The translations under genes were made by a program, and so were the position numbers. From Alphaproteobacteria bacterium (GTDB lineage Bacteria > Pseudomonadota > Alphaproteobacteria > Micavibrionales > UBA2020), in assembly GCA_028817795.1 (NCBI GenBank), contig JAPPOU010000057.1:775-64060 (forward strand): 63,286 bases of DNA. The letters run 5' to 3'. The notes under the pieces were generated by a model that saw nothing but the letters and a program-made list of their open reading frames with translations, did no database searches and was not told the DNA's origin. How positions within the stretch are numbered: the stretch's first letter is position 1; every line of letters starts with the position of its first letter. This document shows positions 1 to 63,286 of this stretch, piece after piece.

Positions 1-174
1 CAAGGGTGATCATGTAGTTTTATGCGGGAAAGGCTTTAATCGGACCTCCCCCCGCCCCCCCGTGTGGAGGTCCGCCTGAACCGTCTTAGGTTTTCTAAGT
101 TTTCTACTTTTACTGCCGCTATTTTGGGCCACGTATGTTCGTCAGGAATTTTTCCTTCGCCTAATACCTGCTTG

Positions 175-840
175 TCAGGAGAGCTGTGCTTTTGCAGGTG
201 GGGAAGTTCCACCGTTACCATTGCCAGTGATGGATAGGTTTCTCCCAAGTCTATAGCTTAAGGATGGTGGAAGTGCGTCTCTATCTTCTGCTGTTGCCTT
301 TAGTGTAAAACCATCAATATCTTTGTCTGTGATTTGAACGGGACTTCCTCCTGAATGGGGTGTAAAAGTGGCCTCTCTAATCTCGCCTATTGCAAGCTGG
401 ACAACAAAGTGCAAAGCAGGGCATTCACCTTTTGCCTTGTCGATATTTTGCAGGACAACGGTTTCTCCATTTTCCATGGCGCGAAGGAGTTCTCCTTTTA
501 CGCTTTTAAGGCCTGATTCTTCCTGTTTTTGCTCGAATGTAAGTTCTTGCAAATCTATGCCCGCACAATCGATGTTGCGCGTTTTTTTTGAAAGATCCTG
601 CAAGTTTGTCGTTGTCCTTGTCCATGTCAGCCCTCGTTTCTCTGTTTCTCTACGATGCTGCGAGAAAACCTTTAAATTTTCCTTAATTATACAATGGGAC
701 CGCTGTGTTTTGAGAAAAAACATATAAAAACAACATGTTAAGGTGATTGGAAAACCGGGTCTGCCGGCAATTCTGGATAGGGTTGCTTGGGGTGTATATC
801 TGCAAAACTTGTCAGGGAAAATCTGGATAATCCGAATCAT
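175..840 (-). CDS. hypothetical protein in an AT-richer segment; frame possibly disrupted
   Basis: Longest ORF in the first 900 nt. No recognisable family. An alternative ATG at 625 with a GAGGG RBS lies in another frame and would join this frame if the A8 run (582-589) were A7. A second overlapping ORF (36-248) sits at the 3' end. Confidence 0.3.
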   Translation of the reverse strand: MIRIIQIFPDKFCRYTPQATLSRIAGRPGFPITLTCCFYMFFLKTQRSHCIIKENLKVFSQHRRETEKRGLTWTRTTTNLQDLSKKTRNIDCAGIDLQELTFEQKQEESGLKSVKGELLRAMENGETVVLQNIDKAKGECPALHFVVQLAIGEIREATFTPHSGGSPVQITDKDIDGFTLKATAEDRDALPPSLSYRLGRNLSITGNGNGGTSPPAKAQLS

Positions 841-995
841 CTCTTCACGCGTACAAACTTTGAAACCCCTTCACATTACGGGAGATCGGGTGTAATTTAC
901 CCCCGATCCTCCCCTCAAAGAAGGGTTAGGGAATTATGGGCAATGCTTCAATGAAGGTTGTCCTATACAATTTGCCGCAAGAAAGGAACTGCACA

Positions 996-2942
996 ATGAG
1001 CAAGATTATCGGTATCGACTTGGGTACAACCAACTCCTGCGTTGCCATTATGGACGGAGACAAGCCCAAGGTTGTTGAAAACGCGGAAGGCGCGCGCACG
1101 ACGCCTTCGATGGTGGCCTTTGCCAAGGACGGTGAACGCCTGATCGGCCAGCCCGCAAAACGCCAGGCTGTCACGAATCCCGAAAAAACATTATACGCGA
1201 TCAAGCGCTTGATCGGCCGTCGCTTCAATGAAGATGAAGTCAAAAAAATGCGCGATAAAGCGCCCTTTAAAATTGTCGAGGGCGAAGGTGGCGCGGCATG
1301 GGTCGAGGTCGATGGCGAAAAAATGGCGCCATCACAAATTTCGGCCATGGTGCTGCAGAAAATGAAGGAAACTGCGGAAAGCTTCCTTGGCGAGAAAGTT
1401 TCGAAGGCGGTCATTACCGTGCCCGCTTACTTTAACGACAGCCAGCGTCAGGCCACGAAAGATGCGGGCAAGATCGCGGGGCTGGAAGTTCTGCGTATCA
1501 TCAACGAGCCAACGGCGGCGGCGCTGGCCTATGGCCTTGATAAAAAATCATCCGGCACCATCGCGGTCTATGACCTTGGTGGTGGTACGTTCGATGTATC
1601 TATCCTTGAAATTGGTGATGGCGTTTTTGAGGTGAAATCGACCAATGGCGATACGTTCCTTGGTGGTGAAGACTTTGACCTGCACATCATTGATTATCTG
1701 GCCGAAGAATTTAAAAAAGAAAACAGCATCGACCTGCGCAATGACAAGCTTGCCTTGCAGCGCCTGAAGGAGGCGGCGGAGAAAGCCAAGATTGAGCTGT
1801 CATCCTCGACCTCGACTGAAGTGAACCTGCCATTTATCACGGCGGATGCATCGGGGCCGAAACACCTTGTTTTGACCATGACCCGCGCCAAGCTGGAACA
1901 GATTGTAGGCGCGTTGATCGAAAAAACGCTGGCTCCTTGCAAGGCGGCGCTGAAAGATGCGGGTGTTGCGCCGGGCGATATCGACGATGTCGTGCTGGTC
2001 GGCGGGATGACGCGTATGCCCAAGGTTGTCGAAACCGTTACGAAGTTTTTTGGCAAGGAACCGCATCGCGGTGTGAACCCTGATGAAGTTGTGGCCGATG
2101 GCGCAGCTATTCAAGGTGGCGTTCTGGCAGGTGATGTCAAAGACGTTTTGCTGCTGGATGTAACGCCGTTGTCGCTGGGTATTGAAACACTGGGCGGCGT
2201 CTTTACCCGCCTGATTGATCGCAACACGACAATCCCGACCAAGAAATCGCAAGTGTTCTCGACCGCCGAAGATAACCAGAACGCCGTGACCATTCGCGTT
2301 TTCCAGGGCGAGCGTGAAATGGCGTCTGATAACAAGATATTGGGCCAATTCGATCTGGTGGGCATCCCACCCGCGCCGCGTGGCGTACCACAGGTAGAGG
2401 TGACGTTCGATATTGACGCAAACGGTATCGTCCATGTATCGGCCAAGGACAAAGCGACGGGCAAGGAGCAGCAAATTCGCATTCAAGCCTCTGGCGGCCT
2501 GTCCGATTCCGATATTCAGCGCATGGTGAAGGAAGCCGAGGAAAACGCAGGTGCGGACAAAGAACGCCGCGAAGCAGTCGAGGTGAAAAACCGCGCAGAA
2601 GCTTTGGTGCACACAGCTGAAAAAACGTTGAAGGATGCGGGCGATAAAATCTCTGCCGAGGACAAGACGGCGGTGGAAGATGCTGTCGCTGCTACGAAAG
2701 CCGCGCTGGAAAGCGATGATCTGGAGGCCATCCGCGAAAAGACGGAAGCCCTGCAGGAAGCCGCCATGAAACTGGGCGAGCATCTTTATCGCGCAGAGCA
2801 AGAAGAAGCTGCCGCCAGTGGCGAGGCTGCCCCTGCGGATGAGGGCGCAGAAGATGCAAAAGATGCGCCTGATGCCGAAATTGTCGATGCTGATTTCACG
2901 GAAGTTGACGAAGACGAAGGCAAAAAGCGTAACAACAACTAA
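996..2942 (+). CDS. dnaK: molecular chaperone DnaK (Hsp70)
   Basis: [18 protein letters not shown]-terminus, DLGGGTFD and [10 protein letters not shown] motifs, acidic C-terminal tail. Start trimmed to ATG 996 behind GAAAGGAA. Confidence 0.97.
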
Positions 2943-2951
2943 TTTGAAAGT

Positions 2952-2985
2952 GCCGCCCCGCTTATAAAAGCCGGGGCGGCTTTTT
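2952..2985 (+). terminator. hairpin plus T-run between dnaK and dnaJ (attenuator or terminator)
   Basis: gccgccccg (2952-2960) pairs with cggggcggc (2972-2980), followed by ttttt. Confidence 0.5.
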
Positions 2986-2999
2986 CGGTTTCGGTCACC

Positions 3000-4166
3000 A
3001 TGGCAAAAAAAGATTATTACGAAACACTTGGCGTGCAAAAAGGCGCAGGCGCGGACGAGCTGAAAAAAGCTTATCGCAAGCTGGCCATGCAATATCACCC
3101 CGATAAAAACCCGGATGATAAAAGCGCCGAGAAAAAGTTCAAGGAAATTAACGAAGCCTATGACGTCTTGAAAGACGACCAAAAGCGCGCCGCCTATGAT
3201 CGTTTCGGTCATGGCGCGTTTGAAGGTGGCATGGGCGGCGGGGCAGGTCCGGGCGCGGGTGGTTTCTCCGGCTTTGGCGGTTTCTCCGATATCTTCGAAG
3301 AAATGTTCGGCGATTTCATGGGTGCGCAAGCCGGTGGCGGGCGTGGTCGCGGTGGCGCGGGCAGTGCGCGGCGCGGCAATGATCTCAGCCATGAAATGGA
3401 AATCACGCTGGAAGAGGCTTTTGCAGGCAAGGATACGCAGTTAAAGGTATCAAGCTGGCAGCCTTGTGGCGGTTGCGAAGGGTCCGGCGCGGAAAAGGGC
3501 ACAAAGCCCGATACCTGCGATACCTGCCGTGGTGCGGGCCGTGTGCGCGCGCAACAGGGTTTTTTCACGGTCGAGCGGACCTGCCCATCCTGTGGCGGCG
3601 TGGGGCAAACCATTAAAACGCCTTGCAATGCGTGCAGCGGTTCAGGGCGCACGCGCAAGGAAAAAATGCTCAAGCTTTCCGTGCCTGCAGGCGTTGATGA
3701 CGGCACGCGCATCCGTTTGGCGGGTGAAGGCGAGGCCGGTTTGCGCAGCGGCGCGCCGGGTGATTTATATGTGTTTTTGTCGATTAAGCCGCACCGGCTT
3801 TTCCAGCGTGATGGCGCTGATTTATATTGTCGTGTTCCCGTGCCTGTACATACTGTCGCACTGGGCGGTGATGTTGAGGTGCCCACGATTGACGGCAAGC
3901 GTATTTCTGTGAACGTCCCGGCTGGCACGCAAACAGGCACGCAATTCCGCCTGAAAGGCAAGGGCATGACCATTTTGCGCTCGCAAAACCGGGGCGATAT
4001 GTATGTGGAAGTGACCGTTGAAACGCCTGTGAACCTGAGCAAAAAGCAAAAAGACTTGTTGCGTGAATTTGCTGGCGACAGCAAAAATGCCAGAAACAGC
4101 AACAACCCCCAGTCTTCCGGCTTTTTTGATAAGGTCAAAGACCTGTGGGAAGATTTAAAGGATTAA
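3000..4166 (+). CDS. dnaJ: co-chaperone DnaJ
   Basis: J domain with YHPDKNP (HPD), a Gly/Phe-rich linker, and four CxxCxGxG zinc-finger repeats ([32 protein letters not shown]). Confidence 0.96.
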
Positions 4167-4170
4167 GGGC

Positions 4171-4941
4171 ATGACGAAAATCGGCATTCTGGGCGCGCGG
4201 GGTCGTATGGGGCAGATGTTGCTGTCCGAAATTGGCAGCGGCGCGTTCAAGGCTGAATTGGGTGCGGCGATTGACCGCGCAGATGGTGTTACCGATAATG
4301 GCATGACGATTACCGCAGATACGGCAGCAGGTTTTGGCGCTTCAGATGTTTTGATTGATTTCACCGCCCCCGCCGCAACGCGTATGCATGTAGAGCTGGC
4401 GGCAGACATGAAAAAGCCCCTTGTGATCGGCACGACGGGGCTTGAAGAGGTGGATGAATCTGCTTTGAAGGCCGCATCTGAAAAATCGGCTGTTTTTTAT
4501 GCCGCGAACATGAGCCTTGGCGTCAATCTTTTAGCGTCACTGGTCGAGAAAGTTTCAAAAATTTTGCCGCCTGAAGATTTTGACATTGAGATTTTTGAAG
4601 CGCACCACAAGCATAAGGTTGACGCGCCATCGGGCACCGCATTGTTGTTGGGGCAGGCGGCGGCGCTGGGCCGTGACGTTGATTTGCAAGATGCCATGGT
4701 ACCTGCCCGTTTCGGGCAGGTGGGCGCACGGCCCGAAGGGGCGATTGGTTTTTCGGTGTTTCGTGGCGGAGATGTTGTGGGCGATCACACCGTCACCTTT
4801 GCAGGGGAGGGGGAGCGCGTTGAACTGACGCACAAAGCATCATCCCGCGCCATTTTTGCAAGGGGCGCGATCCGCGCCGCCCTGTGGCTGAAGGACAAAC
4901 AGGCCGGATTCTATACCATGCGCGATATGCTTGATTTATAA
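4171..4941 (+). CDS. dapB: 4-hydroxy-tetrahydrodipicolinate reductase
   Basis: MTKIGILGARGRMG dinucleotide-binding N-terminus and the EAHHKHKVDAPSGTAL signature. Starts 4 nt after the dnaJ stop. Confidence 0.93.
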   Translation: MTKIGILGARGRMGQMLLSEIGSGAFKAELGAAIDRADGVTDNGMTITADTAAGFGASDVLIDFTAPAATRMHVELAADMKKPLVIGTTGLEEVDESALKAASEKSAVFYAANMSLGVNLLASLVEKVSKILPPEDFDIEIFEAHHKHKVDAPSGTALLLGQAAALGRDVDLQDAMVPARFGQVGARPEGAIGFSVFRGGDVVGDHTVTFAGEGERVELTHKASSRAIFARGAIRAALWLKDKQAGFYTMRDMLDL

Positions 4942-4958
4942 GGGAAAAGCAATATTTA

Positions 4959-4987
4959 TTGACATAATTCAAGCGCGCTGCTATGCT
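4959..4987 (+). promoter_or_regulatory. sigma70-like promoter
   Basis: TTGACA (4959-4964), 17-nt spacer, TATGCT (4982-4987). Lies upstream of the GAAAGG RBS and GTG 5026. Confidence 0.35.
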
Positions 4988-5025
4988 TCTGTCTGTCTTC
5001 TTGTGCAACAGAAAGGTCATATAGC

Positions 5026-5559
5026 GTGAAACGTTCTGCCGTAAAAATCATGGGGCGCATTGCCAGTGCATTGAACCCTGCCCTATACTTGGCAAAGAAT
5101 TCACAAAAAGCGGAGCAGTCCATGACTGAAGATAAGAAAAAACCGACACCCGTTCCAGATTCATTGCGCGACGCTTTTATGAAGGCCGTTGCGGCGCAAG
5201 ATGACATGGCGCTACGCCAGACGTTGAAGACGGCAGAAGATGCAGGCATGAATGTGCAAGACCTTGCCAATACGACGGCAGAAGGCGGTGAAAATGCGTT
5301 TCACATTATTGCGCGCAGTGAAAAACGTGATCCTGTTGTGCCGTCTATTTTGCACCGCAGTGGTACAAACGTTAATCGTGAAAACCGCGAGGGACGCACG
5401 CCGCTGGATATGGCGCTTTATGCCCGTAATGCAACAGTGTACAACTTTTTGCAGGCTGTCGGTGCAAAGCCGGGCCACAACCAGAAAACGCCAAAATACG
5501 GTGAGCAAGGGTTTAAGGATTTCAAGCACCCGGCCCTGTCGCACAGGCACCGCCGTTAA
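5026..5559 (+). CDS. small ankyrin-repeat protein
   Basis: ANK-like repeats (ENAFHIIARSEKRDPVVPSILHRSGTNVN, REGRTPLDMALYARNATVYNFLQAVGAKP). The GTG start is uncertain; internal ATGs are possible. Confidence 0.6.
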   Translation: MKRSAVKIMGRIASALNPALYLAKNSQKAEQSMTEDKKKPTPVPDSLRDAFMKAVAAQDDMALRQTLKTAEDAGMNVQDLANTTAEGGENAFHIIARSEKRDPVVPSILHRSGTNVNRENREGRTPLDMALYARNATVYNFLQAVGAKPGHNQKTPKYGEQGFKDFKHPALSHRHRR

Positions 5560-6101
5560 TGCATTGCGCCTTCGCCCTTTAACAGTGCGATTTTAATTTT
5601 TGGCCCCCAGGCAAAATTGATGCGGCCCCCCGTCTTGTTGACGACGCGGTGGCAGGGCACGACGATGGATAGCGGGTTTTTCCCAACAGCAGAGCCAACA
5701 GCGCGGACGGCATCAGGCTTGCCGATTTTTTTGGCGATGTCTTGATAGGTGACGGTTGTGCCGGATTTGATTTTTAAAAGCTGTTTCCACACGCTAATCT
5801 GGAACGGCGTGCCTGTGAGTACCAAGGGCACAGATAGTGTATCCAGCTTATGCGGCCAGCATTTCGTGATATCGCGTGCCAGTTTTGCCGTTGCTTTATC
5901 ATCACGCAGAAAGGTGGCGGCAGGCCAGTTTTTTTCAAGCGCTGAAAACCCGCAGTTGATGCCCAGCCAGCACAGGCCCTGATCGTCTTTCGCGACCAAT
6001 ATTTTTTGCCCCGGAAACGGGTGGATGCCCCAGACAAGTGTTTTGCCCTGTCCGCGTACGGGTTTCGCGGCTGTATTCGTAATAATTTTCATGCTAAACA
6101 A
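5556..6101 (-). CDS. ogt: methylated-DNA--protein-cysteine methyltransferase
   Basis: Active-site IVVPCHRVV (PCHR) and the preceding helix-turn-helix region TYQDIAKKIGKPDAVRAVGSAVGKNP. Confidence 0.88.
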   Translation of the reverse strand: MFSMKIITNTAAKPVRGQGKTLVWGIHPFPGQKILVAKDDQGLCWLGINCGFSALEKNWPAATFLRDDKATAKLARDITKCWPHKLDTLSVPLVLTGTPFQISVWKQLLKIKSGTTVTYQDIAKKIGKPDAVRAVGSAVGKNPLSIVVPCHRVVNKTGGRINFAWGPKIKIALLKGEGAMH

Positions 6102-6106
6102 TTAAC

Positions 6107-6739
6107 ATGAAGCCTGAAAAAGTCAAAACCTTCTTTTCCCGCCTGCGCGCGCAAAATCCTGAACCAAAAGGAGAGTTGAACTATACCAATACCTATACGC
6201 TTTTGGTGGCCGTTGTTTTGTCGGCGCAGGCCACGGACGTGGGCGTCAACAAGGCGACGGAAAAGCTGTTTAAAACCGTCAAAACGCCCGAAGACATGGT
6301 GAAGCTGGGCGAGGCAGGCTTGAAAAAACATATCAAAACCATCGGCCTTTTCAATGCCAAGGCCAAAAACGTGATAGCGCTGTCGAAAATATTGGTGAAA
6401 GAATACGGCTCCAAAGTGCCGGAATCGCGTGATGAATTGGTCAAGCTGCCCGGCGTGGGGCGCAAGACGGCGAATGTGGTTTTGAACATCGCCTTTGGTC
6501 ATGAAACGATCGCGGTCGATACGCATATTTTTCGCTTGGGCAACCGCACGGGAATGGCTCCCGGAAAAACGGTGGATGACGTTGAAAAAAAGCTGGAAAA
6601 AGTCATTCCCAAGCCGTTCCGCCACCATGCCCACCACTGGCTGATATTGCATGGCCGTTATGTGTGCAAAGCCAGAAAGCCTCTGTGCGGAGACTGTATC
6701 GTCAGGGATGTATGCGGGTTTAAAGAGAAAACGGCTTGA
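6107..6739 (+). CDS. nth: endonuclease III
   Basis: HhH-GPD region LVKLPGVGRKTANVVL, catalytic DTH, and a C-terminal 4Fe-4S cluster loop CKARKPLCGDCIVRDVC. Confidence 0.93.
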   Translation: MKPEKVKTFFSRLRAQNPEPKGELNYTNTYTLLVAVVLSAQATDVGVNKATEKLFKTVKTPEDMVKLGEAGLKKHIKTIGLFNAKAKNVIALSKILVKEYGSKVPESRDELVKLPGVGRKTANVVLNIAFGHETIAVDTHIFRLGNRTGMAPGKTVDDVEKKLEKVIPKPFRHHAHHWLILHGRYVCKARKPLCGDCIVRDVCGFKEKTA

Positions 6740-6754
6740 GTACCGCGCTTAAAA

Positions 6755-7357
6755 TCAAATATCTGCGCCACTGCTGATAACACGATCAAGGCACTGCGTG
6801 CGTTTTTGCGGTGTTTCCATGTTATCTGTTATTTTGCGGGGGCGCATATCCACGTGGGATACGTTGCGTGCTGCCGGGTGGTTGTCTGCGGCGTAGAAGT
6901 AAAAATCGACAACGCAGGAATCGGAAACATATTGGATAACTTCGGCATCCGCGTCACGGCGTGTCTGCGTGGGCGTGCCAAAAATATAAGTGATTTCGCG
7001 CTCCGACATTTGATGGAGAACGGCAGGGGTGGATGTTACAAAACTGCGCGCGCGAGAAACGTAACCAGCGGCGGGTTTATAGGAATCTTGCGCGGCATAG
7101 GCGCGATCGGGGAATAGCGCGGTACGTGTTTGTTCCGGCCCTGAGCCCATGCCGTAAACGGCGGGCAATTGTGACGTCATGCAACTGCCGACCAGCAACA
7201 TCATCATGGGTACCATGGCCAGCGTCAGCCGCGCCAGCCGACGGGCATTGCGGCGCAGGGACGCATAAAACGCCATCATCGCTGCATCTACGATGCTGAC
7301 AAGCGCGGCGGCGGGGTCGAATCCCGTCAGGGCTGTATGAAGGGGGTGATGCTTCAT
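6755..7357 (-). CDS. hypothetical lipoprotein
   Basis: Hydrophobic N-terminal segment ending in the lipobox-like LLVGSC. No recognised family. The start may be one of the internal Met codons. Confidence 0.5.
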   Translation of the reverse strand: MKHHPLHTALTGFDPAAALVSIVDAAMMAFYASLRRNARRLARLTLAMVPMMMLLVGSCMTSQLPAVYGMGSGPEQTRTALFPDRAYAAQDSYKPAAGYVSRARSFVTSTPAVLHQMSEREITYIFGTPTQTRRDADAEVIQYVSDSCVVDFYFYAADNHPAARNVSHVDMRPRKITDNMETPQKRTQCLDRVISSGADI

Positions 7358-7369
7358 GGTTGTATGTGC

Positions 7370-7921
7370 TTAAACGCCTGTAGCGCGGCGGTAAACCTTG
7401 GGCCGGCCCTCTGACAGCGCTGGTGTTTGAACGCCGGATGCGGGGAAGAGCTTTTCGACGTTCGATGTTTCAGGCACAGGCAGCTTTTGCGCGCGTGGGG
7501 GTTGCGGCGCGGGTTCAATGGGCTTGTGGACCAGCGCGGCCTCGATTTTGGCGCCGGGTTCAACCTCTAGCGAGCCATAGGTGACTTTGCCTGTGATGCG
7601 GCCCGTGGCGCGGACCAAAAGGCGGCCTGTCACGACCAGTTCACCATCAAGATGGCCGGAGATGATGGCGTCTTGCGCTTCACCCGTGCCCGCGAAAAGG
7701 CCCGTGTCTGCAATATCGATACGGCGTGATTTCAGGCCGGCGGCATGCACCGTGCCTGCGACAACCAGATTTTCACACGATTCAATTTCGCCGCGCAAAA
7801 CGATACCGGGGCCAATTAGCAGGCGGCGGTCATCTTCCTGTGTTTGTTGTGGCGTGGCCGGGCCAAGATAGGCCTGATGGCCGGGAATATCGCTGCGGAT
7901 GGTTCTTTTTTCTATGGTCAT
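7370..7921 (-). CDS. bactofilin (polymer-forming cytoskeletal protein)
   Basis: Beta-helical bactofilin core (LVVAGTVHA...GELVVTGRLLVRATGRITGKVTYGSLEVEPGAKIEAAL) and a Pro-rich C-terminus. Start trimmed to ATG 7921; the ORF extends to 7942. Confidence 0.8.
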   Translation of the reverse strand: MTIEKRTIRSDIPGHQAYLGPATPQQTQEDDRRLLIGPGIVLRGEIESCENLVVAGTVHAAGLKSRRIDIADTGLFAGTGEAQDAIISGHLDGELVVTGRLLVRATGRITGKVTYGSLEVEPGAKIEAALVHKPIEPAPQPPRAQKLPVPETSNVEKLFPASGVQTPALSEGRPKVYRRATGV

Positions 7922-8227
7922 CGTGTGCCTCAAAAGCTGCATGTGACAGGATGCGCCCTGCCGCCCTTTAGCCGGGCGTGGGGCTGATCCTTGGTGTCGT
8001 TGTTGAAAACGGTACGATTCCTACCATGATGCCGGGGGTGCGTCCAGCCGGGATTCTTTATTATTAACATAATATCTAGGAAAAAAACGGAATAGAGGCA
8101 TGATTTATCTGAATTTACTTGTTTTTCCTCTTTTTATGATGCTTGAGTTATGTTTATTTATTGTGATTTAATGCCACCTTTGATATATACATAACATTAA
8201 TAATTGAAAGAGAATGCAAGAATCGTC

Positions 8228-9178
8228 ATGCCCGCGTTTTGGACCCGTGAAGGGCGGCTGAAATCAAAACTGGCCGCATACAATAAAAAGCCGACAAGCG
8301 AGTCTTTGGCGGCTGTTCGTGAATTGCTGGAAACAGGTCCGCCGGCACCGGTGAAGGAATTGCAAAGGGCTGTTGCGCGCAGGCAAGCTCATTTGGTGCG
8401 TGTTTTGGTTGAAACGGGGACGGACCCGTTGGAAAGAACGGCATATGCTGGCGGAAAAAACAGCCTGGAACTTGCTTTTTCATGGCAAGGTGGAGACGTG
8501 TTTGACGTGCTGTTTCAGGCGGCGGTTAAGGAAGACGAGCGCCCCGCTGCTGTCAGTGCGTTTTTTTTCAAGGCTATTGAAGACGGCAATGTGAGCATGG
8601 TGCTGCGCTTGTTAGATCGCTATGGCGCAGATGTGAATGCAAAGTCATTGGAAACTGGCGGCGAAACAGCGCTAATGGCCGCTGTGCGTGGCGGCAATCA
8701 ACAGCTTGTGCAGCAGCTTTTGGATTGTGGCGCTAACGGGAATATCGTGAATAAAAGGAATGAAACGGCAGCTGATATAGCGGCCAAGAAAAAGAACAGG
8801 AAAAGAATTTTAAGACTTTTGGAGAAACGCGGTTATAAATCATCCATCCCCGTGCCAGACCCAAAGAAGAAAAAAGATGAAAGCTGGATATTGCTGGATA
8901 AAACTACGGTCGCGCAGGTGCAAGATTTTAAAAAGATCGATACGCGCATCTATACAGTCTTTAATGCGAAAGCACGCCAGCAATACATATTGTCTGAAGA
9001 TATGAAGACGTGCAAAAAAACGCCCTCTGCGCCCGTGTCGTTTGATAGTGTACCGCTGGAAACATTGCAGGCAGCTTTCAAGGCCTATGGAGCGTTGGGT
9101 GGCGATGCGAATGGTTGGACAGAACTGGCGGCAAAAAAGTCTGTTCTTAAACCCATGACAGGGGTGCCGCGTGGATAG
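8228..9178 (+). CDS. ankyrin-repeat protein with conserved C-terminal domain (paralog 1)
   Basis: ANK repeats (GETALMAAVRGGNQQLVQQLLDCGANGN). C-terminal block SWILLD...VFNAKA...APVSF...AFKAYGALGG...VLKP is shared with the next two genes. Start set at ATG 8228; the ORF opens at TTG 8204. Confidence 0.75.
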   Translation: MPAFWTREGRLKSKLAAYNKKPTSESLAAVRELLETGPPAPVKELQRAVARRQAHLVRVLVETGTDPLERTAYAGGKNSLELAFSWQGGDVFDVLFQAAVKEDERPAAVSAFFFKAIEDGNVSMVLRLLDRYGADVNAKSLETGGETALMAAVRGGNQQLVQQLLDCGANGNIVNKRNETAADIAAKKKNRKRILRLLEKRGYKSSIPVPDPKKKKDESWILLDKTTVAQVQDFKKIDTRIYTVFNAKARQQYILSEDMKTCKKTPSAPVSFDSVPLETLQAAFKAYGALGGDANGWTELAAKKSVLKPMTGVPRG

Positions 9179-10046
9179 AAGTATTAAATACCGCACGCAT
9201 TTTGTGGCGCAAAATCTCTCAAACCCAAATGAAGAGGCGATGTGCGTTGCGGCTGTTGAGCAAGGCGTTGATTTGTTATGGTGCGCAGAGAAGGATGGTG
9301 CAACGCTTTTGCATCTGGCTGCAAGAGAGGGCCAGGAAAAACTTGTGCGGGCCCTTATTGGTGCAGGGGCGGATATGGAGGCGAGAACAAAGGATACTCT
9401 CAGAACACCCTTGGGTGAAGCGTTTCCAGTTTATGGAGCTGGAAAGGTTGACAGGCCTGCGCCCCGGTTATCTGTTATGAAGATGCTTCTAGAGGCTGGC
9501 GCTGACCCGGATGTGAAAGATAGTTATGAGAGTACAGAGCTTATGTATGCAGCTGCAGGGGGCTGTGCGCCTGTTGTGAAGCTGTTACTGGATAAAGGCG
9601 CGGATGAGCGTGCGCTTAACCAGAGGAATAAAACAGCCGCGCAACTGGCGGCTGAAAAGGGCAAGATGGACATCGCGGCCTACATAGAGGCTTATGCACA
9701 GGTTAAAAATGACGGCCTGTTGGTTCAGGGCACGCCTGCGGACAGTTGGCGGCTTTTGGATGAAAACCGTATTGTGCGACAGACACTGGACATTGCCATG
9801 GGAACGTGCGTTAGCGATATTTTTAATTTTAAGGCAGAAGACAGGCAGGTGCAGGTACGGCGCCTTGATGCAGCGTCAGGCGCTTTCTCCGCAACGGCCC
9901 CTGTGGCCTTTCACGCTGTTGCGCCGCCGTGTCTTGAGGAGGCGCATCAGGCCTATGAAAAGCTTGGCGGTAAAGAGCCGTTGCACGTGACCTTGCCCGG
10001 TCGCGTGACCCGGCTATTGCCCAAGCCGCGCATCAGCAGCAGTTGA
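9171..10046 (+). CDS. ankyrin-repeat protein with conserved C-terminal domain (paralog 2)
   Basis: ANK repeats (GATLLHLAAREGQEKLVRALIGAGAD, STELMYAAAGGCAPVVKLLLDKGAD). C-terminal SWRLLD...IFNFKAEDRQ...APVAFHAV...AHQAYEKLGGKEPLHV...LLPKPRI. The GTG start overlaps the upstream stop. Confidence 0.75.
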   Translation: MDRSIKYRTHFVAQNLSNPNEEAMCVAAVEQGVDLLWCAEKDGATLLHLAAREGQEKLVRALIGAGADMEARTKDTLRTPLGEAFPVYGAGKVDRPAPRLSVMKMLLEAGADPDVKDSYESTELMYAAAGGCAPVVKLLLDKGADERALNQRNKTAAQLAAEKGKMDIAAYIEAYAQVKNDGLLVQGTPADSWRLLDENRIVRQTLDIAMGTCVSDIFNFKAEDRQVQVRRLDAASGAFSATAPVAFHAVAPPCLEEAHQAYEKLGGKEPLHVTLPGRVTRLLPKPRISSS

Positions 10047-10057
10047 GGGCGCGTACC

Positions 10058-10966
10058 ATGAGAAAAAAAGTAAAGCGCTTTAATACGGATATTGCCACAA
10101 AAAAGAATATCGCGCAGCGGACAGAAGAATTTATTTCTTATATTGAAGAAACACCGCATGAAGATATGGATGAAAAACGATACCTGTCCATGATCCGCCA
10201 AGGGCTTGATCTTCACTGGCGCGGGGATAGTGACGAAACGTTGTTGCATGTTGCTGCCGACTGCGCCCTTCCGCGTGGCGTGGAAGAGCTGGTCAGGTCT
10301 GGGATTGGAGTTGATGCCGTAGATGCTGACGGGCAAACGGCGTTGATGTGGGCAATTTCTGAATATCCGTTGGAAGAGCTGCAGGCAGAATCTTTAAAAA
10401 TTATGAGCACGCTTTTGGGGGCAGGCGCAAATCCTGACCATGCGAGTGAAGATGGCTGGACCGAATTAATGCATGCTGCAGAAGGGGGGTGCCTGCCCGC
10501 CGTCAGGCTTTTGTTGCGTGCGGGCGCGCATGTGCTGTTGCAGAATCATGAGGGGCAGACGGCCCACAGTCTGGCAGAGGGAAACGAGCACGATGATGTT
10601 GCTGCTCTGTTACGGGTCTACGAGGAAGAAGCGATGCGCCCTGATTGCATGGGCAAGGCTGGTGATAACTGGTACTGCCCGGATGACAAGCGCGTGACCC
10701 ATGTCACGATTGATGTGGATAGCGGCACTGTGTTGCGTGATACGTTTAATTTCGCAACAGAAGAGCGCCAGACGATTGCCCGTGGCCTGCAGGATGATGC
10801 GGCATTGTCTGTCACGCCCGTACAGGCCTTTCATGCCGTTTCCGCGCCTGGCCTGATGGCGGCGCATCAAGCGTATCAAAAACTGGGTGGCGAGGAGCCG
10901 TTGCATGTCACCCCGCCGGGGCGCGTAGCGCAGCTTTTGCCCAAGCCAAAAGTTCTTAAAACATAA
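10058..10966 (+). CDS. ankyrin-repeat protein with conserved C-terminal domain (paralog 3)
   Basis: ANK repeats (DETLLHVAADCALPRGVEELVRSGIGVD, GWTELMHAAEGGCLPAVRLLLRAGAH). C-terminal TFNFATEERQ...PVQAFHAV...AHQAYQKLGGEEPLHV...LLPKPKV. ATG 10058 chosen; the ORF opens at TTG 10043. Confidence 0.75.
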   Translation: MRKKVKRFNTDIATKKNIAQRTEEFISYIEETPHEDMDEKRYLSMIRQGLDLHWRGDSDETLLHVAADCALPRGVEELVRSGIGVDAVDADGQTALMWAISEYPLEELQAESLKIMSTLLGAGANPDHASEDGWTELMHAAEGGCLPAVRLLLRAGAHVLLQNHEGQTAHSLAEGNEHDDVAALLRVYEEEAMRPDCMGKAGDNWYCPDDKRVTHVTIDVDSGTVLRDTFNFATEERQTIARGLQDDAALSVTPVQAFHAVSAPGLMAAHQAYQKLGGEEPLHVTPPGRVAQLLPKPKVLKT

Positions 10967-11000
10967 AAAAAGCCCCGCAATTTCTCGCGGGGCTTTTTTC
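10964..11000. terminator. bidirectional rho-independent terminator
   Basis: An A-run, agccccgc (10971-10978) pairing with gcggggct (10987-10994), then a T-run. Sits between the convergent ANK gene and ftsZ. Confidence 0.6.
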
Positions 11001-11018
11001 ACGAAGCGGTTTGTGTCG

Positions 11019-12767
11019 TCAGTTGGCCTGACGGCGCAGGAATGCCGGAATATCCAGCTCGTCCTCGTCCTGTTGTCCGCCATCCTCGACCGACAGGCGT
11101 GTTTCGGCCTGAACGGGCGGGGCTTTATCGTCCTTGCGCTGCATGGTAAAGCGCTCGAACAATGACGGTGATTTTTTCGGCTTGGCCGCAGGCGCCTGTT
11201 TTGCAGGTGCGGACAGTGTTTCTTCTTCCGCAGCGCCACCGAACAGGTCGCCCGTGGCGGGTGTGCCTGCTGCATGCGGGTCAGCCGGTTTGGGCGGAAT
11301 GAACGTATCACCCATGCGTGTGCCGCGCAGTTGCGCGCCGCCGCCTTGCGCCGGGGACGGCACGGGGCGTTGGTACGTTTGCGTGGCGGCAGGGCGCTGC
11401 CATGATGCCTGTTCAGCCGTATCGAACTTACGTGCCGTTGCGGCCTGTGTATAGGCAGGTTGGGATGCTTCCGCGTGGCCTTTTTGCTGAGGCTGTTGCG
11501 GGGCGTCTTCCTGTGTGCCGCCTGCCATGACAGGCGCTGCGCTACGGGCAACCGGTTGTGCCGGTTGTTGTTGCGCAGACGGCAGGATGGAGGCCGGAAC
11601 GTCGCCCTGAGCAAAGTTCTCAGCGCCGCGTGGCATATAGGTTGGCGTGACCTGACGCGGACGTTCCGCGCCTGCGCCTTGATAACCGCCTTGTTGCTGC
11701 ACAGGCGATGGCTTCAGGCCTGTGCCAGTGCGGCGGTGGCTTTCGCCCTGCTGCTGCTGTTGAACCTGCTGGACGACAGGGCGGGGCTGCTGGCCTTCCG
11801 CGATAAGGTCGATGCCGGTTGCAACGACCGAAACGCGCATCTTGCCTTCGAAAGACGCATCGAGCGTCGAGCCAAAGATGATATTGGCATCGGGGTCCAC
11901 TTCTTCGCGGATGCGGTTGACGGCTTCGTCAATCTCGAACAGCGTCAAATCGCCGCCGCCAATGACGTTGACCAAAATACCGCGTGCGCCCTTCATCGAG
12001 ACATCGTCGAGAAGCGGGTTCGAGATCGCGGCTTCTGCGGCCATGACAGCACGCTTTTCGCCCTCGGCCTCGCCCGTACCCATCATCGCTTTGCCCATTT
12101 CCGCCATAACAGCGCGGACATCCGCGAAATCAAGGTTGATCTGGCCGGGCATGACCATCAGGTCGGTCACGCCGCGCACGCCCGATTGCAGTACTTCGTC
12201 TGCCATGCGGAACGCGTCAGAGAACGTTGTTTTCTCGTTCGCGATGCGGAACAGGTTCTGGTTTGGAATGATAATCAGCGTATCGACATGCTTTTGCAGT
12301 TCGGCAATGCCACTTTCTGCAAGCTTCATGCGATGCGTGCCTTCAAAGTGGAAAGGCTTTGTGACAACACCGATGGTCAGGATGCCAACAGAGCGTGCGG
12401 CCTGTGCAATCACGGCTGCTGCGCCTGTGCCTGTGCCACCGCCCATACCGGCTGTGACGAAAACCATGTTGGCGCCTTCCAGATAACCCATGATGTCATC
12501 AATGGATTCTTCTGCCGCCGCACGGCCAATTTCGGGGTTCGCGCCCGCGCCCAGACCGCGCGTGACGTTCACGCCCATCTGGATTTTATGCGTTGCCGCG
12601 TTGCCTTCCAGCGCTTGCGCATCGGTGTTGCACACCAAAAAATCGCAGCCTTCAAGGTTCGAATAAATCATGTTGTTGACGGCATTGCCGCCGGCGCCAC
12701 CAACACCAATAACGGTGATTTTCGGGCGTAGTCTGTTGCTTTGACTTTGCATTTTTACGTTTATCAT
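11019..12767 (-). CDS. ftsZ: cell division protein FtsZ
   Basis: [10 protein letters not shown] and GGGTGTGAA tubulin signature, a long Pro/Gln-rich linker, and the conserved C-terminal peptide [14 protein letters not shown]. Confidence 0.97.
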
Positions 12768-12924
12768 GGATGTTCCTCCGCTTCGTGATTTGGCGATTCT
12801 ATCCTGTCACACGCCGTCTTTCCAGAGTCGTAACGCGGTTTTTTGCATTTTTTTTCATCCAACCTGTTGATAAATCAGCAGTTTTTTGGATGCCGCCTGG
12901 AAAAATCCAAGTCTATTGAGTCAG

Positions 12925-14250
12925 TTACCAGTTCTCCTTCAACCAAAGTGTCACCTTTTGCAGTAACGGGCCGCCGATCGGCACGTTGAAGACAAAATTT
13001 TGCGGCTTTTCAAAGACGGGAACTTCGTCCGCATGTGCAACGGCATAGTGCAAAAGCCCCGCGCAGGCTGAAAATGCAGGCCCGCCAGTCGCTTCTGCAA
13101 GACCGCGCATTTTTTGCGGGCGTCCCAAACGCACCTGTTTATCCAGAATAAGTTGCGCGATATCGGTGAGGCCGGAGAGCTGCGATGCGCCGCCCGTCAG
13201 CACCACGCGGCGCCCTGTTTTGGCATCAATACCGCTGTCGACCAGTTTTGCGCGGACAAGTTCGAACGTTTCCTCGATCCGGGGCTGGATGATGCCGGTC
13301 AAAAGCGATTTCGGCACGTAATTAGGTAGAGCATGTTCTTCTTCGCCGACAGGCGGCACATCAATAGTGGCCGCATCGTCCGCAGGTGATGTTTGCGCGC
13401 TGCCATAGAGCGTTTTAATGCGCTCCGCATCGGCAAGCGATGTGGTCAGGCCTCTTGCGATATCGCTGGTGACGTGTTGGCCGCCAACAGGAATGGCGGC
13501 GGTGAAAATCAGCCGTCCTTCGGCAAAAACGGCGATGGATGTCGTGCCGCCGCCCATATCGATCACGGTGCAGCCCAGGTCTTTTTCATCATCGACAAGG
13601 CAGGAAAGCCCCGCCGCATAGGGCGCAGCGCAATAGCCTTCGATATCCAGATGGTTTTGCGCGGCGACGTGTGAGATATTGCGTAATGCCGTTGTATAGG
13701 CGGTGACGGCGCTGATATGCACGCCGATCTGCTGACCCTTCATCCCGCGTGGGTCGGCAATACCGCGCTGGCGGTCCAGCGTGAAATTGCCGGGGATGAC
13801 ATGAATCAAATCATCGCGTCCATGCGCCCCGGCGGCGCGGGCATGGCTGAGCGCGTTGCGCACATCGCGGTCAGTCACAATACCGTTGGTGACGCGGGCA
13901 TCGACGTCCATCTGGTGCGATAGGGCCTGCGTGCCGGGCACGCTGACGTAAACGGATGAAATGGGTCTGTTTTGCAGGCGCTCGCGGGCCATGTTTTCGG
14001 CGGCTTCCACGGCATAGCCAATGGCGTGTTCGGCGGCTTTCAGGTCTGTAATTTTCCCGCTCTTGACGCCCCGCGCGGCCTGATGACCAATGCCGATAAC
14101 GTCCAGCCCGCCGTGCGCGCCGGTTTCTGCGATAAAACAGCACACCTTGCTGGAGCCGATATCCAGCGCGGCAATTACGTCACGTTCGTTCTTGCGCGTG
14201 TTCTCAGGTGTTGGGGGTACTGCCTTTTTATCGTTTTTGTTTTGTGCCAT
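12925..14250 (-). CDS. ftsA: cell division protein FtsA
   Basis: Actin-like ATPase motifs ALDIGSSKVCC, VIDMGGGTTSIAVF and VLTGGASQLSGL, at the expected dcw position. Confidence 0.95.
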   Translation of the reverse strand: MAQNKNDKKAVPPTPENTRKNERDVIAALDIGSSKVCCFIAETGAHGGLDVIGIGHQAARGVKSGKITDLKAAEHAIGYAVEAAENMARERLQNRPISSVYVSVPGTQALSHQMDVDARVTNGIVTDRDVRNALSHARAAGAHGRDDLIHVIPGNFTLDRQRGIADPRGMKGQQIGVHISAVTAYTTALRNISHVAAQNHLDIEGYCAAPYAAGLSCLVDDEKDLGCTVIDMGGGTTSIAVFAEGRLIFTAAIPVGGQHVTSDIARGLTTSLADAERIKTLYGSAQTSPADDAATIDVPPVGEEEHALPNYVPKSLLTGIIQPRIEETFELVRAKLVDSGIDAKTGRRVVLTGGASQLSGLTDIAQLILDKQVRLGRPQKMRGLAEATGGPAFSACAGLLHYAVAHADEVPVFEKPQNFVFNVPIGGPLLQKVTLWLKENW

Positions 14251-14325
14251 CGTGTTTCGCCTCGGTCGTGCTTTGTTTTATTGTTATGTGCGTTTTTTGT
14301 TATGTGCATCTTTTTATTTATTGAG

Positions 14326-15144
14326 TCATATGCTGTCCTTTCCTTCGCCCTGCCCCGGCGTCATGACCATGCGGTCCGGCAGGCGCAGGTCGATAACGGC
14401 AATGTTTTTCTCAAAAATGCCCTGTTCTTTATCCAATCGCGCCAGCCGTGCCAACGCAAAGGTTGTGTCTTGCTCCGGCAGGCGGGCGACAATGCCGTTG
14501 TTCAGGTGCAAATCCCAGCGTCGTGCGCCGACATGAACGGCAGATTCCGTTTTTTTGGCAATGGCAGGCTCGGCGTTCAAAAGTGTCAAAAGGCCGTTCG
14601 CCGCAGTAAATGCTTCTGGCCCGACGACAAGGGGAAGTTGCCGCCACGCTTCAATGTCTTGTGTATCCAGTACAGCGCCATTGCTGTCAATCAGGCGCAC
14701 GGTCTTGCCGTGCTGCCATAGGGCGGCGGGCGTTTTTTCGGTGATCTCGATAATAATTTTATCCGGCAGGCGGCGGGTGATGCGGGCATCTTCCACCCAT
14801 GACAGGGCGGCAACATCGGCGCGTATCTTTTGAAGATCAAGACTGAACATGGGGGCGTGGCGTTGAATGTTTGCTGCGTTCAACAAATCATCTTGCGGCA
14901 GGCGCCTTCTGCCCGCGATCAAGACATCATCCACGCGAAAGCCTGCGGCGGCGGACAGGGCCGTGATTTCTGCTGTCGCACAGGTGTGAAAACGTGATAG
15001 GGCGCTGGTTTTCCATGCGTAACCGCCCGCGCCGCCAATCAGGGCGGCAAGGCCGGTTAAAATAACCGCTTTTTTCAGCTTGTGCCGCCGGACTTTCCCC
15101 CGGCGCCGTGCGGCGCCACGTCCAGCTTTACGAAAGAACCCCAA
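14326..15144 (-). CDS. ftsQ: cell division protein FtsQ
   Basis: Basic N-terminus, a single TM segment (VILTGLAALIGGAGGYAW), a POTRA-like region, and a position between ddl and ftsA. Confidence 0.85.
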   Translation of the reverse strand: MGFFRKAGRGAARRRGKVRRHKLKKAVILTGLAALIGGAGGYAWKTSALSRFHTCATAEITALSAAAGFRVDDVLIAGRRRLPQDDLLNAANIQRHAPMFSLDLQKIRADVAALSWVEDARITRRLPDKIIIEITEKTPAALWQHGKTVRLIDSNGAVLDTQDIEAWRQLPLVVGPEAFTAANGLLTLLNAEPAIAKKTESAVHVGARRWDLHLNNGIVARLPEQDTTFALARLARLDKEQGIFEKNIAVIDLRLPDRMVMTPGQGEGKDSI

Positions 15145-15187
15145 TTTTAAAACCCCTGCAGCTCAAAAGCCCCCTTCGTCTTTTATC

Positions 15188-16132
15188 TTACGTGTGAATG
15201 GTTGCGTTTTCAACCATCCATGCGACAAGATCCCCAAAACTTATCCCCTTATGCGCCGCTTGTTCAGGAACCAACGATGTTGGTGTCATGCCGGGCTGCG
15301 TGTTTGTTTCAAGGTAAAAAAGCCCGCTTGTCCCCGGCATGTTGTCATTATACCTGAAATCCGTGCGCGTAACGCCGCTGCAGCCAAGTTTTTCGTGCGC
15401 CGTAATGGCGTATTGCATTGCGGCATCGGAAACAGCGGTGGGAACATCCGCCGGAATAACATGGCGCGAGCCGCCTTGCGCGTATTTTGCATCGTAATCA
15501 TAAAAATCGGGGCTGATAATATCGGTGACGGCAAGGGCCTGTGCCTTCTCGTTTTTGGTTCCCATAACGGAAACAGTCAGTTCCCGTCCCGGAATAAATT
15601 GCTCAACCAGCGCGATTTTGCCGTAGGCCCATTTCTCCAATCCCAGCGGCGGCTTGTTATCGCCGTCGCGCACGATGTAAACGCCCACGCTTGATCCTTC
15701 ATCGTTGGGTTTGACGACATAAGGTGGTTTCAGGGGGACAATGTTTTTCCGGATATCGTCAATAGTGACCAAATGCCCTTCGGGGCAAGGCACACCTGCC
15801 GTCATCATGATTTCTTTTGATTTTTGCTTGTTCATCGCCAGTGATGACGCCATGGGCCCGGAATGGGTATAGGGAATGCCCATAATTTCCAAAACACCCT
15901 GAATGCAGCCATCTTCCCCGAATTTGCCGTGCAGGGCGTTGAAAACAACGTCGGGGCGGGGGGTGAGCTGTGCCGTGAGGTCGTCAAGATCACGCTTCAC
16001 GTCAATTTCTTTCACGTCATAGCCTTTTTCGCGCAGGGCGGCGGCACAGCCCTTGCCGCTGACAAGGGAAACCTCCCGCTCTGCAGACCACCCGCCCATC
16101 AGGACGGCGACGGATTTTTTTTCTATGCTCAT
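15188..16132 (-). CDS. ddl: D-alanine--D-alanine ligase
   Basis: VAVLMGGWSAEREVSLVSG N-terminus, an ATP-grasp core, and a C-terminal LETNTQPGMTPTSLVPEQA motif. Confidence 0.93.
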   Translation of the reverse strand: MSIEKKSVAVLMGGWSAEREVSLVSGKGCAAALREKGYDVKEIDVKRDLDDLTAQLTPRPDVVFNALHGKFGEDGCIQGVLEIMGIPYTHSGPMASSLAMNKQKSKEIMMTAGVPCPEGHLVTIDDIRKNIVPLKPPYVVKPNDEGSSVGVYIVRDGDNKPPLGLEKWAYGKIALVEQFIPGRELTVSVMGTKNEKAQALAVTDIISPDFYDYDAKYAQGGSRHVIPADVPTAVSDAAMQYAITAHEKLGCSGVTRTDFRYNDNMPGTSGLFYLETNTQPGMTPTSLVPEQAAHKGISFGDLVAWMVENATIHT

Positions 16133-16138
16133 GCCTTG

Positions 16139-17158
16139 TTATCCGGCGGGTTTTGCATCCCGCGCCATAAATTCTAATATATCTTTATCTTCGGGGGCGG
16201 GCACGCCAAGGCGTTTGACCTCCCAGCGCAGCATCAAGCCGTCTTTTTCAAAGACGCGCTTTCTCACCTCTTCGCCCAGTCGTTCAAGATCGGCGGCAGT
16301 GGCGTTATTTTCATTCAGCATGAAATTGCAGTGCATGGTCGACATGGTCGCACCACCAACTTTCAGGCCGCGACAGCCTGCATCGTCAATAAACTCCCAT
16401 GCTTTTTTCGTGATCTTGGGGTCGTCGAGCGATGGGTTGGCAAAGGTTGAGCCACCCGTTTTTGTGCGGATGGGCTGGGTTTCGGCGCGGCGGTTTTTAA
16501 TGTCGCGGATTTTTTCCTCAATCGCCGGTGTGTCGCCGGCAGTGCCTTTGAATGTTGCGGATAAAAAGACAACGTCATCCGGCAAGTGGTTCTTGCGATA
16601 GGTCATGCCCATATTATCTGCCGTCATGGTTTTGATCGTGCCGTTGGGGAACATAACCTCGGCAGAGACAAGCATGTCTTTTGTTTCGGTGTTATAGGCG
16701 CCCGCGTTCATGCGCAATGCCCCGCCGATGGTACCGGGAATGCCTGAAAGAAACTCAAGCCCCGCAATACCGTGCTTGGCAGCGGCAAGGGCAACATTCA
16801 TGTCAATAGCGCCTGCGCCTGCGGTAATCGTGTGCGTATCTTCCTGTACGTCAATCGCGGAAAAATCGCGGCCAAGGCGAATGACGACACCCGGAATGCC
16901 GCCATCGCGGATAATACAGTTTGACATCACACCCAGAACGGTCACCGGAATATCATCGGGGCAGTTTTTAATGAATTGCTCAAGATCGGCGCGGTCTTCG
17001 GGCCGGAACAAAACTTCGGCAGGCCCACCCACGTTCAGCCAGGCGAATTGGCGGAGCGGCGCGTTCGGCGTCATGCGGCCACGGACTTCGGGCAGCTTGT
17101 CTGTCAGGCCGTGCTCGAAATGGGGGGTGTTGATGGTGTGCTTGATAATACGTGTCAT
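16139..17158 (-). CDS. murB: UDP-N-acetylenolpyruvoylglucosamine reductase
   Basis: FAD-binding region LNVGGPAEVLFRPED and VLGVMSNCIIRDGG, with C-terminal GSTFANP. Start trimmed to ATG 17158, which gives an ATGA overlap with the murC stop. Confidence 0.92.
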   Translation of the reverse strand: MTRIIKHTINTPHFEHGLTDKLPEVRGRMTPNAPLRQFAWLNVGGPAEVLFRPEDRADLEQFIKNCPDDIPVTVLGVMSNCIIRDGGIPGVVIRLGRDFSAIDVQEDTHTITAGAGAIDMNVALAAAKHGIAGLEFLSGIPGTIGGALRMNAGAYNTETKDMLVSAEVMFPNGTIKTMTADNMGMTYRKNHLPDDVVFLSATFKGTAGDTPAIEEKIRDIKNRRAETQPIRTKTGGSTFANPSLDDPKITKKAWEFIDDAGCRGLKVGGATMSTMHCNFMLNENNATAADLERLGEEVRKRVFEKDGLMLRWEVKRLGVPAPEDKDILEFMARDAKPAG

Positions 17159-18606
17159 TGCGTGCCGCTCTTTCTCGACATTTCCTCTAGCGCGGGGGGC
17201 AGGGCATAGGCCCATTGCGTGATATTGCCCGCGCCCAGGAAAATCACAAAATCGCCGGGGCGGGCAATATCGCGGATTAACGCGGGCAGTTCATCCGGCC
17301 CGTTGATGGTGCGCACGTCTTTTATGCCTGTTTTTTTAATGCCTGCGGCCAGTGTATCGCGGTTTGCGCCCTCTATCGGGTCTTCGCCTGCAGGATAAAC
17401 GTCTGCCACGATAACGGTGTCGGCATCGGTAAAGCAGGTGCAAAATTCATCAAACAGCGATTTCAGGCGCGAATAACGGTGGGGCTGGGCAATGGCAATG
17501 ACGCGCCCGTTACTATGGCCTGATACCGCCTGCCGCCCGGCTTTTAAGACAGAGATGATTTCAGCCGGGTGATGGGCGTAATCGTCGATGATCGTGATGT
17601 CGTCGACAATGCCTGTCGTCGTAAAGCGGCGCTTGACGCCGCTGAACTTCGACAAGGCTTCCGCCGTTGTTTCCGCCGGAATGCCGATATCGTGCCCCGC
17701 TGCAAAAGCGGCCAGCGCGTTCAAAACGTTATGCGGGCCATACATGGGCAGGCGCACATCGCGCAGGCATTTGGGATAGTGCATCAGGTTTGGCGAGAAT
17801 TTTATATCGAACAGCAGTCCTTCCGGCGTCATGCGGATATTCTCCGCCTTGACCTGCGCCATATCATCCGTGCCATAGGTGATGGTCTTGCGTTTGAACT
17901 GCGGCAGCAATTCGCGCACGACGGGATGGTCTGAACAGGCCACTGCGATGCCATAGAACGGCAGTTGCTCCACATAGTCCAAAAACGCCTGTTTTAAGGC
18001 ATCAAACGTGCCGTAGTAATCAAGGTGTTCGGGGTCGATATTGGTGATGACAGAGACCATGGAGGGCAGCTTGGCAAAGGTGCCGTCACTTTCATCAGAT
18101 TCGACCACCATCCACTTGCCCATGCCCAAACGCGTGTTTGACCCATAGGCGTTAATGATCCCGCCGTTAATAACGGTGGGGCTGAGCGCTGCTTGTTCCA
18201 ACATTGCGCCGACCAGTGATGTCGTTGTTGTTTTGCCGTGCGTGCCGGAAATATTGATGCACCATTTGTTCCGCATCAGCTCTGCCAGCAGCGCGACACG
18301 CGGGATGACTTGAACGTTCATTTTCCGTGCCGCGATAATTTCGGGGTTGCTGTCTTTTACAGCAGTTGATTTCACGACAACGGCGCAGGGGCTGCCCGAT
18401 GCATCGCGTACATTGTCTGGCGCATGGCCGATCATGATGCGGATGCCCAGCGTTTTTAAGCGATCCGTATTCGCGCTTTCCTTTTGGTCCGATCCCTGCA
18501 CGGCATAGCCAAGGTTGTGCAAAAGCTCGGCATAGCCGCTCATGCCAATGCCGCCAATGCCAATGATATGCACGGTCCCGATGGGAAAGGGGATGGTTTT
18601 GCTCAT
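17155..18606 (-). CDS. murC: UDP-N-acetylmuramate--L-alanine ligase
   Basis: HIIGIGGIGMSGYAELL N-terminus and Mur ligase P-loop GTHGKTTTTS. Confidence 0.95.
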   Translation of the reverse strand: MSKTIPFPIGTVHIIGIGGIGMSGYAELLHNLGYAVQGSDQKESANTDRLKTLGIRIMIGHAPDNVRDASGSPCAVVVKSTAVKDSNPEIIAARKMNVQVIPRVALLAELMRNKWCINISGTHGKTTTTSLVGAMLEQAALSPTVINGGIINAYGSNTRLGMGKWMVVESDESDGTFAKLPSMVSVITNIDPEHLDYYGTFDALKQAFLDYVEQLPFYGIAVACSDHPVVRELLPQFKRKTITYGTDDMAQVKAENIRMTPEGLLFDIKFSPNLMHYPKCLRDVRLPMYGPHNVLNALAAFAAGHDIGIPAETTAEALSKFSGVKRRFTTTGIVDDITIIDDYAHHPAEIISVLKAGRQAVSGHSNGRVIAIAQPHRYSRLKSLFDEFCTCFTDADTVIVADVYPAGEDPIEGANRDTLAAGIKKTGIKDVRTINGPDELPALIRDIARPGDFVIFLGAGNITQWAYALPPALEEMSRKSGTQ

Positions 18607-18638
18607 AAATAATCCTTTAAGTCCGTTCTTTGGCTGCG

Positions 18639-19724
18639 TCAGCCAGCGGTCTTTTCAGCCAGATCCGCAAGGTACGCCGTCGCGTCGGGCCGGCCACAGC
18701 CGTGCGCCTTTTGCGCGGCGTCGGCCAGTATAGCAGGGTTTTCAACGAATTCGCGGATTTTTTGGGCCAGATATTCAGGCGTGAAATCAGCCTGTTGCAC
18801 GACCCATGCGCCCCCGGCCTCGACGAGTGTTTTTGTGTTATGTAATTGCTGTTGATCCGCATGGCCGGGCAGGGGGATAAAAATGGCAGGCCTGCCGACC
18901 ACAGCCATTTCCGTGACCGTCGAGGCCCCGGACCGGCCAATAAACACATGCGTTGCCGCAAGGCGTTTTGCCATGTCCGGGAAAAACGGCGCAACGTCGG
19001 CTTTCGTGCCGTTTTGCGCGTAGGTTTTTTCCACAGCGTCCAGCGTTTCCGCGCGCGCTTGATGCATCAGGCGTATCTTGGCGCGAATTTCGGGCGGTAA
19101 AAGATTTGTCGCTGCGGGGATCACATCGCTAAGAATGTTTGCTCCCTGACTGCCGCCGGTAATCAAGATGACGGTTTCACCGTTGTGCGCGGGATAGGGC
19201 TGGTCACGCAATGCGATGATGGGGGCGCGGACGGGGTTTCCAGTGATAGTGACCTTTGGATTTTTTTCGAGGCTGATTGTTTTTTCGGCAGATGCCCCCA
19301 CGGCGGTGGCCAGCCGCAGCAGGACGGCGTTGGCCTTGCCCAGAACAGCATTTTGTTCATGCAAAAGCGTTTTACGGCCCAAAATTTGTGCGGCAAAGAC
19401 AGCAGGGAACGACGGGTAGCCGCCAAAGCCCACAGTGACATGCGGCCTGTATTTCAGAACAAGGCAGAGCCCTTGCAAAATGCCCATCCCCATATTGAAT
19501 ACGGCGGTGATTTTCGAAAGGATGCCGGGTTTGAGCGTCGCAGCCCTCACGCAATGTACGGGCACGTTGTCCCCAAGGCTTTTAAAGGCATGGCCGCGCT
19601 TGTCGGTGACGATTACAACCTTGTGCCCGCGCTTTAAAAGCGCTGTTGCCAGCGCTTCGGCGGGAAACAGATGGCCACCTGTGCCGCCTGCGGACAGCAT
19701 GAAAGTTTTTTGTGGATCAGGCAT
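18639..19724 (-). CDS. murG: undecaprenyl-PP-MurNAc-pentapeptide UDP-GlcNAc transferase
   Basis: SAGGTGGHLFPAEALA motif and C-terminal GASTVTEMAVVGRPAIFIPLP. Confidence 0.93.
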   Translation of the reverse strand: MPDPQKTFMLSAGGTGGHLFPAEALATALLKRGHKVVIVTDKRGHAFKSLGDNVPVHCVRAATLKPGILSKITAVFNMGMGILQGLCLVLKYRPHVTVGFGGYPSFPAVFAAQILGRKTLLHEQNAVLGKANAVLLRLATAVGASAEKTISLEKNPKVTITGNPVRAPIIALRDQPYPAHNGETVILITGGSQGANILSDVIPAATNLLPPEIRAKIRLMHQARAETLDAVEKTYAQNGTKADVAPFFPDMAKRLAATHVFIGRSGASTVTEMAVVGRPAIFIPLPGHADQQQLHNTKTLVEAGGAWVVQQADFTPEYLAQKIREFVENPAILADAAQKAHGCGRPDATAYLADLAEKTAG

Positions 19725-29317: not shown

Positions 29318-29668
29318 GCCAGAGAGCCTGTAAGCCGGGTTCTGTACGCTTTTAAGGGCGTGATGACCATTCCTCTGGGGCGGCGGTTACCCGCTGCCTC
29401 TAGCAGCCGACCCGGAAGACAAGCCGAAAACAGCTTATGCGCCTTCCCTATTTGGCCTTGCTCCCGGTGGGGTTTACCCTGCCAGCCCCGTTACCGGGCC
29501 TGCGGTGCGCTCTTACCGCACCATTTCACCCTTACCCCATAAAGAGGCGGTATATTTTCTGTGGCACTGTCCCTGCGGTTACCCGCGCCGGACGTTATCC
29601 GGCACCGTGTTTTCGTGGAGCCCGGACTTTCCTCCCGTTAAAAACAGGCGGCCATCCGGCTCTCTGGC
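29318..29668 (-). ncRNA. rnpB: RNase P RNA (bacterial type A)
   Basis: Reverse complement carries CGGGAGGAAAGTCCGGGCTCCAC (29615-29637), GGTAAGGGTGAAATGGTGCGGTAAGAGCGCACCGCAGG, and ACAGAACCCGGCTTA (29331-29345). P1 pairs GCCAGAGAGCC at both ends, and a T-run follows the 3' end. Ends are approximate to within a few nt. Confidence 0.9.
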
Positions 29669-29780
29669 AAGGGCAGGATAGCCCATTTCCCGTATTTTGG
29701 CAAACAATGCCGTACCCTTGGCAGCTATCCCCCTTAAGGCTATAAAACTAAACAGGGATAAGTTGTAAAAGAGGCGCGCA

Positions 29781-31322
29781 GTGACAGCCTATGAAAGCCT
29801 GAAAAAGCATTTTGAACTGGTGGCGGGTCTTCGCAATGCCACCGGCTTGCTGCAGCACGATGCCGAATTGTTCATGCCCACGGGCAGCATGGAGGACCGG
29901 GCGCATCAGGTCGAGGCGCTGGGCACCGTATCGCACAGGATGATGACCGCGCCCGAAGTTGCGGGCTGGTTGGATGCAGCGGAAAAAGACGCGGCATCAC
30001 TGCCGCCTGCGGACAGGCGAAATTTACAATTAATGCGCCGGGCTTGGGTGCAGGCGACAGCCCTGCCCGAAGAGATGGCGGCGCAAAGAGCGCTTTTGGA
30101 AACGAAAGGCAACGAAGCGCATATTAAATTCCGCAAAGGAGAGGCTGGCTGGGGTGATGTGAGGCCCTTTTATACCGAAGCCTTTGATCTTGCCCGCACA
30201 GCGGGTGAAATGACAAAAGACGCGCTGGGGGTGAAAACGCCCTATGATGCCAGCCTTGCTTACTGGAATTCCGATATTGACGATGCCGATGTTACAAAGG
30301 CTTTTGATGTACTGGAAAAAGAATTGACGGGGCTGATACAAAAAGCTGTCGCGCAACAAAAGAAGAAACCCGCGCCGCTGCCGTTAAAAGGTCCCTTTCC
30401 CCGCGCACAGCAAAAAGAGTTGATGAAACGCCTTGCCGGTGCCATGGGGTTTGATTTTGCAAGGGGGCGCATTGATGTGACTGCGGGGCATCCTGCCAGT
30501 AACGGCACGCCGGATGATGCAAGATTCACGCTGAATATTGATGAAAACGATTTTTTAAGCCAGATGGTCTTTTGCGTCACGCACGAAGCGGGCCACGCGC
30601 TGTACGACCAGAACCTGCCTGCTGCATGGCGCCACCAGCCTGTGGGCGCAGCGATGGGGATGAATATCCATGAAATGTGTTCGCGCATCATGGAATTGCA
30701 CATCTGTCGCAGCCTTGAGTTTTTCCAGTATCTGGAGAAAGAGGCGCGGGATGTCTTTAACCGTCCTGACGATCCGGCGCTGGATGCAAAAAATCTTCAG
30801 GCCCTTGCCTACCGGGTGCAGCCATCACTGGTGCGATTGGATGCGGATGAAGTGACCTATGCCGCGCACATCGTTTTGCGGCACAGGATCGAGCGTGACG
30901 TTATCAACAACGGCATGTCTGTTGATGACATTCCTGCCGCTTGGAACAAGGGCATGAAAGAGCTATTGGGCATTACCCCGGCTTCAGCGCAGGAGGGCTG
31001 CGGACAGGATGGCCACTGGCCCACGTACGGTATTGGTTATTTCCCGTCCTATACATTGGGTGATATGGGGGCGGCGCAGGTTTATGCAGCAGCGCTGAAA
31101 GCAAAACCCGAAATTCCATCCGAAATCGCAAAGGGTAATTTCAAGCCTGCGCTGGACTGGATGACGGACAATATTTACAGCAAGGGATCATTGCTGACGA
31201 CGGATGAGCTGTTCACGCAGGCGACAGGCGAAAAACTGAACCTGAAATATTTTTTGGAACACCTGCGCAAAAGGTATTTGGGTATGCCGCCCGCTACCGC
31301 CGCACCACATCCGGCGCCTTAA
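29781..31322 (+). CDS. carboxypeptidase Taq-type (M32) metallopeptidase
   Basis: HEAGHALY zinc motif, an N-terminal LLQHDAELFMP-type block, and typical length (513 aa). GTG start. Confidence 0.9.
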   Translation: MTAYESLKKHFELVAGLRNATGLLQHDAELFMPTGSMEDRAHQVEALGTVSHRMMTAPEVAGWLDAAEKDAASLPPADRRNLQLMRRAWVQATALPEEMAAQRALLETKGNEAHIKFRKGEAGWGDVRPFYTEAFDLARTAGEMTKDALGVKTPYDASLAYWNSDIDDADVTKAFDVLEKELTGLIQKAVAQQKKKPAPLPLKGPFPRAQQKELMKRLAGAMGFDFARGRIDVTAGHPASNGTPDDARFTLNIDENDFLSQMVFCVTHEAGHALYDQNLPAAWRHQPVGAAMGMNIHEMCSRIMELHICRSLEFFQYLEKEARDVFNRPDDPALDAKNLQALAYRVQPSLVRLDADEVTYAAHIVLRHRIERDVINNGMSVDDIPAAWNKGMKELLGITPASAQEGCGQDGHWPTYGIGYFPSYTLGDMGAAQVYAAALKAKPEIPSEIAKGNFKPALDWMTDNIYSKGSLLTTDELFTQATGEKLNLKYFLEHLRKRYLGMPPATAAPHPAP

Positions 31323-31398
31323 ACGGGAATACGAAAAAGATTTTTGGGGTGAAACGTAAAGGCAGTTTGTTTATGCTGGATATCAGCAAGCGGGGGCG

Positions 31399-32589
31399 AT
31401 GATGGGGGATAAACACAATCAGGCAACACAAAAAACGGGCAGCGGCGCGGGCGCGCTTTTCTTTGTTGTGCTGTTGGTCATTGTTGCGGCGGGCGCGTCT
31501 TTCATGGCATTGCAGGCCAGCCAGCGGGCATCTGCACTGGCCACGGTCTCGGCGCAGCAAAAAATGGCGCTGATACAGGCCGGTTGGCTGGTCGATCGTT
31601 ACTATGGCCGCCGTGAAAGCGATGTATTGGGTCGTTTAAAGGCAGTGAATGCCGAAATTTCCACCCGCCACCAGCACTGGATGGCCACGATATCTGCAGC
31701 AAAATCCCTTGGCGGCGGTGAGATGCAGCCGGCAAGAGAGCTGGATGTACAGTTGCGGGATTTTGTGAACAGGATTTTCAGTTTTGTTGCGCCCACAACG
31801 CAGGGCGAAGGCCGCAAGTCGCTGTGGTATGCGATTACGGCGATGGCAGACAAATCATTGATGATGGCGATGGATGCCGCCGTTATGCCGGTGCAGGCGG
31901 GTATTGCGGATATGGCCGAAAAACTGCGCAAGGCCGCCATGGGGTTGTGGGGCGCGGTTGTGCTGGCCTTGTTCTGGTTGTCATCTTCTGCCATCGCACC
32001 GTTGCGGCGGCAGGTGCAGAAACTGAACGATGACATGCAGCGCTTGGCGGCAACTGATAACCTGACAGGTATTTATAATCGCGCCATGCTGTTTAAATTG
32101 GGCGATATGCTGTTATCAAGCGCGCGCCGCCACAAAAAAACCTATGCCGCGCTGATGATCGAGGTAGATGGTTTTAGGGATATTAACGATAAATACGGCC
32201 GCGCTGCGGGTGATGCCGTGTTGAAAACGATTGCAGGCTCCTTGACCAGTGTCTTACGGACCAGTGACGTTTTGGGCCGCGTGGGTGGCAATGAATTTGG
32301 CGTGTTCCTGCCATCAACAGACGAATATGGCGCATCGCTGGTGGCTGAAAAGCTGCGCGCCGCCGTGGGTGAAGCTGTTTTCGCGTTAAAGGATAACCAG
32401 CTTATTTTAAGCGTCAGTATCGGCGCTGCAGGTTTAAAGGAAACGCATAAACGGTCTGGCGATATGCTGCGTGCGGCTGAAACGGCCGTGGAAGCGGCCA
32501 AGGCCAAGGGTGGGAACGTGGTCGTGAAATATGACGATGCGCATGCCGCGCTGCAGGGCGCGGCAGATAATGCGGAAGCGGCGGGGTAA
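31399..32589 (+). CDS. membrane-anchored GGDEF-domain protein with a degenerate active site
   Basis: Two TM segments flank a periplasmic-like region. GGDEF domain (LTGIYNRAM...DGFRDINDKYGRAAGD...RTSDVLGRVGGNEFGVFL) reads GGNEF instead of GG[DE]EF. Confidence 0.85.
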   Translation: MMGDKHNQATQKTGSGAGALFFVVLLVIVAAGASFMALQASQRASALATVSAQQKMALIQAGWLVDRYYGRRESDVLGRLKAVNAEISTRHQHWMATISAAKSLGGGEMQPARELDVQLRDFVNRIFSFVAPTTQGEGRKSLWYAITAMADKSLMMAMDAAVMPVQAGIADMAEKLRKAAMGLWGAVVLALFWLSSSAIAPLRRQVQKLNDDMQRLAATDNLTGIYNRAMLFKLGDMLLSSARRHKKTYAALMIEVDGFRDINDKYGRAAGDAVLKTIAGSLTSVLRTSDVLGRVGGNEFGVFLPSTDEYGASLVAEKLRAAVGEAVFALKDNQLILSVSIGAAGLKETHKRSGDMLRAAETAVEAAKAKGGNVVVKYDDAHAALQGAADNAEAAG

Positions 32590-32590
32590 T

Positions 32591-33289
32591 TTACGCGCCC
32601 GCCTGTTTCAAAAGGTTTTGCAGGATATGTACGGTATTTGTTGTCGGCACACCCGCGTGCGCCGGTGTTTTTAAAATAACATCCGGTTCGAAATGGCGCT
32701 GAAAAGCGGCCACAAGCGTTTTGATATCGACAGCAGGATCATAACCGTATTCAACTAGTAGCGGCATGATATCTTCGGGGTGTTCCAAGGGCTGCGCGTT
32801 TTTTTTATGCGCATCCACCCAAAGGCCAATACCATCCTTTGCCAGTCGTACCCATGGAAAATGTGGGCCGGGGTCTGGTTTGCGTGTTGGGGCGATATCG
32901 GAATGCGCGAGCACATGGCGGGGCAAGATACCGTGCCGCGTGATAATATCCGTGCAGAGCGCCGTTAGGGTGTCAAGTTGCGTATCGGGGTAAGGCTCTT
33001 TCCCGTCATTTTGGATCTCGATACCGACAGAGAGGGAATTGATGTCTGTTTCCCCTTCCCAGTGCGACACGCCTGCATGCCAAGCACGCATGGATTCATC
33101 AACCATGCGATGCACTGTGCCATCATAATCGATCATGTAATGCGCGCTGACTTTTGATTCAGGGGGCAGGGCGGCTTCTAGCCATGCCGCGCCTGTCGGG
33201 TATTCCGTGTAATGAAGAATAAGAATGCGCGGCGTCATGCCGTTGCGGCGCGGTTCAAAGTTTTGCGATGGTGTGTCGACGATGTTCAC
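32591..33289 (-). CDS. N-acetylmuramoyl-L-alanine amidase (amidase_2, AmpD-like)
   Basis: ILHYTE...SAHYMIDYDGTVHRMVDESMRAWHAG...SVGIEIQN...VLAHSDIAP motifs. Confidence 0.85.
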   Translation of the reverse strand: MNIVDTPSQNFEPRRNGMTPRILILHYTEYPTGAAWLEAALPPESKVSAHYMIDYDGTVHRMVDESMRAWHAGVSHWEGETDINSLSVGIEIQNDGKEPYPDTQLDTLTALCTDIITRHGILPRHVLAHSDIAPTRKPDPGPHFPWVRLAKDGIGLWVDAHKKNAQPLEHPEDIMPLLVEYGYDPAVDIKTLVAAFQRHFEPDVILKTPAHAGVPTTNTVHILQNLLKQAGA

Positions 33290-34131
33290 AGCCGCCCCAG
33301 TGCTGCCGTGACAAGTGTTTCAAAGTTCGCAGCGCCTTTGGCCGCCATTTCCATGGTGTGATCGTGCGAGAGGTGCTCGTCCGACAATCCCGCGCCCATA
33401 TTGGTAATGCAGGATACGCCCGCGACCAGCATCCCGCAGTGCCGTGCAATCAGGCATTCAGGCACGCTTGACATGCCGACGGCATCCGCGCCCAATGTTT
33501 GGGCCATGCGAATCTCTGCAGGCGTTTCAAACGACGGCCCACGAAACGCCATATAGACGCCTTCGTGCAGCGTAATCTTGTTTTCGGTCGCGACATCTTT
33601 AATCGTGGCACGCAGGGCCGGGTCCCATGCATCCGTCATCGAAAAGAAGCGCGGGCCAAAGGTATCATCATTGGGGCCGGTCAAGGGGTTGAGGCCCAGA
33701 TAATTGATATGGTCCGTAATCAACATCAACTGGCTCACGCCAATCTGGGGGCGCAGGCTGCCCGCTGCGTTCGACAGAAACAGTTTTTCAATGCCTGCCA
33801 GTTTTAGCGTGCGGATCATGTTGATAAGCGGCTGCGGATCGTTTGTTTCATAGAAATGCTTGCGGCCTTTGAGCATGACAACGTCTGTGCCGCCCAGTTT
33901 GCCTGCGATCAACGCGCCTGCGTGTCCTGCAACAGTGGGCACGGGAAAGCCCGGTATTTCGGCATAGGGGAGGGAGACAGCATCTTCTACCTTATCGCCC
34001 AATCCGCCAAGGCCGGAGCCGAGAATGACGGCAACGGAGGGCTTTCGCCCATCAAGGAGTTTTAATACTGTATCGCGTGCATGCAAAATGTCGTTCCCGC
34101 TGTCCGCTGTTTTTTGCTGGGCAAGGGTCAT
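33286..34131 (-). CDS. purine nucleoside phosphorylase (trimeric PNP/MTAP family)
   Basis: VAVILGSGLGGLGD, VAGHAGALIAGKLGG, GRKHFYE and MSSVPE motifs. Start trimmed to ATG 34131, giving an ATGA overlap with the upstream stop. Confidence 0.88.
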   Translation of the reverse strand: MTLAQQKTADSGNDILHARDTVLKLLDGRKPSVAVILGSGLGGLGDKVEDAVSLPYAEIPGFPVPTVAGHAGALIAGKLGGTDVVMLKGRKHFYETNDPQPLINMIRTLKLAGIEKLFLSNAAGSLRPQIGVSQLMLITDHINYLGLNPLTGPNDDTFGPRFFSMTDAWDPALRATIKDVATENKITLHEGVYMAFRGPSFETPAEIRMAQTLGADAVGMSSVPECLIARHCGMLVAGVSCITNMGAGLSDEHLSHDHTMEMAAKGAANFETLVTAALGRL

Positions 34132-34790
34132 TTTGTTATTCCTTTCGTCGGTTTTTTTATGCGTGTTAGGGCTGGCCGGGTTTGGGGGGGCTGGCTGTTT
34201 TTGTCTTGCGCGGCGCGTGTCTTTTGGGTGTCGAGCGCCGTTTTCAGCATCCACTTTCCAAACTGCATGCCAAGAGATTGCGGTTCTTTGTTGGGTGCAG
34301 GTGTTTTGACGGGCGGCGTTGTTGCGGGCGCGGCGACTTTTGGGGTGGCAAGGGCTTTGGCTTTGTTCTTTTCAGCTTTCTCTGCCCATGCGCGGTGCAT
34401 TTCAGATACTTTAAATTTCATGTAGTGTCGTGTCATGGCAGTTTTGAACTCTTCTTTTACGCCGTGCCACCCCTTTTTCATGACATAGGCCCCGCCAAGA
34501 CTGGCAAGGCCCAGAGCTGCGAATCCCATGACGACCGGGGCGGACAGGGGAAGAGCCACGAAAAGCGCGGCACCTGTGGCCAAACCCAGTGTGCTGCCCA
34601 TGCCGCCAGCAATTGTTTTCAGCGCGGATTTTTGCAAAACCTTGTTTTGTTTTGCAATGTGGCCCAGCGTGTCGCGTACCCATGAGTCGGGTGGCAATAG
34701 GGCTGAATCCTTGGAAATATCTGGCAAAAAGATATGTGCGAGCTTTTTATCGTCTTCTTTATCCCGCAAGATGGATGCAATACGCATCAT
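34128..34790 (-). CDS. hypothetical membrane protein
   Basis: Two hydrophobic segments (GSTLGLATGAALFVALPL, VVMGFAALGLASLGGAYV) and a Lys/Pro-rich tail. Start set at ATG 34790, preceded by AGGAGG. Confidence 0.6.
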   Translation of the reverse strand: MMRIASILRDKEDDKKLAHIFLPDISKDSALLPPDSWVRDTLGHIAKQNKVLQKSALKTIAGGMGSTLGLATGAALFVALPLSAPVVMGFAALGLASLGGAYVMKKGWHGVKEEFKTAMTRHYMKFKVSEMHRAWAEKAEKNKAKALATPKVAAPATTPPVKTPAPNKEPQSLGMQFGKWMLKTALDTQKTRAAQDKNSQPPQTRPALTRIKKPTKGITK

Positions 34791-35064
34791 GGGCGATCCT
34801 CCTAAAATATTGAAAATATTATCATTTTGAATATGGCAGCGTAAAGGCGTAAAAATCGCACTGAAAAAAGGCAAAATCTGGCCAAAAATATAAAAGTCTA
34901 TGCAGTTTTTTGCGGGCCGATATGTATATTAAGAGATTGAATTAAAATGCTTTTTTTTGGACCTCCCGACCCCCCTGTTTTTGGTAACGATTTGTTAACT
35001 TTATTTGCATAAAGTCAATAGTATCTGATTTTCTAAAAAGCAGCACCGTGTGGAGGATGCATAA

Positions 35065-35475
35065 ATGAGTACAGATGTAAAAAATGATAAGCCGCAGTTT
35101 GAATTTGTGGGTATCCGCGAAGTTAATGAAACGGCACGACTGGTGGACAAGCGTCATTTTGATGATGCGGCTATTCAAAACATGCGCCGTGGTCTTGCGA
35201 GTGAAAATGAAAAGTTTCGCAAGGGTGATTTAAAGGCGGACAGTCTGGCCAGCCACTTCACCGGAAAATCTGCGCCGGGCTTGATGGAAGTGGATGCAGA
35301 ACACCTCTCCAAGCGCAAGGGCGCTTTGGATAATGCGGTGGCGCAAGGAAAGCTTTCGGAAGATGACCCAAACTATATTGCCTATCAACAGGCGGATGCG
35401 GCAATGTCTGCGTTGAACGCGCCTGCGCAAGGTTCCAGCCCGACGCGTCAAATGACAGCAGGCATGTCAAGTTAA
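35065..35475 (+). CDS. hypothetical soluble protein
   Basis: 136-aa ORF with a GGAGG RBS 8 nt upstream. No recognised family. Confidence 0.55.
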   Translation: MSTDVKNDKPQFEFVGIREVNETARLVDKRHFDDAAIQNMRRGLASENEKFRKGDLKADSLASHFTGKSAPGLMEVDAEHLSKRKGALDNAVAQGKLSEDDPNYIAYQQADAAMSALNAPAQGSSPTRQMTAGMSS

Positions 35476-36530
35476 ACTGTTTCATCCCGTCGTTTTTGGC
35501 GCAGCATCGACATCAAGCCCAAAAAGCAGAACAGCGCGAAAAGCAAAAGCCCGCCAGATATGGCCCAGTTCCATATGCCGCGATCAATAATGGCTGTTTC
35601 TTTGGGGTCTTCAATAAGATAAAGCACGGTGACGTCATCGCCCCGTTTGTTGAGCGGGGAGCTTGAGCCAATGTGATCCTTGAATTTATAGACGCGACCT
35701 TCCGTATCTTTAAATTTGGCGAGCGCGTAATAGACAGTGCCCCCTTCAGATCCGCTTTGGCTTTTCAGGCCCGTTACAACACCGTCAGCGCGTAGGCCCT
35801 GGGTTTCAAGGGTGTACATTTTCTGCCCCATGTAAACGCCGCCGCCACCAAGCCCCAGCGTTAAAAGAAACAGAATAGGTATGGCAATGCGCCGGTTTTT
35901 CTTTTCCTGTGCCCGTAATTTTTTGCCAGTGGGTGATGTTGACAGGCTTTCCAAGGTCTGTATGGGGATGTTGTCCCATTTTTTTTGCCGCTTTTCCGCC
36001 ATGCGTGCGCGGAACGCATCTTTGTGCTCCCATTGGTCGCGGGGTTTAACGGCGGATTTGATTTTCAGGCCGATAAAAAGCGCAAAGACTGCCATGACGC
36101 CCCATGTCATGGGCGGAATGCCGCCGTCTTTTAAAGCGATGCCGCCAAAAACGGCCCCCATCCCCAAAAGAAAAAGGCCAATGATAGATAGAATATAACT
36201 GCCAGAGGCATTGACGTCATCGGGCCTGTCGGGGAAGACCATTAGCTCTACCATGCGCCCGGTTTCGCGCCCGTTCAGGCTGGTGGAACCGCTGCTGGCC
36301 GTGGCCTCCACCGTTTCCCCGGTTGTCGGCATGATATAGCTGTAGACGTTATAATGGTATTGCCCCTTTTTCCGGATGCCGATGATGGTGCCTTCAACGC
36401 GCTGTGCTTTTGTGCGCCAGTATACGGCATTGCCAAATAAGGCCCCGCCCAGCAACAGGCAAACCCCGGCCCCCAACAGAAATCCTGCCTGATGAAAAGA
36501 TGACATCGCATCGAAAGCCAGATCAAACAC
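35472..36530 (-). CDS. membrane protein with two DUF3592-like modules
   Basis: Two repeats of TM, beta-rich segment, TM. The beta-rich segments are RVEGTIIGIRKKGQYHYNVYSYIMPTTGETVEA and ADGVVTGLKSQSGSEGGTVYYALAKFKDTEGRVYKF. Confidence 0.7.
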   Translation of the reverse strand: MFDLAFDAMSSFHQAGFLLGAGVCLLLGGALFGNAVYWRTKAQRVEGTIIGIRKKGQYHYNVYSYIMPTTGETVEATASSGSTSLNGRETGRMVELMVFPDRPDDVNASGSYILSIIGLFLLGMGAVFGGIALKDGGIPPMTWGVMAVFALFIGLKIKSAVKPRDQWEHKDAFRARMAEKRQKKWDNIPIQTLESLSTSPTGKKLRAQEKKNRRIAIPILFLLTLGLGGGGVYMGQKMYTLETQGLRADGVVTGLKSQSGSEGGTVYYALAKFKDTEGRVYKFKDHIGSSSPLNKRGDDVTVLYLIEDPKETAIIDRGIWNWAISGGLLLFALFCFLGLMSMLRQKRRDETV

Positions 36531-36617
36531 AGCATAACTCCCTTGTTATCTTGCCCATACCCCTATGGAAGATTATCATGGCGTATGTAACAGATGCCAG
36601 ATGAAAGGAAGACGCTC

Positions 36618-36977
36618 ATGTCTTATGACGATAGCAATATTTTCGCGAAAATCCTGAAGGGGGACATTCCATGCAAGAAAGTGCATGAAGATGACCATGT
36701 GCTGGCATTTCACGATATTAACCCGCAGGCCCCGGTCCATATTCTGGTGATTCCAAAGGGCGCGTACAAAGATATGGACGATTTTACAAAGAACGCGTCT
36801 GCTGATGAGATTGCGGCGCTGTTCCGCGTGTTGGGCGATATTGCGCGCGCGCAGGGGCTGGATGAAACAGGATACCGCGTCATTTCCAATTGCGGCGCAA
36901 ACGGCGGACAGGAAGTGCCACACTTGCACTTGCACCTTTTGGGCGGGCGCAAGCTGGGCCGTATGCTGGCAGCTTAA
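36618..36977 (+). CDS. HIT-family nucleotide hydrolase
   Basis: IFAKILKGDIPCKKVHEDD N-terminus and histidine triad HLHLHLLGG. Start ATG 36618 lies behind GAAAGGAAG. Confidence 0.9.
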   Translation: MSYDDSNIFAKILKGDIPCKKVHEDDHVLAFHDINPQAPVHILVIPKGAYKDMDDFTKNASADEIAALFRVLGDIARAQGLDETGYRVISNCGANGGQEVPHLHLHLLGGRKLGRMLAA

Positions 36978-36980
36978 AAA

Positions 36981-37658
36981 CTACCCGCAGCAGCCTTTTT
37001 TACTGCTGTCGCCATCGTTTTTATCACAGCAGCCTTCTTTTTTCTGCGTAGGGCAGCAGCCTGCCTTTTTGCCTAGAACGCAGGTGGCAATAGCCATACC
37101 GGCAAGCGTGATGGCAATAACGCTGTCTGCAAAATTTATAAGCGTGAAATCCCATGGGAAATGCCACCAGATGGCCAATGGGATGTTTTGTGCCAGCGCG
37201 ACCAGCACGGCGATTTTGAATGAAAATGCGACAGGGCACCCTGTGCTCTGTTTTTTCAACAAACAGGTCAACAGCCCTGCAATCAACAAGCAGAGAACAA
37301 ATTGCGCGGCCAGTTGCGGCCCCATGGCCAGCGGCGCGCCCTCCAGCGTGACGGACAAAAAGGCAAAAGGCTTTTCAAAGGCAGGTGCCGCATCCGGGGA
37401 GATAAACGGCAGTGTGAAGATGCCAGATGTTTCAGCGTTGTCTGTCAGCGCCTTTGCAACAGCGGCTTCATCTTGAAATGTATTGAGCGTGGCATTGTGC
37501 CAAGGCAGGACCATCCAGGATACGGCATTCCAGACGAACATGATGACAGCCCCCAGCAGCATGCCCTTGATCGCGATACCGCCACAGCAGGGTTTTTTCT
37601 CTGCATCTGTGTCGCATGACTTTGCTGCATCGCAGCACTTTTTTTGACCGTCTGACAT
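36981..37658 (-). CDS. polytopic membrane protein with Cys-Cys-rich termini
   Basis: Four to five hydrophobic segments. N-terminus KKCCDAAKSCDTDAEKKPCCGG and C-terminus KKAGCCPTQKKEGCCDKNDGDSSKKGCCG. Confidence 0.65.
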   Translation of the reverse strand: MSDGQKKCCDAAKSCDTDAEKKPCCGGIAIKGMLLGAVIMFVWNAVSWMVLPWHNATLNTFQDEAAVAKALTDNAETSGIFTLPFISPDAAPAFEKPFAFLSVTLEGAPLAMGPQLAAQFVLCLLIAGLLTCLLKKQSTGCPVAFSFKIAVLVALAQNIPLAIWWHFPWDFTLINFADSVIAITLAGMAIATCVLGKKAGCCPTQKKEGCCDKNDGDSSKKGCCG

Positions 37659-37800
37659 GACATACCTCCTTGAACGTTCTTGTTAAATATGGAGCGTATG
37701 CCGTAAAAGGCAAGTGGCAGGAAACCTTTTCATAAGCGGTTGATGCAAAAGGATGTATGTGCTAGTTTCGGCTATCTGTCAAAACCGGGATATTCATTGC

Positions 37801-38889
37801 ATGGCGCATAAACCAGACGACGATTCACAGCATGCGGGCGCAGCGGACGATAACGCGAAAAATGCGTTATCCCCGCAGAATGTGATGGGGCGTTTATCGG
37901 CAGCGTTTTGGAAGTCCGTTGAAAACTCGACCACCGGCAAGGCCCCGCCGACCACGGAAGCACCGGCCATGGAGGCCACGATGGCCAGCCGGAAATGGCG
38001 CCGAAACCTTTTTCAGGCCGCGCAGAAAAACGACGTTACAACGCTGCGCCAGCTTTTGCAAAACAAGAAAGAAGATATCAACAACACGGGCGGCAAGGGG
38101 CGAACGGCCCTGCATATCGCGGCCCGCGCCAATGCGCATGACGCGGTGCAAATGTTGCTGGAAAACGGGGCAGACCCATTGCTGCGGGATAAACCGGACC
38201 GTGGCCAGGGGCGGACCCCCTTGGAATTGGCCATGGGGTTTTCCGCGACAGAGTCTGCCGTTACGTTGATTGAGCACGGTGGATATACATCGGATATTAA
38301 AAACGAAATGGGCTGGAGCGTGCAGCATGTAGCTGCGGAAAAAGGGCAGGCAAAGGTTTTAAAGGCGCTCTCTGCGATTGGCGTCGATATGGATGCCCGC
38401 CTGCCGGACGGCACAACGCCGTTGTTATTGGCCGTGCGTTATCATCGCGTTGGGGCCGCGCAGGCGCTGTTGGATGATCGTCAGGCGGTTTTGAGCCTGA
38501 ATACGGCGTTTTCCACCAAAGACGGCCATCGCCGCACAGCCTTTCAAACGGCGGTAGCGCGCGGATTGACGGAGGTTGTGGGCAAAATGCTGGATGTCGG
38601 CGCCTTGCCGGCGCAGCCGGATGTCAAAGGCATTGTGCCGCTTGAGATCGCGCTTCACCAAGGCCATGTCGCGATGGTGGATATGTTGGTGCGCCGAGGT
38701 GCGGATGTGAACGTTATCAATGCGCAGGGCGAAAGCATGCTCTCATTGGCGCAGCGTCAGCAGGCATCGCATGAAGAGGGAAAGGGCTATGCTGAAAATG
38801 TGCGCTTGTTGGAAAAAGCGGGCGCGGCTCCGCAGCTTGGCAAACAGGTCTCTGTGATGCCGCGTGCCCCGAAAGGTCCGCGTCGATGA
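37801..38889 (+). CDS. ankyrin-repeat protein
   Basis: At least six ANK repeats (GRTALHIAARANAHDAVQMLLENGADP, GWSVQHVAAEKGQAKVLKALSAIGVD, and others). Start set at ATG 37801. Confidence 0.8.
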   Translation: MAHKPDDDSQHAGAADDNAKNALSPQNVMGRLSAAFWKSVENSTTGKAPPTTEAPAMEATMASRKWRRNLFQAAQKNDVTTLRQLLQNKKEDINNTGGKGRTALHIAARANAHDAVQMLLENGADPLLRDKPDRGQGRTPLELAMGFSATESAVTLIEHGGYTSDIKNEMGWSVQHVAAEKGQAKVLKALSAIGVDMDARLPDGTTPLLLAVRYHRVGAAQALLDDRQAVLSLNTAFSTKDGHRRTAFQTAVARGLTEVVGKMLDVGALPAQPDVKGIVPLEIALHQGHVAMVDMLVRRGADVNVINAQGESMLSLAQRQQASHEEGKGYAENVRLLEKAGAAPQLGKQVSVMPRAPKGPRR

Positions 38890-40001
38890 AAAAAAAGCGT
38901 GATGTTGAAATCAACAAGATCAAAACAGTCTTTGGTGAAAGCGCTGTTCCCGCGCCGGAAAAAATAAACGCTCCCATTGACGGGTGGCACAACACGTTTT
39001 TACACCGTTTAAGCGATTCTATTCATACGTCCGCTGCAGAAATACGCACTGCCGTTGAGATGGGGGCGGATGTGAATATCCAAAACAAATCCGGTGAAAC
39101 GCCCTTGATGCTGGCGATCAGCAAGGATAACGGGGATGTCGTGCGCGCGCTGTTGCAGCAGGGGGCCGATATTGTTGTGCCATCGGGCAAGAAAAACGAA
39201 CTGCCCTTTAATGCCGTTACGCAGGCGATTTGCGCCGGGAACGTGAAGATGCTGCAAATTGTGCTGGAAGAAGGTGGCGGCAGGTATGTCAATTACCAAG
39301 GCAATACGAAATGGCGTGAAGCGGATGGCATGTCAGGGGTAGCGCTGTTAGCGCGGGCCTATAAAACGCAAGGCATGCGTTTGGAAGAAGACAAGTATAT
39401 AAAAATGGCCCGCTTGCTTATTCAGGCAGGTGCATTTCTGGAAGGGGAGAGCGGGCCGAGTGATTTGACGCCGCTGATGCATGCCGCAACGGCGGGCAGT
39501 ACGGCGCTGGTGCACCTGATAATGGAATCGGGGGCTGATCTGAACTATCAGCATTCCAAAACGGGCCATACGATATTGCACCACATTGCGGATACGGAAT
39601 ATCATTTGATGGCAACGCCCTTAATTGCGCGTGGCGCACGTACGGATATTCGTGATCGCGAAGGCCGTTTACCGCTGCATATTGCGGCACGGGATGCCCG
39701 GTTATATATGATGAAGGCGTTGTTGCAACATAGCGCGGCAGATGTAAATGCGCGCGTTGTCGGCGGGCGTGAAGAAACGCCCCTGCATTTGGCGGCGCAG
39801 GCGAATAGCCTTATTTGCGCTGAAACCCTTCTTGAAAAAGGCGCCGATCCGGCGGCAACGGATTTGAGCGGCCATACGCCCAAGCAGCATGCCGACCCAA
39901 AGGCCGCTGTCTATGCCCCCCTTGCGCGGGCCGAGGATGCGGCGCTTCGCCGCCGTCATGATGAGGGGTATCACAAGGCGTATAAGCCGCCATCTCCGTG
40001 A
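38886..40001 (+). CDS. ankyrin-repeat protein
   Basis: ANK repeats (GETPLMLAISKDNGDVVRALLQQGAD, LTPLMHAATAGSTALVHLIMESGAD, ETPLHLAAQANSLICAETLLEKGADP). ATGA overlap with the upstream gene. Confidence 0.8.
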   Translation: MKKKRDVEINKIKTVFGESAVPAPEKINAPIDGWHNTFLHRLSDSIHTSAAEIRTAVEMGADVNIQNKSGETPLMLAISKDNGDVVRALLQQGADIVVPSGKKNELPFNAVTQAICAGNVKMLQIVLEEGGGRYVNYQGNTKWREADGMSGVALLARAYKTQGMRLEEDKYIKMARLLIQAGAFLEGESGPSDLTPLMHAATAGSTALVHLIMESGADLNYQHSKTGHTILHHIADTEYHLMATPLIARGARTDIRDREGRLPLHIAARDARLYMMKALLQHSAADVNARVVGGREETPLHLAAQANSLICAETLLEKGADPAATDLSGHTPKQHADPKAAVYAPLARAEDAALRRRHDEGYHKAYKPPSP

Positions 40002-40032
40002 AGTAAAATATGCATTGCAGAGAATAATGCGC

Positions 40033-40069
40033 AAAAAAAAGCCCCGCATAAATATTGCGGGGCTTTTTT
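40033..40069. terminator. bidirectional rho-independent terminator
   Basis: An A-run, gccccgc (40041-40047) pairing with gcggggc (40057-40063), then a T-run. Sits between the convergent ANK and Clp-like genes. Confidence 0.6.
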
Positions 40070-40091
40070 GCCGTCTACGGTTTCCCTTGCT

Positions 40092-42815
40092 TTAGAGGCT
40101 GGGGCCGTTTCTTCTTTTCTTTTGTTTCTTCTTGGCCGGTTGCGGCTTTGGCTTGTTCTCGTTGGCCGCAGGCTTGGTGGCTGGTGTTGCCGCTTTGACC
40201 TTTGGTGCAAAGCCTTTGTCGCTGTTATCAAGAACGATTTTAACTGTGCCGTGCTTTTCTTTCGCAGCTTCAACGGCAGCCTTGTTCTCGTCTTGCAAGA
40301 GCCATTTGCCAAGGGGATTTGCGATTTTCTCGCGGATGACCTTGCGCAGCGGGCGGGCGCCCATGGCGGGGTTATAACCGTCTTTGGCCAACTTGTCCTT
40401 CATGGCATCCGTCACTTCCAGTGAAACGCCGGACATGCCGGTTCCGGAGGCTTTGGACAGGCGGTCATTGACCTTGTCCACTTCGCGGTCAACCAGGTTG
40501 CGGATAACCTGCTGATCCAGCGGGACGAAGGTGACAAAGCCGCCAAGCTCTTCAATCCTGTTTATCATTTCAGGCTTGTTAAAGAACTTTTTGCGCGCTT
40601 TGGCGTAGTCTGCTTCAAGGTCGCGGGCCTGTGCGTCAGTATCCTTGCCTTCAAGGTTCGACAAGGCAGAGCCAAAGCCTGCGCCGCCGCCTTCCAGCGT
40701 TTTGGTGGCGTTGGCAGCACCCAGGTTCGTCGTCATCACGATGATGACGTTGTTGAACTGGACCGTCTTGCCTTGGTTGTCCGTCATTTTGCCGTCGTTC
40801 AACGGGGCCAAAAGGACGTTAAAGACATCAGGGTGCGCTTTTTCAATTTCATCCAGCAGCAGGATAGAATAGGGCCTGCGGCGGATTTTTTCGGTCAACG
40901 CGGGTTCGGCCGAATCAAAGCCGACATAGCCGGGAGGCGCCCCTGTCAGACGGGACACGGTGTGTTTCTCGCTATATTCCGCCATGTCGAGCTTAATCAG
41001 CGCATCTTCCGTGCCAAACAGGTGGCGGGCCAAAGCCTTGCAAAGCTCTGTCTTACCTGTACCTGTCGGGCCTTGCAGGACAAAACAGCCCCAGGGCTGG
41101 TTCGGATCCGTCAGGCCGCTGCGGGCACCGACGATGCCGTCGACAACCTGCTGGATACCGGGCTGGCCCAAAACTTCCTGCGGCAGCTTTTCTTCCATGA
41201 GGCGGAATTTCTCGCTGTCTTTTTTGGACAGGAAGTCTGCGGGCAGGTTGCTCATTTGCGCAACAGCGTCAATGACGTCTTGGCGGCTAATGACCGTTTC
41301 GTGACGGAAACGCGCCGATGCGGCCGCCATGTCGAGCACTTTTTCGCTCTTGCGGGGCTGGGCTTCGTTCGGGGCATAACGGTTGGTCATGTCGGTGATA
41401 TAGCCGAAATCGTCTTCGGTCAGGTCTTCTGTCAGGCCATGGTGCTCCTTAATCAGCGGCCATGCGCTGTGCAGGATCGCCAGTGTCGCGTCCCTGTCGG
41501 GCGGCAGCAGGGGCAGGCGTTCAAAACGGCTGGAGAGCGCGCCATCTTTTTCGATGTGCTTTTTGTACTCTTCGTCCGTGGTTGTACCCATCACAGAAAT
41601 GCCTTTGGCAGTCAGGAACGGCTTCATGATGTTGCCGGCATCCGTGCCGCCTTCGGCTTTGCCCGATGTGAGCTGCGAGTGGATTTCATCGATACCCAAA
41701 AGGATCTTGCGACCCTTCAGGTAGCCTTCGCGTTCTTTCAGGCCGTCGATCAGGGGCTTCAATTTTTCTTCAAACTGGCCACGGAATTTCGCGCCTGCGT
41801 TCATGGCCTGCAGGTCAAGCGACAGAACACGTGCGCCTTCCAGCGTTTCAGGAATGTTTTCGCCATTCACGATGCGCTGTGCAATGCCAGAGAACATGGC
41901 TGTTTTACCAACACCGGCTTCGCCCGTGAAGCACAGGCTTGCTTGCTTGCGGCGTGACAGGACTTTCAGGGCCTGATCCGTTTCAGCATCGCGGCCCACA
42001 ATGGGGTCCAGATTGCCAGCGGCGGCTTGGTCCGTTAAGTCTTCGCAGAACTGCTTGATAACGGATTCAATCGCCATGTCGGGCACGCGGTATTTCTTTT
42101 GCGGTTGCGTGCGGGTGCCGGCCTTGTTGAATGTTTTAGGCAGTTGTGGCTTATGGCCCGGTACAATCGGTGTATTGGGGCGCGGGCGTGGTGTCGTGTC
42201 CCCTCTTTTGGTAGGGCGGGGTTGTTGCTGGGGTTCAAACGGAACCGGCGGCTCGTTCAGCGCCTCAATATTCATGCGCGCAATGGCGGCGCGGCCAGAT
42301 GTATGCTGCGGCGGGAATGGCAGGTTGCCGATCACGTCTGAATCAATGCTGATGCGGCCTGCAGCGCTGCGGGCCACGCCGGGGTCATTGGCGTCGATTG
42401 TGTCGGTAAACGAAACGGGAAATTGGGAGACATCGATATCAACGTTCAGCACACGCGCAATGGAATCTGCCGTCAGGTTATAGTCAATGTTGATGTCGCC
42501 GTTGACCTTACTGCTAAAGGACATTTCGTATGTGACGGGCACACCCTTCAGGTTTTTGGGGGTGCCTGTGAAGTCTGTTTTGATCTGGAAAGCCATTGTG
42601 GTGTAACCAAAACCACCGCCCGGCAGCTTGCCGATTTCAGGCTGGTCCTCAAACGCAAAAATGGTGCTGTTGGGCTTCAGCGAGGGATTCGTTTCCGTTT
42701 CCGAAAAAGCGAGAATCTGTCGAGGCCTGCCATTGTCATAGCGTACAGCGTATTCGCGGTCGCCGTCAGCATCAACAAGATAAAGGTAGCCATGGTAGTT
42801 ATTATTATGTGCCAT
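40092..42815 (-). CDS. ClpA/ClpV-like double AAA+ ATPase with a non-canonical N-terminal domain
   Basis: D1: DPIVGRDAE, Walker A GEAGVGKT, Walker B LLGIDEIH. D2: Walker A GPTGTGKTE, Walker B ILLLDEIEKAHPDVFN, sensor MTTNLGA. No ClpB-type middle domain. The first 260 aa or so are unrelated to Clp_N. Lys-rich C-terminal tail. Confidence 0.9.
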   Translation of the reverse strand: MAHNNNYHGYLYLVDADGDREYAVRYDNGRPRQILAFSETETNPSLKPNSTIFAFEDQPEIGKLPGGGFGYTTMAFQIKTDFTGTPKNLKGVPVTYEMSFSSKVNGDINIDYNLTADSIARVLNVDIDVSQFPVSFTDTIDANDPGVARSAAGRISIDSDVIGNLPFPPQHTSGRAAIARMNIEALNEPPVPFEPQQQPRPTKRGDTTPRPRPNTPIVPGHKPQLPKTFNKAGTRTQPQKKYRVPDMAIESVIKQFCEDLTDQAAAGNLDPIVGRDAETDQALKVLSRRKQASLCFTGEAGVGKTAMFSGIAQRIVNGENIPETLEGARVLSLDLQAMNAGAKFRGQFEEKLKPLIDGLKEREGYLKGRKILLGIDEIHSQLTSGKAEGGTDAGNIMKPFLTAKGISVMGTTTDEEYKKHIEKDGALSSRFERLPLLPPDRDATLAILHSAWPLIKEHHGLTEDLTEDDFGYITDMTNRYAPNEAQPRKSEKVLDMAAASARFRHETVISRQDVIDAVAQMSNLPADFLSKKDSEKFRLMEEKLPQEVLGQPGIQQVVDGIVGARSGLTDPNQPWGCFVLQGPTGTGKTELCKALARHLFGTEDALIKLDMAEYSEKHTVSRLTGAPPGYVGFDSAEPALTEKIRRRPYSILLLDEIEKAHPDVFNVLLAPLNDGKMTDNQGKTVQFNNVIIVMTTNLGAANATKTLEGGGAGFGSALSNLEGKDTDAQARDLEADYAKARKKFFNKPEMINRIEELGGFVTFVPLDQQVIRNLVDREVDKVNDRLSKASGTGMSGVSLEVTDAMKDKLAKDGYNPAMGARPLRKVIREKIANPLGKWLLQDENKAAVEAAKEKHGTVKIVLDNSDKGFAPKVKAATPATKPAANENKPKPQPAKKKQKKRRNGPSL

Positions 42816-43049
42816 TTCTAAAGAATCTCCCTTTTACGGTGTCAAGTACGTTTACGTAAGGTAAAGAACCGTATAGGGGCGTGCAAGATAAAAATTGCTA
42901 TAAAAGGGAAAAACAGTACCGAAAAATACCCACTGAATATACATAATTAAAATATTGTTATGGATGTTTTAATGTTATGGCAATGTAGTAGCTGCTGCTG
43001 TCTGACGCATCTAATCTAGGTTCATTTATTTTTCGGATAGAATCACTTT

Positions 43050-43616
43050 TTACGCTTGGCTTGAAAGCGCTGTCAAAATTTTACTGTAGTGCAGGCCGGT
43101 AATCATTGTCCCGTTCACTTGTGCGTAAAAGGGGTTTTTGCCCCAGCAGGTGAACCCAGAGGCTTCAAATAACGTAATGGCACCGCGCTGCGTTTCGCGA
43201 ATATCCAAATGCAAAACCTGATACCCCATGGCTATGGCCAGTTTTTCGGCGGTGGCGACAAGCATCTGCCCGCAGCCCATGCGGCGGACGTGCGGCGCGA
43301 CGAACGTTGCGATCAGCGTGGCGGAAAAAGCCTGCGCTTCGTTGTGGCGGGTGGGTTCGACAAGCTGCGTTGCGCCACATACAGCGCCATCAACGCGAGA
43401 GATTAACAAGTGTCGTTCCGGCACGGCCAGCACGCCTTTCCAGTATCTTTCCAGCGTGTCGATGCCGGGGGATGTGACCCAGCCAAAACCGCCGCCGCCG
43501 TTAATGGTGGCTTCCGTGGCTTCGGCAAGATCGTGAAGGTCGTTGGACGACAGCGTATCGACAATATCGACGCTGACGTGTGGCAGGGCATTATTAAGTA
43601 GACGCATGGCTGTCAT
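43050..43616 (-). CDS. GNAT-family N-acetyltransferase
   Basis: Acetyl-CoA binding motif FVAPHVRRMGCGQMLV...AIAMGYQVLHLDI...AITLFEASGF. Confidence 0.8.
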   Translation of the reverse strand: MTAMRLLNNALPHVSVDIVDTLSSNDLHDLAEATEATINGGGGFGWVTSPGIDTLERYWKGVLAVPERHLLISRVDGAVCGATQLVEPTRHNEAQAFSATLIATFVAPHVRRMGCGQMLVATAEKLAIAMGYQVLHLDIRETQRGAITLFEASGFTCWGKNPFYAQVNGTMITGLHYSKILTALSSQA

Positions 43617-43702
43617 ACGGGACCGCTCCTTTGTCTTGTGAATAGTTTACCTTGAAACGGCCTGTATCACAGCAAAGAAATGTAAATAAAGTGTAAATGG
43701 AA

Positions 43703-44176
43703 TTATGGGCCGGACATGGGCGGGGGTGTTGTACGCTTTGATTCCTGCAGCAGGGCGCGGTCTACGTCTAAAAGAGCGTCGTTTTCAACCTCTGCCCCCA
43801 GATAGGGCGGCAGTTCGGTCATAATGAATGTTTCGATATCGCCGTTGTCTTGCGGGCCAACGCTGATCCAGAAATCATCCAGCGCTTCGCTTTCATAGGG
43901 CGTGTACTCATAGAAACCATAATCTGGCAGGGGTGCGAGGGGAGATAGCGTGTCTTCTGCCGGCATAAGCCACAAATCATCCGTCTGGTTGTCAAGGCTA
44001 AGGGTGTTATAGCCGGGGTCCGCATATTCGTAAGATGGCGCGATAGGCGTATTATCGGTGTGCGACTCATCATTGAATGTGGTGGACAGCGCGCCCCCTG
44101 TAACAAAGCTGAGCGCGGCAACGGCGGCGACAAAGGCTTTTCTGATGCGTGATTTTTTGGGCTTGCGCGATGACAT
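43703..44176 (-). CDS. hypothetical acidic exported or membrane-anchored protein
   Basis: Basic N-terminus plus hydrophobic segment (KAFVAAVAALSFVTGGAL). The rest is Asp/Glu/Tyr/Pro-rich. Confidence 0.55.
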   Translation of the reverse strand: MSSRKPKKSRIRKAFVAAVAALSFVTGGALSTTFNDESHTDNTPIAPSYEYADPGYNTLSLDNQTDDLWLMPAEDTLSPLAPLPDYGFYEYTPYESEALDDFWISVGPQDNGDIETFIMTELPPYLGAEVENDALLDVDRALLQESKRTTPPPMSGP

Positions 44177-44365
44177 GGTGTGGTCAGTCCTTCAATTTAG
44201 TGGAAATAAACAGAAGTCCAGACCATAGGGAAAAACCTGTCTTGCGTCAAATACAGAAGATAGGGCTGCTTGTTTACGTATTGTTTGGGCGTATTGCTGT
44301 GATGAAAAATTAATATTTGTTGTGCTATGTGTTAGAAGGCGTGAGGGCAAAAAGAGGATTGCGGT

Positions 44366-45253
44366 ATGGAAAAAAAGGTAACGGCGCTGATATGCGGTTT
44401 TGCAGCGATGTTGATGCTGGTCCTTCCGTGTCGTGCTGATGCCGCGCAGCTTCAGACATCGCAGAGCAAAGAGTCTGCCGTGCAGCGCGCGCGTAATCTT
44501 GACGTACCGCCCGGCCTGCGCCGTTTGGTCGGAGCAGGTGGCGATATTGAATATGCAGGGCAATACTATGGTCTGGATGCTTGGCGTATCATCGATAAAA
44601 ACAAAGAAGGGCCGCAGCGCGATAAATATGCTTACGTGACAAAAGAAGGCGGCATGCTGCTGGGTATTTTGACGCACCCTGACGGCACCGTTGTGACGGA
44701 TGTGAAACGGGCCGTGCATGGCAAAAATGTAGCGGGCCGTCAGGCAGCTTTACCCGGCGCAGCTTTTGCGCATTCGCAATCCGCGCGCACGGAAAAAGTC
44801 TATGCGCAGGTCGAAGCGGCGCATTGGGTGTCATTGGGGCAGCCGGATGCGCCTTATATTTACGCCTTTATTAATACGCATTGCGACCATTGCAAGGAGT
44901 ATTGGCGGGCGCTGGAAAACGCTGTCAGCCTTGGTCAATTGCAAGTGCGCCTTATTCCCTTTGGCCGCATGGGGCAGAACCGCCATGCAGGTGCCGCGCT
45001 TTTGGAGGCAAAAGATCCTTTGAAAGTGTGGTCTGATTTTGTGCGCGGCAATGAATCTGCATTGGCAGCGGTGCAGCCTTCGCAAAAATCATTGCAGAAC
45101 ATTGACCGGAACAGCGCTTTGTTCACGGATTGGAAGATTGCCAGTATTCCCTTTACGCTGTATCGCCGCCCGGCAGATGGGCGCATTTTGGCGGTGCAGG
45201 GCGTGCCGGACAATATTCTTGTGCTTTTGTCCGATTTGACGGGTAAGGGATAG
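44366..45253 (+). CDS. DsbC/TrbB-like periplasmic thiol-disulfide isomerase
   Basis: Signal peptide (MLMLVLPCRADA) and a thioredoxin-fold CxxC (NTHCDHCKEYW). Sits at the head of the T4BSS gene string. Confidence 0.7.
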   Translation: MEKKVTALICGFAAMLMLVLPCRADAAQLQTSQSKESAVQRARNLDVPPGLRRLVGAGGDIEYAGQYYGLDAWRIIDKNKEGPQRDKYAYVTKEGGMLLGILTHPDGTVVTDVKRAVHGKNVAGRQAALPGAAFAHSQSARTEKVYAQVEAAHWVSLGQPDAPYIYAFINTHCDHCKEYWRALENAVSLGQLQVRLIPFGRMGQNRHAGAALLEAKDPLKVWSDFVRGNESALAAVQPSQKSLQNIDRNSALFTDWKIASIPFTLYRRPADGRILAVQGVPDNILVLLSDLTGKG

Positions 45254-45263
45254 GAATAATCGC

Positions 45264-45719
45264 ATGATTTCAGCGCAAGCCCTTGCAGTATGTATTTTTA
45301 CGGCGGCGCAGACCTATGCCGTTCCTCCGTCCGTTCTTCTGGGGATTCTCAGCGTGGAGGGCGGCAGGCCCGGCCTTGCGGTGCGCAATACCAACGATAC
45401 GTATGATTTAGGCCCCATGCAGATCAATACGATATGGATTCCACAGTTGGCCCGGCATTGGCGGGTTAGCAAGGCCGAGGCCAAGCGTCTGGTGCGCGAC
45501 GAGCCTTGCGTGAACATTGGGGTGGGGGCCTGGATTTTGCGAACCAAGATCAATGACTCCGGCAGTTTGTATAACGGTATTGCGTGGTATCATTCCGCCA
45601 CGCCGCATATCGGGCAGCGCTATCGTAAAAAGGTTTTGGCCGCCATGAAAAAGTATCGGCAGGTGCGCCAGCCCAGTGATTTGCTGGCCGCCTATCCGCA
45701 GCCGCGCAAGCCCGGCTGA
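45264..45719 (+). CDS. lytic transglycosylase (SLT domain, VirB1/P19-like)
   Basis: LLGILSVEGG (catalytic Glu), YDLGPMQIN, and AWYHS-type motifs. Confidence 0.85.
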   Translation: MISAQALAVCIFTAAQTYAVPPSVLLGILSVEGGRPGLAVRNTNDTYDLGPMQINTIWIPQLARHWRVSKAEAKRLVRDEPCVNIGVGAWILRTKINDSGSLYNGIAWYHSATPHIGQRYRKKVLAAMKKYRQVRQPSDLLAAYPQPRKPG

Positions 45720-45829
45720 TCGTATGTTTCCAGATTATTTAAGCCGTCATCAGGGGCAACGGGGTTTAAACGCTTGATTCGCCCCCGGATAGCCCCTAGT
45801 ATCTGGTAAGACGATTTTCATCCGGGGGT

Positions 45830-46330
45830 ATGGATATTCTCATGAACAAAAAATCCTTGGCACTTGGCGTGATGCTGATTGCGGCGGTATCTGCCTGCGG
45901 TCCGATCACGAAACTGGACCAGCAGTTGGTGGCGGAACCTGATCCTGTGGCCCTGCGCCTTGCCAATGCGGTGGATCGCGCATCTGCCGCTTTGCAAACG
46001 CTGGCATCTGTTGAGCAAGCGCGTCATCCGGGCGTTGCTGTACAGGCTGTGCCCTATGCGCCGCAAGAATTGCGCCGGGCCGTGTCCGTGAAGTGGAATG
46101 GCCCCATTGAACCCATCACGCGCCGCATGGCGGATCGTGCGGGGTATCAAATGCATATCAATGGTGATGTGCCACCCGTGCCCGTTATTGTCAGCTTGCG
46201 TGCTGCTGAAAAATCAGTCGTCGAGGTGTTGCGCGATATTGGTTTGCAGGCCGGGCGTCGCGCCACGATTGCCGTCGACCCTGAGCGCCGCATTGTAGAG
46301 CTGAATTACGCACCCCTGTCAGGGGAGTAA
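45830..46330 (+). CDS. dotD: type IVB secretion lipoprotein DotD (TraH-like)
   Basis: Lipobox LIAAVSAC. The C-terminal domain VSVKWNGPIEPITRRMADRAGYQMHINGDVPPVPVIVSLRAAEKSVVEVLRDIGLQAGRRATIAVDPERRIVELNYA closely resembles my recollection of Legionella DotD. The start could be ATG 45842. Confidence 0.85.
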   Translation: MDILMNKKSLALGVMLIAAVSACGPITKLDQQLVAEPDPVALRLANAVDRASAALQTLASVEQARHPGVAVQAVPYAPQELRRAVSVKWNGPIEPITRRMADRAGYQMHINGDVPPVPVIVSLRAAEKSVVEVLRDIGLQAGRRATIAVDPERRIVELNYAPLSGE

Positions 46331-46334
46331 CTGA

Positions 46335-47501
46335 ATGACGTTGCCGCGATTGTCCTTTTTGTCTCTTTCGGCCCGCGCCGGTGTTGCAGTAGGCGTTGCG
46401 CTGTTGTTGTCAACGGCGCCGCAGGCCTGGGCGCAACAGAACGACTCTGCTTCGGTTGCGGCGCAGCAGCAGGCGCTGGCACAGATGCTGAGCGGTCAGG
46501 TGCCGCCGGCCCCGACGCTGTCAACAACGCGGGGACGTCAAGCACCAACGTCTTACTCCTTGCCCAAACTAACGGGCGGCGGATCGGGCGTGCTGACGCA
46601 AGATGAATTTGATATGGCGCTGGAGGACAGGGACAGCGCCCCCTCCAAAGCGTACAAGCTGTCACAGGAACGCAAGCGCCAGCGCGAGATCGAGCAACAC
46701 GGCAATAGCGACCTGCCCGAAGAAAACGAATATGACGCACCGCCGGGTCTTTTGGATTTGATGGTCATGGATCGTCATGAAGAATCTTTGGCGTTGGCCG
46801 ATGCGGCAGATGGCGACGCGCCGGATTCAGCATTGGACCTTAGGCGTGATGCGCAAAAAGAGGCGTCCTTGTCTTTTGGTGCGCGCGGCGGGTTGGCGCA
46901 TCGCAACTACGAGATCATGCAGCGCCTGCACGGGTTTGAAAACACGCTCGATAAAGTCTTTAATTTCCGCATGCTTTTGGTCAATACACCGTCAGGGCTG
47001 TTGATTGAGCCGCCGATTATCCGGGAGTCGCTTGATTCCATGGTGATTACGGCAGGCGGTAACGAAGCTGCTGTTGCGGACCGTGTGCTGGATATTAACA
47101 AGCAGGCAAAAATTGTATCCGCGCCGCGTGACTGGCGGGAATATTTGTTCCAGCCGTGGACATCCGAAGTGCCGCCACCGCCGCGCATTCTTTGGCCGGA
47201 AAATAATTTGGAGCGCGCACGCTGGAAAGACTGGGTCAAGCAAGGCTGGGAAGCTGGCGTGGCACAGGCAGATTCAATGTTCGAGGTTAACCTGAACAGG
47301 TTGACAGCGGATTATAACGGCATGGTGCGTTATCGCATGCTGTTGGCAGAGGGGATGGTGTCCCAACCCTATGCCATGCACGAGGATCGCGGGGTGACGG
47401 GCACAAAAACTGTCATGCGCGTTGGTGATCGCGCGCTCCGCATTACGGGACCGTCTCAATTTCTTGTAGAGTCTGATCTATGGAAGCCGGCAGACCGGTA
47501 A
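46335..47501 (+). CDS. dotC: type IVB secretion protein DotC (TraI-like)
   Basis: Signal peptide, then a C-terminal DotC-like core (FNFRMLLV...GLLIEPPII...RDWREYL...GW..G..QA). Lies between dotD and dotB. Confidence 0.75.
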   Translation: MTLPRLSFLSLSARAGVAVGVALLLSTAPQAWAQQNDSASVAAQQQALAQMLSGQVPPAPTLSTTRGRQAPTSYSLPKLTGGGSGVLTQDEFDMALEDRDSAPSKAYKLSQERKRQREIEQHGNSDLPEENEYDAPPGLLDLMVMDRHEESLALADAADGDAPDSALDLRRDAQKEASLSFGARGGLAHRNYEIMQRLHGFENTLDKVFNFRMLLVNTPSGLLIEPPIIRESLDSMVITAGGNEAAVADRVLDINKQAKIVSAPRDWREYLFQPWTSEVPPPPRILWPENNLERARWKDWVKQGWEAGVAQADSMFEVNLNRLTADYNGMVRYRMLLAEGMVSQPYAMHEDRGVTGTKTVMRVGDRALRITGPSQFLVESDLWKPADR

Positions 47502-48697
47502 GTCTTCTTAAAAAGGGTATCGACGACCTGAAAGAAACCTGGCCGGGCGAGCCGGACAGGTTTTTGGAAACGCACGTCGATCCGTTTTTGTTGTGGTGCG
47601 TGAAGCAGGGATCGTCCGATATCACCTTCCAAAGCTCGCGCCCCGTTTTTAACGAGATTCACGGCACGTTGTACCCCGGCACGTATCGTTCGCTGGATGC
47701 GGCGGATATGGCCTCGATCGTCACGCGCCTTTACGGGACGGAAGCGCTGGCCATTCTTGCGGGTGGCGCGGATATTGATATGTCGTACGAGGTCATGGTT
47801 GACCGCTTTAACCGCACACGCTTTCGCGTCAACATGACGGCGATTTTGACGGACGGGCGTGACGGCATCCAGATCACGATGCGGACGTTGCCCTCTGCGC
47901 CACCCACGATGAAGCAGTTGAATATCGAGCAGGAAATTATCGACGCCTGGCGTCCGCGTCAGGGGCTGGTATTGATTACGGGGCCGACCGGTTCGGGTAA
48001 GTCAACATTGCTGGCGGCAGGGAACCGCATGTTGATCGAAGACCCGCATGGGTGCGGTAAAATGCTGACCTATGAAGCGCCGATTGAATTCACTTACGAT
48101 TCCGTGCAAAGCCGCCGCAGTCTTGTGGCGCAGTCTGAAATTCCGCGCCATTTGCCCAGCTTTGCCGCCGGCGTGCGTAACGCGCTGCGGCGCAAACCTG
48201 AAATTATCCTGGTGGGCGAGGCGCGTGACCGGGAAACGATTTCCGCCGCGATTGAGGCGGGCCAAACGGGCCACTGCGTTTACGCCACGTGTCATACGAC
48301 GGGCGTTGCCGCAACAATCCGCCGGATGGTTTCGACCTTTGAGCCTTCGGAGCGAACGGAGCGTGCCTTTTCCCTGATGGAAACCATTCGCCTGATCGTG
48401 ACGCAGACGCTGGTGCCGAAAGTGGGCGGCGGGCGTGTCGCTTTACGTGAATATATGGAATTTTCAGAAGAGCGCCGTGAAGAGCTTCTCGATATGTCCT
48501 TTGAAAAATGGCCTGTTGAGCTGATGCGCATGGTGGAACAATACGGAAAAACAATGGAGGGGTCAGCGCGTGACGCCTTTAACGCGGGGTTAATAGAAAG
48601 ACGCTATTATCTGCTGTATGCAAAAGGGTCAAAGCTGAAAGAGGATGACCCGGCGGTGGCGCCGATTGCGCCAGAAGAAACAGCGCCCGCCCACTAG
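47480..48697 (+). CDS. dotB: type IVB secretion ATPase DotB (PilT/VirB11 superfamily)
   Basis: Walker A GPTGSGKST, Asp box IILVGEARD, His box TGHCVYATCHT. Overlaps the dotC end by 22 nt. Confidence 0.88.
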   Translation: MEAGRPVSLLKKGIDDLKETWPGEPDRFLETHVDPFLLWCVKQGSSDITFQSSRPVFNEIHGTLYPGTYRSLDAADMASIVTRLYGTEALAILAGGADIDMSYEVMVDRFNRTRFRVNMTAILTDGRDGIQITMRTLPSAPPTMKQLNIEQEIIDAWRPRQGLVLITGPTGSGKSTLLAAGNRMLIEDPHGCGKMLTYEAPIEFTYDSVQSRRSLVAQSEIPRHLPSFAAGVRNALRRKPEIILVGEARDRETISAAIEAGQTGHCVYATCHTTGVAATIRRMVSTFEPSERTERAFSLMETIRLIVTQTLVPKVGGGRVALREYMEFSEERREELLDMSFEKWPVELMRMVEQYGKTMEGSARDAFNAGLIERRYYLLYAKGSKLKEDDPAVAPIAPEETAPAH

Positions 48698-48728
48698 GGG
48701 ACGTTTTGCGGGGAAAAGGGGAGCGTAA

Positions 48729-49022
48729 ATGGCTAATCAGTACGAAGAGGCGGGCTGGCACTGGCGAAATTCCATGAAGCCTGTGCGGTTTTTTAATCTG
48801 GATGGCCGTGCCGGTTTTTTCGTGGTGGTGTTCATTATCCATGCCCGTTTGTACACGTTATGTTTGTTGCTGACGGTCTTTTTTGTATTATGGTTGCTTG
48901 AGCGGCGCGGACTTTCGTTTCCGGCGGCGTTGCGCTCCATAAGGGTCTGGATGGTCGGGCCGTATCGACCGGGGTTGATGCGCCTGCGCCGTGCGAAAAT
49001 GAAGGACACGGGATCGACTTGA
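48729..49022 (+). CDS. icmT: type IVB secretion protein IcmT (TraK-like)
   Basis: Small membrane protein. HWRNSMKPVRFFNLDGRAGFF...H.R...FF..W...RGLSFPAALRSIRVWMVGPYR matches the IcmT pattern as I remember it. Confidence 0.8.
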   Translation: MANQYEEAGWHWRNSMKPVRFFNLDGRAGFFVVVFIIHARLYTLCLLLTVFFVLWLLERRGLSFPAALRSIRVWMVGPYRPGLMRLRRAKMKDTGST

Positions 49023-49119
49023 TTCTCCGGCTGTTATCAGGCATATCTATAAAGCAAAGTAGTTGGCTTTTTTTGTGCCCTTTGGGTGCGGCACGCTTAT
49101 CAGGATCAAAGAGATAACC

Positions 49120-50484
49120 ATGGCATCTTCCTCAACCCGTTTGACTGCAGCTCTTTTGACCACGGCCTTGATTGCCGGGTTTTCTGTTTCCACGCACGCC
49201 GCGTTTGAGTGGCGCGGTCCGCTGGTGCCGCCTGAAATGCCGGCGCCACCCGCACAGGTCGAGGCACCCGCTGCCGCATCACCTGTTGTCGACGGCATGG
49301 GTGGGCTAGAGCCTGTTATCATGTGGGATAAAATTCAGGCACCCGTACCGGCGATGCCAGCTGTTCCGGCAGCGAATGTAGAGGCCTCTCCCGTTGTACA
49401 ACCTTCTGTTGCGGTTGACCCTGCTGACATGTTGTCCGGCTTTGGATCGGAACTGCCATTGGTTATTGCGCTTCGGCAGGTTGTGCCCGCCGAATATCAA
49501 ATGTCTTTTTCCACTGGCGTCAATCCCGGCACGGTCGTGTCATGGCAAGGCGGCAAGGCGTGGCAGGATGTTTTGTCTGACATGCTGGCACCACATGTTT
49601 TGTCATGGCGGGTTGAGGGGCAGACCGTGATCGTTGGTTACTTTGAACCCGCGCCGCATGTGCAGGAACAGGCCGCGGTTATGCCTGCAGCGCCGGTGCC
49701 GCAACAATCGCCCGCACCGATGCGTGACGTGGAAAATGTAGAAGCTGTACCTTTAACGCCGCCGCAGCCCGTGCCTGCGCAGGTAGTGCAAGGCAGTCCT
49801 GGCAAGACGCAAGACGCCACGATGACGCCCGGCCGCCGTATTCTTTTGGGGCGGGCTTCCCCCGTCGGTGTTCAGGTGTCTGCTTCCGCGCAGCAGCAAG
49901 AACAGCAGCAATTGCAAAAACAATTACAACAGGTGGAGATGCAAGAGCCTGTTCATATCCGGCGTACGCGCCCCTCGTCTTTGTTAGAGCGCTGGGGGCT
50001 TGTGAAGCCGAAAGACGCTGATCCGGCTGTGACGGTATCTGGCCCCGTTGATGCTGTTGCGGATGACGCAACAGACCCGGTTGCACCTCCTGTTTCACTG
50101 ACGGCGCCTGAAGGCGTTGCCGCGCAGGGTGAGGCATCGTTGGAGGGACAGGGCGAAGATGCTGCTGTAGATCTGGACGCATCTGAAATGGAAACGAAAA
50201 CATCTTCCTCTTCCGCAGACTCGCAATGGCAGGGTGGTGAGGGCCAGACCTTGCGCGCCCTTTTGGAAGAATGGTCTGATACTGCGAACGTAGAATTATA
50301 TTGGTCTATAGATTACGATTATCGTCTCGACCAAGATATTGCGTTGTCCGGTACCTATGATGAGGCTGTGAGCGCTGTGTTGGACAGATTTTCCGATGCG
50401 CGGCCTCAGCCCTATGGGCAGTTGCACAATTCCGGCGCAGATAAACGGGTTTTGGTTGTCAAATCCTATGACATATCAGGTTAA
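49120..50484 (+). CDS. exported protein with a TcpQ/PilL-like C-terminal domain
   Basis: Signal peptide (ALIAGFSVSTHA). N-terminal module LPLVIALRQVVPAEYQMSF...VVSWQGGKAWQDVL, a Pro/Gln-rich linker, and C-terminal WQGGEGQTLRALLEEWSDTANVELYWSIDYDYRL...GTYDEAVSAVLDRF, which is TcpQ_C-like. Confidence 0.65.
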   Translation: MASSSTRLTAALLTTALIAGFSVSTHAAFEWRGPLVPPEMPAPPAQVEAPAAASPVVDGMGGLEPVIMWDKIQAPVPAMPAVPAANVEASPVVQPSVAVDPADMLSGFGSELPLVIALRQVVPAEYQMSFSTGVNPGTVVSWQGGKAWQDVLSDMLAPHVLSWRVEGQTVIVGYFEPAPHVQEQAAVMPAAPVPQQSPAPMRDVENVEAVPLTPPQPVPAQVVQGSPGKTQDATMTPGRRILLGRASPVGVQVSASAQQQEQQQLQKQLQQVEMQEPVHIRRTRPSSLLERWGLVKPKDADPAVTVSGPVDAVADDATDPVAPPVSLTAPEGVAAQGEASLEGQGEDAAVDLDASEMETKTSSSSADSQWQGGEGQTLRALLEEWSDTANVELYWSIDYDYRLDQDIALSGTYDEAVSAVLDRFSDARPQPYGQLHNSGADKRVLVVKSYDISG

Positions 50485-50644
50485 GTTTTCGTAAATCTCT
50501 GATTTTCCTTTGAAAAAGGCGACTGGTGTTTCTAAATCTGTCGTATTTTAGGCAAATATGATACAATGAAAGGATGCAGCCGAGGCGGGTTTTGCGGCGC
50601 GGGAGTCGTATGGATTCGTGTGGCTTTTCAGGGGTGTTTTGGTC

Positions 50645-51973
50645 ATGCGCAGATTTGGCGGTTTTAAGCTTTTGTTTGTGGTTTTCGGGTTTTTTGCCCT
50701 GTTCACGCTTGGCTATACCGCAACCAGCGTTGTGACCTCCGACCAGGCGCAGGCGCAAATCCCCAGTTGGTGTTTTAACATGTCGTGTACCAGCCCGTTT
50801 ACGGGGGTGGCGGTTGAGCTTGGGATTATCATGGGCCGCACGTTTACAACGGGCATGTTCTACGTTGTAGGTTCGTTGTCCGTTTATTTTGCCGTGGCGA
50901 TGGCGTCATTTGATTTGCAGGTGATACAGGCCATCAGCGCAACCTTGAACAAATGGCTCGATTTCTGGAACACCATGTGGCGATACAACATGGAACCAGC
51001 CTTTCAGGATATGACGGACCAGTTGACGACCATGAATACCGATCAGGCCCGTGCCATCGGTAGCTTTGCGGACATGATGGATAAAAACCGTGCCATCCGC
51101 AAACTGCGGGAAGAACAGGTACGCGCGCACCGCGAGCTTAGCCCCGGCGAGAATGTATGCGTTGCGGCTTCGACCATGGGGGGGCTTGTGCAAGCCTCAA
51201 CGTTCTCGCGTACATATAACGCCTTGGCCCCACAGGATATGCTGCGTCGCCAGCATGTGGGTGGCGGTTCCGCGCAGGCGGATATGGCGGGCCGCGTAGC
51301 GCGTTATGCGACACGTTATTGCGATCCGGCGGAAAATGCGGGCATTACCCTATGTCCGGGCGGTCCTGCCGTGCCGGGCTTTATTGGGGCAGACCTGGAT
51401 GTCGCGGGGCGTGTTTTTGCAAGGGATACGATTGATATCCGTGATCCGAACGTGAAGCAGGCCGTTGATGATCTGGTGCAAAATATTGCAGAGCCGTTTG
51501 TTCCGGACCCTGTGCCGGAAATGTCCTTGACGGGGACAGGGGGCGCGGAGGCTTTCTTGCAGCGTCAAAGCCGTCAGGCGAAGAGGCAGGTGATCTACGA
51601 TAATCTTTATCACATTATTTCACGTCGTATTCCGGGGTCCGGATTGGAAGTTGGTACATACGTCAACGAGGTGCGGCTGGAGGCGGGCATGGACCCGGCG
51701 CTGCTGGTGAACAACCCCAGCCGTCATGAGGTTTTGGAGGTTATGGCGAATGAGCGTTACCGCACGGGTAAATATGCGGTGCGCATGATGACAGAGCCGG
51801 AACATGTTGAGCGTGAATTGGCGGTGCAAGAAGGCATCAAGAGCATGCAAATGGCCGATATGCTTGATTTGATGGATCGGTATTCTCTCTTGGTCGCGGC
51901 GCGCGTGGGTGACAGCATTAATAAAAGATATGGCCGTGTAAAACAGGGTCAGTATCAGGAGGTCGGGCAGTAG
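50645..51973 (+). CDS. secreted Cys-loop family protein, tandem paralog P1
   Basis: N-terminal hydrophobic signal or anchor. Motifs LDFWNTMWRYNMEPAFQDMTDQL, DQARAIGSF, YCDPAENAGITLC, IDIRDPNVKQAVDDLVQNIAEPFVPDPVPE. Confidence 0.7.
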   Translation: MRRFGGFKLLFVVFGFFALFTLGYTATSVVTSDQAQAQIPSWCFNMSCTSPFTGVAVELGIIMGRTFTTGMFYVVGSLSVYFAVAMASFDLQVIQAISATLNKWLDFWNTMWRYNMEPAFQDMTDQLTTMNTDQARAIGSFADMMDKNRAIRKLREEQVRAHRELSPGENVCVAASTMGGLVQASTFSRTYNALAPQDMLRRQHVGGGSAQADMAGRVARYATRYCDPAENAGITLCPGGPAVPGFIGADLDVAGRVFARDTIDIRDPNVKQAVDDLVQNIAEPFVPDPVPEMSLTGTGGAEAFLQRQSRQAKRQVIYDNLYHIISRRIPGSGLEVGTYVNEVRLEAGMDPALLVNNPSRHEVLEVMANERYRTGKYAVRMMTEPEHVERELAVQEGIKSMQMADMLDLMDRYSLLVAARVGDSINKRYGRVKQGQYQEVGQ

Positions 51974-51974
51974 C

Positions 51975-53492
51975 ATGAACGACGATAACAGCAAAGAGCA
52001 ACCGCGGCAGCGGCCCGCAGGCGTAATGCGCATGGGCGTTGCCGTTTTCCTGCTTGTGGCGTTCCTGTCCGGGTATGCGACGGCGCCTGTTATGAACATG
52101 CCCCCGGCTCTGGCGCAGCTTATGGATGACCCGTGGCTGATTGATGATGATTTGGGCATGCTGGGCACCGTTATTGCGGATTCAACAACGGTGCTGTCAA
52201 GTATTCCGACATGTGTTGCAACACCACCTGTCACTTATGGATGGCTTTGTGTTGCGCCATGTTCGACGAGTTTGTTGACACAACCTCTTTTAACATTGCT
52301 GCAGTCGCGCCTTGAATCGGCGGGAGATGATTTGCGCGTCTTTATATCGCAAAATATTGTCGACGGTATCGTCGCTGTTTTGTTAAACGGGATTAACCAA
52401 ACCGAGTTAAACCTGATCGATTGGTGGGATACGTTTTGGTATTATAACCTTCATCCTGCCATGCAAGACATGACGGAACAGTTCCAATTGTCGCTGGCCG
52501 ACCAAGTGCGTGCCATGGCGATGGCGGCAGATACGCAAATACAGAACGAAGCTGCAAAAATGCAAAGCAAGGCGGAAACGGCTGACGGCGCGATGCTGCC
52601 ATCTGAAAACGTTGCCGTCGTCGCGACAATGATTGGCGGGCAACAACGGCAGAGCGAGATTGCAGAAGCCGTGCGCCATGCGCAAGAACGGCGGACGCAA
52701 GATCGTGGCTTGAATATGGTGGGAACACCGGCGGCGCGGGATGGGGGACTGGCGGAAACGGAGCGCCATAACGATTATGACGCTCTTTTCTGTGATCCCG
52801 CTTCCAATAATGGCGTGAACAATTGCGCGACCACGCGTGTTTCGACAAATCCGGCCTTGCAAAATGCGGATACGCAGCCGACGCGTGTTATTATGAACCG
52901 GCTCACAATTAACGTTGATTCAGATGACGCGAACGGTGACGGCGTTGTTGATGATGCCGATGCTGACGGGCAACCTGATCTGGTCGAAGCCGTAGATGCG
53001 GCGATTGACAACATGCTGCCGCCAATAGAGCTGGACCCTATACCCGAAAAGATTTTGGAAGCTGCGCCGGGGCAAGAGCGTTATCTGGAGCGTCGTTCTT
53101 TGCTGGCGCGTGACGGCGCCATGCGCAGCGCAACGCGGTTGTCAACAAGCTGGCGCATGCCGGGAACCCAGATTGGCCAATGGGTCGATGAGCTCCGCCA
53201 GACCGCAGGCGTGCCGCCGGGCGATATTTCCAGTAACCCCAGTTATAGGGAAGTGATGCACGCCATGGTGGTGGATCGTTTTAATAACGGTAAATATGGC
53301 ATGAGCATGCTGGATAACAGTACTGTGGCGGAAAAAGAAAAGCTGGTGCTGAACAGCCTGACATTAATGCAGTTAAGGGATTATCACGAACTGTTGCAAA
53401 GGACGATCTTGACATTGGCGGTGCAAGTATCCTTGACGGCAGAGGAAATAGAGCGTTCACGTCCTGATATCATGCAGCGTATGCCGCAATAG
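51975..53492 (+). CDS. secreted Cys-loop family protein, tandem paralog P2
   Basis: Motifs IDWWDTFWYYNLHPAMQDMTEQF, DQVRAMAMA, FCDPASNNGVNNC, AVDAAIDNMLPPIELDPIPE. Starts 1 nt after the P1 stop. Confidence 0.7.
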   Translation: MNDDNSKEQPRQRPAGVMRMGVAVFLLVAFLSGYATAPVMNMPPALAQLMDDPWLIDDDLGMLGTVIADSTTVLSSIPTCVATPPVTYGWLCVAPCSTSLLTQPLLTLLQSRLESAGDDLRVFISQNIVDGIVAVLLNGINQTELNLIDWWDTFWYYNLHPAMQDMTEQFQLSLADQVRAMAMAADTQIQNEAAKMQSKAETADGAMLPSENVAVVATMIGGQQRQSEIAEAVRHAQERRTQDRGLNMVGTPAARDGGLAETERHNDYDALFCDPASNNGVNNCATTRVSTNPALQNADTQPTRVIMNRLTINVDSDDANGDGVVDDADADGQPDLVEAVDAAIDNMLPPIELDPIPEKILEAAPGQERYLERRSLLARDGAMRSATRLSTSWRMPGTQIGQWVDELRQTAGVPPGDISSNPSYREVMHAMVVDRFNNGKYGMSMLDNSTVAEKEKLVLNSLTLMQLRDYHELLQRTILTLAVQVSLTAEEIERSRPDIMQRMPQ

Positions 53493-53521
53493 CAATAATT
53501 AAGAACCGGGAAAGGGAAGAG

Positions 53522-54970
53522 ATGAAAAAACCGGTGAAGAAAAGGTACAAAAAAGACAAGCGTAGAACCGTTGGTGTACGCATGTTGTTCCTTGTTGCGC
53601 TTTTCTCCTTGTCTTTCGTGGCTTCTGCCCCCCGTGTGTCGCATGCGCAGGTGTGTGAAATGCCCTTTGTGCCGCCTATTGCGGCAGGGGTTTCGGCAGG
53701 CGTTATGGAGTTAATGATCCAAACGATGCTGTTCCCTAGCAACCCCGGCAGTCCGCCACGATTGTCAGGCAACATTGATGGTCTTGCGGACATTGGCCTG
53801 GACGGTGCGACGGGCGGCTGCATGGCTGATTTTGATATTTTGGCCCCTATTCGGAGCGTGCCGGTTGTAGGCAGCATTATTTCAGGTGTTCTTGGCTCAC
53901 AGCTGGGGTTGCAGGGCGATGCGGGCTATGTCTTTGGCGGCACAAACTGCTTGGATGAACGTGTGCGTGACAGGATGTACCAGTTCTGGGATCAAGAGCT
54001 GGGGCATGCCTTCAGGATGATGACTGCGCAATTGGCGTCATCCGATGTCAACACAGCCCGTATGCTGGCATCGATTTTTGATGCCAGCAACTTGTCTGAT
54101 AGCGGCGTTGCACACCAGTTAAATGAAGCAAAAGCCCGCCGTGACCATTTGGTGAGTGATGAAATGTGCCGTTTCGATACGGCGGCTGTGTCCCTAAGGG
54201 AAACACAGTATATTTCAAAAGGCGTGGCAACGGCCTCTGCTGTCGAAGTGAACCAGTATGGTGATAACCGGCAGGGTGGGCCGGCGGCGGCAGGCACATC
54301 TTCGTTTGTACCGGCACGGATGCAGAACTATAGAACGGCATTGTGCGATCCTGCGGCTAATGGTGGCACGGCACCTTGCGCTGCTGCAGGATCGCAGCCA
54401 AATGCGGGTGTCTTGCCCAGTAAAACGATATTCGGCCACGAAACCATAGACCTGACCGATGCCGATACGCGCACGGCTGTATCGGAGCTGGGCATGAATA
54501 TTACGGGTTTTCATCCGCCTGAGCCGCAATCATCTCGTGTGCAGGCTTCGACGGCTGGAAGGGAGGGGCGGCAGCGGAATAGAGAGTATTTGGCGCAGAT
54601 GGATGCCGTAACAGGCCTTGTGGGCAGTGTTGTGGGCGATCGTGCACCCGGCCCGGTTAATACCGATGTGCGTGATAGCCGCGTTAAATCCGGCGTACAG
54701 CCGGCAGATGCATCTAGCCGCCCTAGCGAAAAAGAAACGTTGCAGTCAACGCAAGATCAGTTGGCAGATTCTAACTTTTACGTGAACATGAATGACGTAA
54801 AGGGCACAGTTGCGCAAAAAGAAGCTTTTTATAAAGCCTATAATGCCCTGATGATCTACAAGATCATCGAGAAACAGGAAAGAATATCGAACGCCTTAGC
54901 GATTGAAACGGCAAACATGCTGGAAATGCGCTATGCGAAGGACGCATTGCCGCAGTTTGCGCCGCAATAG
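53522..54970 (+). CDS. secreted Cys-loop family protein, tandem paralog P3
   Basis: Motifs YQFWDQELGHAFRMMTAQL, LCDPAANGGTAPC, IDLTDADTRTAVSELGMNITGFHPPEP. Signal-like N-terminus. Confidence 0.7.
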   Translation: MKKPVKKRYKKDKRRTVGVRMLFLVALFSLSFVASAPRVSHAQVCEMPFVPPIAAGVSAGVMELMIQTMLFPSNPGSPPRLSGNIDGLADIGLDGATGGCMADFDILAPIRSVPVVGSIISGVLGSQLGLQGDAGYVFGGTNCLDERVRDRMYQFWDQELGHAFRMMTAQLASSDVNTARMLASIFDASNLSDSGVAHQLNEAKARRDHLVSDEMCRFDTAAVSLRETQYISKGVATASAVEVNQYGDNRQGGPAAAGTSSFVPARMQNYRTALCDPAANGGTAPCAAAGSQPNAGVLPSKTIFGHETIDLTDADTRTAVSELGMNITGFHPPEPQSSRVQASTAGREGRQRNREYLAQMDAVTGLVGSVVGDRAPGPVNTDVRDSRVKSGVQPADASSRPSEKETLQSTQDQLADSNFYVNMNDVKGTVAQKEAFYKAYNALMIYKIIEKQERISNALAIETANMLEMRYAKDALPQFAPQ

Positions 54971-54992
54971 GAGGAGGAAAGGAGTGAAGACA

Positions 54993-56411
54993 ATGAGTAA
55001 CGCTATGAACAAGGTGTGGCGTACATACAGCTTTTTGATGGCAATCATGGTATTGCCCTTCATGCTGGTCTCATCCGTGCCTGCATCTGCGCAAACCTGC
55101 GGCCCTGTGACATCGGCATGTGAAACATCCGGCTCTGCTGATCCGATCCTTGAAGAGTTTATGGAGCATATGATCGATTATTTCGATTATTTTATTACAG
55201 AAGTTGGAAAGCATATTGAATATGAGTTGGAGAGTGTTGCCGCCGAAGAGGTCAACGAACGCCTGATTCAGTTTGATGAATATATGTATCCGCCTGTCGA
55301 AGACTGGTGGGATGATGGCAGTGATCCTGATATTAACGCGACATCAACATTGCCGGCCTTAAAGGCTATGGCGCACCAGCTCAGCTTTGCCAAAGTGGAC
55401 CAGACGCGTCAAATTGGCTCATTTTTGGATGCCTTGATGGTCAATGAACGCATTCGCGCGCGCCAGTCATCGCGCGCGTCGGCCAGAAAACGGTACAATG
55501 TTTCTGAATCTTCTTGCCAAATGGATTCTTTGGCCTTGAGCGGCGGTCAGGGGCAGGCTTATCGGTTGTCTCACGATTTGGCACGGACCATGGCATTGGT
55601 GGATACGAAGCGGCGAAACAACCATTTGGATGTAATTAGCCCGCCCGTTGTGGCCTCAGCGGAAAAAGACTGGTCTCTCATAAAAAAGGCGCATGCGGCA
55701 CCGGGCGCGCCGAGTGGCGGATTTGCGCTGGACCTCACTCAGCGCTGGGGGGAGTATACGGCTGATTTCTGTGATCCGTCCAAGGGCGATCAGGGGTGCG
55801 CTGCAGCAGGCACAATGCCGGGATGCGATCGTGACATTCCGGGCCTCATCTGGGGTGACAGACAGACGATAGATATGCGTGATAGCCAAAACCGCCAGTG
55901 CATTGAAGCTGCGCTCCGAAACTTGGTCTCACCCTTTGTGCCGGACCCCTTGGCGCGCACGGTTCTAGATTCTGATGCCGGGCGGCGGGAGATGCTGTAT
56001 CGTCGTGCGCGTGATGCGCGTTTAAATGCAATCATGAACGGCATCAAAATGCTGGCCGAGCGTGGCGGCGGCGGCACCGGAGCGGACGTGCGTGACGTGC
56101 GCGTGGCGGGCGGCATGGTGGATTACGGCGGATTGCCCTCGAACGTGGCGGCGCCGGGCGATGCCAGCTACAGCGAGATCAGAAACGCCATGCTTCGCTC
56201 GCGTGTCATGAACCCGGCCTATATCACCCGTCTAGTGACGCAAGGGGATGCGGTGGCGCGTGAATATACATCTGTCAAGGCAGCGGGGCATCAGTTGACA
56301 GCCGACCTTATCAAGAGGGTGGAGGAAATGATGTTTATGGAAGCTGCCGCCTATGCCCATACGCTGGATATGGAGCCAGAAGCCGGGGCAAGCAAAGATA
56401 TACCGGGATAA
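54993..56411 (+). CDS. secreted Cys-loop family protein, tandem paralog P4
   Basis: Start ATG 54993 behind AGGAGGAGGAAAGGAG. Motifs LPALKAMAHQL, DQTRQIGSF, FCDPSKGDQGC, IDMRDSQNRQCIEAALRNLVSPFVPDPL. Confidence 0.7.
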   Translation: MSNAMNKVWRTYSFLMAIMVLPFMLVSSVPASAQTCGPVTSACETSGSADPILEEFMEHMIDYFDYFITEVGKHIEYELESVAAEEVNERLIQFDEYMYPPVEDWWDDGSDPDINATSTLPALKAMAHQLSFAKVDQTRQIGSFLDALMVNERIRARQSSRASARKRYNVSESSCQMDSLALSGGQGQAYRLSHDLARTMALVDTKRRNNHLDVISPPVVASAEKDWSLIKKAHAAPGAPSGGFALDLTQRWGEYTADFCDPSKGDQGCAAAGTMPGCDRDIPGLIWGDRQTIDMRDSQNRQCIEAALRNLVSPFVPDPLARTVLDSDAGRREMLYRRARDARLNAIMNGIKMLAERGGGGTGADVRDVRVAGGMVDYGGLPSNVAAPGDASYSEIRNAMLRSRVMNPAYITRLVTQGDAVAREYTSVKAAGHQLTADLIKRVEEMMFMEAAAYAHTLDMEPEAGASKDIPG

Positions 56412-56501
56412 AAGTTACATAATATTTTAATTGGTGTAGGTGTGTGACTATATGTTGCGTGCCGTATCGACATAAGGGGCTATATCTGGTAGAAGTCTCT
56501 C

Positions 56502-56753
56502 ATGCGTTACGATTCATCGGAAAAAACCCCATCTGTCTTGACGTGGTCTGACACGGCAGGTCTTGCTGCGGCGCTGTGCGCTGCTTATCCCGATGCAGAT
56601 CGTTTGTCCCTTGACCCGCAAGCGCTCATTCCCCTTGTTCTGGACTTGCCCGCATTTTACGACCCGGCCCCGCCGCCGGGGCAGCGGGCGCTGCAGTCTG
56701 TGTTGTGGACATGGATGCGGTTGGCGGATGATGGCGGCGTGACGGTGGTATAA
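56502..56753 (+). CDS. IscX (YfhJ)-like Fe-S assembly accessory protein
   Basis: LTWSDTAGLAAALCAAYPDADRLSL...LDLPAFYDP...LQSVLWTWMRL parallels E. coli IscX ([22 protein letters not shown]...EDFDDDP...LEAILLVWLDE) as I remember it. Confidence 0.6.
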   Translation: MRYDSSEKTPSVLTWSDTAGLAAALCAAYPDADRLSLDPQALIPLVLDLPAFYDPAPPPGQRALQSVLWTWMRLADDGGVTVV

Positions 56754-56755
56754 TC

Positions 56756-63286: not shown

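What the first reader, a model, noticed from the sequence alone, without database searches (positions are those of the whole stretch)
40092..42815. ClpA-like two-ring AAA+ unfoldase with its N-domain replaced by an unrelated domain, a Pro-rich linker and a poly-Lys tail
Both AAA+ modules look catalytically intact, with Walker A and B in D1 and D2, and there is no ClpB-type coiled-coil M-domain. The canonical double-repeat Clp_N domain is absent. Residues 1 to about 165 are a beta-rich sequence I cannot place (MAHNNNYHGYLYLVDADGDREYAVRYDNG...). This is followed by a roughly 95-aa Pro/Gln/Thr/Lys-rich linker (PVPFEPQQQPRPTKRGDTTPRPRPNTPIVPGHKPQLPK...). The protein ends in KPAANENKPKPQPAKKKQKKRRNGPSL. 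Where ClpA carries its ClpP-docking IGL loop, this protein has GGGAGFGS, so coupling to ClpP is uncertain. N-domains dictate substrate and adaptor choice in Clp/Hsp100 proteins, as with ClpV and VipB in T6SS. This could therefore be a dedicated unfoldase, conceivably for the neighbouring secretion system or itself a translocated protein.
Basis: partly seen in the sequence, partly recalled or inferred. Interest (0 to 1): 0.65.

Follow-up and report, generated by a model that had tools for sequence, protein, structure and literature searches.

The report
New Clp unfoldase beside type-IV secretion genes
This gene encodes an undescribed kind of two-ring Clp/Hsp100 protein-unfolding machine with a novel substrate-selecting head domain; it occurs only in Micavibrio-like bacteria and nearly always on the same DNA as their Dot/Icm-type secretion system, so it may be the first such unfoldase tied to type IV secretion.

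Summary
ORF 40092-42815 (-) encodes a 907-aa two-ring Hsp100/Clp ATPase. All catalytic motifs are intact, there is no M-domain (ClpA-like spacing) and no Clp_N.

Residues 1-190 form a conserved beta-rich domain. AlphaFold2 models it confidently (pLDDT 94), yet it matches nothing in Pfam, PDB sequences, PDB folds or BFVD. Only 65 clusters among 1.84 billion representatives contain it.

About 80 full-length homologs form a separate clade with 100% bootstrap support, outside the ClpA, B, C, K, L and V references. All come from Micavibrio-like alphaproteobacterial MAGs.

The gene usually sits at one edge of a conserved block: Clp-like, GNAT, ankyrin genes, DsbG-like, SLT, dotD-dotC-dotB. In one rearranged genome it lies beside dotL/dotM instead. 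At least 21 members share a contig with dot/icm genes, and I found no counter-example.

The poly-Lys tail belongs to a conserved "N-D/E-N/D + basic" C-terminal tag. The tag also occurs on ankyrin, membrane and RNase J-like proteins. The N-domain also occurs fused to a small "module X", which also ends ankyrin proteins.

ClpP coupling is uncertain: only 19 of 78 members keep a canonical docking tripeptide.

Verdict: a new Hsp100 variant. A link to the T4BSS is plausible and strengthened, but unproven.

The parts
40092..42815 (-). Complete gene for the 907-aa two-ring Hsp100/Clp-type AAA+ protein (stop codon 40092-40094)
   Evidence: ORF listing; Pfam and NCBIfam; about 80 full-length homologs
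42246..42815 (-). N-domain, aa 1-190: a conserved beta-rich domain of novel fold. Conserved motifs include YHGY.YLVDA..REYA.RY.NG at the start and FPP(H/Q)H near 167-171
   Evidence: Family conservation. AF2 pLDDT 94.3, pTM 0.87. No match in PDB folds, BFVD, Pfam or PDB sequences. Only 65 representative clusters among 1.84e9
42081..42245 (-). Variable Pro/Gln/Thr/Lys-rich linker, aa about 191-245, probably a disordered tether
   Evidence: Lowest conservation and most gaps in the family alignment; 15 Pro among residues 187-245
41208..42080 (-). D1 AAA+ ring module with lid, aa 246-536: Walker A 298, pore loop 343, Walker B 372, Arg-finger region 'SSRFE'
   Evidence: Pfam AAA and AAA_lid_9; motif alignment with references
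40278..41207 (-). D2 AAA+ ring module with D2-small domain, aa 537-846: Walker A 582, pore loop 629, Walker B 652, sensor-2 819. There is no M-domain between D1 and D2
   Evidence: Pfam AAA_2 and ClpB_D2-small; spacing of 141 aa against 144 in ClpA
40668..40691 (-). Gly-rich loop 'GGGAGFGS' (aa 709-716) at the position of the ClpA IGL / ClpC x-G-F ClpP-docking loop
   Evidence: Alignment with ClpA and ClpC. In the family the third residue is hydrophobic in 78/78, but strict [LIVM]-G-[FL] occurs in only 19/78
40095..40169 (-). C-terminal tag, aa about 883-907: 'AANEN' motif followed by the tail KPKPQPAKKKQKKRRNGPSL
   Evidence: N-[DE]-[ND] plus a basic tail in 72/78 family members. Also found on non-Clp proteins
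42845..42905 (-). Conserved upstream element: '..ATTTTTATCTTGC' then about 22 nt, then 'TACCTTACGTAAACG' (perfect match at 42849-42861). A likely promoter/operator
   Evidence: Alignment of 14 orthologous upstream regions. Not enriched elsewhere in the window. No Rfam match
43050..43616 (-). GNAT acetyltransferase gene directly upstream on the same strand; a conserved partner of the Clp-like gene
   Evidence: Pfam Acetyltransf_1; weak RimI-like hit; same-strand GNAT within 2.5 kb upstream in 16 of 22 informative loci
44366..50484 (+). Adjacent T4BSS block: DsbG-like (44366-45253), SLT (45264-45719), DotD (45830-46330), DotC/TraI (46335-47501), DotB (47480-48697), IcmT-like (about 48729-49022), TcpQ-like (49063-50484)
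   Evidence: Pfam and NCBIfam; small ORF; the same block in other genomes
56756..58375 (+). RNase J-like metallo-beta-lactamase at the far edge of the same conserved block. It ends in '..APVNDNTGRRPKIFDIGPK', a tag of the same type
   Evidence: Pfam; tail; orthologs keep '..AN[TS]N.(K/R)RRPKIF..NPK'
37753..40001 (+). Two ankyrin-repeat genes (37753-38889, 38886-40001) convergent with the Clp-like gene; effector-type proteins
   Evidence: Pfam Ank families

Best explanation
What it is. This is a member of an undescribed Hsp100/Clp subclass found only in Micavibrio-like Alphaproteobacteria.

Shown:
- It has two catalytically intact AAA+ rings with conserved pore loops and ClpA-type spacing without an M-domain.
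- It has a conserved N-domain of novel fold on a Pro-rich tether of about 55 residues.
- It has a conserved 'N-D/E-N/D + basic' C-terminal tag.

Inferred from what is established for ClpA, ClpB, ClpC and ClpV: it forms a hexamer that uses ATP to pull proteins through its central pore, and the N-domain chooses the client or adaptor.

Inferred from genomics: its clients or partners belong to the Dot/Icm-type type IVB secretion system.
- The gene sits at the edge of the dotD-dotC-dotB block in most genomes, and beside dotL/dotM in a rearranged one.
- It shares contigs with dot/icm genes in at least 21 members.
- Its C-terminal tag also occurs on ankyrin-repeat, bilobed-membrane and RNase J-like proteins.
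- Its N-domain also occurs fused to 'module X', a small domain that also terminates ankyrin proteins.

Most likely mechanism: it stays in the cytoplasm and unfolds T4BSS cargo or a T4BSS-associated protein. It would either hand cargo to the coupling complex in an export-competent state, or clear unsecreted cargo, possibly together with ClpP through the Gly-rich hydrophobic loop.
For: Architecture and motifs.

Distinct clade: a sharp score drop from 782 to 447 bits after about 80 full-length homologs. NJ tree with 100% support for family monophyly and for the split from the ClpA/B/C/K/L/V references.

Novel N-domain: AF2 pLDDT 94.3; Foldseek best E 0.087 in the PDB and 0.23 in BFVD; no recurrent Pfam family in 50 members; no PDB sequence hit at E<=10; 65 clusters among 1.84e9 representatives.

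Lineage: all 29 GTDB genome hits are MAGs labelled Micavibrio, Rhodospirillales, 'Bdellovibrionales' or Alphaproteobacteria.

T4BSS linkage:
- dotD/C/B within 10 kb in the window, P0023 and P0047, P0058 and P0011, and in two loci reached from DotB.
- DotL-like coupling protein plus DotM within 10 kb in P0029.
- DsbC-like and SLT within 10 kb in the deepest-branching member P0079 and in L017, L021 and L024.
- 17 exact contig-length matches between Clp-family and DotB clusters, including P0077 and P0065.

Tag and domain sharing.

Background: the recognised Dot/Icm parts list contains no Hsp100 (PMC11338181). Cultured M. aeruginosavorus (2,481,983 bp) is reported without a T4SS (PMC3189940), and no Clp-family or DotB hit lies on a contig of that size.
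Against: - All carriers are related, so co-occurrence and synteny could be inherited rather than selected. GNAT, HIT, DUF3592 and DUF6782 genes are syntenic too.
- P0077, P0074 and P0065 have no T4BSS gene within 10 kb, and P0074 remains unresolved.
- The conserved upstream element is specific to this gene and is not enriched near the dot genes in the window.
- Outside the Clp family the tag is rare in the sampled DNA: 8 ORFs against 2 in a shuffled control. The four ankyrin cases include three close orthologs.
- Module X could not be traced widely, and its fold gave no clue.
- No Clp-type ATPase is known in any T4SS.
- Universal single-copy conservation and a ClpP-type loop would fit a housekeeping protease equally well.
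Confidence: 0.5

Rival explanations
1. A housekeeping, lineage-specific replacement or paralog of ClpA. It would act as a ClpP-coupled unfoldase whose new N-domain selects ordinary cytoplasmic substrates, perhaps marked through the conserved upstream GNAT acetyltransferase. Its position next to the T4BSS would be an inherited accident.
For: - ClpA-type architecture without an M-domain, and a Gly-rich loop with a hydrophobic tip at the ClpP-docking position. It aligns with ClpA IGL and ClpC xGF; 19/78 members are canonical and 78/78 have a hydrophobic third residue.
- Single copy, a strongly conserved core and its own conserved promoter region.
- The GNAT pairing is the most constant linkage (16/22 loci) and persists where the dot genes are more than 10 kb away (P0065).
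- Three genomes show purely housekeeping surroundings.
- E. coli ClpA also carries an intrinsic C-terminal degradation tag (own knowledge).
Against: - The central Gly of the docking tripeptide is lost in about two thirds of members (LAL, GSF, MEL, ATF).
- No clpS lies next to the gene.
- In a rearranged genome the gene sits beside a different T4BSS operon, dotL/dotM, which is unexpected for an accident.
- The tag and N-domain are shared with effector-type proteins.
- I could not test whether canonical clpA/clpS are missing from these genomes.
Confidence: 0.3
2. The protein is itself T4BSS cargo. It would be injected into the prey or host cell, with the C-terminal 'NDN + basic' tag as its translocation signal, and would unfold a target there that its N-domain picks out.
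For: - The tag is C-terminal, lies in a disordered tail and is conserved in 72/78 members.
- Similar tags end ankyrin-repeat proteins, proteins with bilobed hydrophobic segments and an RNase J-like nuclease at the other edge of the T4BSS block.
- The N-domain also occurs in short proteins that end in module X plus a basic tail, and module X also ends ankyrin proteins.
Against: - Effectors are usually patchy and fast-evolving. This gene is universal, single-copy and has a highly conserved core.
- A 907-aa protein that works as a hexamer is awkward cargo.
- The tag does not resemble the Glu-rich Dot/Icm signals of Legionella (own knowledge).
- The tag could equally be a docking peptide, a degron or a nucleic-acid- or membrane-binding tail.
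Confidence: 0.12
3. A stand-alone stress disaggregase in the manner of ClpG or ClpL. The novel N-domain would bind protein aggregates directly, and there would be no link to ClpP or to secretion.
For: - Known autonomous disaggregases (ClpG, ClpL) are Hsp100s with unusual N-domains (PMC11006417, PMC8129007).
- The core is closest in sequence to ClpB and ClpC.
Against: - ClpG, ClpL and ClpB all keep an M-domain, which this family lacks.
- My simple pattern search found no sigma-32-type promoter upstream.
- There are no sHSP or heat-resistance genes nearby, unlike the ClpK locus.
- This model does not explain the conserved tag or the T4BSS neighbourhood.
Confidence: 0.08

Closest known systems
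ClpA (E. coli type, ClpAP protease ATPase)
   Same: Two AAA+ rings with no M-domain: 141 aa against 144 aa between the D1 lid and the D2 Walker A. It is the only reference that aligns in one continuous stretch. There is a loop at the IGL position.
   Different: No Clp_N double repeat and no adjacent clpS. Only 33% identity over the shared core. It scores 498 bits against the 993-bit equivalog cut-off. It branches outside ClpA in the tree. The docking tripeptide is canonical in only 19/78 members.
ClpC / ClpB (closest by sequence)
   Same: Highest sequence similarity of the core: ClpB 436 bits, ClpC 425 bits, 35-37% identity. The pore loops and Walker motifs are near-identical. The family loop 'G-M/I-G-F-G' resembles the ClpC 'G-V-G-F-G' loop.
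   Different: It lacks the coiled-coil M-domain (full length in ClpB, half length with UVR in ClpC) and lacks Clp_N. It therefore cannot be regulated by DnaK or MecA-type partners in the known way.
ClpV / TssH (the Hsp100 dedicated to type VI secretion)
   Same: Conceptual parallel: an Hsp100 encoded within a secretion-system gene cluster, whose specialised N-domain recognises a component of that system.
   Different: ClpV keeps a modified Clp_N domain and an M-domain and does not bind ClpP. Here the N-domain is an unrelated fold, the M-domain is absent and the neighbouring system is a T4BSS. ClpV is the most distant reference (28-31% identity; 449 bits against the 885-bit cut-off).
ClpL, ClpG/ClpK, ClpE (Hsp100s with alternative N-domains)
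   Same: Precedents showing that Hsp100 function is re-targeted by swapping or adding N-terminal domains (PMC11006417, PMC8129007, PMC13125188).
   Different: All of them retain an M-domain. They are found in Firmicutes or on heat-resistance islands, and they score far below cut-off here (ClpK 413 and ClpG 395 against 1900). Their N-domains are unrelated to this one.

Membership tests
Hsp100/Clp class-I (two-ring) AAA+ unfoldases | Two AAA+ modules, each with Walker A, Walker B, a pore loop and sensor/Arg-finger residues, plus a C-terminal D2-small domain | tested here: met
   All motifs are present. The D1 'RR' is 'SR' in most members, but the second Arg is kept.
ClpA | N-terminal double-repeat Clp_N domain (binds ClpS) | tested here: not met
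   No PF02861 hit in the query or in any of about 80 family members, whereas ClpC-type hits have it. The N-domain has an unrelated fold.
ClpA | No M-domain between D1 and D2 | tested here: met
   141 aa against 144 aa in E. coli ClpA; a single-stretch alignment to the ClpA model and to ClpA PDB chains.
ClpA | Score above the curated equivalog cut-off / placement within the ClpA clade | tested here: not met
   498 bits against 993 (TIGR02639) and 401 against 1350 (NF008263). It lies outside ClpA in the NJ tree, although only one ClpA reference was available.
ClpA / ClpC / ClpX-type ClpP partners | [LIV]-G-[FL] ClpP-docking tripeptide on a flexible loop in the last AAA+ ring | tested here: inconclusive
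   The loop is present at the right place. The query has AGF. In the family, 19/78 are strictly canonical, 66/78 fit a relaxed hydrophobic-small-hydrophobic pattern, and 78/78 have a hydrophobic third residue. Binding itself is not testable here.
ClpB / Hsp104 | Long coiled-coil M-domain inserted in the D1 small subdomain | tested here: not met
   The spacing is 141 aa against 262 aa in E. coli ClpB. The ClpB models align in two pieces that skip the M-domain.
ClpC | Clp_N plus a short M-domain with a UVR motif | tested here: not met
   No PF02861 or PF02151. The spacing is 141 aa against about 200 aa.
ClpV / TssH | Encoded in a T6SS cluster; ClpV-type N-domain; equivalog score | tested here: not met
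   449 bits against the 885-bit cut-off. No T6SS genes in the window or in related loci. It is the most distant reference in the tree.
ClpK / ClpG | Extra N1 domain plus Clp_N plus M-domain; heat-resistance island context | tested here: not met
   413 and 395 bits against the 1900-bit cut-off. No sHSP or YfdX neighbours, unlike the reference locus.
Dot/Icm T4BSS-associated protein (accessory component) | Conserved co-localisation and co-occurrence with dot/icm genes | tested here: met
   dot/icm genes lie within 10 kb in 8 sampled genomes, and DsbC-like/SLT genes at the locus edges in 4 more. There are 17 same-contig matches with DotB. All carriers belong to one lineage, so this is association, not proof.
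Dot/Icm T4BSS-associated protein (accessory component) | Required for, or physically bound to, the secretion apparatus | not testable with these tools
   This needs genetics or biochemistry. The recognised parts list has no Hsp100 (PMC11338181).
T4BSS effector (translocated substrate) | C-terminal translocation signal and T4BSS-dependent delivery | not testable with these tools
   A conserved C-terminal tag shared with ankyrin and other proteins is present, but its role as a signal is untested.

The most novel reading that the evidence does not exclude
This would be the first Hsp100-type unfoldase dedicated to a type IV secretion system, a T4BSS counterpart of ClpV in type VI secretion. Its novel N-domain and the lineage-wide 'N-D/E-N/D + basic' C-terminal tag (together with module X) would form a previously unknown recognition code. 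That code would mark proteins for unfolding and export, or for removal, by the Dot/Icm-like machine of Micavibrio-like bacteria. In the most extreme version, the unfoldase is itself injected into the prey or host cell.
Probability: 0.35. Interest if true: 0.85.

Novelty: new variant of a known kind. Interest (0 to 1): 0.68.

Why it matters
N-domains decide what an Hsp100 machine acts on, and each new N-domain found so far (ClpV, ClpG, ClpL, ClpE) has revealed a new biological role. Here a confidently folded domain with no structural relative replaces Clp_N in a whole bacterial lineage. The gene travels with a Dot/Icm-type secretion system.

Dot/Icm substrates must be unfolded to pass the channel, yet no dedicated unfoldase is known for any type IV system. 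If this protein fills that role, it gives a concrete, testable answer for one lineage. It would also give a possible new secretion or recognition tag.

It also draws attention to an effector-translocating T4BSS with many ankyrin proteins in relatives of the predator Micavibrio, where none was reported in the cultured species.

If the link turns out to be accidental, the protein is still a new Hsp100 subclass and a new protein fold worth solving.

Tried and rejected
**N-domain identity**
- Pfam on the whole protein and on 50 separate N-domains found no recurrent family.
- NCBIfam gave nothing for the N-domain.
- A profile search of PDB sequences gave no hits at E<=10.
- Foldseek gave nothing significant against the PDB or BFVD.
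- PADLOC gave only generic AAA hits.

**Genome scan with the N-domain alignment.** I replaced it with a family-specific D2 motif pattern.

**Naming the source organisms.** A cluster look-up returned no names.

**Module X**
- A profile search of the large database found only 4 small homologs.
- The AF2 model is only moderate (pLDDT 70), and its fold search found nothing.
- Pfam found nothing.

**Heat-shock control.** A simple sigma-32-type pattern found nothing upstream in 22 loci.

**Regulon idea.** The two halves of the conserved upstream element are not enriched elsewhere in the window. I therefore rejected it as a mark shared with the dot genes.

**Rfam around the gene.** There were only sub-threshold hits on the inter-gene hairpin.

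**Considered and rejected**
- ClpV-like membership: no T6SS genes and the lowest similarity.
- ClpB/ClpG-type disaggregase membership: no M-domain.
- A plasmid or phage origin: the window carries the chromosomal dcw cluster.

**Not achieved**
- Resolving whether P0074's genome has a T4BSS.


Full report
**1. The observation**

The ORF is real and lies exactly where stated: 40092..42815 on the minus strand, ATG start, 907 aa. Pfam finds a D1 AAA module, AAA_lid_9 (441-536), AAA_2 (574-756, E 3e-50) and ClpB_D2-small (766-845). It finds no Clp_N.

The NCBIfam ClpA model aligns in one stretch (235-841). The ClpB, ClpV, ClpK and ClpG models each split in two. Every score is far below its curated cut-off, for example ClpA 498 against 993 bits.

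I aligned the protein with E. coli ClpA and ClpB, ClpK, ClpL, two TssH proteins and several ClpC-type proteins. All catalytic motifs are intact in both rings. The distance from the D1 lid to the D2 Walker A is 141 aa. It is 144 in ClpA, about 200 in ClpC/K/L and 240-271 in ClpB/ClpV. So there is no M-domain.

'GGGAGFGS' (709-716) aligns with the ClpA IGL and ClpC x-G-F ClpP-docking loop.

- The N-domain extends to about residue 190.
- The variable Pro-rich linker is about 55 residues, roughly 187-245.
- By sequence the core is nearer to ClpB/ClpC (436/425 bits) than to E. coli ClpA (355 bits).

**2. A distinct family**

A search of 5.8 billion proteins returns about 80 clusters that match over 95-100% of the length at 46-61% identity. 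All are 850-950 aa. They are named only 'AAA domain-containing protein', 'ClpC' or similar. Scores then fall from 782 to 447 bits, where ordinary Clp_N-bearing ClpC proteins match only the AAA+ core.

In the family alignment the N-domain is conserved, the linker is variable and gappy, and the AAA+ core is highly conserved.

A bootstrapped neighbour-joining tree on 692 shared columns gives 100% support for family monophyly and for its separation from all reference classes. Identity to any reference is 28-37%. The tree is rough: it uses the NJ method, has only one ClpA and has no alphaproteobacterial references.

A DNA pattern for the family-specific motif EM[VI]NRIEELGGF finds 29 loci in GTDB species genomes. 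All are MAGs labelled Micavibrio sp., Rhodospirillales/Rhodospirillaceae, 'Bdellovibrionales' or Alphaproteobacteria. The window itself is chromosomal, with the dcw cluster from mraW to ftsZ. Its G+C of about 54% resembles the 54.7% of M. aeruginosavorus.

**3. The N-domain**

With a 50-sequence alignment, AlphaFold2 gives a very confident model (pLDDT 94.3, pTM 0.87). It has a mainly beta core (strands between residues 9 and 114), short further strands and three helices.

Nothing known resembles it:
- Foldseek finds no significant neighbour in the PDB (best E 0.087, TM <= 0.24) or in BFVD (best E 0.23).
- No Pfam family recurs among the 50 members.
- The profile hits no PDB sequence at E <= 10.

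An exhaustive HMM search of 1.84 billion representatives finds only 65 clusters. So the domain is new at both the sequence and fold level, and it is rare.

Some of those hits are not Clp proteins. P0125, P0127, P0137, P0121 and P0122 carry one or two N-domains followed by a different conserved module of about 85 aa, here called 'module X'.

**4. Module X and the C-terminal tag**

Module X occurs in the window in two settings. It forms three tandem small genes (28042-29249, minus strand). It also forms the C-terminal end of three tandem ankyrin-repeat proteins (8204-10966). All 11 copies align coherently, with an invariant F-N-F, a second Phe and 'LGG.P.PL...K..LLKP'. Its model is only moderate and has no structural neighbour. 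A database search adds just four small homologs.

Separately, the poly-Lys tail of the Clp protein is part of a conserved tag. The tag is N-[DE]-[ND], then 11-26 residues rich in Lys, Arg and Pro, often ending G-P-x-L, L-K-P or similar. It is present in 72 of 78 family members, and the other six have near-variants.

The same kind of tag ends unrelated proteins:
- the RNase J-like enzyme in the window ('APVNDNTGRRPKIFDIGPK');
- ankyrin-repeat proteins in L014, L017, L028 and L024;
- two proteins with bilobed hydrophobic segments in L019;
- a small membrane protein in L035.

Among 1,730 ORFs of at least 100 aa, 43 carry the tag (35 Clp, 8 others). A shuffled-tail control gives 2. RNase J-like orthologs keep a related tail. 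The tag is therefore portable and real, though not common in the DNA I could sample.

**5. Link to the T4BSS**

In the window the gene is followed upstream by these genes:
- a GNAT gene and a 157-aa gene;
- DsbG-like, SLT, DotD, DotC and DotB genes;
- an IcmT-like ORF and a TcpQ-like gene;
- four paralogous 450-500-aa genes;
- the RNase J-like gene.

The same block recurs around homologs P0023, P0047, P0058 and P0011. It also appears when starting from two DotB homologs on other contigs. Parts of it (DsbC-like, SLT) are seen at locus edges in L017, L021, L024 and in the deepest-branching member P0079. In P0029 the gene instead lies about 6 kb from a DotL-like coupling protein and DotM.

Three members (P0077, P0074, P0065) have only housekeeping genes within 10 kb. 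However, comparing 'longest contig' lengths of DotB homologs with those of Clp-family clusters gives 17 exact matches, including P0077 and P0065.

So at least 21 family members share a contig with dot/icm genes. I found no family member shown to lack them.

Cultured M. aeruginosavorus ARL-13 (2,481,983 bp) is reported to have no type III or IV system (PMC3189940). No Clp-family or DotB hit lies on a contig of that size. This is consistent with joint absence, though it does not prove it.

**6. Other linked features**

A GNAT acetyltransferase lies upstream on the same strand within 2.5 kb in 16 of 22 informative loci. It stays with the Clp gene even where the dot genes are distant.

The upstream region holds a conserved two-part element, 'TTCTGTAATTT-N3-CTTG' then about 22 nt then 'TACC-TTACGTAAACG'. 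It is shared by orthologous loci. It is not enriched elsewhere in the window and matches no Rfam family. It is therefore a gene-specific control region, not a shared T4BSS regulon mark.

**7. ClpP coupling**

The loop is always present, Gly-rich and tipped by a hydrophobic residue (78/78). The strict [LIVM]-G-[FL] tripeptide survives in only 19 of 78 members. Common variants are LAL, GSF, MEL and ATF, and the query has AGF. ClpP docking is possible but cannot be decided from sequence.

**8. Interpretation**

The following rests on direct evidence: this is a new Hsp100 subclass with a new N-domain, and it is lineage-restricted and genomically tied to a Dot/Icm-type system.

The following is inferred:
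- It works as a hexameric, pore-threading unfoldase. This follows from motif conservation and from what is established for ClpA, B, C and V.
- The N-domain on its tether selects the client.
- The clients or partners belong to the T4BSS.

I rank the models as follows:
- A cytoplasmic T4BSS-associated unfoldase is most likely (0.5).
- A housekeeping ClpP partner with inherited synteny is the main rival (0.3).
- A translocated unfoldase (0.12) and a stand-alone disaggregase (0.08) are less likely.

Relatedness of all carriers, the gene-specific promoter and the three non-adjacent cases argue for caution.

**9. Novelty**

Reviews of Hsp100 proteins list ClpA, B, C, E, L, V, K and G. A recent review of Dot/Icm systems lists DotB, DotL and DotO as the ATPases and names no Clp-type component (PMC11338181). 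Searches on Micavibrio and Micavibrionales found no description of this protein or of a T4BSS in the group.

I classify it as a new variant of a known kind. The engine is familiar. The N-domain, the tag and the probable partnership are new.

Noticed in passing
window 44366-56411, and ankyrin genes at 8204-10966, 37753-40001, 58368-59483: A Dot/Icm-type T4BSS block (DsbG-like, SLT, DotD, DotC, DotB, IcmT-like, TcpQ-like) sits with at least six ankyrin-repeat genes in a Micavibrio-like alphaproteobacterium. The cultured M. aeruginosavorus was reported to lack type IV secretion (PMC3189940). More than 120 DotB clusters at 77-87% identity show that the system is widespread in this lineage.
   Followed up: partly
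window 28042-28437, 28438-28836, 28836-29249 (all -): Three tandem small paralogs (131-137 aa) consist of 'module X' (F-N-F ... LGG.PPPL ... basic tail). The same module ends three ankyrin proteins and is fused to the Clp N-domain in non-Clp proteins elsewhere. It has no Pfam match and no fold match.
   Followed up: partly
window 8204-9178, 9171-10046, 10043-10966 (+): Three tandem ankyrin-repeat paralogs each end in module X plus '..LLPKP(R/K)..'. This looks like a two-part C-terminal signal, reminiscent of the BID domain plus basic tail of Bartonella effectors (own knowledge; untested).
   Followed up: partly
window 56756-58375 (+): An RNase J-like metallo-beta-lactamase at the far edge of the conserved T4BSS block carries an 'NDN + basic' C-terminal tail. 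Orthologs in L048 and L049 keep '..AN[TS]N.(K/R)RRPKIF..NPK'.
   Followed up: partly
window 50618-51973, 51975-53492, 53522-54970, 54903-56411 (+): Four consecutive 450-505-aa proteins with no Pfam match are paralogs of each other (22-29% identity). They are conserved in the same position after the TcpQ-like gene in other genomes. They may be lineage-specific T4BSS parts or a core effector set.
   Followed up: no
window 43050-43616 (-): A GNAT acetyltransferase (weakly RimI-like) is the most constant neighbour of the Clp-like gene, upstream on the same strand in 16/22 loci. A functional pairing, for example acetylation-dependent recognition, is conceivable but untested.
   Followed up: partly
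window 42845-42905 (-): A conserved upstream element with a palindromic TTACGTAA core is shared by orthologous loci whose proteins are only 46-61% identical. It is not found near other genes in the window, and the regulator is unknown.
   Followed up: partly
L048 5420-6559; L049 5143-6281; L024 2317-3408: Small ankyrin proteins between the Clp-like gene and dotD share another C-terminal signature, '..KP...R.K...GGGF[KS]L' at the very end.
   Followed up: no
L001 12741-14114; L002 12811-14304; L006 16310-17224; L044 6-1622; L046 12142-13560: A DUF6782 gene recurs next to or near the Clp-like gene in other genomes. In the window the two convergent ankyrin genes occupy that position.
   Followed up: no
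window 40004-40097: A hairpin lies between the convergent ankyrin gene and the Clp-like gene. It gives weak sub-threshold Rfam hits (Thr_leader, rli40) and is probably a bidirectional terminator.
   Followed up: no
protein P0069 (825 aa, family hit): This protein has the family N-terminal part but a ClpB-like sequence around the ClpP-loop region and the C-terminus. It may be an assembly chimera, and I excluded it from the counts.
   Followed up: no

Follow-up and report, generated by a model that had tools for sequence, protein, structure and literature searches.

Introduction

Type IVB secretion machines have IcmX/TraW as the protein of their central stalk or tip, and it was not before 2025 that the DotA-IcmX complex of the Dot/Icm machine was recognised to be its gated central channel. 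In Legionella, IcmX is an exported protein, encoded by a single gene near dotB, dotC and dotD, and forms a homopentamer on DotA; its published layout runs from a signal peptide through an N-terminal helix and a loop-rich extended domain to C-terminal helices (10.1101/2025.06.23.660953). It was formerly termed Legionella-specific (PMC8896642), and it is given, together with TraW of R64, as a VirB5 equivalent (PMC12624023). The TraW proteins of IncI1, IncL-M and Pseudomonas MPF_I plasmids are 400-500 aa long with an N-terminal signal, are lipoproteins according to some annotation sources, and occur in one copy per system, adjoining traX and traY (DotA).

Tandem multiplication of a surface-exposed component of the VirB5 class is known from the type IVA system Trw of Bartonella, where it concerns TrwJ (PMC2610397). 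There, trwJ has recently been duplicated into variants, together with trwI and trwH, and the copies are thought to provide alternative pili. Four tandem, divergent paralogs, each conserved, that form one heteromeric tip complex are found among the minor pseudopilins and pilins (GspH-I-J-K; FimU-PilV-PilW-PilX). These last sets are comparable with the array described below by analogy only, as their fold and machine are unrelated to it.

Results

A T4BSS module ending in a four-gene array

The stretch of alphaproteobacterial DNA analysed here (63,286 nucleotides, hereafter the window) contains an 11-gene module, all on one strand:

44366-45253, + strand: exported DsbG/DsbC-like thiol:disulfide isomerase, first gene of the module (NCBIfam NF008657 (DsbG), E 8.8e-24)
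45264-45719, + strand: lytic transglycosylase, SLT/TrbN-like, VirB1 class (Pfam SLT, E 1e-6; NCBIfam TrbN, E 2e-27)
45830-46330, + strand: DotD/TraH outer-membrane lipoprotein (Pfam DotD, E 9e-38; NCBIfam T4SS_lipo_DotD, E 4.6e-34)
46335-47501, + strand: DotC/TraI lipoprotein (Pfam T4SS_TraI, E 2.7e-71)
47480-48697, + strand: DotB/TraJ ATPase (TIGR02524 (DotB), E 4.5e-117, 391 bits; plasmid TraJ, 241 bits)
48729-49022, + strand: IcmT/TraK small inner-membrane protein (NCBIfam IcmT_TraK, NF038220, E 1.3e-21)
49063-50484, + strand: exported TcpQ-domain protein (Pfam TcpQ, E 9.5e-13, residues 389-457)
50645-51973, + strand: P1, IcmX/TraW-like paralog 1 (442 aa; Cys loop 51320-51355)
51975-53492, + strand: P2, paralog 2 (505 aa; Cys loop 52791-52826; Asp-rich 20-aa insert)
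53522-54970, + strand: P3, paralog 3 (482 aa; Cys loop 54344-54379)
54993-56411, + strand: P4, paralog 4 (472 aa; Cys loop 55770-55799)

The profile matches of DotD, DotC, DotB and IcmT bear out the first-pass annotation, which had put the array directly downstream of T4BSS genes. The DsbC-like isomerase with which, in that annotation, the locus begins is likewise real, by its NF008657 match and its CxxC motif (CDHC); the DsbC-like TrbB from an IncI plasmid aligns with the region of this motif (E 0.007), and the gene holds the same position in related loci. The order of T4BSS genes on plasmids, SLT-DotD-DotC-DotB...IcmT, matches that of the module, an SLT gene being likewise placed ahead of DotD on the Pseudomonas MPF_I plasmid, and plasmid DotC/TraI genes are 33-40% identical to the DotC of the module (tblastn). 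The TcpQ-domain protein consists of a long Pro/Ala/Gln-rich region followed by the C-terminal TcpQ domain, and its gene lies immediately 5' of P1 in all loci.

The ORF check recovered the four same-strand reading frames of the array (50645-56411, + strand) with their gaps of 1, 29 and 22 nt. The start codons first assigned to P1-P4 are favoured by the N-termini of their orthologs. Longer starts exist for P1 (GTG at 50618, giving 451 aa) and P4 (TTG at 54903, giving 502 aa). Over 330-420 residues, all six pairs of the four proteins match in BLASTP with E values from 1e-12 to 1e-42 and 22-29% identity, and the profiles of the four orthogroups match one another at E 1e-61 to 1e-94. At the level of sequence, this similarity lies far beyond chance and shows P1-P4 to be true paralogs. 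Every shared motif block listed for them beforehand was recovered in the alignment; the coordinates given for the CDP-x(6-8)-C loop were exact for P2, P3 and P4, and off by one for P1 (51320-51355, not 51319-51354).

Each of the four proteins begins, as had been noted, with a basic stretch and a hydrophobic segment that has an AQ-like end. The A-x-A-Q-like sites, at which the signal peptides are probably cleaved, are AQAQ, ALAQ, SHAQ and ASAQ. P1, P2 and P3 of the window each have a second hydrophobic stretch, which is not conserved in orthologs. Because conservation among the orthologs is limited to the first hydrophobic segment, the N-termini speak for soluble, exported proteins and not for membrane anchors. 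A further likeness to TraW, given its annotation as a lipoprotein in some sources, is a lipobox-like V-T-S-C motif found in most P1 orthologs and lost in the P1 of the window.

Conservation of the array in related loci

The gene order is the same in all of the approximately 47 related loci (DsbG-like, SLT, DotD, DotC, DotB, IcmT, TcpQ, then P1-P2-P3-P4), with tight or overlapping gene junctions, and the module forms a stable chromosomal block beside housekeeping genes. Exactly four family members are present in each of 28 complete non-redundant loci, and never more than four. The best cross-genome match is the paralog of the same position for 112 of 112 proteins; P3, for one, is orthologous to the third gene of the array in every locus. 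Orthologs share a median identity of 39-45%, paralogs one of 27%. By these comparisons P1-P4 are strictly one-to-one orthologous and probably non-redundant, and their split predates the divergence of all sampled genomes. The proposal of an old, maintained duplication is thus upheld by four orthogroups that keep a fixed order at every locus. An exhaustive search for the family returned about 1400 cluster representatives, all of them unnamed or labelled hypothetical.

Some relatives carry additional domains. Two at the P2 position have Big_9/cadherin (P0103) and GDSL-lipase-like (P0087) domains, and a P4 relative is fused to a phage-type lysozyme (L044). Such fusions to adhesin, lipase-like and lysozyme modules point to proteins exposed to the target cell.

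Relationship to TraW and IcmX

Pfam, NCBIfam and PDB sequence searches gave no placement of P1-P4; the Pfam models searched were those without the PF28xxx entries, and TraW itself matches no family there. The families of TraW are NCBIfam NF033888 (conj_TraW) and Pfam PF28212; precomputed family tables carry no entry for P1 and its relatives. Against NF033888, an equivalog model with a cut-off of 100 bits, IncI TraW, the positive control, scored 553 bits and none of P1-P4 matched even at E 1. Judged on this model, they are therefore remote relatives of TraW and not TraW equivalogs. HMMER profiles gave no link between P1-P4 and TraW or IcmX (the family HMM scores at most 13 bits on TraW), and no relative of P1 was found on plasmids by tblastn.

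The first-pass annotation had left the family unplaced, a statement that profile-profile comparison overturns. With hhalign, the family profile aligned to the TraW alignment at 97.6% probability (E 3.9e-12, 208 columns). All four paralog profiles also align to TraW separately and in the same register: P1 at 94.6% (E 6.7e-8), P2 at 73% (E 3.1e-5), P3 at 86% (E 5.1e-6) and P4 at 96.9% (E 2e-10, 281 columns). It is the C-terminal 200-280 residues that are homologous, and within them lie the Cys loop, the S-x-x-E block and a C-terminal helix that contains RE. Three motif pairs follow in order (family/TraW): PGENVC/VPDSIC, YCDPxxNxGxxGC/YCTxAEYAxxGGTxVC and NPSxxEIM...ERF/MSxREFE...GRRY. The alignment of the N-terminal half is weak and not significant (E 0.022). 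In length and N-terminal signal, too, P1-P4 resemble TraW.

Sequence comparison gave no match between P1-P4 and Legionella IcmX. The AlphaFold model of P1 (pLDDT 82.9), searched with Foldseek against the PDB, gave IcmX in entry 9ngy as its top match (E 6e-3, probability 1.0, TM-score only 0.24, 197 columns); the next match had E 0.6, so that IcmX is the sole notable one. Since the 1048-residue chain in 9ngy is DotA, the matched chain is IcmX. The P4 model (pLDDT 78) gave no match to IcmX in the Foldseek search (best E 3). Both models consist of a signal peptide, a long N-terminal helix, a loop-rich, Cys-containing middle and C-terminal helices, in agreement with the published IcmX layout (10.1101/2025.06.23.660953). 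The helical part of P1 is probably longer than that of IcmX, since its predicted N-terminal helix has about 110 residues. The earlier guess of an IcmX/TraW-type component is supported by the TraW profile homology, the Foldseek match of the P1 model and the domain layout. On profile comparison, P1-P4 are very divergent relatives of IcmX/TraW, of the VirB5 class, with homology to TraW shown.

Rest of the secretion machine

No homologs of DotA/TraY, DotO, DotL, DotG, DotH or DotI were found in the 63-kb window, nor in 816 kb from the approximately 47 related loci with flanks of 10 kb on each side. Unlike the plasmid traW-traX-traY arrangement, P1-P4 are not adjacent to any DotA/TraY gene. As DotA, DotO, DotL, DotG and DotH are absent within the searched range, the tie of the module to a complete machine is one that we infer.

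Discussion

We think it rather likely that P1-P4 are four ancient, non-redundant IcmX/TraW paralogs that serve as subunits of a secretion stalk or tip. The stalk or tip role is well supported, and we infer it with good confidence; a single assembly of all four is conceivable, if slightly on the doubtful side. Like IcmX, they appear to be exported and are encoded near dotB, dotC and dotD. Unlike IcmX and TraW, each a single copy in its system, they form a fixed set of four throughout a large uncultured group of alphaproteobacteria, which suggests that a part made from one protein in Legionella is here composed of several different subunits. P1-P4 would be exported by Sec, after which the CDP...C loop and a second likely cysteine pair would be oxidised with the aid of the DsbG-like protein from the head of the operon. 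The four would then co-assemble, as a mixed oligomer or in successive layers, and so give a chromosomal Dot/Icm-like machine its stalk or tip, the outer subunits (P2 and P4 being candidates) facing the envelope of the target cell. Four different subunits do not simply fit the fivefold symmetry expected from the homopentamer of Legionella IcmX, and this speaks against the stalk or tip reading. So do the HMMER and NF033888 searches, the weak N-terminal alignment to TraW, the low TM-score of the P1 match, the P4 model with no IcmX match, and the lack of DotA/TraY and the other machine genes in the window and the 816 kb, since plasmid traW lies beside traX and traY. One might speculate, although we hold it to be rather unlikely, that four IcmX-like proteins form a layered or mixed-subunit extended conduit, a needle that takes the place of a pilus in type IVB secretion and bears adhesin, lipase or lysozyme modules on its outer subunits, by which widespread uncultured, possibly predatory or epibiotic alphaproteobacteria would breach target envelopes.

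The VirB6 expansion of Rickettsiales had been proposed as a parallel; the amplification of trwJ, a VirB5 gene, in Bartonella is a closer precedent and is itself different. The present array is type IVB, fixed at four, ancient (~27% identity) and one-to-one for each member across the lineage. An amplification of variant tips of the Bartonella type was considered and rejected: every complete locus has four members, the same-position best match holds in 112/112 cases, and no DotA- or DotD-class gene is duplicated. A related proposal is that P1-P4 are interchangeable alternative tips, each a homo-oligomer, for different machines or different targets, as proposed for TrwJ. IcmX-class proteins are indeed surface-exposed and fast-evolving (PMC8896642), Bartonella has amplified copies of VirB5 (PMC2610397), and individual paralogs bear accessory adhesin or enzyme domains. 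We nevertheless find this quite unlikely, given a copy number and order that are fixed in every locus, paralogs that split before the sampled genomes and in which neither recent duplication nor loss nor gene conversion is apparent, and the lack of any co-amplified VirB6/DotA-class gene, unlike trwJ-trwI-trwH. Even less probable, and to us the most improbable of the readings considered, is a role as secreted cargo: P1-P4 would be toxins, membrane-inserting translocators or the like, with no more than a helical fold in common with IcmX. The release of IcmX itself into culture supernatant, the lysozyme or lipase-like domains of some relatives and the second hydrophobic stretch in P1, P2 and P3 of the window would agree with it, but that stretch is not kept in orthologs, Sec signal peptides and disulfides suit a periplasmic rather than a coupling-protein route, the sequence homology to TraW spans more than 200 columns, and strict one-to-one conservation is unusual among effectors.

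It could also be argued that the 11 genes encode a surface apparatus complete in itself, with no full type IV machine around it. DotC/DotD would lie in the outer membrane together with the TcpQ-domain protein, the ATPase would be DotB, IcmT would belong to it as well, and VirB5-like subunits would make up a fibre or cap. This would account for a module that is inherited as a stable chromosomal block near housekeeping genes, with no other T4BSS gene in the window or the 816 kb from the related loci, and in the sole genome paper on a cultured Micavibrio no type IV system is described (PMC3189940). Against this, the search for other T4BSS genes spanned just 10 kb per side, and split T4BSS loci are the rule, IncI plasmids having traH-K apart from traL-Y. 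The T4BSS genes of Legionella, too, lie in two regions, and DotB, DotC, DotD and IcmT are not known to function outside T4BSS, so that we consider a self-contained apparatus very unlikely.

The divergence of IcmX-class proteins is so great that standard annotation overlooks them. With about 1400 representatives labelled hypothetical and IcmX formerly termed Legionella-specific, surveys of T4BSS probably under-count this component. The carriers of the array are a large, unstudied clade of alphaproteobacteria with a chromosomal module of Dot/Icm-like type and numerous ankyrin-repeat genes. Where one IcmX is replaced by four individually conserved paralogs, some of them naturally fused to adhesin or to wall- and lipid-degrading domains, the outward-facing parts of the stalk and its mode of assembly could come to light.

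Four paralogous genes in a type IVB secretion locus

The secretion genes of the window form one same-strand block, which runs from a DsbG/DsbC-like gene through an SLT/TrbN-like transglycosylase, DotD, DotC/TraI, DotB and IcmT, in that order, to a gene with a TcpQ domain and the four tandem paralogs P1-P4.

Features of the window
5026-5559, +, ankyrin-repeat ORF
8204-9178, +, ankyrin-repeat ORF
9171-10046, +, ankyrin-repeat ORF
10043-10966, +, ankyrin-repeat ORF
11-28 kb, complete dcw cell-division cluster
29315-29667, -, RNase P RNA, bacterial class A (333.7 bits)
37753-38889, +, ankyrin-repeat ORF
38886-40001, +, ankyrin-repeat ORF
40092-42815, -, ClpB/ClpA/ClpV-like double-AAA+ protein
43050-43616, -, GNAT acetyltransferase
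44366-45253, DsbG/DsbC-like protein with CxxC motif (NF008657, E 8.8e-24)
49063-50484, protein with C-terminal TcpQ domain, between IcmT and P1
50645-51973, +, P1, 442 aa
51975-53492, +, P2, 505 aa
53522-54970, +, P3, 482 aa
54993-56411, +, P4, 472 aa
58368-59483, -, ankyrin-repeat ORF

The first-pass annotation had described four divergent paralogs at 50645-56411, and this description holds. Gaps of 1, 29 and 22 nt separate the ORFs, BLASTP links every one of the six pairs significantly (E 1e-12 to 1e-42, 22-29% identity over 330-420 residues), and the collinear motifs that had been listed were all found in the alignment. Of the coordinates proposed for the CDP-x(6-8)-C loop, those in P2-P4 are exactly right; in P1 they are off by one base, the loop lying at 51320-51355.

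The surroundings are ordinary chromosome, with dnaK, dnaJ, dapB, nth, mltA, a Tim44-like gene, the dcw cluster and the RNase P RNA, the sole Rfam match at gathering threshold in the window; an IscX-like gene and RNase J lie downstream of P1-P4. The hypothesis of a recently acquired island was ruled out by the GC content of the locus, which is that of its surroundings, and by the conserved housekeeping neighbours (IscX, RNase J). A tblastn search with P1 of 72,556 plasmids gave zero matches, and the window DotB scores 391 bits with Dot/Icm DotB and 241 bits with plasmid TraJ, and so is nearer to the former. A scan for operon promoters and terminators gave no signal over background. The TcpQ-domain gene is always the immediate 5' neighbour of P1, some 160 nt away from it in the window. 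Its product, 309-500 aa long among called orthologs, has a long Pro/Ala/Gln-rich low-complexity region, and the Pfam match is confined to the C-terminal ~70 residues. The ClpB-like and GNAT genes are divergent and upstream of the module; among related loci, L001 and L029 have the former at the same place, and L001, L003, L044 and L046 the latter.

Homology with TraW and IcmX

Pfam and NCBIfam scans of P1-P4 returned noise only, NF033888 (conj_TraW) included. The blank Pfam result is uninformative, because the Pfam-A set used lacked the PF28xxx models, and IncI TraW (PF28212) and IcmT (PF28014) are also blank there. HMMER profiles built from 4 or 59 sequences found no real match among PDB sequences; weak similarities to NPC1 and influenza HA2 were put down to chance resemblance between long helices, those to the HA2 long helix (E 0.1-1) falling on the helix motif D-x-W-x-x-F-W-x-Y-N at P1 residues ~100-115.

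TraW is the IncI-plasmid counterpart of IcmX, and both are placed in the VirB5 row (PMC12624023). We compared TraW sequences from IncI1, IncL/M, Serratia, Pseudomonas and Janthinobacterium plasmids with a family profile and with profiles of the four orthogroups, each comprising the orthologs of one paralog position.

Profile comparisons with TraW (hhalign)
Family profile, one TraW sequence: 73.7%, E 2.9e-5
Family profile, 11-sequence TraW alignment: 97.6%, E 3.9e-12, 208 columns
P1 orthogroup, TraW alignment: 94.6%, E 6.7e-8
P2 orthogroup, TraW alignment: 73%, E 3.1e-5
P3 orthogroup, TraW alignment: 86%, E 5.1e-6
P4 orthogroup, TraW alignment: 96.9%, E 2e-10, 281 columns

All four orthogroup profiles share the same TraW register, in which an upstream single Cys, the Cys loop, the S-x-x-E block and an RE-containing C-terminal helix align in order. 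The N-terminal halves alone gave no significant hhalign match to TraW.

The AlphaFold model of P1, based on a 59-sequence alignment (pLDDT 82.9, pTM 0.62), is confident and almost wholly helical, running from a signal helix through a helix of ~110 residues (56-165), more helices and a loop-rich middle, in which the Cys loop sits, to a long C-terminal helix. Against the PDB, Foldseek gave this model a single notable match, a 417-residue chain of 9ngy (E 6e-3, probability 1.0, 197 columns), with a low TM-score of 0.24; the next match has E 0.6. The entry is the in-situ DotA-IcmX protochannel of Legionella (10.1101/2025.06.23.660953), and since DotA is its 1048-residue chain, the 417-residue chain is IcmX. 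The published layout of IcmX, namely a signal peptide, an N-terminal helix, a loop-rich extended domain and C-terminal helices (10.1101/2025.06.23.660953), equals that of the P1 and P4 models. Foldseek with the P4 model (pLDDT 78) did not retrieve IcmX. Nor did HMMER with a TraW profile, which indicates that this component class is highly divergent.

The IcmX/TraW assignment first offered as tentative is thus backed by the profile-profile match to TraW and by the match of the P1 model to IcmX. We place P1-P4 in the IcmX/TraW (VirB5-class) superfamily as a deep branch of their own, with TraW/IcmX as the closest known family; they are not TraW equivalogs.

An ancient and fixed set of four

A hypothetical protein in a metagenome-assembled genome (MAG) of Alphaproteobacteria has the same sequence as P1. 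Word-indexed searches retrieved only 8-9 relatives, even with the 59-sequence profile; when 1.84 billion cluster representatives were searched exhaustively with a profile, 1399 members emerged at E <= 1e-3, 532 of them at E <= 1e-30. Because canonical TraW scores at most 13 bits with the same profile, these represent the family proper. All those whose source names we looked at are called "hypothetical protein". The 90%-identity cluster of one member (P0059, 557 aa) further contains a 51-aa cold-shock protein of Pseudonocardia, probably a clustering artefact.

Related loci were collected with P1-ortholog queries from 30 species-representative genomes and 11 metagenome contigs, and through several by-protein look-ups. 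The 30 genomes are all MAGs, labelled Alphaproteobacteria, Rhodospirillaceae, Micavibrio sp. or "Bdellovibrionales". These labels say little on lifestyle, as the genome paper of the cultured Micavibrio aeruginosavorus reports no type IV system (PMC3189940). Every locus has the order DsbG-like, SLT, DotD, DotC, DotB, IcmT, TcpQ, P1, P2, P3, P4, with IscX and RNase J next in most cases, and the 28 non-redundant loci uncut by a contig end carry exactly four family members, never more. The best cross-genome match was the same-position paralog for 112 of 112 proteins, with a median identity of 39-45% between orthologs versus 27% between paralogs. The quadruplication is therefore older than the sampled lineage, and all four copies have been retained since.

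Export signals and additional domains

Each of P1-P4 begins with a basic stretch, a single hydrophobic segment and an A-x-A-Q-like site, at which the signal would be cleaved. As this first (signal) segment is the only hydrophobic one conserved in the orthologs, the proteins appear to be exported and soluble; membrane-anchored or polytopic proteins were ruled out on the same ground. Directly ahead of the A-x-A-Q site, 24 of 31 P1 orthologs (L001-L037) carry a lipobox-like V-T-S-C motif, so P1 may be the membrane-proximal, lipid-anchored member of the set. In the window P1 (N-terminus 50645-50760) the lipobox Cys is replaced by Asp and the motif is lost; P2 and P4 orthologs have no such motif.

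Some relatives bear extra domains. Of two P2-position proteins, one has N-terminal Big_9/cadherin-like domains (P0103, L046:10001-12169) and the other a weak GDSL-lipase-like insert (P0087, L047:10001-12037); at the variable site, the window P2 has no more than an insert of 20 Asp-rich residues. The P4 ortholog of L044 (13189-15291) continues through a ~60-residue Gly/Ser linker into a phage-type lysozyme (Pfam E 8.5e-30), and a 99.3%-identical contig (L045:13189-15279) has an in-frame stop exactly at the junction, then the same linker and lysozyme. These fusions and inserts hint at exposure to a target cell.

A proposed multi-subunit tip for a type IVB machine

P1-P4 are homologous to the stalk or tip component and form a fixed, non-redundant set. 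Their operon also encodes a disulfide isomerase of the periplasm, a transglycosylase, and the ATPase and outer-membrane components of a type IVB machine. The proteins would be exported by Sec, oxidised with assistance from the DsbG-like protein, and built together as a mixed oligomer or as stacked layers. The conservation of every single paralog, together with gene junctions that are tight or overlapping, favours such a joint structure over four tips that could replace one another. IcmX is VirB5-like and forms a homopentamer on top of a DotA pentamer (10.1101/2025.06.23.660953), a fivefold symmetry that does not obviously fit four different subunits.

BLAST with 18 IncI Tra and Trb proteins found no homolog of DotA/TraY, DotO/TraU, DotL/TrbC, DotG, DotH or DotI, whether in the window or in the related loci (816 kb). 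This might suggest that the module is a stand-alone apparatus, working without the rest of the machine. However, split loci are normal for such systems: Legionella has two regions, and IncI plasmids carry traH-K apart from traL-Y. We therefore favour split loci, and assume that the remaining genes are encoded elsewhere in the genome.

The seven ankyrin-repeat ORFs are scattered over 63 kb of otherwise housekeeping chromosome, and the secretion module of L003 is also flanked by ankyrin genes. Their products are candidate substrates. The target could be either a eukaryote, given the many ankyrin genes, or a bacterium, given the lysozyme fusion.

For the multiplication of such a component, the nearest precedent is trwJ amplification in Bartonella Trw, whose copies are, however, recent, variable and co-amplified with VirB6 and VirB7 genes (PMC2610397). 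One study took IcmX as Legionella-specific (PMC8896642), and we found no description in the literature of IcmX/TraW paralog arrays or of the type IVB system of this clade. The component class of P1-P4 is already known; what is undescribed is an ancient, fixed set of four paralogs, its position downstream of IcmT and a gene with a TcpQ domain, and how large the unnamed family is to which it belongs.
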